DNA of 64,000 nucleotides from Azolla caroliniana (taxonomy: Eukaryota; Plantae; Polypodiophyta), in NCBI GenBank assembly GCA_043228905.1, contig JBHGNT010000014.1, forward strand, positions 9,362,001-9,426,000, written 5' to 3'. Shown piece after piece: positions 1-64,000 of the stretch. Position numbers and translations under genes: made by a program. The first letter of the stretch is position 1. Each line of letters opens with the position of its first letter. The notes below the pieces were generated by a model. The model was given only the letters and a program-made list of their open reading frames with translations. It did not search any database and was not told where the DNA came from.

Positions 1-163
1 TCTGGATTATTGCGTGGCTACGTCCGTCCTCCATAGCAGCAACAATAGTAGTAGACAATTCTGAGAATGTGGAGCAGCAGGAGGGGGCCATCCGACAAGA
101 AGTATGTGGAGGAGGAGATGCAGCCGCTGGGCAGACGAAACAGTGGGGAACTGAATATCGGCT

Positions 164-203
164 GTTATGGTTATGGTTATGGTTATGGTTATGGTTATGG
201 TTA
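164..203. repeat. (GGTTAT)n hexanucleotide microsatellite upstream of the phytocyanin ATG
   Basis: Direct tandem repeat seen in the sequence. Confidence 0.9.
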
Positions 204-216
204 CAGTAGTAGTAGC

Positions 217-436
217 ATGATGATCATGGATCCACAGCAGCAACTGAGAGATATGCATCTGCTCTTATTTGTGGTGGTGCTCAGCACGGTGGCCCTGATG
301 GCACGTGGTGCGTATTCCGCTGATTTTGACGTCGGCGGTTCCGCTGGCTGGACCCTCCCCTCTGCTGCGGACGCGCTTAATTACACCTCCTGGGCCAACT
401 CTCAAATCTTCGTTGTGGGAGATGTTCTCTGTATGT

Positions 437-470
<34 letters not shown>

Positions 471-1014
471 CTAATTCCATATGATCGACCAAGATTTGTG
501 TGCTTTTTGAATACTCAAAGTAAGATCTAACGTTGATCTGTTTTGTGTGCATGTTTTTCTTGTGTTGCTGCGGGTGGTGGTAGATTTTAACTACAACAGG
601 GCGTATCACAACGTGATGGTGGTGAGGAGGACAAATTACGAGAGATGTGATGGTGCCAATCCCATCCTAAGCTACGATGATGGCTTCACTAACTTTACGT
701 TGAGTAGGCCAGGCACTTTCTACTTCATGTGTAGTGTGCCGTCCCACTGTGAGCTTGGCCAGAAGGTTGCCATTCATGTCCGGAAACACCCCCTTCAATC
801 CAGCAGCAGCAGCCCAAGCCCAAGCCCAAGCCCAAACATAAGCATTATTAGCCCCAACGCAGCAGCCACTCCCTCGTCGTCCTCCGCCAACAACAACTCC
901 CCTCCTCCCTTCGCTCCCAATGACAGCCGCCATTCCGCCGCCACGCCCTACAACCTCCACCTCATCTTCCTCGCTTCCATCATCATCTCTCTAATCCCAT
1001 TCCACCCACTTTAA
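217..1014 (+). CDS. Stellacyanin/mavicyanin-type phytocyanin (blue copper protein), 2 exons: 217-430 and 584-1014
   Basis: Signal peptide (LLLFVVVLSTVALMARGAYS). Plastocyanin-like domain DVGGSAGW..NYTSWA..F.VGDVL-YFNY..HNV..C..YFMCSVPSHCELGQK with His/Cys/His/Gln ligands. Ser/Pro-rich linker and hydrophobic C-terminal GPI-type tail. A phase-1 GT..AG intron joins the two ORFs in frame. The start could be ATG 217, 220, 226 or 253. Confidence 0.9.
431..583 (+). other. Spliceosomal intron (phase 1) containing a (TA)n microsatellite
   Basis: GTATGT donor at 431 and TAG acceptor ending at 583. Splicing gives T+AT = Tyr and restores the VGDVL-YFNY motif at the usual phytocyanin intron position. Confidence 0.88.
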
Positions 1015-2397
1015 ACACCACCTCTGCTACTTACTACCCCTCTTATCCTTCTTCTTCTTCTTCTTCTTCTTCTTCTGCATGCATCTTCATCATCATCATC
1101 ATTCTACACCCCCCCCTACAACAACACATGCACTCCCACTCCCATTCCTTTCTTCTTGGTATGGACGCTACTCCTGTCTACTCATACATACATACATGCA
1201 TACATACATACATACTTATCTTCTTCACCATGCTTCCTAATCAATGTTTTGATATACCATGTTCGACTAATTAATGACATCACTATGTACTGCTCAAGAA
1301 TGTGTTAATCAATGCGTTGTTCCCATTCTTCCTTCTCAACACATACATATATGTATGCATCACATACATCATCATTGAGAACTCCAACTCATCTCGATTT
1401 TTATCATCCTCTATCACGCCATATTTTCTTCAACTTATGTACTTCCAGCAATAGATAAAGTCTAGTACTTCTACTAATGTCTTGTGTTCGTCTCGACTGA
1501 TATATATATATATATATATATATATTCTTGCATAGCTTTTCCAATCATAATGTTGAAGTTTAATATTGATTAATATAAGTGCACGTTTATTATTTGCCAA
1601 CTTTACTTTGGAGATAAACCTTAGCTGGCAGGTAATTAGTAGAGCTGCACAGTGTAATTGGCCACTTACGATCCTTCCATCGATGCTTCAAATCTGTTAG
1701 GTGGATTTTCAATTTGCGTTTGGCGCAGGTGGACGCATTATGTTGTGAGCGACAAGCAGTGCAGGACAAGAAAGAGCCTAGTAAGCAATCACCCGGCGGG
1801 CATTAAACACTGTTTCAAACGAGAAGTGTCAGTCCAAATTATCCTTAGCAGTCATGGAGAGGCCGATAATGGCTTGCTTCATTCTTATATGCGCGGAATC
1901 GGGATCAATCAAGTAGACAACACAGGAATTGATAAATGTAACAAGAGAAACAGAGCACACAATATTTTAACGTGGAAAACTACGGGACCCTTCGGGTAAG
2001 AGAACTTCCACTACACCACATGCCGTTATAACCTCCCTAGATATCACTAGGGGAATATCCAAAACATCAAGGCAACAAACTTGACAACCAACTTTATCCA
2101 ACAAATGGATGGAAAGACAAAACATCACAAAAATATAAAACCCTAGAACTTTATTTGCTGCTCAATCAAAGTTCATGTGGCTATCATTTGGGATAGAACA
2201 ACCTTTGACGCCACTTCGCTAACAAGGTCTTCTCTTACGGTCCTGTATATCTCTTCTTTCTGCCTCTCTATATAATCGTGCCCTAACTAGTTTCACCTAT
2301 ATATAGATAGATAGATCAATAGATAGATATACTTTCGGTCTTACGGCCCTCTTTTTTCTCCCACGATGAGCGAAACAAAACACAACAAACTCCCCCT

Positions 2398-3546
2398 TCA
2401 CTCCTGTATGGGAGAATCAACCAAACCCACTCTCATGTGACAAGCAACAAGCTTTTCCATAGGCAACGTCTTCGCCAACATGTTTGACCCATTGTCATTG
2501 GTGTGGATCTTCACTAAGGTAAAGTCACCATCTTCTACTCTCTCTCGTAACCAATGAAACCTTCTCTGTATGTGTTTGGTTTGAGAATGATACGCAACAT
2601 TATTGGCAAGGTGAATGGCACTTTGATTGTCACAATGAAGTAGGAACTTGTCTTGCTTCACTCCTAACTTAGTCAAAATCCCTCTCATCCAAATCAATTC
2701 CTTACCAGCCTCAACTGCAACCATATACTCAGCCTCTGTGGTTGACAAAGCCACATTCTTTTGCAATCTCGATTTCCATAACAAAGCTCGCCCTGCATAT
2801 GCTATTACATAACATGACGTGGATCAGTCAAAATCTGTAAAGCCATTAAGCATAGGTTCTCCGGGACCATATCTTAGGGATACACCCGAGGTGCCTTTAA
2901 GGGACATGAGAATCCACTTAACTGCAACCTAATGTTCCTTTCCAGGATTGCTCATGAATCTGCTGACACGACCTAGTGTAGACCATGGCATACATCAAAC
3001 TACCCACAACTAACGCATAAGGCACCTTCTTCATCTCTGCTTTATCTTTCTCACTCTTCGAACTCTAACCAGATTTTACCATCAAGTTCAATGGTAGTGT
3101 ATAACCAATGGGTTTGGCCTTATCCATGTTAAACCTGCAAAGCACTCTTGTCACATAGGTCTCCTATGACAACCACAACATGTTTTTCGTCCTATCCTAT
3201 ACTATGTGCATCCCCAAAATCTGTTTTACAGGACTTAAGTCCTTCATAGCAAAGGACTTGCTCAGACCTTTCTTTAAGCTCGCAATCTTGTTAGCATCAT
3301 GACCCACAACCAACATATCATCCACATAAACCAAAAGAATAAGAAAATCATCTTGATGGTACCTCTTCCCAAACCCACAATGATCAGCTTGTGTCTTATG
3401 GAATTCATGCTGTGTCATGAACGATTAGAATTTCTTGTACCATTGTCAAGGAGCTTGTTTCAAACCATATAAGCTCTTCCTCAATCTGCGTACAAGATTC
3501 TCTTTCCTCTTGATCTCAAAACCCTCAGGTTGCTCCATGTATATCT
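2398..3546 (-). pseudogene. pol: Copia RT/RNase H remnant of element A
   Basis: ORFs 2398-2784 and 3197-3418 with copia RT/RNase H motifs, broken by stops and frameshifts. Confidence 0.85.
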
Positions 3547-3684
3547 TGTCAGGAACAGTACTGAGACAGAGAAGGAATTAGTACTAAACGAAGGATTAGT
3601 ACTAGGAGAGGTGTAGAACTTCTTCGAGAGAAGGAAGGAGTGAGCAAGACGGGGAGAGAGAGAGAGATCGAGAGAGAGAGAGAG

Positions 3685-5615
3685 AGTCACGGATCATAAA
3701 CTCAAGAGACAAGCAAGAAGATAACCAAATGGACAAGAAAGAAGATAGTATTAAAGGAAAGACTCCATAATTGGTGTTGTTCACCTTGAATTCCTTCAAG
3801 GTGAACTCCTCTATTTATACTACATGGCATGCATACTTGTTGCACGCATGTGAATCTACAATAGAGCATGTAGGTATGCATGCATGTGCCAAGTGTAAAT
3901 ACTACAAGGGAGCAACTATGCACATGATGCTAGCAAAATAATAAGGACCAATTACATACATAACTAGTACTAGATATCTTGGTTAACTCATAATACTAGA
4001 TTATAACATGGTCGTGTCAAGAGTTCGAATCTTGACATTATCCCCCCTCTTACGCCGCCTTCCCAAATCGGCCGCTGGTTTGTGGGGATATCGGTGATGA
4101 AAATCTTGGACGACCTCTGGGGCATTTTGTAAATTTGCCGATGGTTCCCATGTGGCCTCAGACATGGGGTAAACCCTCCATAGGATGAGGTATTGCAAGT
4201 GTCGACGGTGCCAACGCGAGTCAAGGATTTGGTCGACCTCGTATTCCTCCCCTGTCGTCAATTGCACAGGTGGTGGTGGTGGGGCTTGACGTCCTGGGAG
4301 TTGTGAAGCATAATGGGGTTCGAGGAGGGAGACATGAAAAACATCATGAATCCGGAAGTGGGATGGAAGGGAGAGCCGGAAGGCGACGGGATTGATGCAC
4401 TCGATGATACGGAATGGTCCCAACTTCTTGTAATCAAGTTTCGCACATGGACGAGTAGTAGAGATGTGTCGACGTAACAACCAGACCATGTCTCCAACGA
4501 CAAAGTGTGGAGTGGAAGATCGATGGCGATCAACCTGCTTCTTGTATCATTCACTAGCAAGACTAAGCTCCAAGGATAAATCATGATGTACTTCTTCCAA
4601 AATGCGGGCGCGATCCTCCGCCGAAGGGTTCACGGAAGTGGTAGCAAGGGAAATGTTGAAGCGAGGATGTAAACCGTAGTTGGCAAAGAAGGGAGTGACG
4701 CCAGTCGATGCATGGAGAGAATTATTGTAGGCGAATTCCGTGAGCGAAAGTAAGTTGACCCAATCATCTTGTTGGTAACTAACCGAGCACCGAAGATACT
4801 GCTCAAGGATTTGGTTGACACGCTCCGTTTGCCCGTCAGTTTGGGGGTGATAAGGTTTCTACCAATGGTGCAAACCAAGCTTGGGCCGGACCGGAGAGAA
4901 GGGTGCCCACAAGGCCGACTTGTCGAAGACCATCTCCATAACGTTGAGGTTGTAGCCAAATGATAAGTCGAACTTGGTTGATGAACCCTTGGAAATGCGA
5001 CCTCGTTCCATCAAATTTTTCGGCGGAGGATCGGGCTCTAGGCTAGGTTGTTGTGGGAGACTAGGGTTCGGGGGTTGTGAGGATAGGGAGGTACCGACTT
5101 GAAGTTCTTGTAAAGAATTTCGAAGAGCTTCATTTTCAAGCTGTAGTTGTCGTAAGGCTACCATTATTTGGCCTAACTCACTAGTTGAGTCGGACATAGC
5201 AATGGCTTATGAGAGGGAGAGCTATGAGGATGGGAAGGTGAACAAATTGTCATGGATCATAAACTCAAGATTCGAACTCTTGACACGAACATGTTATAAT
5301 CTAGTATTATGAGTTAACCAAGATATCTAGTACTAGTTATGTTTGTAATTGGTCCTTATTATTTTGCTAGCATCATGTGCATAGTTGCTCCCTTGTAGTA
5401 TTTACACTTGGCACATGCATGCATACCTACATGCTCTATTGTAGATTCACATGTGTGCAACAAGTATGCATGCCATGTAGTATAAATAGAGGACTTCACC
5501 TTGAAGGAATTCAAGGTGAACAACACCAGTTATGGAGTCTTTCCTTTAATACTATCTTCTTTGTTGTCCATTTGGTTATCTTCTTGCTTGTCTGTTGAGT
5601 TTATGATCCGTGACA
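3685..5615 (-). mobile_element. Element C: 1.9-kb internally deleted chromovirus with inverted LTRs, inserted in the (GA)n tract of B's 3' LTR
   Basis: LTR 3685-4037 (minus) followed by a PPT, and LTR 5263-5615 in the opposite orientation (same spurious 73-aa ORF on opposite strands). The gag start (5197) is fused near 4855 to the integrase C-terminus plus chromodomain (4001-4489). Flanked by GAGAG. Confidence 0.88.
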
Positions 5616-5850
5616 GAGAGAGTGATGATAAGAAAGATATGTATTATATGAAGAGAATATACAATGGTGGCTAAAAGGCTTAAGACTGGCGTTGAACCAA
5701 TTTGGTTCAACATAATGCCTAGTGCCCTCTTTTATAGTGTTTTCAGGAGTAATCTTGAAGCTTCTAGAATGTTCCAGATAAATCTGGAATATACACTAAT
5801 TTCCTATAATAAAATGTAAATGAAAATAATATCCTACATATTACAATAGA

Positions 5851-5905
5851 TGGTCTAATGGTCAAGAGCTCGACCCATATAATCTAAGGTCATGGGTTCG
5901 AGTCT
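5851..5905 (+). promoter_or_regulatory. tRNA-like Pol III A box/B box pair in the B-family LTR (other copies at 16744-16798 +, 44853-44906 -, 49863-49916 -)
   Basis: TGGTCTAATGG and GGTTCGAGTC start 44 nt apart, with an AGGTC variable-loop-like motif. No acceptor stem, so not a functional tRNA. Confidence 0.6.
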
Positions 5906-5934
5906 TGACATATCATGATACTATCCCCCTTTTA

Positions 5935-6923
5935 AAATGATGAGTGTCACGAGTCGTCTTGGATTGAGGACCCGGTTTGTGTGGATATTGACGATGGAAG
6001 TCTTAAAGAAGAGCACGAGCATTGGTCACATTCTCGATCGGTTCCCAAGTACGTTCGCTGGGACTATAGCCTAGCCAATCGACTAGATAGTAGAGCTTGT
6101 TGCGAACAATCTTGGAATCAAGGATGGCGGCAACCTCGTACTCCGGCCCATCTTCAAGCTCGATCGGGGGTGGAGGTTGGATAAGACGTCTTGGGATGGT
6201 GCTCTCGTGGTAGGGTTTGAGGAGAGAACTATGAAACACCGGATGTATCCGAAGTTGAGGAGGTAGATCGAGATGAAAAGCGACATCATTAATCTGTCCA
6301 ATCATACGGAAAGGACCTAATCGCCGATAATCCAACTTCTCACATGGGCGAGTAGTCTTGATGTGTTGTCGTAGCAGCCACACCCGATCTCCAATATTAA
6401 AACTGGATGGAAGTCAATGACGATCCGCGTAGACCTTGTGTGTTTGTTGAGCTTGCTGGAGATGAGTAGATAAATCCGCTTGTATCTTGCGTAACCGCTC
6501 CAAACGATCCTCCGCGCACGGATTTGTGGACACCTCTAGGGTTTCAAGTACACTCCACTGGGGGTGACATCCTGTATAAGCATAAAATGGCGTAACTTTA
6601 GTGGATGCGTGGATAGAGTTGTTATAGGCAAATTCGACGAAGTGGAGAATATCTGCCCAGTAGTCTTGATGATAACTGAGAAAGCACCGCAGATACTGCT
6701 CCAGCGTTTGATTTGTTCATTCAGCTTGGCCATCGGTTTGTGGGTGGTAGCCGGAGGAGAGGTGACAAGAGACCTTGAGCATGTTAAAAAGGTGCTTCCA
6801 GAATTTTGATATGAACTGGGGTCCACGGTCGCTGATGATACTATCGGGAAGTCCATGATGCCGACATACTTCACGCATGACAATTTCGGCAGTGTCTTCA
6901 CTGGAGATCTCCTTAGTACATGG
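5935..6923 (-). pseudogene. pol: Pol of element B, 3' part (integrase core and chromodomain)
   Basis: SDRGPQF, HPQTDGQ, GPF motif and chromodomain in ORF 6003-6383. Confidence 0.88.
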
Positions 6924-9900
6924 TGTTGAGAGACAAGCTCAACATCGGCCGGATCGGCTGAAGAAGCCGAGGACCAGATCGGTTGGGACCGATTAGTTAG
7001 GCCGAGTGCGTAAACCGCGAGGCCGTTAGGAAAGATATTCCGTGAGGAATATATTTGGGAGTTAGTGTAGGAGCTCTTAAAGAGCATTGAAGTACGGTCA
7101 GTACTTCGGTCAGTCCTTCGAGGACTTGTACAAAAGTGTTCATGGAACACACATATGTATAGAGTAGTGAATCGAGAACTTTTGTTGTCGAATATAGTTC
7201 TTCTTTCTCTCTCTGTCTCTCCTGAGTATACTACGTAAGCTCAAGCTCTCCGTTAAACCTGAGTTTTCTATCTTCTGTTCGGTCTTCATACTTGCTTCCG
7301 CACGCTACTTTCTACATGGTATCAGAGCGCGAGGGTTGAGAACCTCTCTGCAACCGACACAGTGACGAAGAAGAACAAGAAGAACGATGGATAGAGGCAT
7401 GGCGAGCTTGCTTCCAACAGAGAAGCTCGACAGAACGAACTACACGTCTTGGTCCTACAAGATGCACCAGTACCTGCTCGGGCACGGCTACTGGAGTTAT
7501 GTCGAAGGAGCTAATGACGTGGCACCCGAATCGACACACAGAGACTTCCCGTCGTGGGAGCAATCGGCGAGCAGGGTATTATACTGCTTCGCGTCGTGTG
7601 TGGGCAAACAACTATTGAGCTATGTCCGGGATGCAAAGACGCTGAAGGGTGCGTGGGAAAATCTGAAGAAGATTTTCGCCGCGAGCACCACAGCCAGGAA
7701 GCTCCAGCTCCGACAGGAGTTGAGCAACCTACGACAATGCGACTTGTCGGTGGCGGACTATACATCGAAGATCAAGGATATCTGCGACTCCCTCGCCTCC
7801 ATAGAGGTGAACATCGAGAAGAGCGAGATGGTCCAGATCTGTCTCGGAGGTTTGGCGTCGAAGTTCGGAGCGTTCCGAACGGCTGTGTGTACCCGGGAGA
7901 ATACGCCGCCCTTTTTCGACTTACAGTCGATGCTCTTGGTAGAGGAGAACCACGCGGGTGCGTCGACGAACACGCACACCGACAGCAAGATGTTGTACAC
8001 GGAGGGAGAAAGGCCCCGTGGTCGTGGCGGACGAGGCGAGTCGGTACGCAAGGGAAGCGGCCAACGACATCAAGGAAGAAGGCACCGAAGTGATGTGGAC
8101 AGCAACTCCGAACCCTCCGGAAACAGGGGGAGTCAAAGCGATGAGAACCGGCAAGGGAAGGCCATCGCAGAGTGCTAGTACTGTGGCAAGAAAGGCCACA
8201 AGGAAAGTGAGTGCTGGAAGAAGTGGGCTGATTCGGAGAGAACCGGTTCCGGAAACGGCTCCGGACATACCGACAAGAGAAATCGGCAGCGATCGCACTA
8301 CGCCGAAGACTCCGGGAGAGCCGAAGAAGGGTCTGCCTTCGTGACGAGACACGAAGTAAACTCAATGAAGTAGACCACCCTGAGATCGGACGAGGTGTGG
8401 TACGTAGACTCCGGCGCGTCAAACCACATGACGAGCCATAAGGAGTGGTTCTCGTACCTTGAAAAACCGATACAACCTGGAGTAGTCGCAACTGGAGACG
8501 ACACTCCGCATCCGATCGCGAATGTCGGAGAAGTTCCCCTTAGTCATGTCGGGTAGAAAGGGAAACTCATTAACGTGCTGCACGTCCCAACAATCACGAA
8601 GAACTTGGTCTCGGTCTGACAGATCGTCGACCAAGGGATGGAGGTTCAGTTTACACACCTCGGGTGCTTCATTGAGGAAGAAGGCCGTGTGATTGCGCAA
8701 GGGCGCAGAGACGGGAGGATGTTCATCCTCGACTCCATTGACGGCGGCACCGCAATGTTCGTGAAGGGAAGAAAAACTGAGTCGGACATCGACTTGTGGC
8801 ACAAGCGGATAGGCCACGTCAACTACCAACGGCTTCAAGATCTGCAATCGAAACAGGTAGTGTTCGGATTGCCCAAATTTAGTGGCCGAAAGGCACAAAT
8901 TTCTGAAGCCTGCCAGCTCGGGAAGCAACACCGACTTCCTTTCCCCAACGAGCGAAACCGGAGCCGGAACAAGCTCGACCTTATACACTCCGATGTGTGG
9001 GGGCCGGCACAAAACGTTAGTCTTGGCGGGAGCCGATATTTCGTCTCCTTCATCGACGACCACACGCGGCACACGTGGATCTACCTCATTGAGAGGAAGA
9101 GCAAAGTCTTCGACTGTTTCCGTGACCTCAAAGGGTTCGTGGAAACGGAAACGGGACGAAAGATCAAGTGCTTGCGGACGGATGGAGGAAAAGAGTACTT
9201 TTCCGGTCAATTCAACGGTTATCTACAACAAATGGGAATTCGACGCGAATTCAGTTGTAGATACACACTAGAGCAGAACGGCGTGGCCGAGAGGAAGAAT
9301 TGGTCAGTTGTGGAAGCGGCACGGGCAATGTTGGAGGAGAAGAGCTTGCCCAAGTTTTACTGGGCCGAGGCGGTAAGGACCACGGTGTACATCCAGAACC
9401 GGATCGGAGACAAAGTGTCGGCGCACGAGCTATATTTCGGAACGAAGCCGAACTTGCGACACTTGAGAGTGTTCTGTAGCATTGCGTATGTGCATGTACC
9501 GAAGGAGAAAAGGAGGAAGCTGGACGCAAAGGCCGAGAAATGCATCCTTGTCAGTTACTCGGACGAGCAGAAGGGTTTCAAGTGCTATAACCCTCGCACC
9601 AAACAAGCGCGTGTTAGCCGCGACGTTGTGTTTGACAAGTCCGTGACCTGGTACCAACCCCCGACTCCGAACCCCGACTCCAATCCGAGCTCTGACGATG
9701 AGGTCAGCGAGGCCGAGATGCCTCCGGATGAGCCCGAAATCGAGACCCGCGAAGAGAGTCCGATTTCACTCCGTTTAAGTGGACCAAGTGGACGACTGAG
9801 TCGGTACGACCAGTCCGATGAAGAGCCGGCGAGCAGTGGAGACTTGGCCATGCATTCCCCGCGCAGGAAGCCGAGGAGACGGCTTACGCGCAAAGAGAAA

Positions 9901-12564
9901 GGGAAGAAGAAGGTGTCGGATTCTGGCACGGATAGGAACGAGTCAGACCGACGCGAGTCCGACTCCGAGGGAACCGGTGACGGGTCTTTAAAGGTGAAGA
10001 CCGCGTCGACCGAGAAGGCCTCGACATCGGCTAATGAGAGATTACGCCGATCTACCCGCCAGAAGAATCCTGTTTTGCGGTTCGGATACAACGAGTACAT
10101 GGCGCATCATTATGCGTAAATGACCCGTGTAGCGGAAGTGTGTGAGCCGGAGAGCTACGCAGAAGCGGCTAAAGGTGCGAATTGGCGTGCCGCGATGGAG
10201 GAAGAGATGCACGCATTGGCAGAGAATGAGACCTGGGACCTGGTTGGCGCACCAACAGGGGTAAAACCGATCGGGTGTAGGTGGGTGTACAAGGTCAAGT
10301 GCAACACCGATGGCTCGGTCAACCGGTACAAGGCTCTGCTAGTGGCAAAGGGCTACGCGCAGAAACACGGCATCGACTACGATGAAACATTTGCGCTAGT
10401 CGCGAAAATGACGACCGTCCATGTTTTGCTCGTAGTAGCTGCGGCCAAGGGGTGGCACCTACATCAGATGGATGTAAAGATTGCGTTCTTGCAAGGTGAC
10501 CTTGAGGAACAGGTGTACATGGTACAACCTCCCAGATTTCACTCTGCAACGAACTCCTCGGCAATATGCCGACTGAAGAAGTCCCTTTACGGACTGAAGC
10601 AAGCCCCGTGTGCCTGGAACGCGAAGATCACGCAACAACTGCGTCGGATGGGCTTCGTCACGTCAAAATCGGACTCTTCCATGTTCATCCGGAAAGGTCG
10701 ACTTGGGCCGGTTAGTATTTTACTATATGTTGATGACTTGATCATCACCGGCGCCGACCTACGTGAAATCGACCGCGTGAAGCTCTAACTTGCGGCATCG
10801 TTCGACATGAAGGATCTAGGGGACCTTCATTACTTCCTCGGGATCGAAATGATCCGTACCCCCGAAGGCATATTGATCAACCAACGTCATTACGTGCTGA
10901 GTATGCTCTTCAAATTTGGGATGGCCGACTGTAAGTCCGTCTCGACTCCTGTTGACAGAACCGTCAAGCTTCGTCCCGATACGGGAAAGGTATGCGACCC
11001 GATGAGGTTCCGACAAATTGTCGGAAGCCTCATATACTTGACCATCACCCAACCCGACCTCAGTTATCCGGTCGGAGTGATCAGTCAGTTCATGGCGTGA
11101 CCTACCGAGGAGCACCTTCAGTGTGCGCAACGCATACTTCGGTATGTCAACGGCACTAAGGACCGGTGCAGCCGTGCAGTTAGTCGGCTACACCGATGCT
11201 GATTGGGCTGGCAACGCCGCCGATCGCCAATCCACGTCCGGATACACGTTCTTCCTCGAGAGTGCTGCGATCGCGTGGAGCAGTAAGAAACAGCCGACAG
11301 TTGCACTGTCGAGCACCGAAGCTGAGTACCGAGGAGCGGATGTCGCGACATGCGAAGCCATATGGTTGAAGCGGCTACTTAAGGACCTGCAAGAGGAGGT
11401 GTCAGATCCGACGACGATCTACTGCGACAACCTCAACAACATCCAGCTCGCGAAGAACCCCGTTTTCCACGCACGGACCAAACACATTGAGGTGCACTAC
11501 CATTTCGTCCGTGAGTGTGTCCTTTCCGATGAAGTCGAACTTCAGTACGTTCCGACGGATCGGCAGACTGCCGACATTTTCACCAAGCCTCTTGGTCTGG
11601 ACAAGTTGCGGCAATTCTCAGGTGCGCTCGGATTGCGTCACCTCGACGTGCCAAACTTGAGGGGGAGAACAGTCCCGGACGACCAAGCAAGGCAGCAGGA
11701 AAGGAACGGAGACCGCGACACCACCGAGTCGGTTGACTCGGTTGTCAAGTTCGACTTCGGATCGGCTGAAGAAGCCGAGGGCGGACCCGCGGAAAAGTTC
11801 AGAAGAGGGCAGAAGGGGAGAAATCGAAGGAGAGAGCCGAAGCCAACCACGCATGGGGAAGATGACGCCACCGAGGGTGAGAAGACCGAGGACGAGTTGG
11901 AGACACCGAGGTAGCCGAGTCGGTTCGGATGTTTGATTCAGACACGTTGAATCAACCGAGGCCCAAGCGGAAGAAAAGGCAGCAGGAGAAACGTCAACAC
12001 CGCAACAACAGAAGAGCTGATAAGGGCCGCATGAGCAGACAAGCCGACCGGAAGGGTCGAAGCGCGCGGAGTCGAACAGGTCGAGGAGCGCGAGCGAGGC
12101 GTGAAGCCAGGAGGAACCGGAGCTGTGAGCCCGAGGATCCCGAAGAGCCTCGAGTTGAGCTTGAGGGGGAGTGTTGAGAGACAAGCTCAACATCGGCCGG
12201 ATTGGCTGAAGAAGCCGAGGACCGGATCGGTTGGGACCGATCGGTTAGGCCGAGTGCGTAAACCAGGAGGCCGTTAGGAAAGATATTCCGTGAGGAATAT
12301 ATTTGGGAGTTAGTGTAGGAGCTCTTAAAGAGCATTGAAGTACGGTCAGTACTTCGGTCAGTCCTTCGAGGACTTGTACAAAAGTATTCATGGAACACAC
12401 ATATATATAGAGTAGTGAATCGAGAACTTTTGTTGTCGAATATAGTTCTTCTTTCTCTCTCTGTCTCTCCCGAGTATACTGCGTAAGCTCAAGCTCTCCA
12501 TTAAACCTGAGTTTTCTATCTTCTGTTCGGTCTTCATACTTGCTTCCGCACGCTACTTTCTACA
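6924..12564 (+). mobile_element. Element G: complete Ty1/copia inserted in B's integrase
   Basis: TSD CATGG at 6919-6923 and 12565-12569. 393-bp LTRs at 6924-7316 and 12172-12564 (TG..CA, about 11 differences by eye). tRNA-iMet PBS TGGTATCAGAGC at 7317-7328. PPT at 12161-12171. Confidence 0.96.
7387..11914 (+). pseudogene. gag-pol: Gag-pol of element G
   Basis: Gag (MDRGMASLLPTEKLD), CCHC knuckle, WYVDSGAS protease, integrase (HSDVWGP, RTDGGKEY), RT (LYVDDL) and RNase H. Several premature stops (e.g. 8176, 8371, 10117, 10786) and a frameshifting deletion near 11165. Confidence 0.92.
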
Positions 12565-12569
12565 CATGG

Positions 12570-15146
12570 CAAGAAATGAGCCATCTTCGTGTATCGATCG
12601 ACCACCGTTAGAATCGCATTGAACCCCTTAGAGACTGGAAGATCTGTGATGAAGTCTAGAGCAATGGATTGCCACAGCTGGCTTGGAATTGGTAATGGTT
12701 CTAATAAACCATATGGATGATGCCTTGGCATTTTCGCTCTGCAACATGTATCACAAGTCCGAACAAAATCCTCGACAAATTGTCGCATACAGGGCCACCT
12801 GAATGATCATTGTACTAAATGTAATGTTTTAGTACTACCAAAATGCCCAGCTGTATATGTGTCATGGCAGTTTTGAACTACTTGAAGGCGGCAAGAACCA
12901 TTAGGAACATACAAAAGTTCTTTAAAAAAGAGTAATCCATCATGGTATTTGAATTGCCGATAGTCCGTACCCGGTGGTTGCGACTGTGAACACGACGCTC
13001 GAGAGGGATCAATTTGTGCTAGTATAGCTTGGGCAAACGCATCTGTCTTCAAGTCTTCACGTATGGTATCGATAACGCGGGAATCCATGGGCATGTCAAA
13101 GATCTGTGTTGCTTGTAGTCGTGCCGGTCCCAAGATGACTTGTTTTTGGTTATCGAAAGTTGGCTCGCCGGGACGGGGTGCTAGATACGAACGTCGTGAT
13201 AATGCATCTGCCTTCCCTTGGTGCTTCCCCGGACGATATGTAATTTTGAAGTCGAAACGCGTGAGGAAGTGGGCCCACCGAGCTTGACGTTGATTCCACA
13301 CACGAGCATCCTGAAAGTAGGCAAGATTCTTGTGATCACTAAATACGGTGACTGGATGAGAGGATCCCTCCAGAAAATGCCTCCATTGCATAAAAGAATC
13401 CACTATTGCCAATAGCTCCTTATCATGAATTTCGTAGTTAATTTCGGCGGCGTCAAACTTGCGTGAGTGAAAAGCCACAGGATGTAGCTTCTCATCATTC
13501 CCCTGTTGTGACAGAATTTTCCCCAATGCAAAATCCGATGCGTCAGCTTCGATAATGAATGCGTTTTCCGGATCGACATGAGCTAGAATTGGAGCCGATG
13601 TAAATGCCTTTTTAAGACTCTCGAAAGCCATGTCCGTTTCTTCAGACCAGATGAACGGTTGTCCCTTCCTGGTAAGTTGTGTGAGAGGTAGAACGATCTT
13701 TGAGTAATCTTGTATGAACTTCCGGTAAAAATTGGCAAAGCCTAGGAAGTATTGCACATCCTGCACCGAACGCGGAGTTTGCCATTCTACCACTGTTTTG
13801 ACCTTAGCTGGGTCCATGGAGATGCCTTCTGACGAAATGATGTAGCCGAGAAATTCCACTTGGTTGCACCCGAAACTACATTTTTCCAGCTTTGCATACA
13901 GACCATGTTCTCGAAGTCGTTTTAGTACTAATAGTACATGAGAATCATGTTCTTCTTGGGTCTTTGAATAAACCAGTAGATCATCCAAACAGATGATCAA
14001 ACAATCATCCAATAGATCTCGGAATATATCATTAGCCATGTGATGGAAGACTGTTGGCGCATTGGTGAGGCCGAACAACATGACCGTATACTCGAAGTGC
14101 CCATATCTGGTGCAAAACGCGGTCTTCCATTCGTCTCCTTGTCGGATCTGTACGAGGTTATCTGCTCCCCGTAAGTCGATCTTCGTGAAGAACCTGGCAC
14201 CATTGACCCGTTCTAAAAGACTTGAGATAAGGGGAAGAGCATACCTATTCCTGATTGTAACCTTATTCAAGCCACGGTAATCTACAACGAGACGAAACGA
14301 TCCATCTTTTTTCTTGACGAAGAAAATGGAAGCATCGGCTGGAGATTTTGAATGTCGAATGAAACCATTTTCCAAATTCTCCTCGATATAGGCCCGAAGG
14401 ACTTCCAGCTCGGTTGGTGACAAATTGTAGATCGGTCCCCATGGCGGCTCTTTTCCCGGTTGTAAATCGATGGGGCAATCGTACGGTTGATGATGAGGAA
14501 GTGTGTTGGCTTGTACTTTATCGAACACATCGGCGTAATGACGATACTTCTCGGGAAGTTGAACGATGGATTGTCCTTTAGTGGTGCTGGAGGGGTTTAC
14601 TGATATTGCAAAGAGGAACATTTCCTCCATGCGCCCTTCGTTACGCAACTGACGTAGCGAAATGGTTGCCATCTTCTGAGTTGACCCTTGGGTTTGTCGA
14701 CACCGGATTTCTCTTGTTCTCCAATCTATGTCTGGGTTATGTAACTCGAACCACGGTAATCCTAAAACTATAGGATGTTCTGGGATACTAATAATATTAA
14801 ATGATACTACACATGCTAAGTTATCTAGGACAATATTAATGGGCTCTGACTCTTCTATGATATTTCCGGAAGCAATGGAACGTCCATCAATGACTACTAC
14901 AGAGGCTGGACACTGGAGTTTTCTTAGGGATATCTTATGAGCTTGAGCAAATTTCTTATCCATAAAGCAAGAGTTAGCTCCGGAATCTAGGAGTGCTAGG
15001 ACATGTATTGGAGGGGTACTTTTAGTACTAACTATTACTTGGGCTACGAACACATCACTAACTTGCTTAGAGGGAATGGAACCACTAATGGGCTGCACAA
15101 ATCTAGGGCTGTCGAACCAAACGGCTCCTATTTTGGCTGGACTTAG
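12570..15146 (-). pseudogene. pol: Pol of element B, 5' part (protease, RT, RNase H, integrase N-terminus)
   Basis: LLDSGA protease, RT (VDYRGLN, CLDDLL), RNase H (ADASD, DHKNL) and integrase zinc finger. Stop at 12807; interrupted by element G. Confidence 0.9.
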
Positions 15147-16294
15147 TCATTTAACTCTTCTTCTAACTGACTAGGGACATCAAATTTGTTCGCTAGATCT
15201 GGGCTATTAGTACTATTAGGACTATTAGATATTCCTACTGAAATAGGCTCGGGTTTAGTACAATTAGAACTAGCGACTATTTGGTTTACCTGTCTTCGAG
15301 GCCTATGGGGGCAATTTATTGCGATATGTCCTGGTCCACCGCAGTAAAGACATAGTCGATTTGTACGGTGTCGCTGCTTTTCTTCTTCGGATAATGGCCC
15401 TCGACGACGTGTAGTGTCAATCTCCATCGGAGTCGGAGTATTCGCTGGAGGCGCATTATATGACTCCCTCGGAAAAGGTCTTGCTACCACTGAGGCGTAG
15501 GTGGGCTCTGATCTTGGCCTCGGCATCTGTAGCTGTCTTTCCGAACGTCGCTCAAAGAGGCGGTTGTCACATCTCACCGCGCGACTGATTGCTTCTGTTA
15601 AGGACTTTGGCTCTTCGGGGAAGGTCAAGAGTAAATCCTTGACGTCGTTGCGTAAACCATAACGGAATTGCTCCATCAATGCTTGATCATCCCAAGGGAT
15701 ATCGGCGGTGAGTAGGCGAAAATCTGCAGCGTATGCGGAGGCTGGACGGTCACCTTGGCATAATCGTCGAATTTTGTTGATTGCGGTCTTGATGCTGTCA
15801 GTATCTCCGAAACATGCTTTAAACTCACCTAGAAACTCTTCAAAATTGTTGAGTAACGGAGATTCCTTTTCTAATAGTGGAGCGAACCATGACAATGCTG
15901 AACCACTTAACAAAGTGCCTACTAAACCCACTCGTGATGCATCGGTGGGATATCGGGAAGGATGCATTTGGATAACTAATCGTACCTGGTTAAGGAACCC
16001 TCTAAACTGCGATCGCGTTCCATCGAAGTTCGTGGGAAGGCCAATCTTGGGTTCTTTATGAATTCCTTGTGTTCCGGGCCCTTGTTGTTGCATCGCAACG
16101 ATGGTTGCTTCAAGTTGTTGCACACGTAATGCAAGTTCACCATGTTGTTGTTGCGTTTGCTGCTTTTCTAAGGAGATTTGCTGAAGATCCCCCAACAATC
16201 GTTGGTTTTCTTGTTCCAAAGCATGGAACTTCTCTTTCAAGCATTGAAATTCCGAGAAAACAGATTGATATTCTTCAGCACTAATAGTGGCCAT
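15143..16294 (-). CDS. gag: Gag of element B (coiled coil, capsid domain, CCHC zinc knuckle)
   Basis: Intact 383-aa ORF with FDGTRSQFRGF, LSGSALSWF and CLYCGGPGHIAINC. Confidence 0.9.
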   Translation of the reverse strand: MATISAEEYQSVFSEFQCLKEKFHALEQENQRLLGDLQQISLEKQQTQQQHGELALRVQQLEATIVAMQQQGPGTQGIHKEPKIGLPTNFDGTRSQFRGFLNQVRLVIQMHPSRYPTDASRVGLVGTLLSGSALSWFAPLLEKESPLLNNFEEFLGEFKACFGDTDSIKTAINKIRRLCQGDRPASAYAADFRLLTADIPWDDQALMEQFRYGLRNDVKDLLLTFPEEPKSLTEAISRAVRCDNRLFERRSERQLQMPRPRSEPTYASVVARPFPRESYNAPPANTPTPMEIDTTRRRGPLSEEEKQRHRTNRLCLYCGGPGHIAINCPHRPRRQVNQIVASSNCTKPEPISVGISNSPNSTNSPDLANKFDVPSQLEEELND

Positions 16295-16367
16295 GGGATG
16301 AAAGAAAAGAGGAATAAGAGATTAGTAGGAAATGAGAGAGATAGAAGGTAGAGAAATTGGTTCAAAC

Positions 16368-16472
16368 TGTCAGGAACAGTACTGAGACAAAGAAGGAATT
16401 AGTACTAAACGAAGGATTAGTACTAGGAGAGGTGTAGAACTTCTTCGAGAGAAGGAAGGAGTGAGCGAGACG

Positions 16473-16518
<46 letters not shown>

Positions 16519-16813
16519 TGATAAGAAAGATATGTATTATATGAAGAGAATATACAATGGTGGCTAAAAGGCTTAAGACTGGCGTTGAACCAATTTGGTT
16601 CAACATAATGCCTAGTGCCCTCTTTTATAGTGTTTTCAGGAGTAATCTTGAAGCTTCTAGAATGTTCCAGAGAAATCTGGAATATACACTAATTTCCTAT
16701 AATAAAATGTAAATGAAAATAATATCCTACGTATTACAATAGATGGTCTAATGGTCAAGAGCTCGACCCATATAACCTAAGGTCATGGGTTCGAGTCTTG
16801 CCATATCATGATA
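16368..16813 (-). repeat. 5' LTR of element B
   Basis: Matches 3547-3684 plus 5616-5920 and, reversed, the LTRs of element M. Confidence 0.92.
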
Positions 16814-16911
16814 TATCTCCTCTTCAAGATAACCATGAAGGAATGCAGTCTTCACATCTAGCTGCTCAATCGCTAGATTCATACTTGCATCTCAACAAAC
16901 CAAATGGATGA

Positions 16912-17245
16912 TGTAAAGAATCGAGCCTGATTTTGTGCAACGGAAAGAGTAGGTGTGTATATGAGAGAGAGGGAGAGAGATACAAAACTAGAAAATTTTA
17001 ACAAGAATGAACAACCAACAATTACAAAGAAGAGGAGAGGTGCTTATGTAGTCCCTTCTCTCTATACTCTCTCACTACAACTACCTCTTGAGAAAGAGGT
17101 GGAGACTTAATTTCCTACTAACTATGTGTCATAGGACTAACTTCTATGACACATTAGTTATGATACAAAGCAGTGGGGTGTTCACACACTTCACTATTCC
17201 TAAGATGTGTACCCACTCTAAGGAAGTTGAGTTTGATCCTCAACC
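16912..17245 (-). mobile_element. Solo LTR (family F, copia) inserted in A's RT
   Basis: TSD GATGA at 16907-16911 and 17246-17250. Homologous to LTR 57336-57739, which is adjacent to a Met PBS and a copia gag. Confidence 0.85.
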
Positions 17246-17484
17246 GATGACATCTTTACGATTGGAGAGAAAATCTCATCAAAGTAAACACCCTTCTCTT
17301 GCTAGAAACCTTTCACCACTATGCTTGTATCTACGTGGCCAACCATCTGAATCTCTTGTTTTCAGTTTGAAAATCCACATGTTCCTGAGAGTTCTCTTTC
17401 CCTCAAGAAATTTCACCAAGTCATAAGTGTGGTTCTCATGCAAGGAATTTATCTCATCTTGCCTGGCACTATACCACTCCAACA

Positions 17485-18027
17485 TAGCTTCCTCGTAGCA
17501 CTCAAGCTCACCTTCATTAGTCAGCAACACATACTCACTGGCTGGATATCTAAGGAACTCTGTCTTTGTCTAAAAGGATATCTTCACAACTCAACAATCG
17601 ACTCAGTCTTAGTTGTTTTTGGTTGCTTATCATCATTATTTGCATCATGCATGTCTTCCTACTTAATATTATCTGATTGTTGTACACTTACAGGATGTAC
17701 AGGATTTGTGTAAGAAAACACGGGATCTATAATAGCAACACGGTGGGAAGATGACGTAGCTTCCTCGTAGCATTCAGGCTCACCTTCATTAATCAGCAAC
17801 ACATACTCACTGAATGGATATCTAAGGAACTTTGTCTTTGTCTAAAAGGATATCTTCACAACTCAACAGTCGACTCAGTCTCAGCTATTTCTGGTAGCTT
17901 ATCATCATTATTTGCATCATGGATGTCTTCCTATTGAATATTATATTATTGTTGTACACTTACAAGATGTATAGGATTTGTGTCAGAAAACACGGGATCT
18001 ATAACAACAACAGGGTGGGAAGACAAC
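17485..18027. repeat. Diverged ~272-bp tandem duplication spanning the A/H junction
   Basis: TAGCTTCCTCGTAGCA... starts at 17485 and again at 17757. Both units run into AGAAAACACGGGATCTATAA. Confidence 0.85.
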
Positions 18028-19533
18028 ACTGGTTGTTCTTGTTCCACACATAACTCTTTTCATGGTAACAGAGTGCAAGGGTTGAGAATCCTCTGTTGTC
18101 AACATAAAAACCGTAGACAGATCAAAACCTAGCCTCAGGAAAGAATGGACAAAAGTATGGCAAGCTCGCTTCCGACTGAGAAGCTCGACAGAAACAACTA
18201 TGTGTCTTGGTCTTACAAGACGCATCAATACCTACTAGGTCACGAGTACTGGAGTTATGTTGAAGGAGCGAACGAGGTAGCGCCAGATTCGGCACACAAG
18301 GACTTCCCCGCTTGGGAACAAGGAGCGAGCAGAGTGTTGTATTGCCTCGTGTCTTCCGTGCACGACTAGATGTTGGGCTATATCAGAGACACGAAAACGC
18401 TGAAGGAAGCCTTGGAAAATCTCAGAAAGATTTTTGTTGCAAGTACCATGACACGGAAGTTGTAGCTCTGACAAGAGCTCAACAATGTCCAGCAAAGGGA
18501 CATGTTGGTCACCGACTACACCACGAAGATAAAGGAGATCTGCGACACACTAAGGTCCATCAACATGATGGTGGACGAAGACGAGATGGTGCAGATCTTC
18601 CTCAGTGGTCTCACGTAGAGGTACAAGCCAATTTGGACGGTGATATCCACCCAAGAGAAGTCACCATCCTTCTTTGACTTGCAATCGATGTTGATGGTCG
18701 AAGAAAACCATGTGAGTGAGTCAAGGACCACTCACTCGGACAGTTGGATGCTATACATGGAGGCAGATCGGCCCCATGGGTGTGGTGGATTAGGTGGATC
18801 GGCACGCAATAGTGACGTCCAATAAGAGAAGGAAAGAAGCCACAAAGGTAATGTTGTCGAACTGACACAAGCAGGGGGAGTCAAGGTAGCACCGGAAACC
18901 GGCAAGGAAAGGCCGAAACAGAATGCTAGTATTGTGGAAAAAAGCCACTAGGAGAGCGAGTGTTGGAAGAAGTGTACCGATATGGACAAATCCAGATCCG
19001 GCAAGACCAGAGAAGGGAGTCAACAAAGCTCGCACTACAAGGGATCAAGATCTGGAATTGGAAAGATCGGAAAAGGGCGAGCCTTTGTGATGAAGCACAA
19101 GGAAAACTCGATGAAGAAGACCACCTCACAATAGATGAGGTGTGGTACGTTGACTGTTGAGCGTCAAATCAAATGACGAGCTATGAAGAATGGTTCTCAT
19201 ACTAAGAGAAACTAGAGCAACCGGGAGTGGTCGAACCCGGAGACGGCACTCCGCACCCGATCGAACATGTCTATGAAGTTCCCTTAAGTCATGTCGGACA
19301 GAAGAGAAAACTCATGAACATGTTGCACGTTCCGACAATAACAAAGATCTAGGTATCAGTCGGGCAGATCGTAGACCAGGGGTTGCAAGTTCAATTTACA
19401 CATCTCAAGTGCTTTTGTCATGGACATGACAACAGTCATGTCACGATTCGAACTCTTAACCTACTGTATTATAATCAATCAATATGTTTTAATTAACACA
19501 TCCGATACATGGTCATATTACCTTTGTAGATTA

Positions 19534-19888
19534 CCTAGTGTGTGAACTCACCTTGAGAGTGAATAGACACTCCAACGGTCAAGAGTCACCATTAAGTCAC
19601 CTCTTTGTATTCTAGCATTTAGTATGAGTCATAGAATCATATTCTATGACACATAACTTATGAGCTTTCACATTCCCCATGCTCTATGAGCCTTGTAGTT
19701 AATGAAGAGAGAGGGTGACTACATAAAGCACCCTCCTCCCACCTTGTATAGTGTTGAGTCTTTCTCCTTTGTCAATATACTTTTACCTTGCGTATTCCTT
19801 GTCTCTCTCACTCTCTCTTTCTCTCTCATACACACACATAACTCATATCTCTTCCGCTTCACAAGAATCCATCTCTTGATTCTTTACA
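19534..19888 (+). mobile_element. Truncated family-F LTR inserted in the gag of element E
   Basis: Reverse-complement homolog of 57336-57739, ending GATTCTTTACA at 19888. The other end is lost at a deletion junction near 19534. Confidence 0.75.
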
Positions 19889-22626
19889 CCATTGACAAAA
19901 CAAGCTATTAACCAATTGTCCCCTTCTAGACCCGAATTTTGGATTTGGGTTCTAGCATGGTGAACATAGTCTTCTAGTGAGGAAAACTTTCTACTAGAGA
20001 GGTTCATTAAAGCTTGTGTTGCCTCGGTTCGGGAGGGAGGTTGTAGAAATTGGCCCTTGAAAACTGTGACAAAATTTGTCTAGGTATCAAGCAATTTCCC
20101 CAAAGTACGGAGCCCACACCACCAACCGCCTTACCCCCTAGTTCTCGGCCGACATATGCAATCTTTGTACTATCTGGCGTGGGATAGAGCTAAGAATAAG
20201 ACTCCCATCAGCCCAGCCACGTGCAAATTGCTTCTTCGGTTCTTTCCTTTTTGTCTCCCGTAAATGGCTTAACGACAAATGATGGTTCACCCTGTCGCTC
20301 ATCAGGTCTATTAGTCTCACATTGTAGACTAATGACACATGCCTCGAGAGCACTTTGAGATTGCCGAAGTTCGGTCATCTGTTGAGCGGTGAAACTAAGG
20401 TATTGGGTTATTTGCGAAAAATACATCTCAATGGACATTTGTCCAAGAGGATTCCCTTGAGTTCCTTCCGCTTGAGCAGATGACATCGGGTCTTTATTTT
20501 GAGCCATTAAATGATTATTTCTGGAAAAGAAATAGGATAAGGTCAGAGAGATAGTCATAACATCATGTCGTGATGTAAACATATCATGGGCAAACATTAA
20601 TCAATATCATGATCTCATGTCAATACCCCTCTAGACGTATGAGATGAGGTTCAAGATCAGGTTACTATGGTAACACAAAGGTGTTTTAAAAACCATGGGG
20701 GTGACAAATAAATGTCTTTCCCTGATCTCTATATCGATTTTTTCATGGTGGCTCCCCAAGGCTCAACCATGTATGTTCGCGTCATGAATAGTTTATACAC
20801 GAAAAAAATGTTAACAATAAACTATGTTTCTGTGCCCACATATGTGGTTTCGGCTCTTTAAGTCCTATTACGAGGACCCCGAAGTGCACTTAGACCTCAA
20901 GTCTAAACATGTGTTATAGTCATATGTATCAACGATGTCGAGACCTCGAGAACAAATGCATTAAACACTTGAGCCAACCAAGTAGGTTGCTCTTCTTGAA
21001 TGTTTAATGTTTCATGTGTATAAGAGATATGCGAAGCATTTGCCCATATATGTTTTTTTTAAAGAAACATATATGTCAAGAGTCCTTATTTCGCCCTCAT
21101 TTACTACAACTATGTTGGTACGTTACCTAACCTCAAGTAGACTTGTAATTACGATGGCATATGCTAAAGTGCAACCTAATGGTCAAGCCAAATGAGCGCT
21201 CTTTTCATAGTAGGCCCATGTGGCCCATCACATGGTCACGTCATTACGAATGCCTCTCATAAGAATGATCTCATGGTGGCATCGTATCCTTAATGGGGGA
21301 GGGATGTTGGATACATGTGTCATAAGAGCGACCTCACATGAAGTGGGTCAAACCCTACGTACTCAACATCATTATGGCTATTGATGTTTCTTTACATAAC
21401 GAAATATTGAAGTCACCAACGGGGATTTCAACAATAAAAAATTGTTGAAAAAAGGGATGGTGACAACACGATTCTCACAAAAATGTGAGGACGGCCACCA
21501 AGAACCTTTCACCGAAAAGGAAAACATTCGATTTAAAATCACGTAATAACTTATATACACATATGTATATTATCACATATATACGATCAACTACATATAT
21601 AGGTGACCACATATGCCTATATTAAAGAAATCGTTATATTTAATAGCCAAAAATGATGTAATCGAGGCATATACCTCTACGCACACGGGACATCCAAAAA
21701 TAAGGGTCCAATGTAATACGCAATTGAGGTATTGACCTCTTATGCATACGAGACCAAACACATATCATTTACAACAAAATTGAGGTGTTGACCTCATACG
21801 CAAACGGAACATATGTTCATGAACATAATATGTAATTGAGGTATTAACCTCGTACGCATACGACACTCATCACACATTATTTATATGTCAAACGAGGTAT
21901 TGACCTCGTGCACATATGTAAGCGTTTTAGATAACCAATTAAATACCACTACAACATCATTTGATTAATGAAAATAATCTACATATTAACCATACACATG
22001 ATTAGATGGGAGAAGAAAAAGTAGACAAAAAATAACAAGAAAGATTACCGAAGTTCCTTGTTGATCCTTGTCTGCATGAAGGCCAACCGCACAACGATCG
22101 ATCGCCATCCATCGAGAAGATAAGACCAACAAAAGAAACATTAGTACATAGGCTCAGATACCAAATATTAGAGACATGTACTAAAGTAAGCATTAGATAA
22201 GGATAGAATAAGGATAAATAGATAGAAAGGAGAGAGAGAAAGAAGGGTGATGATCCACCCGACCACCCCCGAGCGAAGGGATCGAGACGGACTCGAGCCT
22301 CGATCGGAGTCCCATACCACCATCGTGGCGTCGAGTCGTACCTAGTGCTGGCGCGCTCGCTACAAGAGTTGACCCACCACAAGATAGAGTCTCATCGTAG
22401 TCAACAAGATCCTCAAATGAGGGTAGCTAGGCCTCTATTTATAGCGATACCCAAGGCCCCCAGCCATGTTCACACTTGGCCTAATGGGTTGTCTCAATCT
22501 CGAGGATTTAAAAGTAATCCTCCCATTCTTTACACTCTCGTTTAACCCTCACACTTATCCACATGTATAGAATACTACGGTAAATTGGAGATCACCACGG
22601 GATATTATATGGTCATGCCTGTAACA
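19889..22626 (-). mobile_element. Element E: 5' part of a Ty3/gypsy-like element (LTR, Met PBS, ~1.6-kb leader, gag remnant) inserted in D's pol
   Basis: LTR ~22166-22626 ending GTAACA. Reverse-complement PBS GCTCAGATACCA at 22152-22163. Gag-like remnant ~20510-19890 (KPFTGDK..TWL, DT*TNFVTVFKGQFL). D's RT resumes immediately at 22627. Confidence 0.72.
21660..21920. repeat. Five-unit array of the palindromic motif GAGGT-N4-ACCTC with variable spacers
   Basis: Motif starts at 21664, 21726, 21782, 21838 and 21894 (periods 62, 56, 56, 56). Confidence 0.85.
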
Positions 22627-25600
22627 ATATGATTGTCTGATCGATCTACAAGAAGGCACATCTCCACCCTTTGGGCCCATCTATGGTCTCTCTGACCCAA
22701 AACTAGAGGCTCTTCGCAAATATCTACATGAACATTTGGAGAAGGGCTTCATCCAACCGTCTAAGTCACTAGCTAGGGCCCCATCTTGTTTGTGAAGAAA
22801 AGGGATGGATCGTTGCGCCTATGTGTGGATTATCGTGGCCTCAATAAAATCACGGTATGTAATCGCCACCCTTTACCTCTAATCCCAGAACTCCTCGATC
22901 GCCTTCGTAGTGCACATGTCTTCTCCAAGATTGATTTGCAGGGATCATACAACTTAGTTCGGATTAAACCTAGTAATGAATGGAAGACAACATTTCCCAC
23001 AGGACACAGACACTTTGAGTACAAGGTAATGCCTTTTGGACTCACCAATGCTCCAGCTAATTTTCAACATATGATGAACAACATATTTCGAGAATATCTC
23101 GATCACTTTGTCATTATCTAACTTGATAACATTCTTGTCTTCTCGTCAAGAATTGAAGAGCATACTCACCACATTCGATTGATTCTCTCGAAACTTAGGG
23201 ATCATGGCCTCTATGCCAAGAGAGAAAAATGTGAGTTTGATCGTAATTCCATAGAATTTCTTGGTTATGTTATCTCACCGCAGGGCATCACCATGGATCC
23301 AAGGAAAATCAAGAACATCCAAGAATGGGCCACTCCAAAATGAGTAAAGGATGTCCAAGCATTACTTGGTTTTGCGAATTTCTATCAAGGATTTTTCAAG
23401 GGGTTCTCCGTCATAGTCCAACCCTTGATTGAGCTTACTCATAAAGGGATGTTGTTTCAATGGACTCCATCTACTCAACATGCCTTCGACCTACTCAAGG
23501 AAATTTTTAGCTGGGCTCCAGTCCTCCGTCACGTTGACCCCACTAAGGCTTTTCAAGTTGAAAGAGATGCCTCTGACTTTGCTATTAGTTCCATCTTATC
23601 CCAACCCAATGATGATGGCATCCTACATCCGGTGGCGTACTACTCCCAAAAATTCATAGATCCAGAAATCAACTACCCCATCTATGACAAGGAGCTCGTT
23701 GCTATAGTGGCAGCTTTCACAAAGTGGAGACCTTACTTGGCTGGGGCGCAACATCGGGTTCGGGTAATAACATATCATACAAATTTATTGTATTTCTCAA
23801 CAACCTGTACTTTGAATTGGCGGTAGGTTGGTTGGTCAAGTTTCTTAGCCAACTATGACTTTGAAGTTGTTTTTCAACCAGGGGTACAAAACATGAAGGC
23901 TGATGCTCTTTCACGGCGCTCAGATTTCGAGTTGAGCCTAAGGGATGATGCCTATGCTCAACAATCTCAATGTTTGTTAAAACCATATAAATTCCAACTC
24001 TTTGCCACATGCATGCTCCAAGTCGACTCTTTGCTTGAGGAGATAGCCAAAGCACTCCCCACCGACAAATTCGCAAATACAATTAAGAAAGGTCTTATTG
24101 ATCCGTCTAAACCCAAGAGCACGGAAGACCTTGATCGCTTCAGATTCGAGGGGGGACTGCTTTACCAAGTCCAGCTCTTATATGTTCCGGAGGGCCGGTG
24201 TCGAACTCAAGTTCTCCAAAAGTGTCATGAAGACCCCTTTGGCTAGCCATTTTGGCGTTACAAAGACACTCGAATTAATCTCACGAGGATATTGGTGGCC
24301 TCAACTGTGGAAGTTCGTCAAGGAATTCATCAAGACATGTGATACTTGTGCTCGATCCAAAGTCCTCCACCATAGGCCATATGGGTTTCTCCAACCACTT
24401 CCCATTCCCAATCGGCCTTGGGCATCAATTTCCATGGATTTCATCACTAACATGCCTCTAGTCCACAAATATGACACAATGCTCGTCATCGTAGATCAGA
24501 TTACAAAGATGGCTCGTTTTGGCCCCTATGCAAAGACTATTTCAACAAAAGCAATAACCGATCTATTTTTAAAGAATGTGGTGCGGCTTCATGGGGTCCC
24601 GGACAATGTCACCTCAGATCGCGGACCCAATTTGTCTCTCATTTTTGGCGATGACTCCTTCAAACACTACCAGGCACAAAAGTGAATTTGTCTTCGTCTT
24701 ATCATCCTCAAACCAATGGCCAAACTGAGCAGGTGAACCAAATTCTTGAGCAATACCTTTGGTTCTCGCTTAGCTACTAGCAAAATGATTGGATTGACCT
24801 CCTACTCGCATACCAACTAGGGTCACCCCATTTTTCTCCATATATAGTTTGCATCCTCGCTTCAATATTTCCATCCCTGGCAACACTGTCAACCCGTCAG
24901 CGGAAGCACAAGCTCGTATTTTAGCCAACATTCATCAAAAATTTCCCTCGAGCTCATCCTTGCAAGGGACCGGTACAAAGTGAAAGTTGATCGACATCAC
25001 TCAGCCACACTCGGCTTCGCAGTTGGTGATCAAGTTTGGCGCTTACGTCACCATGTCGACACTACTCGACCTTGCGAAAAGTTGGACTACAAGAAGTTAG
25101 GGCCATTCCACATCATTGAGCGTATCAACCCCGCCATTTTTCAGCTGGAACTTCCTCCACATAACCGGATTCATAATGTCTTCCATTCCTCTCTTCTTGA
25201 ACCTCATCATCCATCCACTATTCCTGGAAGACACTCTCCACCTCCACCCCCAATCGAGCTTTCCATAGGCGAGGAGTATGAGGTGGACAAGATTCTGGAC
25301 TCTTGTTGGCATCAATGACAACTTCAATACTTAGTCCTATGGAAAGGGTATCCATTTCAGAGGCAACTTGGGAGCCAACCCAACACTTGGAGAATGCACC
25401 AGATGTTGTTCATGCATTTCATCACCAATATCCACAAAAACTAGGGAGGCATCTTCGGAGGTGGCCTTAGAGGGGGGATATTATGATTCAAACTATTAAC
25501 CTACTATATTAGAATCAATCGATATGTTTTAACCAACACGTCTGATACATGTTCATGTTTATGTTAGTAGATTATTGTAGATTATCTATTCTAGAAGCTT

Positions 25601-26190
25601 CCAAAAAGCTCCAGAAGCTGGAACATTCGAGAAGCTTGTGCGTGAAAATGAGTCTCTGCATGGAACTGCATTTAGAGCCCACAAACATGAATAAATACAG
25701 GGGTTCACCTTGGCCTTAGTCAAGATGAACAACACCAACTTCCGTTCTTGTTCTCTTGTCTATTCTCTCTCTCTCTCTTTCTCTCTCTTAGTATTGAGCC
25801 TCAACTACTCGTCCGTGATAGCTTCATCGAGGAAGAGGGCCAAATCATCGTGCAAGGGCACCAGGACGGGAGGATGTTCATCCTCGACACCAATGACGTT
25901 GGCGCCGCTTTGTTCGCGAAAGGACAGAAAGTCAAACGAGATATCGACTTATGGCACAAGCGAATAGGTCGTGTCAACTACAGAGGCTTCACGATTTGCA
26001 ATCGAAACTAGTGGTATTCGGATTGCCAAAATTTAGTGGCCAGAAGGCCCAAATATGTGGAGCCTGCCAGCTAGGGAAGCAACACTAACTTCCATTCACC
26101 AACGAGCGAAACCAGAGCCGAAACAAGCTCGACTTGATACATTCATATGTATAGGGACCGGCACACAACGTGAGCTTAGGCGTGAGTTCA

Positions 26191-26714
26191 TGTCATGACA
26201 CAACGAATCTATTAAATACGTAGTTAATGAGGATTGAACCTGCAACCTCACAACTACAAGATGTCATGCTCAACCATTTTGATATGAGCAGTCATTTGTA
26301 TATAAATATAGGTTTAGTATAATTCTATAGTCTAGCATATGATACATTTCAGAATTAGAATATTTTAGTCAGTAGTATATTCTAGAAATATTGTATGACA
26401 TATTGTAGACGAGTATATTCTAGATATATTTCTCTAGTATATTCTAGAGATATTCAATCTTGGAACATGTATAAATACTTGTAACCTCCTTGGTCCCTTT
26501 CAAGGGATTCAACACTAGTCATTGACACATCAATCTAGTATTCTCGTTTCGCCACATCTTTGTCTCCTTGATCTTTATTTCTCTCTTCATGCCCTCATGT
26601 TGCTCACAACATATAGAGTTCCTAGCTTTGTCACATCTAGCTCCAAGTTCATCTGTCGCTCGTAGCCCCATCATTTGTGCTCCGCCCTAGTCCGTGCTTG
26701 GTGTGTCCATGACA
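26191..26714 (+). mobile_element. Element I: solo LTR (TGTCATG..CATGACA termini, chromovirus-like) in H's integrase
   Basis: Terminal inverted repeats, TSD GTTCA/GTTGA, TATA box near 26470. H's integrase reading continues across it. Confidence 0.85.
26230..26284 (-). promoter_or_regulatory. tRNA-like A box/B box pair in solo LTR I
   Basis: The minus strand reads TATCAAAATGG-TTGAGCA...AGGTT-GCAGGTTCAATCC, again with 44-nt spacing. Confidence 0.5.
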
Positions 26715-27639
26715 GTTGATACTTCATCTCCCTCATTGACGACTACAACCAGCACACATGGATCTACCTCATTGAGAAGAAGAGTGAAGTCTTCGACTGT
26801 TTCTGTAATTTACAAAGTTTAGTGGAGAGGGAAACAAAGACGAAGATCAAGTGCCTGCGATCGGATGGCGGAAAAGAATAATTTTCTGGCCAGTTCAATA
26901 GTTATCTACAATAGAAGGGAATTCGGTAAGAATTCAGTTGCAGATATACGCCGGAACAAAACAGTGTAGCCGAGAGGAAGAACCGGTCCATTGTGGAAGC
27001 GGCATGGGCAATGCTGGAGGAGAAATGCATGTTTAGGTTCTACTAGGCTGAAGCGGTCAAGATGACCGTCTACATCTAAAATCGGATCGGGAATAAGATA
27101 TCAGCACATGAGCTGTATTTCAGGTGGAAGACAAACTTACGACACCTGAGGATATTCGGTAGCATTGCGTATGTGCATATGCCCGATGAGAAGCACAAAA
27201 AGATAGACCTGAAGTCGGAGAAATGTATTTTGGTCGGCTACTCACATGAGCAGAAGGGTTACAAGTGCTACAACCCCTGGACAAAGTGTTGAGCGGCAAG
27301 CTCAACAGGAGCCGGATCAGGTGAATAAGCCTGATCCGGTGAGCGAGAAGGATCGGTGAGCCGGTGAGCAACCGGTGAGCTGGGGAGCCAGTTAGCCGGA
27401 TCCAGTAGTAACCGGAAGCCTAGTAATAGCTTAGATTACTAGGTAGTTATTGTCTCGTAGTTAGTGTCAGACGCTCATGTGAGCATTGAAGTACGTTGTA
27501 CTTTTGTCAGTCCCATGAGGACTTGTATAAATAGTGTTGTTGAGCACGTTGTATGTACAGAGTGTTGATATAATTTTTGAATTTAGATTCTTGTTTTGCT
27601 CTCTCTGTCTCTCCCGAGTACTCTCTGTATTCTGTGTAT

Positions 27640-27685
<46 letters not shown>

Positions 27686-27992
27686 TGCTACGCAGCCAAG
27701 CTGTTGTCTTACGCTTCCACATGGTATCAGAGCACGAGGGTTGAAGACCTCTGTCCATATTTTTCTCTGTCTACTATTCTGTTCTCACAACCTAGGTAGT
27801 TATTGTCTCGTAGTTAGTGTCAGACGCTCATGTGAGCATTGAAGTACGTTGTACTTCTGTCAGTCCCATGAGGACTTGTATAAATAGTGTTGTTGAGCAC
27901 GTTGTATGTATAGAGTGTTGATATAATTTTTGAATTTAGATTCTTGTTCTGCTCTCTCTATCTCTCCCGAGTACTCTCTATATTCTGTGTAT

Positions 27993-28056
<64 letters not shown>

Positions 28057-30971
28057 TGCTACGCAGCCAAGCTGTTGTCTTACGCTTCCACATGGTATCA
28101 AAGCACGAGGGTTGAAGACCTCTGCAGCCGACACTTGCTTTCACAAGACAAACCCTACAGGTTGTGAGAACAGAACAGTAGACAGAGAAAAATATGGACA
28201 GAGGCATGGCAAGTTCACTTCCTACAAAGAAGCTCGACCAGAGCAACTACGCGTTGTGGTCATACAAAATGCACCAGTACCTACTGGGGCATGGCTATTG
28301 GAGTTTTGTGGAAGGAACGAATGAGGTAGCACCAGAGCCTAGACACAAGGACTTCCCGGTATGGGAGCAAGGAGCGACCTGAGTATTATACTACCTCGCG
28401 TCCTGTGTGCACGACCAGATGCTCAACTACATCAGGGATGCAAAGATGCCGAAGATTTTCGCCGCAAGTACCACAGCCCGTAAGTTGCAGCTCCGGCAAG
28501 AGCTGAACAACATCCGAAAAAACAATATGTCGGTTACGGACTATACCACCAAAATAAAGGAGATTTGCGACACGCTTGGGTCCATCAACGTGATGGTGGA
28601 CGAAGATGAAATGGTACAAATTTTCCTTGGTGGTCTAGCGCAAAGGTACGGGCCAATCCGGAGAGCGATCTGCACCCAGGAGAAACCACCGACCTTCTTC
28701 GACTTGCAATCGATGGTGATGGTCGAAGAAAACCACGCTAGTGGGTCCAGGACCACTCAATCGGACAGTCGGATGTTGTACACAGAGGCAGATAGGCCCT
28801 GTGGGTGTGGGGGACAAGGTGGGTCGGCACGCACTGGAGGCGGCCGGCAAGAGCAGGAAAGAAGGCACAAAGAACGTGCCAACAGTAGTTCCGAAACTTC
28901 CACAAGCAGGGGGAGTCAAGGTGGCGCCGGAGGCTGGCAAGACAAATCCGCCATGGAATGCTGGTACTATGGCAAAAAGGGCCACAGAGAAAGCGAGTGC
29001 TAGAAGAAGCGCGCCAATTCGAACAGATCTGGATCTGGCAAAACCAGTCGGGAGAACCAGCAAAGCTCGCACTACGCACAAGGATCGAAAGGATCCGGAA
29101 CCGGGAAGACCGGTAAGGGGCTAGCCTTGGTGATGAAGCACGAGGAAAATTCGATGAAGAAGACTACTTCCAAATCGGAGGAAGTATGATATGTTGATTC
29201 CGGTGCGTCGAATCACATGACGAGCCACAAAGAGTGGTTCTCCTTCCTGGAGAAACTGGAACAACCGGGAGTTGTCAAAACCGGAGACGACAGTCCTCAC
29301 CCAATCGTGCATATCGGAGAAGTCCCTTTGAGCCACGTAGGACAGAGGGGCAAGTTGTTGAACATATTACACGTTCCGACTATCACGAAGAACCTGGTGT
29401 TGGTTGGACAGATTGTCGACTAGGGGATGTAGGTGCGGTTTACGCACCTCAGGTGCTTCATCGAGGAAGAGGGCCAAATCATTGCGCAAGGGCGTAGAGA
29501 CGGGAGGATGTTTATCCTCAACACCAATGACATCGGCACCACGTTGTTCGCCAAAGGACAGAAGATTGAATCGGATATTGATCTCTGGCACAAGCGGATC
29601 GGCCACGTCAATTACCGGCGGCTTCAAGACTTGCAAACGAAACAAGTTGTTTTCCGTTTGCTGATGTTTAGTGGCCGAAAGGCCCATGTATGTGAAACCT
29701 GCCAACTCGGGAAGCAACACCGACTTCCATTCCCCACCGAACGAAACCATAGTTGTAACAAGCTCGACCTTATTCATTTGGATGTATGGGGACCGGCACA
29801 GAACGTGAGTCTTGGCAGGAGTCGATATTTTGTCTCCTTCATCGACGACTACAGCCGGCACACATGGATCTACCTCATTGAGCGGAAGAGCGAAGTCTTC
29901 GACTGTTTCCAGAACCTCCAAAGCATGGTGGAGCGGGAATCGGAGAGAAAGATCAAGTGCCTACGGTCGGATGGCGAAAAAGAGTACTTTTCTGGCCAAT
30001 TCAACAGTTATCTGTAGCAAAAGGGAATTCGGCGAGAGTTCAGCTGTAGATACACACTAAAACAAAACAGTGTGGCCGAAAGGAAGAACCGGTCGCTCAT
30101 CGACGCGGCAAGGGCAATGCTGGAAGAGAAGAGCATGCCCCATTTCTACTGAGCGTAGGCGGTCCAAACGGTCGTCTACATCCAAAACCGGATCGGTGAC
30201 AAGGTGTCCGCGCATGAGCTATATTTCGGGCGCAAGCCGAATTTGCGACACCTTCGGATATTCGGTAGCATTGCATATGTGCATGTGCTGGATGTGAAGC
30301 GGAGGAAGTTGGATGCAAAGCTGGAGAAAAGCATCCTGGTCGGTTACTCGCATGAGCAAAAGGGGTATAAGTGTTATAACCCCCGAATGAAGCAGCTCCG
30401 GTTAGCTGCGATGTTGAGTTCAATGAAATGGCATCATGGAACTCCTTACCAACTCCGACTTCCGACTCTGACCCGATGCCGGAGGACGAGGCTAGTGAGC
30501 CTGAACCGGCCAAGGTAGAAGTAGTGAAGACTGTTGTCTGTCTGGCCGGACTAGCCTCAACACAGGTGTCTATCCGACACTTCTCCAAAGGGGTGGTAAG
30601 GATTGGATGCTAGGTTACACGCATAAGATGATTACAATTAAGCACAGATGGTAAACAATACGAGACACAGATAAACACGCAATAATTACTATTGTATTAC
30701 TTCCATCCAAAAACTTTACAAATCATCGGATCCTTTTATAGGCATCCGGCAAGGTTACAATCGGTGCGCTTAGGCAACCGACATCCGAATCGGTCCGGAT
30801 CCGGATCGGTACAACTGTACCGGATCCGTCCCTCCGAATAATAATTCTACTATTATTTACTTCCTATTATCCGATCCGATTCCGCCTTCCCACTTGTCCT
30901 TGCTCTTCTGACCGGCCAACACATGGCACGCCCGTGGGAAAGTGCCTTGCACTTCGAATCCACTCCCGGCC

Positions 30972-33642
30972 TCAGTCTTCCTCCAAAATATCGAGCACAC
31001 TTTGCTCGATGGTGTCAAGTGGTGCTTCTTCCTCCTGTTCCTGTTCCTTGCCTGCCTGGTCTCCGACCTCCGGTTGGGTAGGCTGTTTCGTAAAAATTTG
31101 CTGCTCCGGCTCTGCTTGATTCTGTGGTGCCGGTGCTTCCTCACCGCTTCGTCCGGGTTCTTCCTGTTCTCCCTCCGTTCCTGGCTCTGTTCTGTTACCG
31201 GTGTCGCTTTCTCCGGTCTCGACTGGTCGACTCGATATGCCTCCTTCCTCTGCTCTGGTGTCTTCCGGTCTCAGCTCTTCTTCTTCTCCGGCATCGGTCT
31301 GCTCCTGCTCTTCTTCAAGTTCGTCTTCGGGTATTCCTCGTCGGGGTTGTTCGGTGTCGGTTGGTTCATCTTCAGTCGGTCGCTCTCCCTCACTTATTGT
31401 GATTGGCGTCGTTCTTCCCTTAGCTTCCTGTCTTAACCGGTCCTGCTCGTATCTCTCCAACTCCAACTGAGTTGCGAGCTGCCCGTCATCCAACCTCTCT
31501 ACCAACCCTCGGATTTCTTTGAGGTGTTCTTCTGCTAAAGTGTAGAAATCCTCTGACAATTCTTCCCGAATGGCGACGATACTTTCTTCATCCATCTTGT
31601 AGAACTTGTCACCGGTCTTCCTCCGATTCTCGGCATCTGCTCGGAGTGTCTGCAGCTCGGCTGCCTGTTGTGACCACTCCTTCCATAGCTTTTCCGTACT
31701 CGGCCTGCTTGTGATCTCGGTAGAGACGGTCGAAGTCCTCCGTCTTCTGCTTCAGGCGTCGGGTTGCCTGAGCTCTTAACCGATCGTCCCGGTCCTTCTG
31801 TTGTCGGAGTTCTTCCTGCAGTTGTTCTATCTCTTGCTCGGCATGTCGACGTAGTCGGTCCTTCTCCTTTTGCAGCTTCTCTTTTTCTTCTTGCAGTCGG
31901 TCATTAGCGGCTCGACCTTTCCGGAGGCCTTCTTCCATTTTTCGTCTGTTGTCCTCCACCGCTTTCCGCTGCTCCCTTTCTCTTTCCCTTAATGCCTCCT
32001 GAGCTTTTAACTCCTCTCATAAGGTTTCTATTATTTTTTCGGTCTCAGGGCCGGTTTGCAAGGCTATCGGTTCCGGTTCCGGTTCTGGTTGCTTCCTTGT
32101 TGTCCCGACCGGCTCGGTGACAACTTGTGCTTGTTGAATTCCTTCCCTTGCCTGCAACAGCTCCCCTTGCATTTCCTCGATCTGTGTTCGGAGCGCGACC
32201 AACTCCTGAGTTGTTGTATGCGTCAGTTGTTGCCTACACGTTTCTTCTTTCTCTAACTGGTCCGCTACTCCCGATAACTGCTCCGAAAGCCATCTCAGCC
32301 ATTGTGGCTTTGTTCTTCCGGTGTCGGGGTGGCCTTGCTCACTTAAGTCACGCTGATTTTCCGGCCTCTTCTCTGGCTCCGGCTCCGGCGCTTGTTCCTT
32401 CTTCTTCTCTGGGATGACCGGTTTTCTGAAGTCCGGCCCAACCGGTGTCGGTGTTGCTTCCCTGGGTACGGGTTCCGGTGCTGTTTCCACCTCGGCTACT
32501 GGAGATGGTCCTTGCGCCCTCTGCTGAGTTCTGTCCACTGGTGGAGCCGGTCCTTTCGCCCGTTTCTCCTGACCTTGTCTTGCTGGGAGTCTTACCAGTG
32601 GTTCGGATGAGTCTTCTGTTTCAGCCTCCTCCTCCGGTGCGGTTACCAGACGGACCTTTTGTATAAAGACCTCAGGTTCCGGTTCCGGCCGTCGCAGCGT
32701 TATATGGATTGGTTTTCGCGCTACCGGTTCCTCCTCAGCCGATTTCCCTTTGCCTTTACCTGCCGGTTTTGCCTTTGTTGCCGGTTCCTGTTGCTGTCGG
32801 GATGGTCCTTCCCCCTGCTGTTCTGCTTCTTGTTGGGTCCATCCGGGGGTGTGTTTCTCCAAGATCTGTTGGCGCTTTGTGACCTTTTTCGGTGTCGTCT
32901 CCTGCCGACCTCTTTTCTTTTGTGTGATGGGGAGCACCGGTGGGACTAACACCGTTAGCCATTGTGCTATCCCGGCCCATGGCTTTTTTCCTTCCACAAG
33001 ATTTTTGATGGCCTCCTTCAATCCTTCGGTTATGAAATGGAGCCAGTCTATTTGTAAGCCCTCGTACGCTGCTATTAAGAACGCTGCCCGGTACTTGGCT
33101 ATGCCTGGGGGACGGGGATTCACGAATCCGTATTCCATCATAGCGCGGGCCACTTCTCCGAACAGCAGGTTCTCTCCGCCCTGCGTTCGGTACGCCTTGC
33201 TGCTGATAGAGTATTCCCCGAAATATTCGAACAGGATTTCACTGGAAGGGTTTTCGATTGTTTGAAGTCCTCCTGCTTTGATCCCCATGAGCGCCTGCAC
33301 CGCTCCTTCCGTGACTTCTGATATATCGATCGATGCTGCCGCCTGCTCTGGTTCTGCGTGTGGTGGAGCGTCGGCGATCCGCAACAATCCTTTTAACCCG
33401 TTCTCCCTCATCCATTGGCGTGCCTCTTCCGACAGTACCATTGTTTCGAATTCTTCTTCTGCTGCTTGTTGTTCGGGATCGCGCTGTGTGTGCTCTGTGC
33501 GTCGGGTCGCTCTTCTGTGCTTCTGCGCCTGTATGTAGGAAAATTCGTAAAAAGTGAGCCCTTCGCAGGCCTGTGTCTTATATAGTAAGTTGTGCCTCGA
33601 GCCGCCCTTTTTCGTTTCCCGCGCATGTTCCTCTCCTGCCAT
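30972..33642 (-). pseudogene. Extra 3' ORF of element K (~820-890 aa, unknown function; globular N-terminus, Pro/Glu-rich linker, coiled coil, acidic tail)
   Basis: ORFs 32017-33705, 31609-31959 and 30972-31595 join into one frame by reverting one TGA (32017-32019, probably from CGA) and one 1-nt frameshift near 31693. Start ATG at 33642 or 33441. Confidence 0.75.
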
Positions 33643-34158
33643 AATTAGTATGTCCTTTCTTGTTTGCCGCGTGTGAGTGCCCACGTTCCATGCTTTAAAT
33701 AGCAAGTACGCGCACGTCCTTTTTTAATGCATGACGCCTCTTCATTGCATGGTGGCGCTCCCACCTCTTGTGATCTCCCCATCATTACTATGATTCGCGT
33801 CGATTTTGCCCACGTCTTCTCTTTTCTTTTTTTCTTTTTTTTTCTTTTTTTTTTTTTTTCTTTGTTTGGACCACGTCATTTGCTTGTCCCCCCCGATTTG
33901 TTCGGGTCGGTTCGTGTGGATACCGGATCCTTCTGTCGGTTTTCCGGGATAGTCTTTGTCAGTATCGGTGTCGGTTCTTCCTCGGTCCGAATATCTTCAG
34001 CAACGTCCGTCGGTGTCGGTTCCTCATCTTGCCGGATTTCCGGGTTTTGGTTGAACGGGTTGGCTGGCATATTTCCCTTATACGGCTTTAGTCGAAATCC
34101 ATTTGCCCACTTGCCGATGACATCTCCAGACAACGTGCCGAGCTGATACGACCCATTG

Positions 34159-34420
34159 TGTTAAACACATTGCTCGGCCACAACCGAGGAATAGGATCAA
34201 CTCCAGAAAATAGGAAATACAAAATACACGAAGACAACAGAGAGAAAGGTACACTGGATGTTTTACGTGGAAAACCCTAAATGGGAAAAACCACGGGAGT
34301 CCTCAAACTCCAACTATCACTATAAACAGAGATGTACACTGGTGAAGCTACAAGGCAACAACCTTGAGCTCACTGTCTTCGCCACAGGCGGCGGTAATAC
34401 ACTGAGGCAACGACCTCTTC

Positions 34421-34457
<37 letters not shown>

Positions 34458-37400
34458 CTGCACTCACTTCGCTCCCACTAAGTGGAAAAACAGGAAAAAT
34501 GAGCAACAACATTCAAACTGTTTGCCCTAAGTCATATTTATACATATATGACTTTCGGGCTATTTACAAATATAGCCTAGAGGGCCCTTGGCAAACATAT
34601 TCACAAATATGTCCCCGCATCCGGATCTCTCTCCGGGTACATTCGTCATCCAGCTCCGTAGCCGGGGTCTTCAGCATCCGGCTCCGTAGCCGGGGTCTTC
34701 ATCATCCGGGAGAAGCCGGGTACTCTTCATCCGGCTTCATGTCGGGTACTCTTCATCATCCGGTTCCGTAGCCGGGTACTCTTCATCCGGCTTCATGTCG
34801 GGTACTCTTCATCATCCGGTTCCGTAACCGCAACCGGGCTTGCCGTCATTCATCTCCGGACATCCCATCCGGAGGGACCGAAATCCCAACAAACTCCCCC
34901 TTCACTTCGGCATGGGATGTCTCTCCAATCCGATCCTCTTCCGGCATGCTTCCAGCTTGTCGGGTGTGAGCACTTTGGTTAGCATATCTGACCCGTTCTC
35001 GTCCGTGTGGATCTTCGTCAGCACGAACTCCTGGTCTTCTATCCTTTCCCGGATCCAGTGATATCTTCGCTGGATGTGCTTCGTCCGGGAGTGATAGGCC
35101 GCATTCTTCGCAAGGTGGATGGCACTCTGACTGTCGCAGTAGAGTCGGTACTCCTCCTGCCGGATACCGAGCTCTCTAATGAAGTCCTTCATCCATATTA
35201 TTTCCTTGCCGGCTTCAACAGCCGCCATGTACTCCGCCTCCGTGGTTGACAACGCAACCGTCTTCTGCAACCTCGACTGCCACGAAACGGCTCCCCCTGC
35301 ATATGTCAATACATACCCTGATGTAGACCGGCTGGTATCCGCATCAGCCGACATGTCCGAATCGGTAAATCCATCGAGTTCGGGCTTACCGGAGCCGAAT
35401 CGGAGGCACATGTTCGAAGTGCCCTTTAAGTATCGGAGTATCCATTTGACCGCGTTCCAGTGCTCCTTGCCGGGATTACTCATATACCGGCTCACCACTC
35501 CGACTGCGTATCCAATGTCCGGTCGGGTACACACCATTGCGTACATCAAGCTCCCGACGGCAGAGGCATATGGTATCTTCATCATTTCCTCCTTTTCAAC
35601 TTTTGTCTTGGGACTTTGCTTGCCGGATAACTTGCAGTTTGCCGGGAGGGTCGACCCGACCGGTCTTGCTTCCGACATGTTGAACCGGTGAAGCACCTTT
35701 GTCACGTACTTCTCCTGTGACAGCCACAACTGCTTCTTCTTCCAGTCCCGGATGATGTGCATCCCTAGTATTTGCCTCGCCGGACCCAGGTCCTTCATTG
35801 AGAAGGTTCGGTGAAGCGCTTTCTTCATCATCCGTATCTTGACCTGGTCCCGTCCGACGATCAACATGTCGTCCACGTACAAGAGGAGTATTAGAAAGTC
35901 TCCTCCTTCGAACTTCTTCACAAACATGCAGTGATCGGACTGCGTTTTGTGGTACCCTTCGTCGGTCATGAAAGAGTCGAACTTCCGGTACCATTGCCGG
36001 GGAGCCTGCTTCAGTTCGTAAAGGCTCTTCTTCAACCGGCATACCAGGTGCTCCTTCCCTTTCTTCTCGAATCCTTCCGGTTGCTGCATGTAGATCTCTT
36101 CTTCGAGGTCACCGTGAAGGAATGCCGTCTTCACGTCCATCTGTTCTACCTCGAGGTCCATGCTTGCCACTATGCTCAGCACCGTCTGGATGGAGGTCAT
36201 CTTCACTACCGGGGCAAATATCTCGTCGAAGTCGACGCCCTTCTTCTGCTAGAACCCCTTCACCACAATCCTGGCTTTGTATCTCGGGGGGTTTCCGGCA
36301 TCTCCCGGTTTCAGCTTGAACACCCACTTGTTTCGAAGTGCCCGCTTTCCTTTCGGCAACTCCACAAGTTCATATGTGTGGTTCTCATGCAGGGAATCCA
36401 TCTCCTCCTGCATGGCACTTAACAACCTGCGGCTATGGGTGTCAAGCTTTGCTTCTTCAAAACTCTCCGGCTCCCCCTCGTCGGTTAACAGCACGTGCTC
36501 TGGTTCCGGAAATCTCCGGGGGGCCCTTCTCTCTCTTAGAGGATATCTCCATTCCGGAGCTTCGGTAACCGGCTCCTCCGTTTCCTCTTCATCCGAATCC
36601 ATTTCGGGATCGGGGCCGGTTCCGGTATCAGTTTCATCTTCCTCGGCCGGTTCTGTTTCTTCACCGTCTTCGGCCGGATCCTCGAGTGCTAACCGGTCCC
36701 TTGCCGGTCGGGACTGCTCCTCGTAGAGTTGATCCTCACCGGTCGACTTAGAGCTCTTCATCTTCTTCTCCGACTCCCAGTCGGCGAGTGTCTTGTCCTC
36801 CATGAAGATGATATCACGACTCCGGAATATCTTTTCGTCGACCGGGTCCCATACTCGGTAGCCGAACTCGTCATCGCCGTAACCGAGGAATATGCATGGC
36901 CGGGTCTTTGGATCTAGCTTTCCTCTCCGGTCCTTTGCCACATGCACATATGCGAGACACCCGAACACCTTCAGATGCCGGTAGGATACTTCCCTACCGG
37001 TCCACACTCTCTGCGGCGTGTCTCCGTCCAAAGGTACTGAGGGTGATCTGTTTATCACGTATGTCGCCGTCGACATTGCCTCGGCCCAAAACCCCTTGGG
37101 TAATTTCGCATGCGCCAGCATACTCCGGACCCTCTCCATTATGGTCCGGTTCATCCTCTCGGCCAGCCCGTTCAGTTCCGGCGTCTTCGGCACAGTAAAC
37201 TCGAGTCGGATTCCCTTCGAGCGACAGTACTCCTGGAACTGCCCCCGGTATTCCCCTCCGTTATCTGCTCGTATTGCTTTCAGCTTCTTGCCGGATTCTC
37301 TTTCCACTCTCGCGTGGAGTTCTTTGAAGACGGACAATACTTGGTCCTTTGTCTTCAACGGTGCCGTCCACAGCTTCCGGCTATGGTCATCTATGAATGT

Positions 37401-39268
37401 TACGAAGTACTGGGCTCCGCCATGTGACTTCGTTTCTACCTGACACACATCAGTGTGTACCAACTCCAATGGTACACTACGTCTCATCGGTGGTCTTGAG
37501 CGGAAGGAGGTCCGGTTTTGCTTACCGGCCAGACAGTCGGTACACTTCCCCAGGTGTACGTGCTTTACCGGTATCAGGTTTTCTTCGGCAAGCCTCTTCA
37601 TCCCCTTCTCGCTCATGTGGCACAGTCTCTTGTCCCACAGCTCACCGGTAGTGTCAGCTGCCACGTTCAGCTCCTCCGGACATAGCCGGGAATTCATCAG
37701 GTACAGTGTGTTGACCTTCCGGGCCCGAGCCACTATCAGGCTCCCTTTGCTGAACTTCATGACACCGTTCCGGATGCTACCCGTGTAGCCTTCATCGTCT
37801 AGCCTCCTGGCCGAAATCAGGTTCAATCGAACCTCCGGAACGTGTCGAACATCCTTCAGCAGCATCTTGCATCCGGTTGATGTCATCAGCCACACGTCTC
37901 CTATGCCGGCAATCCGGCATGTGCCTTCATTTCCCATCCGGACACAGCCGTGCTCACCGGCTGTGTAGGATGAGAAGTATTTCTTCTCCGGGGTCAGGTG
38001 GAACGACGCTCCGGAATCGACCACCCAGGTCATCTCTTCACCGGCAAGGTTCAGCTCCCTCTCTTCGGTAATGAGCATTATCTCTTCTTCACTTGCCGCG
38101 AGTGCCGTCGTTCCTTTCCGGTCCTGCCCTCGCCGATCCGGACCTCTCCGGTCTGTGGCTCCCCGGTATGCACCGTTTCGCTCCGGTGACTTCTTCGAAT
38201 CGGTACCGTCGGTTCCGTTGTCTTTCCGGAAATGCCGACAGTTCTTCTGGAAGTGCCCCGGCTTCCCACAGTAGAAGCATGTAGGTCTTCCCCTCGACTG
38301 CGACCGTGTCCCCGACTTCTCCCGTCTTTGCGGACTCCGGTTCCGTTGTCTTCCCCGTTCCGATTCGGTAAGCAGCGCCTTCGAGTCGGAGGCCGGTTCT
38401 TTATCTCTCCGATGCGCTTCTTCATTTAGAATACTTGTCTTTACCGTTAGTAAAGACAAGTTCTCTTCCTTACAGGAGGTGCTGAGAGTAACTACCAAGT
38501 TCTCCCAGCTCTCCGGAAGGGTACACATCAGCATGATGGCTTGCATTGCGTCATCCAACGGGAACTTGATCACCGCAAGCTGGTTCACGAGTCCCATGAA
38601 CGTGCTGACGTGTTCGACCATGCTCTCGCCGTCCCGGTACTTAAGATTCACTATCTTCCTCATCAGGGAGGTCCGGGTCAGAGCATTCTTCCTCTCATAC
38701 AGTCCGGACAGCTTCTGCCACATCTCATAGGCGTTCGTATCGTTCGCCACATGTTGCAGAACACTTACATCGACATATTGCCGGATCGTCGCTACGGCTT
38801 TCAGGTTCAGGAGCTTCCACTCCGACTCTATTACTCCCTTGGGTATCTCGGCATTGTCGATCGGTTCGTACAGGTCTCGGACGATGAGAAGGTCTTCCAT
38901 CTTTATCTTCCAGTCGGCGTAGTTCTGTGAGTTCAACACCATCATGCCCGGAGGCCCACTACCGCCGCCTTCCATTTTCTGTGTTACCGTCGCTCTGATA
39001 CCACTTTGTTAAACACAGTGCTCGGCCACAACCGAGGAATAGGATCAACTCCAGAAAATAGGAAATACAAAATACACGAAGACAACAGAGAGAAAGGTAC
39101 ACTGGATGTTTTACGTGGAAAACCCTAAATGGGAAAAACCACGGGAGTCCTCAAACTCCAACTATCACTATAAACAGAGATGTACACTGGTGAAGCTACA
39201 AGGCAACAACCTTGAGCTCACTGTCTTCGCCACAGGCGGCGGTAATACACTGAGGCAACGACCTCTTC

Positions 39269-39313
<45 letters not shown>

Positions 39314-39747
39314 CTGCACTCACTTCGCTCCCACTAAGTGGAAAAACAGGAAAAATGAGCAACAACATTCAAACTGTTTGCCCTAAGTCATATTTATACA
39401 TATATGACTTTCGGGCTATTTACAAATATAGCCTAGAGGGCCCTTGGCAAACATATTCACAAATATGTCCCCGCATCCGGATCTCTCTCCGGGTACATTC
39501 GTCATCCGGCTCCGTAGCCGGGGTCTTCAGCATCCGGCTCCGTAGCCGGGGTCTTCATCATCCGGGAGAAGCCGGGTACTCTTCATCCGGCTTCATGTCG
39601 GGTACTCTTCATCATCCGGTTCCGTAGCCGGGTACTCTTCATCCGGCTTCATGTCGGGTACTCTTCATCATCCGGTTCCGTAACCGCAACCGGGCTTGCC
39701 GTCATTCATCTCCGGACATCCCATCCGGAGGGACCGAAATCCCAACA
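34159..39747 (-). mobile_element. Element L: very young, complete Tnt1/Tork-like Ty1/copia inserted in K's integrase remnant
   Basis: TSD CATTG at 34154-34158 and 39748-39752. LTRs 34159-34891 and 39007-39747 differ by about 2 substitutions plus (CT)n length. Met PBS at 38992-39003. PPT at 34892-34905. Confidence 0.97.
34902..38975 (-). pseudogene. gag-pol: Gag-pol polyprotein of element L with a single in-frame stop
   Basis: The 908-aa and 434-aa ORFs are in the same frame, separated only by TAG at 36249-36251 (CAG in relatives N and O). All copia domains are present. Confidence 0.93.
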
Positions 39748-42700
39748 CATTGTACTCCTTGGTGATCCAGAACGGTCCGGTCCATCGAAACCACAACTTT
39801 CCCGGCATGTTCCCCATCCGTGTCTGGAATAGTAGTACCAGTTTCCCGACCTCGAACTCCTTTTCATTGCCACGCCGGTGTCGGTCCACGAAGGCTTTTC
39901 TCCTCCTTTGCTCCAGTTCGAGTTGTAGTAAGCTGGCTATTCAGTTTTCCTCTAATTCCAACAACGCCACCAGCCGGATTCGTTCGGACTTGTTCTCACT
40001 TAAGCGCTCCTTCACCTGAATCCGTAAGCTAGGGATCTGGAACTCTACCGGCATGACCGCTTCTAACCCGAATGCTAGTCGGAACGGGGTTGTCCGGATG
40101 TGGTCGCCAAAATAGTGTTGTCTGTCTGGCCGGACTAGCCTCAACACAGGTGTCTATCCGACACTTCTCCAAAGGGGTGGTAAGGATTGGATGCTAGGTT
40201 ACACGCATAAGATGATTACAATTAAGCACAGATGGTAAACAATACAAGATACAGATAAACACGCAATAATTACTATTGTATTACTTCCGTCCAAAAACTT
40301 TACAAATCATCGGATCCTTTTATAGGCATCCGGCAAGGTTACGATCGGTGCGCTTAGGCAACCGACATCCGAATCGGTCCGGATCCGGATCGGTACAACT
40401 GTACCGGATCCGTCCCTCCGAATAATAATTCTACTATTATTTACTTCCTATTATCCGATCCGATTCCGCCTTCCCACTTGTCCTTGCTCTTCTGACCGGC
40501 CAACAAAGACTTTGTCGTGCTCTCCCCGCGCAAGGAAGCAAGGAGACGATTCACGCACAAAGAGAAGGAGAAGAAGAAGATGCCGGAATACAAAATCGGC
40601 AACGCTGAGTCGGATTGGTGCGAATCCGACTCTAGAAAAGATGAAGGCGGATCTTTGGCAACGAAGACCGAACCGGTCAAGCGGGACCTCAAACCGGGTA
40701 ATACCAAGTTACATCATTCTTCCCGAAGAACCCCGTGACCCGATACGGGTACAATGAGTACATGGCGCATCACTATGTGTACATGACCAAGGTGGCGAAA
40801 GTGCGTGAGCCGGAGAGCTCCGCAGAAGCGGCAAAGGACGCAAGTTGGCGTGCCGCTATGGAGGAAGAAATGCGGGCACTTGATGCCAACGACACATGGG
40901 ACCTACTTGACCCTCCCCGACGCTGTAAACCGATCGGATGTAAGTGGGTGTACAAGATAAAGTACAATGTCAACGGTTTGGTAAACCGGTACAAGGCCCT
41001 GTTAGTGGCGAAGGGATACGTGCAAACCCACGGAATCGACTACAACGAGACCACGGAATTGACTACGACGAGACCTTCGCTCCGGTAGCGAAGATGACAA
41101 TGGTTTGTGTGGTGCTAGCGATTGCTACGGAAAGGGGGTGGCATCTTCACTAGATGGACGTGAAGAATGTTTTTCTTCAAGGCGATCTTGAAGAAGAGGT
41201 CTTTATGACCCAACCCCCTGGTTTTCAGTCAGAGATGAACAAGTTGGCGGTATGCCGGCTAAAGAAGTCACTTTATGGCCTGAAGCAAGCCCCTGAGCTT
41301 GGAATGCAAAGATTACGCACCGGTTGCGTAAGATGGGGTTTGCGGCCTCCAAGTCTGACTCTTTGTTGTTCATCTGGCAAGGTCTGGACGGTCCGGTTTG
41401 CATCTTGCTGTATGTTGATGATCTAGTCATCACCGGACCCGGACTCGATGAAATCAACTGAGTCAAGTCCCAGCTGTCAGAAGCATTTGAGATGAAGGAC
41501 GTGGGGGACCTTCACTATTTCCTCAGGATCGAAGTGATCCGAGCCCCCGACGGCATATTGCTCTCACAGAGACACTATGTGTTGAATATGTTGTACAAGT
41601 TCGGCATGACGTAATCCCGACCGATCTCCACACCCCTGGACCAGAACCAAAAGCTTTGTCCCAACTCCGGACCGGCCTACGATGAGAAACGGTTCCGACA
41701 AATTGTCGGAAGCCTTATATATTTGACCATCACCCGAGCCGACATCAGCTATTCGATCGGTGTGATTAGCCATTTCATGCTGAACTCGATCGTAGAGCAT
41801 CTTCAATGCGCACACCAAATACTGCGGTATGTGAGCGGCACGAAGGACTAGGAACTGTTATACCGGCATGGTATAACCGAAGAGCTAGTCGGTTACACGG
41901 ATGTCGACTGGGCCGGCAATGCATCAGATCGCCGATCAACTTCCGGTTACATGTTTTCCCCACGTAGCGTGGTTGTTGCGTGGAGCAGCAAAAAGCAGCC
42001 AACAGTGGCTCTGTCGAGCACTGAGGCTAAGTATCGGGGTGCTACTGTTGCCACCTGTGAAGCCATTTGGGTTCGGCGACTCCTGCAAGACCTATGGATC
42101 GCCAAGAACCCAATATTCCATGCTCGCACAAAGCACATAGAAGTGCACTACCACTTCATGTGTGAGCATGTCCTGAGCAGTGAAGTCGAACTTCAGTATG
42201 TTCATACGGATCGGCAAGTTGCCGAAATCTTCACCAAACCGCTCGGATCGGACAAGTTGCAGCACTTCACCGATATGCTTGGTGTTCAGCATCTCGACAT
42301 GCCACACTTGAGGGGGAGAACGGGCAAAGACACCAGCAAAGACACCGGAATAGGCAAAGGCAAAGAGACTGTCGATTGTGTCGGTAAGGGAAGAGCCGAC
42401 AAGAGGAGAGACAAGAAGAAGAAAGGAACCGAGTCAACAGAGGAAGTTGACACATCCGAACAAGTCGGAACAAGCGGTTGCGGCGGCAGAGTCAAGAAGG
42501 ACAGAGCCGACCGAAAGAAGAAGGCCAAAACCTGGATATGGTCCAATGCGGTAAGTGCCGGAGTCGCAACAACGAGGGAGCTGAATTGGGCATGTTGAGC
42601 AAACGAGCCGACCGAGAAGGTCGAGGTGCGCAGAACAAGAGGGGTTGCAACAAACAGAACCGGACCGGACGAAGAGCGCGAGCAAGGCGGAGCGACACCA

Positions 42701-43146
42701 GAAAGAGCCGGGTAGAAGGACCGGTTGTCACAGACGTTGACACTACAACCGGACCTCAAGTTGAGCTTGAGGGGGAGTGTTGAGCGGCAAGCTCAACTGG
42801 AGCCGGATCGGTTGAATAAGCCTGAGCCGGTGAGCGAGGCGGATCGGTGAGCCGGTGATCAACCAGTGAGCAAAAGAGCTGGTGAGCTGGGGAGCCGGTT
42901 AGCCGGATCCAGCAATAACCAAAAGCCTAGTAATAGCTTAGATTACTAGGTAGTTATTGTCTCTTAGTTAGTGTCTGACGCTCGTGTGAGCATTGAAGTA
43001 CGATGTACTTCTGTCAGTCCCATAAGGACTTGTATAAATAGTGTTGTTGAGCACGTTGTATGTACAGAGTGTTGATATAATTTTTGAATTTAGATTCTTG
43101 TTCTGCTCTCTTTGTCTCTCCCTTGTACTCTCTGTATTCTGTGTAT

Positions 43147-43184
<38 letters not shown>

Positions 43185-45263
43185 TGCTATGTAGCCAAGC
43201 TGTTGTCTTACGCTTCCGCACATACGCTTCCACACAAAGGAAGTCTGAGTGAGCCGAGATGTCAAATTCAACGAGTCGTCATAATGGTACTCCCTACCGA
43301 CCCCGACCCTCGACAACTACGACTACCCGATCATTGAGGATGAGGCCAGTGAACCTGGCATGATTCGGGTAGAAGAAGAAGACGAAGAAGATTTAGGTAC
43401 TCTGGAAGAGAGTCTGATCTCATTCCAGGTAAGTGGGCCGAATGAGAGATTGAGTAAAATTGACCAGTCCGATGAAGAGCTGACGAGTGTTGAGGACTCG
43501 ACCGTGCATTCCCCATACAAGGAACCGAGGACATGACGGTTCACACATAAAGAGAAAGGGAAGAAGAAGATGTTGGAGTAGGGCACAGACAAGGCAAACT
43601 CGGATTGGAATGAATCCGACGCCAAAAAGAATGAAAACGGAGCTTCGGAAACGAAGTCTGAGTTAGCCAAGAGGGCCCTCAAATCGGCAAACAAGAAATT
43701 ACATCGATCGACCCACCAAAAGAATCTCGTGAAGCGGTACAGATATAATGAGTACATGGCACATCATGATGCGTACATGACGAAAGTGGCGGAAGTGCGT
43801 GAGCCAGAGAGCTATGCAAAAGCAACAATAGACGCGAATTGGTGTGCCGCAATGGAGGAAGAGAATGGAGGAAGAGATGTGAGCAGTAACGGAGAATGAG
43901 ACGTGAGACCTAGTTGACGCCTCCAAGGGTGTAAAGCCTATCAGATGTAGGTGGTTGTACAAGATCAAGTACAACGCCGATGGCTCCATCAACCGGTACA
44001 AGGCCCAGTTAGTCGCCAAGTTAGTCAACTATGATGACACGTTTACGCTAGTCGCAAAGATGACGACCGTTTGTATCTTGCTTGCGGTCGCGGCGGCGAA
44101 GGGTTGGGTTTTGCACCAGATGGATGTGAAGCATTCCTACAACGAGAACTTGAGGAACAAGTACACATGGTGCAACCACTCGGATTTCAGTCTTGAATCA
44201 ATATGTCAGTTGTATGCCGACTAAAGAAGTCTGTTTACGTATTAAAGCAAGCCACGGGTGCTTGGAACACGAAGATCACGCAGCGCCTATGTCGGATGCG
44301 GTTTGCTACATCCAAGTCGGACTCTTCACTCTTCATCCGGCAAGGTCGGCATGGGTCGGTAAGTCTTTTACTCTATGTCGATGATTTAGTCATCACTGGC
44401 ACCGACCTAGAAGAAATCGATTGCGTGAAGTCTCAACTTGCGGCATCATTTGAGATGAAGGACATGGGGGACCTTCACTACTTCCTCGAGATAGAAGTGA
44501 TAGACACCCCCACCGGCAGATTATTATTACAGAGACAATATGTACTAAATATGTTGTACAAGTTCGGCATGACGGATTGCCGACCGGTCTCAACACCCCT
44601 TGACCGGAATCAAACGGTCCTAACTCCGGACTGTCCTACAACGAGAAATGGTTCCAAAAAATTCTCAAAAGCCTAATATATCTTACTATCACCCAACCCG
44701 ACATCAGCTATCCGGTCGGGGTGATAAGTCAGTTTATGCAGCAACCGACCATCGAGCACCTTCAGTGCACGCATCCCCTACTGCGATATGTGGGCAGCAC
44801 TAAGGATTGAGGACTATTGTACTGACATGGTGTGACTGTCATGATATGGCAAGACTCGAACCCATGACCTTATGGTATATGGGTCGAGCTCTTAACCATC
44901 ACACTATCTATTGTAATTCATAGGATATTATTTTCATTTATGTTTTATTATAAGAAAGTAATGTATATTCCAGATTTCTTTGGAACATTCTAGAAGTTTC
45001 AGGATTACTCCTGACAACACTATAAAAGAAGGCACTAGGCATTATGTTGAACCAAATTGGTTCAACGCCAGTCTTAAGCCTCTCAGCCGCTTTGTACTTA
45101 TCTTTTCACATAATATATTAGCTGCTGTCATCATCTTTCTCTCTCTCTCTCCTCTTCTCACTTCCTCTCTCAGGAATCTTACGTAGTCCCGTCCTCTTAG
45201 TACTAATAGTACTGCTCTTCTTAGTACTAATTCCATCTCTGCTTTAGTACTATTCCTGACAGT

Positions 45264-45275
45264 TTGAACCAATTT
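45264..45275 (+). promoter_or_regulatory. Self-priming-type primer binding site of element M
   Basis: TTGAACCAATTT, 2 nt after the 5' LTR, is the exact complement of LTR 45054-45065 (33 nt after TATAAAA at 45021). No TGG-initiated tRNA PBS is present. Confidence 0.75.
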
Positions 45276-45334
45276 TTCCTTTCCTCCAGCCTACTTGTCA
45301 TTCTCCCTCCTCCTCCTACCCTTTTCCCTATACT

Positions 45335-46189
45335 ATGGCTACTGTTAGTGCCCAAGAATATCAATCCGTTTTCTCCAAGTTACAGTGCCTAAAAGAAAAG
45401 TTTGTTGCCCTGGAACAAGAAAACCAACGGTTGATAGGGGATCTCCAACAAATCGCTCTCGAAAAACAACAAACGCAACAACAACATGGGGAGTTAGCAT
45501 TACGGGTACAACAACTCGAAGCAGCGTTGCAACAACAAGGATCAAGTCCCCAAGGATTTCATAAAGAGCCCAAGATTGGACTTCCTGTGAAATTTGATGG
45601 AACGCGATCGCAATTCCGGGGATTCCTTAATCAAGTACGCTTAGTCATCCGGATGCATCCTTCCCGATATCCCACTGATGCATCTCGAGTCGGCCTAATA
45701 GGCACGTTACTTAGCGGCTCAGCCTTGGCATGGTTCGCTCCGCTTCTAGAAAAACAATCACCCTTGCTTAATAACTTTGAGGATTTTAGTGGTGAGTTTA
45801 AAGCCTGCTTTGGAGATACTCACAGCATCAGGACGGCGATCAACAAGATCCGAAGATTGCGTCAAGGCGATCGTCCAGCCTCTGCCTACGCGGCGGATTT
45901 CCTTCTACTCGCCTCAGATATTCCCTGGGATGATCAGGCCCTCATGGAGCAGTTTCGCTACGGCTTGCGCAATGATGTCAGAGATCTGCTTTTAACCTTC
46001 CCCGAAGAGCCAAAGTCTCTTACGGAGGCAATCAGTCGAGCGGTCCGATGCTACAACCGCCTTTTCAAACGGCGTTCGGAGCGTCAGTTACAAATACCAC
46101 GCTCTCGGCTAGAACCCACATACGCCTCAGTCACGGCTAAACCGTTTGCACGTATGTCATCAGTAATCCGTGAATCCATCGAGGTGTGA
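45335..46189 (+). pseudogene. gag: C-terminally truncated gag of element M
   Basis: Closely similar to B's gag until [10 protein letters not shown], then reads into the inverted segment. The zinc knuckle is lost. Confidence 0.88.
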
Positions 46190-48323
46190 AAAATCCGCGT
46201 CGTGTGCAATCGTGTTGGTCCCAAGATTACTTGCTTTTTGATTATCAAATTTGGATCACCAGGACGAGGTGCAAGATATGAACGCCGTGATAGTGCATCT
46301 GCTTTTCCTTGGTGCTTCCCCGGTCGATATGTGATTTTGAAGTCGAAACGCGTGAGGAATTGCGCCCACCGAGCTTGCCGTCAATTTAGTATGCAAGCGT
46401 TCTGGAAATAAGCAAGATTTTTATGAACACTAAAGACAACAACCTGATGTGGAGAGCCCTCTAAGAAATGCTGCCATTACACAAATGAATCACGATGGCT
46501 AATAACTCCTTGTCATGTATTTCGTAGTTGATTTCCTCAACATCGAATTTGCGCGAATGGAAAGCCACCGGATGCAACTCTTCTTTATCTCCTTGTTGAG
46601 AAAGGATGCTACCAAGGGCGAAATCTAAAGCATCGGCCTCCATGATGAATGGTTTGCTAGTATCCACATGAGCTAGAATCGGTGCTGATGTAAAGGCTTT
46701 CTTAAGATGCCGAAAAGCCATATCTGCTTTAATGGACTAAAGAAATGCTTGGCCCTTCTTCGTAAGTTGTGTGAGGGGTAAGATAATCTTCGAGTAATCC
46801 TGTATAAACTTACGGTAGAGGTTAGCAAAACCTAGAAAACATTGTACATCTCGTACCGACCGTGGAATTCGCCACTCTAGTACAGTTTGGACTTTAGCTG
46901 GATCCATGGCGATGCCCTTTGAGGAGATGACGTAGCCTAGAAATTCCACTTGCTTGCAGTCAAAGCTACATTTTCCTAGCTTGGCATAAAGACCATTCTC
47001 GCGGAGTCGCTTTAGTACTAATAATACATGAGAATCGTGCTCTTGCTGGGTCTTCGAATAAATCAATAGATCATCAAGATAGATGATCAAACAGATATCC
47101 AAGAGCTCTCTGAATATATCATTTGCCATGTGTTGGAAGACTGCGGGTGCATTGGTTAGGCCGAACGGCATAACAGTATACTCGAAATGCCCATACCGCG
47201 TGCGAAAGGCGGTCTTCCATTCATCTCCCGGTCAGATCCGCACGAGGTTATACGCTCCTCGCAGATCGATTTTGGTAAAAAACTTGGCACCATTAACTCG
47301 CTCTAAAAGACTTGATATAAGAGGAAGTGCATACCTATTCCGGATGGTGACCTTATTCAATCCACGGTAATCAACGACGAGACGAAGTGAGCCATCTTTC
47401 TTCTTGACAAAGAAGATGGGTGCACCGGCCGAAGATTTCGAATGACGGATGAACCCGCTTGCCAAGTCATCCTCTATGTAGGCTCGAAGGACTTCTAACT
47501 CGGTGGGTGACAAGTTGTAAATTGGTCCCCATGGTGGCTCGGTTCCTGGTTGTAAATCGATAGGACAGTCATAGGGACGGTGATGAGGAAGGGTACAGGC
47601 TTTTACCTTGTCAAATACATCGGCATAAGGATGATATTTTGCCTGAAGTTGTACTGAGGAGTCCTTAATAGTGCTGGAAGGATGTACTGATATTGCAAAT
47701 AGGATTACTCGAAGATTATCTTACCCCTCACACAACTTACGAAGAAGGGCCAAGCATTTCTTTGGTCCATTGAAGTAGATATGGCTTTTCGGCATCTTAA
47801 GAAAGCCTTTACATCAGCACCGATTCTAGCTCATGTGGATACTAGCAAACCATTCATCATGGAGGCCGATGCTTCAGATTTCGCCCTTGGTAGCATCCTT
47901 TCTCAACAAGGAGATAAAGAAGAGTTGCATCCGGTGGCTTTCCATTCGCGCAAATTCGATGTTGCGGAAATCAACTACGAAATACATGACAAGGAGTTAT
48001 TAGCCATCGTGGATTCATTTGTGCAATGGCGGCATTTCTTAGAGGGCTCTCCACATCAGCTTGTTGTCTTTAGTGATCATAAAAATCTTGCTTATTTCCA
48101 GAATGCTCGCGTACTAAAATCGACGACAAGCTCGGTTGGCGCAATTCCTCACGCGTTTCGACTTCAAAATCACATATTGACCGGGGAAGCAGCAAGGAAA
48201 AGCAGATGCACTATCACGGCGTTCATATCTTGCACCTCGTCCTGGTGATCCAACATTTGATAATCAAAAGCAAGTAATCTTGGGACGAACACGATTGCAC
48301 ACGACGCGGTTTTTCACACCCCG

Positions 48324-49835
48324 ATGGATTCACGGATTACCGATGACATACGTGCAAACTTGAAGACGGATAGTTTTGCTCAAGACATCCTGACGCACAT
48401 TGATACTTCTCGGGCATCCTGTTCTCAGTCTCAAAAACCAGGTATTGACTACCGACAATTCGAATATCATGATGGTTTGTTATTCTTTAAAAAGCGCGTA
48501 TATGTCCCCGATTGCTCCTGTCGCCTTCAAATCATCCAACATTGTCACGACACCCATACGGCGGGACATTTCGGTAGTACTAAGACGTTGGAGCTAGTGC
48601 AACGATCTTTTTGGTGGCCCCACATGCGCCGTTTTGTCGACGACTACGTTCGGACCTGTGATGCTTGCTGCCGAGCAAAGATGCCACGACACCATCCATA
48701 TGGCTTGTTGGAACCCTTACCGATTCCAAGTAAGCCGTGGCAGTCTATTTGTCTTGATTTTATCACAGATCTGCCGGTCTCGCAGGGGTTCGAGGCTATC
48801 TTAACCATCGTTGATCGGTATACGAAGATGGCACATTTTGTTCCGTGTACTAAGGCCATCAGTAGCGAGCAAACCGCCGCCCTAGTCATGCGTGAGGTAT
48901 TTCAGCATCATGGCCTCCTAGACAGTATCATCAGTGACCGAGGACCGCAATTTGTCTCCAAATTTTGGCAGCATCTCTTCAAGATGCTCAAGGTCTCTTT
49001 CAACCTCTCCTCCGGCTACCATCCTCAGACCGATGGGCAGGCAGAACGAACAAACCAAACGCTGGAGCAATATCTCCAGTGTTTCCTGAGTTATCAACAA
49101 GACGATTGGGCCGAGATTCTCCACTTTGCGGAGTTTGCGTATAATAATGTTGTTCACTCCTCGACTCGAGTCTCCCCATTCTACGCTTATACCGGTTCTC
49201 ATCCTCGCTGGTCGGTGATCGACACCCAGGAGCTACCTACCAATCCTCGTGCCGGGGATCATTTGGAGAGACTACGCAAGATTCAGACAGATCTCTCGAC
49301 TAATCTTCGTCATGCTCAACAGACACAGAAGACTTACGCGGATCGTCATCGGCTTCCCTCGTCTTTTGCCATCGGAGATCGAGTATGGCTCTTACGTCGT
49401 CACATCAAGACTACTCGACCGTGCAACAAGTTGGATTATCGACGACTCGGTCCTTTCCGTATTTCGGGTAAAGTTTATGATGTCACATTCCGCCTTGATC
49501 TCCCTCCGCAGCTTCAGATACATCCAGTTTTCCATTGTTCTCTTCTTGAACCTTATAAAGCAAACACCATTCCCGATCGTGTTACACCACCGCCGCCCCC
49601 GCTGGAGTTGGACGCCGGCCCGGAGTATGAAGTTGCTGCCATCCTCGATTCCAAACTTATTCGCAACAAACTTTATTATTTGGTCGATTGGGTTGGTTAT
49701 AGTCCGAGCGAACGCACTTGGGAACCCGTCGAGCATGTTGCCAATGCTCAGGATCTGCTTGCTGATTTCCACCGAAAGTATCCGGACAAACCCGGTCCGC
49801 AATCAGCGCCGACTCGTTCCACTCGTCGTCTTTAA
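48324..49835 (+). CDS. pol: Integrase plus chromodomain portion of pol of element M (open frame, not independently initiated)
   Basis: HHCC zinc finger, LDFITDL, SDRGPQF, HPQTDGQAER, GPF motif and chromodomain EYEVAAILDSK..TWEP. Confidence 0.85.
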   Translation: MDSRITDDIRANLKTDSFAQDILTHIDTSRASCSQSQKPGIDYRQFEYHDGLLFFKKRVYVPDCSCRLQIIQHCHDTHTAGHFGSTKTLELVQRSFWWPHMRRFVDDYVRTCDACCRAKMPRHHPYGLLEPLPIPSKPWQSICLDFITDLPVSQGFEAILTIVDRYTKMAHFVPCTKAISSEQTAALVMREVFQHHGLLDSIISDRGPQFVSKFWQHLFKMLKVSFNLSSGYHPQTDGQAERTNQTLEQYLQCFLSYQQDDWAEILHFAEFAYNNVVHSSTRVSPFYAYTGSHPRWSVIDTQELPTNPRAGDHLERLRKIQTDLSTNLRHAQQTQKTYADRHRLPSSFAIGDRVWLLRRHIKTTRPCNKLDYRRLGPFRISGKVYDVTFRLDLPPQLQIHPVFHCSLLEPYKANTIPDRVTPPPPPLELDAGPEYEVAAILDSKLIRNKLYYLVDWVGYSPSERTWEPVEHVANAQDLLADFHRKYPDKPGPQSAPTRSTRRL

Positions 49836-51144
49836 GGGGGAGATAGTGTCATGATATGGCAAGACTCGAACCCATGACCTTATGGTATATGAGTCGAGCT
49901 CTTAACCATCACACCATCTATTGTAATTCATAAAATATTATTTTCATTTATGTTTTATTATAAGAAAGTAATGTATATTCCAGATTTCTCTGGAACATTC
50001 TAGAAGTTTCAGGATCACTTTTGACAACACTATAAAAGAAGGCACTAGGCATTATGTTGAACCAAATTGGTTCAACGCCAGTCTTAAGCCTCTCAGCCGC
50101 TGTGTACTTATTTTTTCACATAATATATTAGCTGTTGTCATCATCTTTCTCTCTCTCTCTCTCCTCTTCTCACTTCCTCTCCCGGGAATCTTACACAATC
50201 CCGTCCTCTTAGTACTAATAGTACTGCTCTTCTTAGTACTAATTCCATCTCTGCTTTAGTACTATTCCTGACAGTGACTAGGCAGGTGATGTGTCAGATC
50301 GTCGGTCAACATTTGGCTTTATGTTCTCTCTTGGTAGCGCGGTTGTTGCATGGACCAACAAGAAGCAGTCGACACTAGCTCTGTCAAGCAATGAGGTTGA
50401 GTATCGAGGAGCTACCATCGCGACCTGTGAAACCATACGGTTTCATCAACTACTACAAGACCTCTAGATCGAAGTACCAACTCCGATCCCGATCTACTAT
50501 GACAACATAAGTAGCATGTAGCTGGCCAAGAACCCTGTGTTCAATGTTCGGACGAAGCACATAGAAGTGCATTATCACTTTGTGCACGAGCAGGTTCTGA
50601 GTAGTGAAGTCGGAACTACGGTATGTTCGAACGGATCGGAAGGTTGGTGACATCTTCACCAAGATACTCTGATTGGACAAGTTGCAGCACTTTTCAGATA
50701 TGCTTGGACTGCAGCATCTTGACGTGCCACACTTGAGGAGGACAATCGGAATAGGAACCAAGAGAACCTGTAACAGCACGAGAGAAGCAGCCAGAAAGAA
50801 GAAGGAAAAGACCAAAATAGAGGGAAACAAGAAGAAAAAGGAGGCCGAGTTGACTGAAGATGTTAGCACATCCGATAAAGTCAGAACAAGCGGTAGTGGC
50901 AGCCGAATCAAGAAGGACATGGCCGACCGGAAGATAAAGACCAAGACCCAGACATGGTCTAAGATTGAAGACTCAGAAGAGCTAGAACGAATTGGAGACA
51001 ACCGACTCAGAAGAGGTGCTCATTTCGGAGGAGCCAAATCAACAGAAGGCCAAATGGACAAGAAGGCAACGGAAGTTGACACCGACACGGAGGAGCCGAC
51101 AGGTCGAGCAATGTCGAAGTCACAGCAGCGAAGGAATTTGACGG

Positions 51145-51296
51145 TGTCAGGAATAGTACTGAGACAGAGAGGAAATTAGTACTAAGAGATGAATATTAGT
51201 ACTAAGAGAAAAAGAGGGTGTAGAACACTCGAGAGAAGGAGAGAGAGAGAGAGAGAGAGAGAGAATGATGATGATAGCGATATATTATGTGAAAAG
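51145..51296 (-). mobile_element. Fragment of a B/M-family chromovirus LTR, cut by element N
   Basis: Begins TGTCAGGAATAGTACT like 3547 and 16368 and follows that LTR through the (GA)n tract. Confidence 0.8.
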
Positions 51297-54200
51297 TGTT
51301 GGGAGACAGGTCCCTCCGGATGGGAAGAGAAAAGAACCGTATGAGGAGTACCCGGCTACGGAGAGCCGGATCATGCAGACCCGGTGAAGACCGAATGAGG
51401 AGTACCCGGCTACGGAGAGCTGGATGGCGCAGACCCGGTGAGGAATGCTCTCCGGATGAAGAGACATATTCGTAAATATGTTTCTGAAGAGCTCATCATG
51501 GCTATATTTGTAGATAGCCGAAAAGTCATATTAGTATAAATATGACTTAGGGCAAACTTTTAGATGACTGTTGTTGTTATTCTTGTTGGTGCAAGAATAG
51601 AGTGAGCGCGTAACAGTGTACAGAGAGAGAGAGAGAGCAAGAGGCCGTTGCCTCTGTTGTAACCGCCGCCTGTGGCGAGGATCATGAGCACGAGGTCGTT
51701 GCCTCCGTGAACTCACTGTTGTACATTCTAGCATAGTGATAGTTTGCAGTCTGTGGGCTGCCGTGGTTTTTCCCTCTTTGGGTTTTCCACGTAAACATCC
51801 CGTGTACTCTTCTCCTCTTTGTGTCGTGCTTTCATTTCCCATTTTCTGTGCATGAATCTAAGCTTGGTTGCGGCCGAGCGTTGCGTATAGGGGAGCGTAC
51901 AATTCCCGTCAAGTGGTGTCAGAAGGAAACGACACAGAAAATGGACGAATCGTTTGGCGGCATGTTCAAGCTCACCGGCTCCAACTATTCAGTGTGGAAG
52001 TCGAAGATGAGGGACATGCTCATGGTTAAAGACCTCTGGCTGCCGGTTCAGTTCGGGGACAAGAGACCGGACAAAATCGACGCCGCGATATGGGAGGTGA
52101 TGCACATGAAGACAACGGTGTACATACGGTGCTTCATCGACATGAGCCTGTACAACAACTTCAATGAAGAGAGCAAGGCTCATGAGCTCTGGGAGAAGAT
52201 CGGAATAATGTTTCAGAACAAAAATGTTGTTAATCAGGTTTCGGTATTCCGGAAGCTAGTAAGACTCCGGTACCAAGATGGCTCCAGCATGGCGGAGCAC
52301 ATGAATGCCTTCCAGGGGCTGATCCACCAGGCAACTTCATTGGAAGTACCTCTCGCCAATGAGGTACTAGCGCTACTCCTGCTCGGTTCCCTCCCGGATA
52401 GCTGGGAGACGTTGGTTGTCACTTTGGGCAACGCCGGGCCGGAAAGAAAACGGTTATCCCTAGCAAGAGTGAAGTCGAGCCTGCTAGATGAGGAGGCGTG
52501 TCGGAAAGATAAGGATACGAGCTCCGACTCCAAAGCGCTCCTTACCGAATCGGAAAGCGGAAGACATAGAAACCATAGTCCCTAGAACCGGGAGAAGTCG
52601 GGGACACGGTCAAAGTCAAGGGGGAGGCCTACTTGCTTCTATTGCAGCAAACCGGGACACTTCCAGAAGAACTGTCGGCACTTCCGTAAATACAAGGAAA
52701 CCGACGGCACCGATTCGAAGCGGACACCGGACCGGAACGGTAAAGACCGTAGGGGACTGGACCGGAAGGGAACGATGGCAATCGTGGCAAATGAAGAGGA
52801 GTTGATGCTCATCACCGAGGAGAGTGAGATAAACCTTGCTGGCGACGAGATGACCTGGGTGGTAGACTCCGGAGTGTCGTTCCACCTTACCCCGGACCGG
52901 AAATGCTTCTCATCCTACTCAGCCGGTGATCACGGTTGTGTCCGGATGGGGAATGAAGGTACATGCCGAATTGTCGGCATAGGAGACGTGTGGCTGTCGA
53001 CACCAACCGGATGCAAGTTGCTGTTGAGGGATGTCCGACATGTTCCAGAGGTTAGACTGAACCTGATACCAACCGGTCGGCTAGATGATGAGGGCTACAC
53101 GGGTAGCATCCGGAACGGTGTCATGAAGTTCAGCAAAGGGAGCCTGATTGTGGCTCGGGCCCGGAAGGTAAACACACTGTACCTGATGAATGCCCGGTTA
53201 TGCCCGGAAGAAGTGAACATGGCATCCGACACTGCCGGTGAGCTATGGCACAAGAGGCTGTGTCATATGAGCGAGAAGGGGATGAAGAGGCTTGCAGACG
53301 ACAACCTCATTCCAATGAAGAACGTGCACTTAGAGAAGTGCACTCATTGTCTCGCCGGTAAGCAGAATTGGACCTCCTTCCGACCAAGGCCACCGATGAG
53401 ACGTAATGCACCACTGGAGTTGGTGCATTCAGATGTGTGTCAAGTAGACACGAAGTCACATGCTGGAGCGCAGTACTTCATGACATTCATAGATGACCAC
53501 AGCCGGAAGCTGTGGGCCACACCGTTGAAGACGAAGGATCAAGTGTTATCCTTCTTCAAAGAGCTCCACGTGAGAGTGGAAAGAGAAACCGGCCGGAAGT
53601 TGAAGGCGGTTCGAGCAGATAACGGAGGAGAATACCGGGAGCAGATCGAGGTGTACTGCCGCTCGAAGGGAATCCGGCTCGAATTTACCGTGCCAAAGAC
53701 GCCGGAACTAAACGGACTGGCCGAGAGGATGAACCGGACCATAATGGAGAGGGTCTGGAGTATGCTAGCGCATGCAAAACTACCCGAGAAGTTTTGGGCT
53801 GAGGCACTGTTGACGGCGACATATGTGATAAATAGATCACCCTCAGTACCCTTGGACGGAGACATGCCACAGAGAGTGTGGACCAATAAGGAAGTATCCT
53901 ACCGGCATCTGAAGGTTTTCGGGTGTCTTGCGTACGTGCATGTAGCTAAGGACCGGAGAGGAAAGTTAGATCCAAAGACCCGGCCATGCATATTCCTCGG
54001 TTACGGTGACAATGAGTTTGGCTACCGAGTGTGGGACCTAGTCGACAAGAAGGTATTCTGGAGTCGAGATATTATCTTCATGGAGAACAAGGCGCTCGCC
54101 GACTGGGAGTCGGAGAAGAAGACAATGAACTCCGAGTCGACCGGTAAGGATCGACTCTACGATGAGCAGACCCAACCGGCAAGAGACCGGTTAGCACTCG

Positions 54201-54732
54201 AGGGACCAGCGGGTTATGGTGAGGATACCGAACAGGCTGAAGAAGAAGTACAGGAAGCTGAAACCGGAACCAGCCAAGACCCCGAATCGGATTCGGATGA
54301 AGAGCAGATGGATGAGCCGGTCACCGAAGCCCAGAGACGGAGATATCCTCTCAGAGAGAGAAGGCCCCCCCGGAGATTTCCGGATGCAGATCATGTTCTG
54401 CTGACCAATGAGGGGAGCTGAAAAGCTTCAAAGAAGCGAAGGAAGACACCCACCGCCGAAAATGGTTAAGTGCCATGCAGGATGAGATGGATTCCTTGCA
54501 TGAGAACCATATGTACGAATTGGTGGAGTTGCCGAAAGGAAAGCGGGCACTCCGAAACAAGTGGGTGTACAAGTTGAAACCGGGAGATGCCGGCAACCCC
54601 CCGAGATACAAAGCTAGGATCGTGGTGAAGGGGTTCCAGCAGAAAAAGGGCGTGGACTTTGACGAGATATTTGCTCCGGCAGTAAAGATGACCTCCATCC
54701 GGACTGTGCTGAGTATAGCGGCAAGCATGGAC
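51297..54732 (+). mobile_element. Element N: 3'-truncated Tnt1/Tork-like copia related to L and O
   Basis: 5' LTR 51297-51911, degenerate Met PBS at 51914, gag from ATG 51941, stop at 52583, PR-IN ORF 52775-54421, start of RT ending abruptly at ASMD. Confidence 0.88.
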
Positions 54733-55051
54733 CGAATCAAGAGTCGGAAGAGAAAGGGTTCATCTTGCTATCAAGCATTGTAAAGTTGGTAAAATCTTGT
54801 ATTCGTAATATACATCATGTTCATATCATATATTTTTTTTCTTAAATCATACTTTGTCTCTATCTTGCTTCTTGAATCATATATTGTCTCTATCTTCTAT
54901 CTATTCTCGTCTCTCTCTCTCACACATTACTCGTAACTCTTCTTCTTGCTACTCTTAACCTTTCTAACATCACCATACAAGCCTTATTAAAATTTAAGTT
55001 CCTTCAACTCCCCTTAACCTTCGTCCCTGCGACTTCGCCGCACGAACCACA
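54733..55051. other. Unassigned AT/CT-rich segment, probably an LTR fragment
   Basis: Non-coding, contains a (CT)n tract and ends ..AACCACA between two truncated elements. No partner copy seen. Confidence 0.3.
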
Positions 55052-55052
55052 A

Positions 55053-56865
55053 CTACCCCGACACCGGTCCCCATACATTCGAATGGATTAGATCGAGTTT
55101 GTTATGGCTCTGGTTTTGTTCAGTGGGGAATGGAAGCCGGTGTTGCTTCCCAAGTTGGCAGGCTTCACGAATTTCGGCCTTCCGGCCACTAAATTTGGGC
55201 AAACTGAAAACAACTTGTTTCAATTGCAGGTCTTGAAGCCTCCAATAGTTGACGTGGCTGATCCTCTTATGCCAGAGATCGATGTTGTACTCAATCTTCT
55301 GTCCTTTGGCAAACATGGCAGTACCGACGTCATTAGTGTTGAGGATGAATATTCTCCCTTCCCTGCTCCCTTGCGCAATTATCTGGCCTTCTTCCTTGAT
55401 GAAGCACCTACATCCTCTGGTCAACTATTAGTCCAACCGACACCAGGTTCTTTGTGATAGTTGGAACGTGTAGTACGTTCATCAGCTTCCCCTTTTCTCC
55501 AACATGGCTTAAAGGGACTTCTCCAATATGCACAATTGGGTGTGGGGTGTCGTCTCTGGTTTCGACGATTCCCGGTTGTTCCGGTTTCTCCAAAAACGAA
55601 CACCACTCTTCATGACTCATCATGTGGTTGGACGCTCCGGAATCAAAGTACCATTCTTCCTGTGATCCAGAAGTAGTCTTCTTCATCGAGTTAGCCTTGT
55701 GCTTCATCACGAAGGCTGCCCTGTTACTAGTCTTCCCGGTTTTGGATCCTTTCGATCCTTCTACGTAGTGAGAGCTTTGTCGGTTTTCCAGACTGGTTTT
55801 GCCGTATCCGGATTTCTCCGTATTGGCGCGCTTTTTCTAGCATTCGCTTTCCCTGTGGCCCTTTTTTCCACAGTACTAGCATTTCGTGTCGGGTTTTCCT
55901 TGCTGGCTTCCGGCGCCGCTTTGACTCGCCCTACTTATGGAGGGTCTGGAACTGCTATCAGCACTACCTCTGTGCCTCCAGTCTTGCTCTTGCCGGCAGC
56001 CTCCATTGTGTGCCAACCCATCTCGCCCACCACTTCCATGGGGCCGATCTATCTCTATGTACAACATTCGGCCATCCGATTGAGTGGTCCTCGACCCACT
56101 CACATGGTTTTCTTTGATCATTACCATCGTGGCTTCTCCTGGGTGCAGATCGCTGTCTGGATTGGCCCGTACCTTTGCGCTAGACCACCGAGGCAGATTT
56201 GTACTATCTCGTTTTCGTCCACTGTCTCGTTGATGGACCCGAGTGCATCACAAATCTCCTTTATCTTGGTGGTGTCATCCGTAACCGACATGTCTCTTTG
56301 TCGGATGTTTTTTAGCTCTTGCCGGAGCTGCAACTTACGAGTTGAGGTACTCGCGACAGAAATCTTCCTCAGATTTCCCCAGGCCTCCTTCGGCGTTTTT
56401 GCATCCTTTATGTCGCCGAGCATTTGGCCATGCACACAGGAAGTGAAGCAGTACAATACTCGGCTCACTCTTTACTCCCATGCCGGGAAGTCATTGTCTG
56501 TCGGCTCCGGTGCTACCTCGTTCCTTCCTTCCACGAAGCTCCAATATCCATGCCCCAACAGGTACTGGTGCATCTTGTATGACCAGGACGCGCAGTTGCT
56601 CTAGTCAAGCTTCTCTGTTGGAAGTGAACTCGCCATCCCTCTGTCCATATCTTCTCTTTGTCTGTTTTTCCCGGGTTCTAGGGTTCGTCAACAAAAGCAA
56701 GTGTCGGCTGCAAAGGTTCTCAACCCTCATGCTCTGATACCATGTCAATGTTAACTTCCGGAAGTGTTAGACAGAACCGGCTCACTCGCATGATGAAGGT
56801 TTAATGGTGAGCCTTAACCCACAAAGAGTATATGCGGGAGAGAGAGAGAGAGAGAGAGAAAAAGA
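55053..56865 (-). mobile_element. Element P: 5' fragment of a G-related copia (partial LTR, PBS, gag-PR-start of IN)
   Basis: Reverse-complement PBS at 56731-56742. U5-like LTR stub 56743-~56865 resembles G's LTR. Gag, protease and GAG-pre-integrase remnants (WYFDSGAS, LWHKRI). Confidence 0.85.
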
Positions 56866-57408
56866 CGTATTGGCGGCGAATATCTTCCTTAGATTCTCCC
56901 ATGCTTCCTTTGGCGTTGTGGCTTCTCAAATGTAGCTGAGCATGTGTTCATGAACACATGTTGCCAAACAATATATTACTTGACTCGCCGCTTTCTCCCA
57001 TGTTGCGTAGTCGGCGTCCTTTGGGTTGGGTCAATTTTCTTGTGATCCTTTGATGTAGCTCCAATAGCCTTGACCGACAAGGTATTGGTGCATCTTGTAC
57101 TCCCAAGATGCGAAGTTGTTTTGGTCCAACTTCTTGCTAGGGAGAGCGCTCCCCATTTGAGTACTCATGGTGTTCAATGTAGATGTCTTCCTTCATCTTC
57201 TCTCTTGATTACGAGCTATGTAGCGACACTACGATAGTGATGAGCCGGATTTCTTTGAATCGTCGGTGTAGACACAACACACGGTTACGATGAGGCGAGT
57301 GGGCTAGATAAAGCTACCAAATCGCTCTGATACCATGTAAAGAATCGATGGTGATTCTTGTGCAGTGGAATAGGTTAGAGATGTGTCTTATGTGTGTGTG
57401 TGTGTGTA

Positions 57409-57441
<33 letters not shown>

Positions 57442-57739
57442 AGACACAAGATTGATAATAGAAAATACTCAAGAGGATTGTATATTACAAAGGAGATTAA
57501 TCGAAATATTAGAAAGTAGGAGGAGAGTGCTTTATATAGTCACTCTCTCTCTTCATTAACTACCGGAGCTCATGTGTCATGGGGAATGTGGAAACTCATT
57601 AGTTATGTGTCATAGAATATGATTCTATGACACATAGTTAATGTGTAAATAGTAGTGGTGTGACTTTTGACCTTTGAATGTTCATACACTCTCAACGGTG
57701 TGTTCACACACTAGGCTAGGTTGAGCTTGATTCTCAACA
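56866..57739 (-). mobile_element. Element Q: 5' end of a family-F copia (LTR 57336-57739, PBS, gag N-terminus)
   Basis: Reverse-complement Met PBS at 57324-57335. Gag ATG at 57168 (MSTQMGSALPSKKLDQNNFASWEYKMHQYL). Confidence 0.85.
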
Positions 57740-60528
57740 ATAATAGTAAGTGTTTGTCTCCTCATTCTTAGTTTACTTTTTACTTTTACTTTTTTCTTCT
57801 TCTATCTCCTTCTTCCTTCTTCTTTTTCTTTTATCTTTTCTCTCCTTTTGCAACCACAACTTCTTCTTCTTCTACTTCTTCTTCTTGTAGAGGAGGAACT
57901 ATGTGGTGTGAGCCACCCCTTAGGGCTGGAAGTGTGGTAGGCGGGCACCAGGAGCATAACCTGAGTAGGCTCGACGGATCGGGTCAACAACACTAGCGAT
58001 CCTACAGTGCCCTGCTGGTGAATGTCGTCAAATTTCCCCCAATCGCCGACCCTAGCTCGCTACATTACACGATCTCTTAAATGTTTATTACAATAGCAAC
58101 CACTAGAAGCAAGCCCCCCTCCCTCGCCTAGATTGGGGGTGTTGGCCACATCGCTGCTACAAGAGTCGAACGGGTGGTAACACCAAATGGTGGCCCAACT
58201 AAGCTGCACACCCTCTCCTCTAGCAACAGAGTTTCTTCCCTCGTCTTCGGTTTGTCCTTGACCACCCCTCACCCTGTTTGCTCCTGCCGCACCCACCCTT
58301 CCACTGTCTCACGACCTGTGGAACACCACCACCAATCCCACTTACGCCCCTTCCGTTCAACCCCATTGGTCGTTTGTCGTTGTCATGCCATACCCTTATT
58401 CCATTTTCTTTGGGAATAGTGACGCGGAGGAGCGCTTACGTGCATACCTCCGCACGTGGTTGGTAAACCACGCCGACCAACGGTTAGTGGGGCCAGATCT
58501 GGTGTCTTCACATGTGATGGAGTTCGGTCTATCACTGGATGGCCCACCCGCCACATGGTTCAAGCCACAACCTTTGACCACCTTTACGACATTCGATAGC
58601 GTTTCCACACGTTTCAAGAAATTATTTCAACGGCGTGTACTATTGAAACAACTCTGCATTGCCTATTACTGAGTAATGCAAGCGGATGGCGAGCACATAA
58701 TAGACTACTCCATGAGGTTTTAGACCCTCATGCAATGCTTGCCCAGTCCTCCACCGGAGGAGGACAAGATCGACACGTTTATCTGGGGTGTCCGCCTACC
58801 TTTCCGAACTTACCTCGTCTAGTTGGACTTCACACAGTCCCCTTAGAGGATGTATTCGATCAAGCACTCCATTGTGAGGACACACCTTGGGTGCCACCCG
58901 GCCCTTCACAAGCTATCCCAATATCCATGGTACTTCTACAAGCTGCCACTACAATTGCCGCCACAACAACCAGGGCTACCATCGGTTGCGACAACGATAT
59001 GGACGATGATTCAACAACCAGTCACGCCACAAAATGCAACTGACACAAGACCGACCAACCCCTCCTACATAGAACCTCGTCCCTCGTTGTTTCCGTTGCA
59101 ACAAGTCGGGCCATTTTTAGAACGACTGCCCGCAAAATCTCGACACTAACAACGGACCAACAGTCAATTTGATCACAGTTGATGTACAGATGGTCCAGAC
59201 TCAGTCTCGGACCCACAAAACTACCTGGCAGGCGTAGGATGAAGTGCATTGCCAAATGCAAGCCTGGGTAGGGTCGGACGGAAATGACGCAGACACTCTG
59301 TCAGGAAAGGACATCATTCGGCTCCTAGAGCCCTGTAATATTACACTCTCGCTAGGTCGTCTCCTCAATCTTTGTCATGCCTATTGAACCCAGTCCAAAA
59401 CCCTAATTTGCGTGATCAACATTGCCATGTCCTCTCCCTCTGCATCAATGGCCAACATGTGCAAGGGGTTGTCATCAACGGTGGGTCGGGAGTCAATGTA
59501 ATCAGCGAGGCCACTTGATGTGACCTCGACATCTTGGATTGGGCCCGTTGCCCCTTCCATCTTTGTATGGCAGATACTAGTGCAGTGAGGCCGTTGAGGT
59601 TGCTCAAAGACCTCCCTATCATGGTAGACGGCGAAACATTGCAAATCTCCGTAGTGGTGTTGCCCCTTGCCGATAACGGCCGATATCCTCTCCTCCTTAT
59701 ACGACTATGGCTTCATGCGGTCCAGATCAAGCAGAACTGGTCGAATAATCGGCTCACAATCCATCACAATAGCCACAAAATCCGCGTTGACACAACCGCG
59801 ACCCCTAGACCACTGCAAGCAATTACTCTAGTGTGCGGCGAAACAGTCAACATGCTTGATGGAATGAGGAAGAGGAAGTCGAAGCGTATCAAGAGGAAAA
59901 TCCTGATTTTGTACCATTGTTCGAAATAAACGTACTCAACATCCTTGAGGAACGCACAAAGTTGTTTGAGTCGACTGTCAAGTCCTCCCTAGATGCGGAA
60001 TCACAAACTTGGAACGTGACCTCACACTATGACAAAGGGTTCAAGCAACTGAGATGGAGGAACGGAACCTAGGAACGGAGGGCGCATCCCGCATAGTCCT
60101 AGTAGCAAAGCATCTTCTCGATTCCTTTCGAACACAATTGGAGTGTCTTTTGCATTCGTACAAGGATGTTTTTCTATGGTCACACACGGACATGCCAATG
60201 CTCGACCTATAGATTTATCATCACAAAATTAATTTGAAAGGCAACGCAAAGGCCGTCCAACAAAATGAACCCTAATTACGTCAAAAAATTCAAGGAATAA
60301 ATCAACAAACTTCTCGTCGCAGGATTCATTTGGTCGGTTAAGAAGGCCACATGGCTCAGCCCAATCATGGTCATCCCGAAGAAGAACGGGAAAATCTGAG
60401 ACTTTGTCGATTATAGCAAGTTGAACGCAAATACAATCATCGATGCATTCCCGCTCCCCTTCACGGACTCCATTCTCGACACAGTTACAACCCATGAACT
60501 CTACAGTTTCCTGGATGGATTCAACAAC
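57740..60528 (+). mobile_element. Element R: heavily decayed non-chromoviral (Athila/Tat-like) gypsy, LTR end-gag-PR-start of RT
   Basis: Possible LTR end GTAACA at 58182 and degenerate PBS TGGTGGCCCAAC. Gag remnant at 58385-58800 (LDGPPATWF). Protease-like region at ~59465-59750. RT (WLSPIMVIPKKNGK..VDYSKLN..FPLPFTD..FLDGF) at 60350-60525. Confidence 0.7.
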
Positions 60529-61669
60529 CATTGGAAGAAATTTGATCCAATCATCTTGTTGATAACTTATCATACATCAGAGATATTGCTCTAGGATCTG
60601 ATTTACTCGTTCCATTTGGCCGTCTGTCTCAGGATGGAAGGTTCCAAGCGTCTGAAAGAGGTGCTTCGAGAAATGGGACATAAATTGGGGACCACCATAA
60701 GAGATAATGTCATCCGGTAAACCATGAAGACGCACAATATTTGTTAAGAATAGATTTGTTGTTTCCATCCCTGAAATTGCTTTAGAACATGGAATAAAAT
60801 GTGCCATCCTTTTGAATCTATCCACCACCACCAATACTGAATTGAATCCCTCAATGTCGGGAAGGTCAGTGATAAAAGCCGTCGAGATGGAGGCCCATGG
60901 CCTACTTGGAATTGGGAAAGGTCGAAGTAGACCATAGGGACAATGATGTACTGCTTTGGCGCGGGCACATGTATCACATGTTTTCACAAATTGTTTAACA
61001 AGTTTCCAAGGTTGCGGCCACCAATAACTTCTAGAGATTAACTCCAAAGTTTTTGTAACGCCAAAATGTCTAGCTAGGGCGTTATCATGGCATTCCTTCA
61101 TGATATGGATACGACAATGACCATCTGGGACATACATTAAGTTGTTCCGGAATAGAAAACCATCTCGAAACATAAATTGGTCTTGACTAAATTCCGTACC
61201 TCCTTTATGGTTGATTTGTTGACTTGATTCTCCTTAATTTCTTTTGCAAATTTGTCGGTGGCAGTATCTATGGCTATTGCGTTGAGTAATGATTCATCGG
61301 CACCCATATATAGCTGCAAAGAGTTGAATATAATGTGGTTGTAGGAGACAACGTGATTGTTGATTGTAGGTCTCATCTCTTGGTCAGATTTCGAATTCCG
61401 AAAGCCGAGATAGGGCATCGGCTTTACCATGTAGGGCACGGGGATGAAAAAAAATTTCAAAGTCGTAGTCAGCCAGGAAGGTTGACCATCGTGCTTGCCT
61501 CCGGTTCAAAATGTGAGTAGTAGTGAAGTAGACAAGGTTCCTGTGATTGGTCACCACCTAGACACAGTGTTGGGCGCCTCCTAAGTAAGGACGCCATTCT
61601 TCAAAGGTTGCAATAATGGCAGAGAGTTCTTTGTCATAAACTAGGTAGTTGATCTCGGGAGGTGTCAAC
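60529..61669 (-). pseudogene. pol: Chromovirus RNase H-integrase fragment
   Basis: ORF 60577-61173 (HFGVTKTLELISRSYWWP, HPETDGQMERVNQ) and RNase H YDKELSAI near 61630. Confidence 0.82.
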
Positions 61670-61944
61670 TGACAAAAACTGCAAGCTCCCTATGCGCAAC
61701 GCTCGGTCACAACCATGCTTAGAATCATACACAGAAAAAACGGGAAATGAAAGCACGACACAATGGAGAGAGGAGTACACTGGATGTTAGCGTGGAAAAA
61801 CCCAAACTTGGGAAAAAACCACGGCAGCCCCTAGACTGCAAACTATCACTATATCAGAATGTACAATAGTGAGCTCACGGAGGCAACGACCTCGTGCTCA
61901 CGATCTTCGCCACAGGCGGCGGTTACAACAGAGGCAGCGACCTC

Positions 61945-61984
<40 letters not shown>

Positions 61985-64000
61985 CACAATTACATGCTCT
62001 CAAGTGTTGCACCAACAAGAATGACAACAACTATATATTCTGTTTCCCTAAGTCATATTTATACTAATATGATTTTTTGGCTATTTACAAATATAGCCCC
62101 GATGGACTCTCAGAAACATACTTACAAATATGTCCATTCATCTGGTGAGCACTCCTCACCGGGCCTGCATCATCCGGTCTCACCGAGTCTTCCGTTTCCG
62201 AGTACTCCTCATCCGGTTCTCACCGGGTCTGCACCATCCGGGTCTTCACCATCCGGAGGCACCTGTTTCCTAACAAACTCCCCCTTCCCTCCGGCATGGG
62301 ATGTCTTACTAGTCCGATCCGCTTCCGGCATGCATCTAGCTTGTCAGCATATCTGACCTGTTCTCGGCCATGTGGACCTTCGTCAGCGCGAACTCTTGGT
62401 CATCTACTCGTTCCCGGATCCAGTGATACCTTAGCTGGATATGCTTCGTCCGGGAATGGTAGGCCGCATTCTTAGCAAGGTGGATGGCACTTTGACTATC
62501 GCAATAGAGCTGGTATTCATCTTCCCGGATACCGAGCTCTCCGATGAAGTCCTTCATCCATAATATTTCCTTGCCGGCTTCCGCAACCGCCATGTACTCC
62601 GCCTCCGTGGTTGACAACGCAACTGTCTTCTGCAACCTCGACTGCCACGAAACAGCAGCCCCTGCATATGTCATTACATACCCGGATGTAGACCGGTTGG
62701 TATCCACATCAGCCGACATGTCCGAGTCGGTAAAACCGTCAAGTTGAGGTTTACAGGAGCCGAATCGGAGACACATATTCGAAGTGCCCTTCAAGTACCG
62801 GAGTATCCATTTGACCGCGTTCCAGTGCTCCTTGCCGGGATTACTCATAAACCGGCTCACCACTCCGACTGTGTATCCTATATCTGGTCGGGAACAAACC
62901 ATTGCGTACATTAAGCTCCCGACGACAGAGGCATATGGAACCTTCATCATATCAACCTTCTCTGCTTTCGTCTTCGGGCTTTGCTTACCGAATCATCTGC
63001 AGTTTGCCGGGAGTGTCGATCCGACCGGTTTCGCATCTGACATGTTGAACCGGTGAAGCACCTTTGTCACATACTTCTCCTATGACAGCCACAATTGCTT
63101 CACTGACCGGTTCCTAATAATATGCATCCCCAGCATCTGTCTTGCCGGACTCAAGTCTTTCATTGAGAAGGTCCGGTTGAGAGCCTTCTTCAGCATCCGT
63201 ATTTTGGCTTGGTCCCGTCCAACGATCAACATGTCGTCCACGTACAGAAGGAGTATCAGGAAGTCGCCTCCTTCGAACTTCTTCACAAACACGCAGTGAT
63301 TGGCCTATGTCTTGTGGTACCCTTGATTAGTCATGAAGGAGTCGAACTTCCGGTACCATTGTCGGGGAGCCTGCTTCAGTCCGTACAGGTTCTTCTTCAA
63401 CTGGCATACCAGGTGCTCCTTCCCTTTCTCCACGAATCCTTCCGGTTGCTGCATGTAGATCTCTTCGAGCTCCATGCTTGCCGCTATACTCAACACCGTC
63501 CGGTTGGAGGTCATCTTTACTACTGGGGAAAATATCTCGTCGAAGTCCACGCCCTTCTTCTGCTGGAACCCCTTCACCATGATCCTGGCTTTGTATCTCG
63601 GAGGGTTGCCGGCGTCTCCCGGTTTCAACTTGTACACCCACTTATTTCGGAGTGCCGGCTTTCCTTTCGGCAACTCCACCAATTCATACGTATGGTTCTC
63701 ATGCAAGGAATCCATCTCATCCTGCATGGCACTTAACCATTTACGGCTGTGGGTGTCATCCTTCGCCTCTACGAAGCTTTCTGGCTCCCCCTCATCGGTT
63801 AGCAGCACATGCTTTTCATCCGGAAATCTCCGGGGGCCCCTTCTCTCTCTGAGAGGATATCTCCGTCTTTGGGCTTCGGTAACCGGCTCCTCCATTTGCT
63901 CTTCATCCGAATCCGATTCGGGATGTTCGCCAGTTCCGGTTTCAGCTTCCTCTACTTCTTCTTCTGTCGGTTCGGTATCCTCACCGTAACCGGCCGGTTC
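61670..64000 (-). mobile_element. Element O: 3' part of a Tnt1/Tork-like copia (N family), continuing beyond the window
   Basis: 3' LTR 61670-62275 homologous to N's LTR. PPT at 62276-62289. RT/RNase H remnants at 62336-63895 with stops and small deletions. Confidence 0.9.

What the first reader, a model, noticed from the sequence alone, without database searches (positions are those of the whole stretch)
5846..5920. Antisense tRNA-like Pol III promoter embedded at the U3 end of several chromovirus LTR families
Seen: all four full B/M-family LTRs carry an A box (TGGTCTAATGG or TRGTGTGATGG) and a B box (GGTTCGAGTC) 44 nt apart, which is tRNA spacing, with an AGGTC variable-loop motif. The dissimilar solo LTR I has its own pair at the same spacing (26230-26284). 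Families C and D keep a B-box core GTTCGAATC right at the U3 terminus (4023-4031, ~19446-19454). All are antisense to the element and within 100 bp of the U3 end. Known: Cassandra TRIMs carry 5S/Pol III promoters in their LTRs, and tRNA genes/TFIIIC sites can act as chromatin boundaries. Inference: elements that no longer use a tRNA primer may carry a tRNA mimic as an insulator, enhancer or antisense promoter. This is the best candidate here for an undescribed system, together with self-priming.
Basis: partly seen in the sequence, partly recalled or inferred. Interest (0 to 1): 0.82.

Follow-up and report, generated by a model that had tools for sequence, protein, structure and literature searches.

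The report
Backwards tRNA promoter in retrotransposon ends
Several families of self-priming plant jumping genes carry, back to front at the outer edge of their terminal repeats, the promoter boxes of a tRNA gene without its cloverleaf shape, which likely bind the host factor TFIIIC and would shield or open the element's own predicted heat-shock promoter, although no binding or RNA has been shown.

Summary
In this nest of plant LTR retrotransposons the published extended B-box consensus has 6 exact matches (0.16 expected). All 6 lie antisense within 35 bases of the U3 start of self-priming, Tcn1-like chromovirus LTRs. A profile built from unrelated tRNAs ranks these sites first in the window. 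The B/M family has an A box at the modal tRNA spacing. Corrections: D is not a separate family; C/D and I have weak A boxes; no cloverleaf or conserved terminator remains; the A box is no better conserved than flanking U3; the B/M module folds into a long hairpin; two clade members lack it. The B box persists across lineages whose LTRs no longer align, so selection for TFIIIC binding beside a heat-shock-type Pol II promoter is the best reading (0.40), ahead of a carried SINE/tRNA relic (0.27). No RNA or ChIP data were available. Closest known: Helenus TRIMs and foamy-virus LTR Pol III cassettes; these elements differ in being protein-coding, antisense and self-priming. The scan noted tRNA-type boxes in fungal LTRs before (unreviewed). 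New variant of a known kind.

The parts
5844..5920 (+). tRNA-derived module in the 3' LTR of element B (element on - strand, so antisense): A box 5851-5861, extended B box 5889-5904, LTR U3 start at 5920
   Evidence: (12.4 bits)
16737..16813 (+). same module in the 5' LTR of B: A box 16744-16754, extended B box 16782-16797
   Evidence: (14.5 bits)
44837..44913 (-). same module in the 5' LTR of M: extended B box 44853-44868, A box 44896-44906; also the arms of a long imperfect hairpin (about 44846-44865 with 44879-44899)
   Evidence: (13.9 bits)
49847..49923 (-). same module in the 3' LTR of M: extended B box 49863-49878, A box 49906-49916
   Evidence: (14.5 bits)
4016..4031 (+). exact extended B box at the U3 end of the 3' LTR of C, in the loop of a terminal 8-bp hairpin; A box degenerate
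5269..5284 (-). exact extended B box in the inverted 5' LTR of C
19445..19460 (-). extended B box (1 mismatch) in the truncated 5' LTR ('D') of the D/C2 element
25485..25500 (-). decayed extended B box (2 mismatches, C56 to T) in the 3' LTR of the D/C2 element
26231..26284 (-). module of solo LTR I (26191-26714): extended B box 26231-26246 (1 mismatch), A-like box 26274-26284
   Evidence: (9.8 bits)
44983..45000 (+). four-unit heat-shock-element pattern (GAAnnTTCnnGAAnnTTC; consensus recalled) in U3 of M5; equivalents at 5757, 16650, 49993, and three-unit hits at 25589 and 25621 in C2
   Evidence: all 10 three-unit hits in the window lie in these LTRs
45021..45065 (+). TATA box (45021) and the 12 bases (45054-45065) that are complementary to the primer site; predicted Pol II start
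45264..45275 (+). self-priming site after the 5' LTR of M (no tRNA primer site); the same in B (12 bases) and C (11 bases)
48264..49835 (+). integrase, Tf2-1-like SH3 and chromodomain with the three aromatic cage residues (element M, 44837-50273, TSD GTGAC)
3547..16813 (-). element B (TSD TATCT), with C inserted in its 3' LTR and a copia element in its integrase

Best explanation
The outer ends of these self-priming chromovirus LTRs carry antisense tRNA-type promoter boxes, likely captured from a tRNA gene or SINE head and likely kept because the B box binds host TFIIIC, which would mark the edge of the element and hold open the heat-shock-type Pol II promoter that lies just inside it. Shown: the boxes, their spacing, orientation and position; loss of the cloverleaf; the HSE pattern, TATA box and self-primer further in; persistence of the B box in lineages whose LTRs do not align. 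Inferred: origin by capture (once with later losses, or two to three times); TFIIIC binding; a boundary or nucleosome-clearing effect. Geometry: antisense orientation would place TFIIIB at LTR positions of about 80-115, facing the HSE (147) and TATA (185), and would send any Pol III away from the Pol II promoter. B/M and I may have full A+B promoters; C/D look like B-box-only (ETC-like) sites. The module is dispensable at clade level.
For: 6 exact extended B boxes vs 0.16 expected, all at U3 starts, antisense; 0 of 2000 own-composition shuffles of each of the B5, M5 and C3 LTRs gave one. Independent tRNA HMM ranks the modules first. Relatives from metagenomes carry it at the same place: L001, L078 (B/M type), L002 (D type). 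B/M and C/D lineages are separate branches (100/99 and 99/93 within a 98/91 clade), integrases about 54% identical, and their LTRs share by blastn only the HSE segment and CT repeats, yet both keep the B box. RNA-level tRNA features are gone. Only 2 of 57 other LTR starts had even a minimal antisense B box. A distant chromovirus LTR (L097) has two A+B modules in sense orientation, which fits an orientation-tolerant DNA-level role. TFIIIC-only sites act as barriers in yeasts (PMC3159450, passages). A TATA-like word lies at -39 of the tRNA-equivalent start in B3, near the -35 peak of plant tRNA genes (PMC3082873 passages).
Against: No ChIP, RNA or reporter data. The A box is no better conserved than its flank (8/11 vs 63/70); in laid contigs 5 of its 11 positions vary at >=4% in at least one of 3 covering runs, including G10 to A in 12-18% of two runs. 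B-box conservation between B and M (18/18) is not significant against a 90% identical flank, and the B box lay in the edge zone where one search lists no variants. L003 and L006 in the same clade lack the module; L001 and C2 have C56 to T and L078 C61 to T. A SINE head captured after its own selection would show the same pattern. The CAA motif is not at the plant position -7 to -3, and the region is AT-rich, so the TATA-like word is weak. In B/M the best conserved visible stretch is the hairpin arm 44879-44893, not the A box.
Confidence: 0.4

Rival explanations
1. Passenger relic: a SINE head or tRNA pseudogene fragment was captured antisense in a master copy (once per lineage) and is carried without function.
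For: Dispensable in L003 and L006; decayed in L001, C2, L078; A box not more conserved than flank; U3 as a whole is 90% identical between B and M; PMC10886601 (part 2) says that not a few Repbase LTRs hold partial tRNA similarity.
Against: Same motif, side, strand and position in three LTR lineages that do not otherwise align; exact 11-of-11 consensus in two of them while the rest of the tRNA shape is unrecognisable.
Confidence: 0.27
2. What is selected is a hairpin at the U3 start (for plus-strand initiation, packaging or integrase end-processing); the tRNA boxes are raw material, and the B/M 'A box' side may come from a duplicated B-box unit.
For: B/M module folds with z of -2.9 to -4.1 on both strands in M5, B3 and L078 (L001 only -1.1 and -1.9); its D-arm/T-arm duplex is stronger than in 147-148 of 148 real tRNAs; the left arm is itself a 1-mismatch extended B box resembling the C/D unit, whereas real D arms have 3 or more mismatches; C, D/L002 and I have other hairpins at the U3 start, and distant L232 starts with a similar hairpin without a B box.
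Against: 0 of 21 pairs show a compensatory change in 6 sequences; the hairpins differ between lineages while the B box is the common part; most other LTR starts do not fold better than shuffles; the variable-loop motif lies in the loop and is not explained by symmetry.
Confidence: 0.13
3. The B/M module is a working antisense Pol III gene that makes a short hairpin RNA (small-RNA precursor or silencing decoy), like the Pol III cassettes in foamy-virus LTRs.
For: A+B boxes at tRNA spacing, TATA-like word upstream, stable hairpin on the transcribed strand; precedent in SFV LTRs, where A- or B-box mutants lose expression (PMC3993851, passages).
Against: No conserved terminator: first T4 lies 7 to 191 bases after G53 or is absent within about 200 bases in 11 contexts, and is within 40 bases in only 2; the lineages share no RNA structure.
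Confidence: 0.12
4. Anti-tRNA RNA element: in the element's RNA the segment pairs with the D and T arms of a host tRNA, as the U3 part of the bipartite Ty3 primer site does.
For: Antisense orientation and position in U3 match Ty3, where the T arm and D arm of the primer pair with U3 (PMC5371799, passages).
Against: These elements have self-priming sites; in B/M the anti-T-loop is buried in a stem; T-stem sequences differ between lineages; L097 has sense modules that cannot pair.
Confidence: 0.05
5. Landing pad: the boxes recruit TFIIIB/TFIIIC so that tRNA-gene-targeting elements insert upstream, which would build nests.
Against: The two insertions are not at a fixed short distance; C lies in a CT repeat; B, M, I and D/C2 inserted into copia sequence; the D/copia junction lacks the copia LTR end and is a deletion, not an integration.
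Confidence: 0.03

Closest known systems
Helenus TRIMs (TRIMp3; Kojima 2024, PMC10886601; parts 1-4 of 6 and passages read, supplements not read)
   Same: tRNA-derived segment in both LTRs, boxes A and B kept, tRNA fold lost, SINE capture proposed, Pol III activity untested; one family in Selaginella.
   Different: Helenus is short, non-coding, has a tRNA primer site, and its boxes are proposed to transcribe the element (sense is implied; the main text does not state orientation). Here the elements encode Gag-Pol, are self-priming, have a TATA/HSE promoter, and the boxes are antisense at the U3 edge.
Cassandra and Ajax TRIMs (as described in PMC10886601)
   Same: Pol III promoter motifs inside LTRs.
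   Different: 5S-derived, non-autonomous, transcribe the element itself.
Pol III miRNA cassettes in foamy-virus LTRs (PMC3993851, passages)
   Same: A/B-box elements and hairpins inside the LTR of an autonomous retroelement.
   Different: Those have terminators and shown RNA products; here no conserved terminator and no RNA evidence, in a plant retrotransposon.
ETC/COC sites, TFIIIC-only boundaries of yeasts (as summarised in PMC3159450, passages)
   Same: Isolated extended B box without a working tRNA gene (C/D).
   Different: Known sites are host chromosomal elements; here the site would travel with the transposon; binding untested.
Tcn1 clade / Tf1-Sushi chromoviruses (PMC6317226 and PMC2864245, passages)
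   Same: Self-priming, chromodomain with aromatic cage, gag-PR-RT-RH-IN-CHD order, short LTRs, nearest relatives in non-seed plant and fungal-type contigs.
   Different: No tRNA-type boxes are mentioned for their LTRs in the passages read; no named reference was available for a tree.
Ty3 bipartite primer-binding site (PMC5371799, passages)
   Same: Sequence complementary to tRNA T and D arms in U3.
   Different: Ty3 is tRNA-primed; these elements are self-priming and keep full tRNA spacing.

Membership tests
Helenus / TRIMp3 | tRNA-like segment with boxes A and B in the LTR | tested here: met
   (B/M; partly I, C/D)
Helenus / TRIMp3 | non-autonomous, under about 1.3 kb, no protein | tested here: not met
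   M is 5.4 kb and B about 5.3 kb without nested inserts, with gag, pol, integrase and chromodomain
Helenus / TRIMp3 | tRNA primer-binding site | tested here: not met
   primer site is complementary to the LTR 33 bases after TATA
Helenus / TRIMp3 | Pol III promoter oriented to transcribe the element | tested here: not met
   all modules antisense
Tcn1 / Tf1-Sushi chromovirus | self-priming in place of a tRNA primer site | tested here: met
   11-12 base complement in B, M, C and L003
Tcn1 / Tf1-Sushi chromovirus | chromodomain with aromatic cage after integrase | tested here: met
   PF00385; Y, W, Y residues visible (cage positions recalled)
Tcn1 / Tf1-Sushi chromovirus | RT-RH-IN phylogeny with named Tcn1 references | not testable with these tools
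   no REXdb references; tree of unnamed relatives only. Solo LTR I has no coding region, so its family is inferred from its termini
functional tRNA gene | cloverleaf with acceptor, anticodon and T stems | tested here: not met
type 2 Pol III gene | A and B boxes at tRNA spacing | tested here: met
   B/M 45 bases; I 45 with a G10 mismatch; L002 46 with weak A box; C about 52
type 2 Pol III gene | oligo-T terminator close downstream | tested here: not met
   within 40 bases in 2 of 11 contexts
type 2 Pol III gene | TFIIIC/Pol III occupancy or transcript | not testable with these tools
   no ChIP data; no RNA holder listed
ETC-like TFIIIC boundary | extended B box | tested here: met
ETC-like TFIIIC boundary | barrier or insulator activity | not testable with these tools
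   needs reporter assay

The most novel reading that the evidence does not exclude
Self-priming plant chromoviruses carry their own portable TFIIIC boundary, and in the B/M lineage an antisense Pol III hairpin-RNA gene, back to back with a heat-shock Pol II promoter, so that each copy stays inducible inside heterochromatic nests; plant and fungal chromoviruses would have captured such boxes repeatedly.
Probability: 0.2. Interest if true: 0.8.

Novelty: new variant of a known kind. Interest (0 to 1): 0.5.

Why it matters
How LTR retrotransposons stay expressible when buried in methylated nests is an open question. A TFIIIC site at the LTR edge would be a simple, testable answer, and thousands of dispersed copies (about 2,700-4,600 contigs per run lay on one 511-base LTR stretch in four coded organisms) would spread TFIIIC sites across the genome. 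PMC10886601 argues that autonomous partners must use Pol II and treats small-RNA promoters as a trait of short non-coding elements; antisense boxes in protein-coding elements would extend that. If it is a relic, it still matters for tRNA-pseudogene annotation.

Tried and rejected
No whole genome is held, so no genome-wide alignment or insertion map. ARAGORN: 0 genes; at lowered thresholds the module appears only at 75%, among 120 noise calls. Rfam: no tRNA match at E<=10 in the window or in 5800-5960. blastn of the B3 module against phages gave only 18-19 base matches at E 2-7, 3 of 10 records on annotated tRNAs; the I module gave none on tRNAs: not used as evidence. Sequencing runs: no RNA holder listed; X20 proved probably DNA and X23 laid nothing. 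One search lists no variants in 44837-44872, but it also lists none in its last 33 bases where one search shows strong ones, so this blank is an edge effect and was not counted; one search showed only 40 of 82 rows. Depth peaks over the B box, HSE and TATA are not a valid measure and were not counted. One search used a structure string off by three columns (the +3 slide gave 95.9% paired, 0 compensatory); one search replaces it. Two patterns for the LTR starts found nothing in viral contigs. Cluster look-up gave no informative names. Landing-pad and anti-tRNA readings were considered and scored low. Literature: 9 answered searches; some searches looked for tRNA-type boxes or TFIIIC sites in autonomous or chromovirus LTRs and returned no description of this arrangement; the library lacks most subscription papers, and the Helenus supplements and Repbase entries, unseen, may hold such cases.

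Full report
Context. The window is a nest of Ty1/copia and Ty3/gypsy elements. The gypsy elements B (3547-16813, - strand), M (44837-50273, +), C (3686-5614, inside the 3' LTR of B), D/C2 (19416-25820) and the solo LTR I (26191-26714) have TG..CA-type ends and 5-base target duplications, two of them with one mismatch. M encodes integrase, a Tf2-1-like SH3 domain and a chromodomain. B, M and C have no tRNA primer site; the 11-12 bases after the 5' LTR are complementary to the LTR 32-33 bases after the TATA box, the Tf1-type self-priming that PMC6317226 (passages) gives as the mark of the plant Tcn1 clade. I file them as Tcn1-like; no named reference was available for a tree. An earlier unreviewed note calls the host a fern; I did not test that.

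The observation. All four complete B/M U3 ends carry the A and B boxes antisense, with T8 to G53 of 45 bases, the mode in the fetched tRNAs (92 of 148). The extended B-box consensus printed in PMC3159450 (passages) has 6 exact matches against 0.16 expected, all at U3 starts of B, M and C; D and I match with one mismatch, a level at which the window count (11) is close to chance (4.9). None of 2000 shuffles of each of the B5, M5 and C3 LTRs gave an exact match. An HMM built from 150 distinct phage tRNAs (most were chosen by a D-loop/T-loop pattern, so it leans to those motifs) gave its seven best window hits at B5, M3, M5, B3, I, D and C3; five exceed the best hit of each of 20 block shuffles. 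The copies are not independent: they stand for three lineages (B/M, C/D, I). ARAGORN and Rfam find no tRNA: the cloverleaf is gone. 'D' is the start of the 5' LTR of the D/C2 element joined by a deletion to a copia LTR.

Distribution. Of 179 related loci from three collections, 138 had at least 120 bases after the chromodomain; among these only L002 scored 5 bits or more antisense (null 0.35% of 2840). L001 and L078 fell outside that filter but carry the B/M module by eye and score 6.2 and 7.2 bits. Of 60 LTR starts that could be located in loci, 3 carry the module and 2 of the other 57 have a minimal antisense B box. A tree of 34 integrase ends (loci at 44% identity or more over 200 residues, four window elements, four outgroups; L078 and I not included) joins B/M/L001 with (L006,(L003,(C,(L002,C2)))) at 98/91. 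L003 and L006 lack the module, so it was either gained once and lost twice or gained at least twice. The B/M and C/D integrases are about 54% identical and their LTRs share by blastn only an HSE segment and CT repeats. The B/M family is abundant in four coded organisms and present in a fifth. One distant element, L097 (32% integrase identity), has two A+B modules in U3 in sense orientation.

Conservation. Between B5 and M5 the extended B box is 18/18 identical, the A box 8/11, flanking U3 63/70, the start/self-primer 30/30 and R/U5 126/214. In laid contigs, 27 of 74 positions in the visible stretch 44869-44942 vary at 4% or more in at least one of three covering runs; variation clusters at the anticodon-loop equivalent (44873-44878), the A box (5 of 11 positions) and the flank, while 44879-44893 is nearly fixed. 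Most A-box changes stay within or move towards the consensus (position 9 A/G, position 12, G14 to A), and loose ends show subfamilies with a fully canonical A box, but G10 to A reaches 12-18% in two runs. With 4 variable positions among 11 in six aligned copies, 3 at degenerate sites, chance is about 0.35 (my arithmetic). So selection on the A box is not shown. The B box lay in the blind edge. It is intact at C56-G57 in 9 of 11 B/M and C/D copies and decayed in L001 and C2. The case for selection rests on its persistence across lineages.

The hairpin. The B/M module folds into an imperfect stem of about 20 pairs, z -2.9 to -4.1 on both strands in M5, B3 and L078, weaker in L001, with no compensatory change in 21 pairs over 6 sequences. 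Real tRNAs do not pair this way. The left arm is a one-mismatch copy of the extended B box and resembles the C/D unit, so part of the B/M 'D arm' may come from a duplication. C, D/L002 and I have different hairpins; the B box is the common element.

Promoter layout. Inward of the module lie a four-unit heat-shock-element pattern at LTR position 147 (all 10 three-unit hits of the window are in B/M and C2 LTRs; consensus recalled), TATA at 185 and the self-primer at 218. A TATA-like word sits at -39 of the tRNA-equivalent start in B3; plant tRNA genes peak near -35 and have CAA at -7 to -3 (PMC3082873, passages), and the CAA here is at +1 to +3, off position. No T-run terminator is conserved.

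Mechanism. Inferred: a tRNA-gene or SINE head was captured antisense at the U3 start and copied to both LTRs. The B box would bind TFIIIC at the outer edge of the 5' LTR; antisense orientation would put TFIIIB next to the HSE/TATA promoter and point Pol III away from it. TFIIIC-only sites are barriers and insulators in yeasts (PMC3159450, passages). I give this 0.40, a passenger relic 0.27, a selected hairpin 0.13, a Pol III hairpin RNA 0.12, anti-tRNA pairing as in Ty3 (PMC5371799, passages) 0.05, a landing pad 0.03. No step of binding or transcription was tested; no RNA run holds the element, which says nothing either way.

Comparison. Helenus (PMC10886601, parts 1-4 of 6, passages; supplements not read) is the nearest: tRNA-like LTR segments with boxes kept and fold lost. 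Membership fails on size, coding capacity, primer and orientation. That paper also says that not a few Repbase LTRs hold partial tRNA similarity, without describing the non-TRIM ones in the text read. Foamy-virus LTRs hold working Pol III A/B-box cassettes (PMC3993851, passages). PMC3601003 (passages) notes U3 inverted repeats in Sire elements; PMC11656987 (passages) has no mention of tRNA, polymerase III or B box in plant LTRs. Searches found no account of antisense tRNA-type boxes in protein-coding, self-priming plant chromoviruses. Earlier notes of this scan report tRNA-type boxes in two fungal LTR families, unreviewed and not support. Verdict: real feature, new variant of a known kind, function open; interest 0.5.

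Noticed in passing
window 5249-5614 and 3686-4037: The 5' LTR of element C is inverted (97.5% identical inverted pair), with a U5 end on both sides, joined at a 6-base microhomology between the U5 end and the U3 hairpin; the primer site still follows. Looks like a fold-back product of reverse transcription that integrated; the internal region is deleted to about 1.2 kb.
   Followed up: partly
window 5757, 16650, 44983, 49993, 25589, 25621: Heat-shock-element patterns (four units in B/M) in gypsy chromovirus LTRs; all 10 three-unit hits of the window are in these LTRs. The textbook case, ONSEN, is a copia element (superfamily recalled).
   Followed up: partly
L097 4834-4890 and 5002-5062: A distant plant-type chromovirus LTR (Tekay-like start, label recalled) holds two tRNA-type A+B modules in sense orientation in U3; best HMM score of all loci (15.5 bits).
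   Followed up: partly
L232 3877-3915: A distant relative (47% integrase identity) starts its LTR with a hairpin whose arms resemble the B/M stem but without a B box; homology or convergence unresolved.
   Followed up: no
window 19416-19533 and L002 4134-4156: The 5' LTR of D/C2 and L002 have an extra 23-base fold-back copy of the LTR terminus that the 3' LTR C2 lacks; 'D' is fused to a copia LTR missing its first ~26 bases.
   Followed up: partly
window 5920 and 16813: Both LTRs of B start with TA in place of TG, so the change was copied through a round of retrotransposition.
   Followed up: no
window 46144-46801 and 47701-48359: A 660-base inverted duplication (96%) inside pol of element M.
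   Followed up: no
window 30532-40505: Element F with 99% identical 390-base LTRs and ORFs 30972-31751 and 32017-33723 (- strand) that have no Pfam match.
   Followed up: no
L231-L309: Many prokaryotic genome records of the GTDB collection contain eukaryotic gypsy retrotransposon contigs, likely contamination.
   Followed up: no

What the first reader, a model, noticed from the sequence alone, without database searches (positions are those of the whole stretch)
45021..45277. tRNA-independent self-priming module in plant chromovirus LTRs, covarying across families, with an extra U3 arm forming a hairpin
Seen: in M and B the sequence 2 nt after the 5' LTR (TTGAACCAATTT) complements LTR sequence starting 33 nt after the TATA box. 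In family C a different 11-mer (TTGTTCACCTT, 5235-5245) also lies 2 nt from the LTR and complements AAGGTGAACAA, 32 nt after TATA (5513-5523). In both families the putative primer is the 3' arm of a hairpin whose 5' arm repeats the PBS: GTTGAACCAA-A-TTGGTTCAAC (45046-45066) and TTCACCTTGAA-GGAA-TTCAAGGTGAA (5495-5520). D has an imperfect version at 25703-25730. Known: S. pombe Tf1 primes reverse transcription with the first 11 nt of its own RNA. Inference: these plant elements self-prime, and the U3 arm, transcribed only in the 3' LTR, would mask the 3' R copy so that it cannot compete for the PBS. I am not aware of that extra arm being described.
Basis: partly seen in the sequence, partly recalled or inferred. 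Interest (0 to 1): 0.85.

Follow-up and report, generated by a model that had tools for sequence, protein, structure and literature searches.

The report
Self-priming retrotransposons with primer-masking hairpin
These plant jumping genes likely start copying themselves with their own RNA end instead of a tRNA, as already predicted for their group, and about half of the related lineages also carry a short hairpin arm that likely hides the second, 3' copy of that primer, an optional extra I did not find in print.

Summary
M and B carry a 12-nt PBS 2 nt after the 5' LTR that complements LTR sequence at TATA+33; C has a different 11-mer at TATA+32. One correction: C's '5' LTR' is an inverted copy, so the correctly oriented primer lies in its 3' LTR. 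The elements fit the Tcn1 (Tf1/sushi) chromoviruses, for which self-priming is already predicted (83% of 1500 plant elements, Neumann 2019). In 25 distinct close relatives, primer and PBS pair in 299 of 300 cells, with compensatory changes at six positions. The U3 arm is real and recurrent: a stem scoring at least 7 occurs in 6 of 13 primer families from outside the window, against 8.7% background (P about 4e-4), with unrelated sequences and different loop positions. It is not universal: two relative clades lack it, and it did not follow primer changes (1 of 9 cells compensated). Best reading: known self-priming plus an optional arm that likely masks the 3' primer copy. No TSS data were available. 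This scan noted the same hairpin earlier in other genomes (unchecked AI notes).

The parts
44837..45261 (+). Element M, 5' LTR (TG...CA; TSD GTGAC at 44832-44836)
45021..45027 (+). M TATA box
   Evidence: sequence; spacing to primer +31 to +34 in most relatives
45045..45053 (+). M U3 arm; pairs with primer nt 6-12 and the next 2 nt of R
45054..45065 (+). M putative self-primer (predicted first 12 nt of the RNA; C|A at -1/+1)
45264..45275 (+). M PBS, 2 nt after the LTR, no TGG start, 12/12 complementary to the primer
45335..46189 (+). M gag (Retrotrans_gag, Ty3_capsid), truncated at an internal rearrangement
46144..48359 (.). M RT-RNase H segment inverted, RNase H duplicated (97% identical copies); no protease region aligned to B's
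48264..49835 (+). M integrase with chromodomain (aromatic-cage residues read by eye)
49834..49843 (+). M polypurine tract
49847..50273 (+). M 3' LTR; arm 50056-50063 and primer copy 50064-50075, the copy that would be transcribed with its arm
16368..16813 (-). Element B, 5' LTR; arm 16604-16597, primer 16596-16585
16354..16365 (-). B PBS, identical to M's
5616..5920 (-). B 3' LTR, first part (arm 5711-5704, primer copy 5703-5692); the rest lies at 3685-3547 after the insertion of C
5259..5615 (+). Element C, inverted LTR copy: TATA 5481, hairpin 5495-5520, primer sequence 5513-5523
5235..5245 (-). C PBS, 2 nt after a short U5 tail (5270-5248)
3686..4037 (-). C 3' LTR; 12-bp hairpin, arm 3806-3795, primer copy 3787-3777
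25703..25732 (+). Element D 3' LTR: imperfect C-type hairpin with primer-like 11-mer at 25722-25732, 32 nt after a degenerate TATA; no PBS in the window

Best explanation
M, B and C are dead copies of Tcn1-like chromoviruses that likely prime reverse transcription with the first 11-12 nt of their own RNA, and the U3 arm is an optional accessory that likely folds onto the second primer copy at the RNA 3' end so that this copy cannot take the PBS. Steps: (1) shown: primer/PBS complementarity, its fixed place after TATA, and its covariation. (2) Inferred from Tf1: transcription starts at the primer, the primer pairs with the PBS, and RNase H cuts it free. (4) Computed: the arm would sequester 7-9 primer nucleotides of that copy. 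(5) Inferred: the benefit is small, because lineages without the arm still amplified. Primer and PBS are likely kept matched by replication itself (the plus strand copies the primer into the PBS), while nothing corrects the arm, which would explain why it lags behind primer changes.
For: Primer:PBS pairs are Watson-Crick in 297 and G-U in 2 of 300 cells over 25 distinct close relatives, with two-sided changes at primer positions 2, 3, 4, 5, 7 and 8. The primer starts at a pyrimidine|purine step in 56 of 62 entries (14 primer lengths set by hand). Predicted primer:PBS pairing in the leader is 0.91 for M and B and at least 0.78 in 25 of 28 elements. Arm stem score (G-U counted 0.5) of at least 7 by family median in 7 of 15 primer families, and in 6 of 13 outside the window, against 8.7% at other LTR positions (binomial P 4.4e-4). 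At the main TATA of 9 other LTRs (4 with a visible TGG PBS) the score was at most 5.5. Arms have unrelated sequences and loops at different places (inside the primer in M/B, L135, L105; inside U3 in C, L103, L121) and are scattered over the RT tree, which suggests repeated solutions. In a model joining leader and 3' LTR, the 3' copy holds the PBS at 0.02 or less in 19 of 28 native elements; for M it rises from 0.000 to 0.71 when the arm region is shuffled.
Against: No arm (score 4.5 or less) in L002, L014, L129, L141, and no clear one in L017/L018 or L024. Among close relatives only 7 of 26 distinct sequences score at least 7 (median 5). Two well-supported clades (3 and 8 rows) lack the canonical arm. 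Where primer positions 7-8 changed, the arm compensated in 1 of 9 cells. In those clades the model shows no substitute masking (3' occupancy 0.14-0.87). Outer arm positions vary among family copies (45046 G>T in 30 contigs, 45048 T>C in 25 contigs of run X1). The model uses an artificial 40-nt linker; the real 5-kb distance favours the 5' primer without any arm. The hairpins fold about equally on both strands and as DNA, so the strand of action is not shown. Families are not fully independent, and three positives (L012, L105, L121) are borderline. One secondary TATA-like site in a control LTR scored 15.
Confidence: 0.45

Rival explanations
1. Self-priming as above, but the arm is a mutational by-product: fold-back or template switching at the U3/R border creates and perfects inverted repeats there, and the short GAACC core is kept as initiator sequence, not for pairing.
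For: Several arms pair past the primer into R, so they mirror the LTR itself and are not PBS copies (L039 to +16). Arm-less relatives keep a similar AAYY|A context at -4..+1. There is little compensation inside the close-relative group, and arm-less clades are well represented. M and C both carry inversions as old as their LTRs, so template switching is common in these elements.
Against: Loop positions differ between families, so no single fold-back point explains them. The LTRs used as controls show no such stem at their main TATA. The stems cover the primer in each case.
Confidence: 0.27
2. The arm acts in DNA during reverse transcription: it would fold the new minus-strand copy of the primer region so that it cannot capture the RNA primer and expose it to RNase H, or fold the plus strong-stop DNA so that its 3' PBS end cannot snap back onto the internal primer copy.
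For: The hairpins are stable as single-stranded DNA on both strands for M and C (about -10 kcal/mol, z about -4). Tf1 cDNA often keeps a single-stranded PBS at its 3' end (PMC11042837, passages).
Against: D folds better on the plus RNA strand (z -2.8) than on the minus strand or as DNA (z -1.6 to -1.9). G-U pairs inside the stems of L103, L004 and L007 suit the plus strand (few cases). These regions are mostly double-stranded during synthesis (established mechanism, recalled).
Confidence: 0.15
3. The PBS is read by a host tRNA fragment (GGTTCAA resembles a tRNA T-loop), and the LTR match is incidental.
For: The M/B primer ends in GGTTCAA, like a T-loop (motif recalled, no call). The host tRNA set could not be searched: no genome is held and the window has no tRNA gene.
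Against: No TGG start. PBS variants in relatives and in C lose the T-loop match yet keep the match to their own LTR.
Confidence: 0.04

Closest known systems
Plant chromovirus clade Tcn1 (Neumann et al. 2019, PMC6317226; Novikova et al. 2010, PMC2864245)
   Same: Ty3/gypsy order with chromodomain, aromatic cage, 5-bp TSD, overlapping gag/pol frames in relatives, fungal-type integrase, no tRNA PBS, predicted self-primer found by the same criterion (at least 10 bp complement starting 0-5 bp after the LTR).
   Different: Neither paper mentions a hairpin or palindrome (0 occurrences in the main texts). Novikova found no self-primer in SM-Tcn1. No named Tcn1 reference was available for my trees.
Tf1/Tf2 (S. 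pombe), Tj1, Tosmo1-3: Tf1/sushi self-priming with the three-duplex 'pretzel' leader
   Same: An 11-12-nt primer at the predicted RNA 5' end, complementary to a PBS just after the LTR.
   Different: The pretzel's extra duplexes pair PBS-adjacent sequence with LTR sequence downstream of the primer (10.1101/2022.12.06.519325, passages). The arm here lies upstream, in U3. Clear flanking duplexes were not predicted in the five leaders printed. Whether Tf1 has a U3 arm could not be checked: the LTR alignment in Fig. S10 is a picture.
TAR-lineage copia elements (Houba, Osr-1)
   Same: Predicted self-priming in plants (89% of 203 elements).
   Different: Ty1/copia, unrelated lineage.

Membership tests
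Tcn1 chromovirus clade | Ty3/gypsy domain order with C-terminal chromodomain | tested here: met
   Pfam, (M and C chromodomains; B gag-PR-RT-RH-INT)
Tcn1 chromovirus clade | Aromatic cage in the chromodomain (95% of Tcn1) | tested here: met
   M chromodomain Y..W..Y read by eye, matching the PpatensLTR2/Tcn1 pattern in Fig. S10A
Tcn1 chromovirus clade | 5-bp TSD | tested here: met
   GTGAC (M), AGATA (B)
Tcn1 chromovirus clade | gag and pol in overlapping frames | tested here: met
   6 of 6 relatives examined; B overlap is short
Tcn1 chromovirus clade | RT/RH/INT phylogeny with named Tcn1 references | not testable with these tools
   REXdb files too large. The RT tree separates these elements from tRNA-PBS rows; nearest integrase clusters are mostly Basidiomycota
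Tcn1 chromovirus clade | Non-seed plant host | tested here: inconclusive
   A neighbouring copia matches Streptophyta clusters; no finer host name was returned
Tf1/sushi self-priming | PBS complementary to own LTR, not to a tRNA 3' end | tested here: met
   host tRNA set not available
Tf1/sushi self-priming | Primer is the 5' end of the transcript | tested here: inconclusive
   Only indirect: TATA spacing and Y|R step; no raw RNA reads
Tf1/sushi self-priming | Three-duplex pretzel leader | tested here: inconclusive
   Central duplex predicted; flanking duplexes weak, sequence after the PBS unpaired in 5 of 5 printed folds
Tf1/sushi self-priming | RNase H cleavage releases the primer | not testable with these tools
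   needs biochemistry

The most novel reading that the evidence does not exclude
Self-priming retroelements face a built-in conflict, a second primer copy in the 3' R, and many lineages have independently evolved a U3 arm that tells the two RNA ends apart by masking that copy: a general, undescribed cis-element of self-primed reverse transcription.
Probability: 0.45. Interest if true: 0.7.

Novelty: new variant of a known kind. Interest (0 to 1): 0.48.

Why it matters
Self-priming has been shown by experiment mainly in fission-yeast elements, and how such an RNA keeps its two identical primer copies apart is not addressed in the papers I could read. A recurrent U3 arm gives a concrete, cheaply testable answer (a few compensatory bases in the 3' LTR of an active element). 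The covarying primer/PBS series also adds sequence evidence for self-priming in plant Tcn1-like elements, which was predicted from single-element complementarity. The arm's absence from successful clades limits its importance: it is a modifier, not a core step.

Tried and rejected
No genome is held, so covariation across genomic copies and the host tRNA set could not be examined. No RNA holder was listed; the four runs laid are contigs, which cannot show a TSS. The Gag profile found nothing in viral contigs. No C/D-type hairpin was found in the 179 loci then held; the C-type PBS pattern in viral contigs gave 99 apparent chance matches, used as a control. Rfam gave no credible match in M's LTR. 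The expected-paired-bases statistic separated real from shuffled U3 poorly, so stem length was used. L005 and L118 were dropped because the script mis-called their primers. Of 79 metagenome loci, 34 gave a full TATA-primer-PBS span; the other 45 were not examined one by one. Of 24 viral loci 17, and of 76 genome-collection loci 7, gave an assignable primer. Literature searches that found no description of a U3 arm. Rejected: that the arm is a plain PBS copy (it mirrors R beyond the primer), that it is universal, and that it covaries tightly with the primer.

Full report
Setting. The window is a nest of LTR retrotransposons. M (44837-50273, plus strand) and B (16813-3547, minus strand, interrupted by other insertions) belong to one family; C (5615-3686, minus) is an internally deleted element inserted into B's 3' LTR; D is a 3' fragment (RT 22640 to the LTR near 25480-25815). 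No whole genome is held. All four copies are broken. A neighbouring copia matches Streptophyta clusters; the integrase of M is nearest to mostly Basidiomycota clusters, as expected for the Tcn1 clade, which is fungal-related and found in non-seed plants (PMC2864245, section 6 read).

Observation. All coordinates check out. M and B have a 12-nt PBS 2 nt after the LTR-terminal CA, fully complementary to an LTR 12-mer that starts 33 nt after the first T of TATA. C has an unrelated 11-mer at +32. The hairpins fold with z-scores of -3.5 (M), -3.7 (C) and -2.8 (D) as plus-strand RNA. Three corrections: the M/B arm is 8-9 nt with the loop inside the primer; C's upstream LTR is inverted, so the valid primer and arm are in its 3' LTR; D has no PBS in the window.

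Prior art. Neumann et al. 2019 (PMC6317226; passages; supplement 5 whole; supplements 1 and 3 too large to read, and they may list individual self-primers) predict self-priming for 83% of 1500 plant Tcn1 elements and 89% of 203 TAR elements. Tf1's mechanism (first 11 nt pair with the PBS, RNase H cuts between nt 11 and 12) is taken from passages of PMC7175516, PMC4600332 and PMC5341516. The pretzel leader is described in passages of 10.1101/2022.12.06.519325. PMC3601003 (passages) mentions hairpin priming only in the sense of self-priming. The primary papers (Levin 1995 and 1996, Lin and Levin 1997 and 1998, Butler 2001, Goodwin and Poulter 2001, Atwood-Moore 2006) I saw only as reference-list entries, so a description of the arm there cannot be excluded. 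Nine searches found none.

Relatives. Gag and RT/INT searches gave 24 viral-collection loci, 79 metagenome loci and 76 loci from genome bins, read as eukaryotic contaminants. A primer and PBS could be assigned in 17, 34 and 7 of these; with L068 counted twice and the three window elements this makes 62 entries after dropping two mis-calls. The hosts of these loci are unknown. Primer lengths were set by hand for 14 entries.

Primer and PBS. In the group around M/B (25 distinct sequences) 297 of 300 primer:PBS cells are Watson-Crick, 2 are G-U and 1 is a mismatch, with two-sided changes at six of 12 positions. The primer starts +31 to +34 from TATA in most entries and at a Y|R step in 56 of 62. 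Predicted pairing in the leader is at least 0.78 in 25 of 28 elements. This tight match is what self-priming itself would produce, because the plus strand copies the primer into the PBS (inference from the Tf1 mechanism). Neither PBS begins with TGG. I put self-priming at about 0.93.

The U3 arm. I scored the best continuous stem whose 3' strand covers at least 4 primer nt and whose 5' strand has at least 4 U3 nt. Scores were 9.5 (M/B), 11 (C), 12.5 (L103/L107), 10.5 (L121), 9 (L135), 8.5 (L011), 7 (L012, L105), 3.5-8.5 in the ten-member L001 group (5 of 10 at least 7), and 6 or less in L002, L014, L017/L018, L024, L129 and L141. Background at other LTR positions averaged 8.7% for a score of at least 7. 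By family median 7 of 15 families pass; leaving out the two window families that prompted the finding, 6 of 13 pass (P 4.4e-4). Nine control LTRs scored at most 5.5 at their main TATA, though one secondary TATA-like site scored 15. Arm-bearing families are spread over the RT tree (FastTree, weak backbone), and their loops fall in different places.

Against a strict role. In the M/B group only 7 of 26 distinct sequences score at least 7; many keep only a 5-6-bp core. The Gag tree shows two starred clades without the canonical arm: one of 3 rows with the primer essentially unchanged, and one of 8 rows in which primer positions 7-8 changed and the arm compensated in 1 of 9 cells; four of those 8 rows have a weak 5-bp stem in another register. 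Outer arm bases also vary among family copies in public contigs (the tool lists only differences away from contig ends, so the lack of rows in the core is weak evidence).

Folding model. With leader and 3' LTR joined by an artificial 40-nt linker, the 3' primer copy occupies the PBS at 0.02 or less in 19 of 28 native elements, including those with only the short core, and at 0.14-0.87 in nine, mostly the arm-less relatives. Shuffling the 25 nt before the primer raises it to 0.71 in M and 0.27 in B. This shows that the arm is sufficient to mask the copy, not that masking is needed; a few arm-less elements (L002, L017, L129) also score low for other reasons.

Verdict. These are ordinary Tcn1-like elements whose self-priming is already predicted in print. 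The extra U3 arm is a real, recurrent and apparently undescribed feature, but optional. Masking of the 3' RNA copy is the most likely role (0.45), ahead of a mutational by-product (0.27) and a DNA-level role (0.15). Three earlier notes of this scan report the same kind of hairpin in other genomes; they are unchecked and are not counted as evidence. Novelty: new variant of a known kind; interest 0.48.

Noticed in passing
window 5248-5615: Element C starts with a full inverted LTR (97.5% identical to its 3' LTR) joined to a short U5 tail by a 6-nt microhomology, so both ends of the integrated element are U5 ends. It looks like a template switch after the second strand transfer.
   Followed up: partly
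window 46144-48359: In M the RT-RNase H segment is inverted, with RNase H duplicated (97% identity, about the same as the 96% between the LTRs), suggesting that the rearrangement dates from the insertion.
   Followed up: partly
window 44838-44900 (minus strand) and the same place in B and several relatives (e.g. L042, L100): The start of U3 carries A-box- and B-box-like motifs (recalled consensus) in antisense, like a degenerate tRNA or Pol III promoter. ARAGORN and Rfam found no tRNA.
   Followed up: partly
window 45066-45075 and relatives L026-L102: A motif just after the primer (C-R-CCAGTC) is conserved across the M/B group and C/D share its start; in M it extends the hairpin by pairing with U3. 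Role unknown.
   Followed up: no
window 57600-57640 (minus) and 19625-19655: An LTR of another family carries a long palindrome (stem score 15) in U3, well upstream of its TATA.
   Followed up: no
L035, L050, L068: Contigs with tandem elements separated by one LTR, as described for Tf1/Tf2 integrase-independent insertion (PMC11042837); may also be assembly collapse.
   Followed up: no
L104-L179: Dozens of prokaryotic genome bins contain eukaryote-type Ty3/gypsy RT contigs, most likely contamination.
   Followed up: no
window 32017-33723 (minus): A 568-codon open frame without Pfam match inside an element bounded by 390-nt repeats at 30532-30921 and 40116-40505.
   Followed up: no
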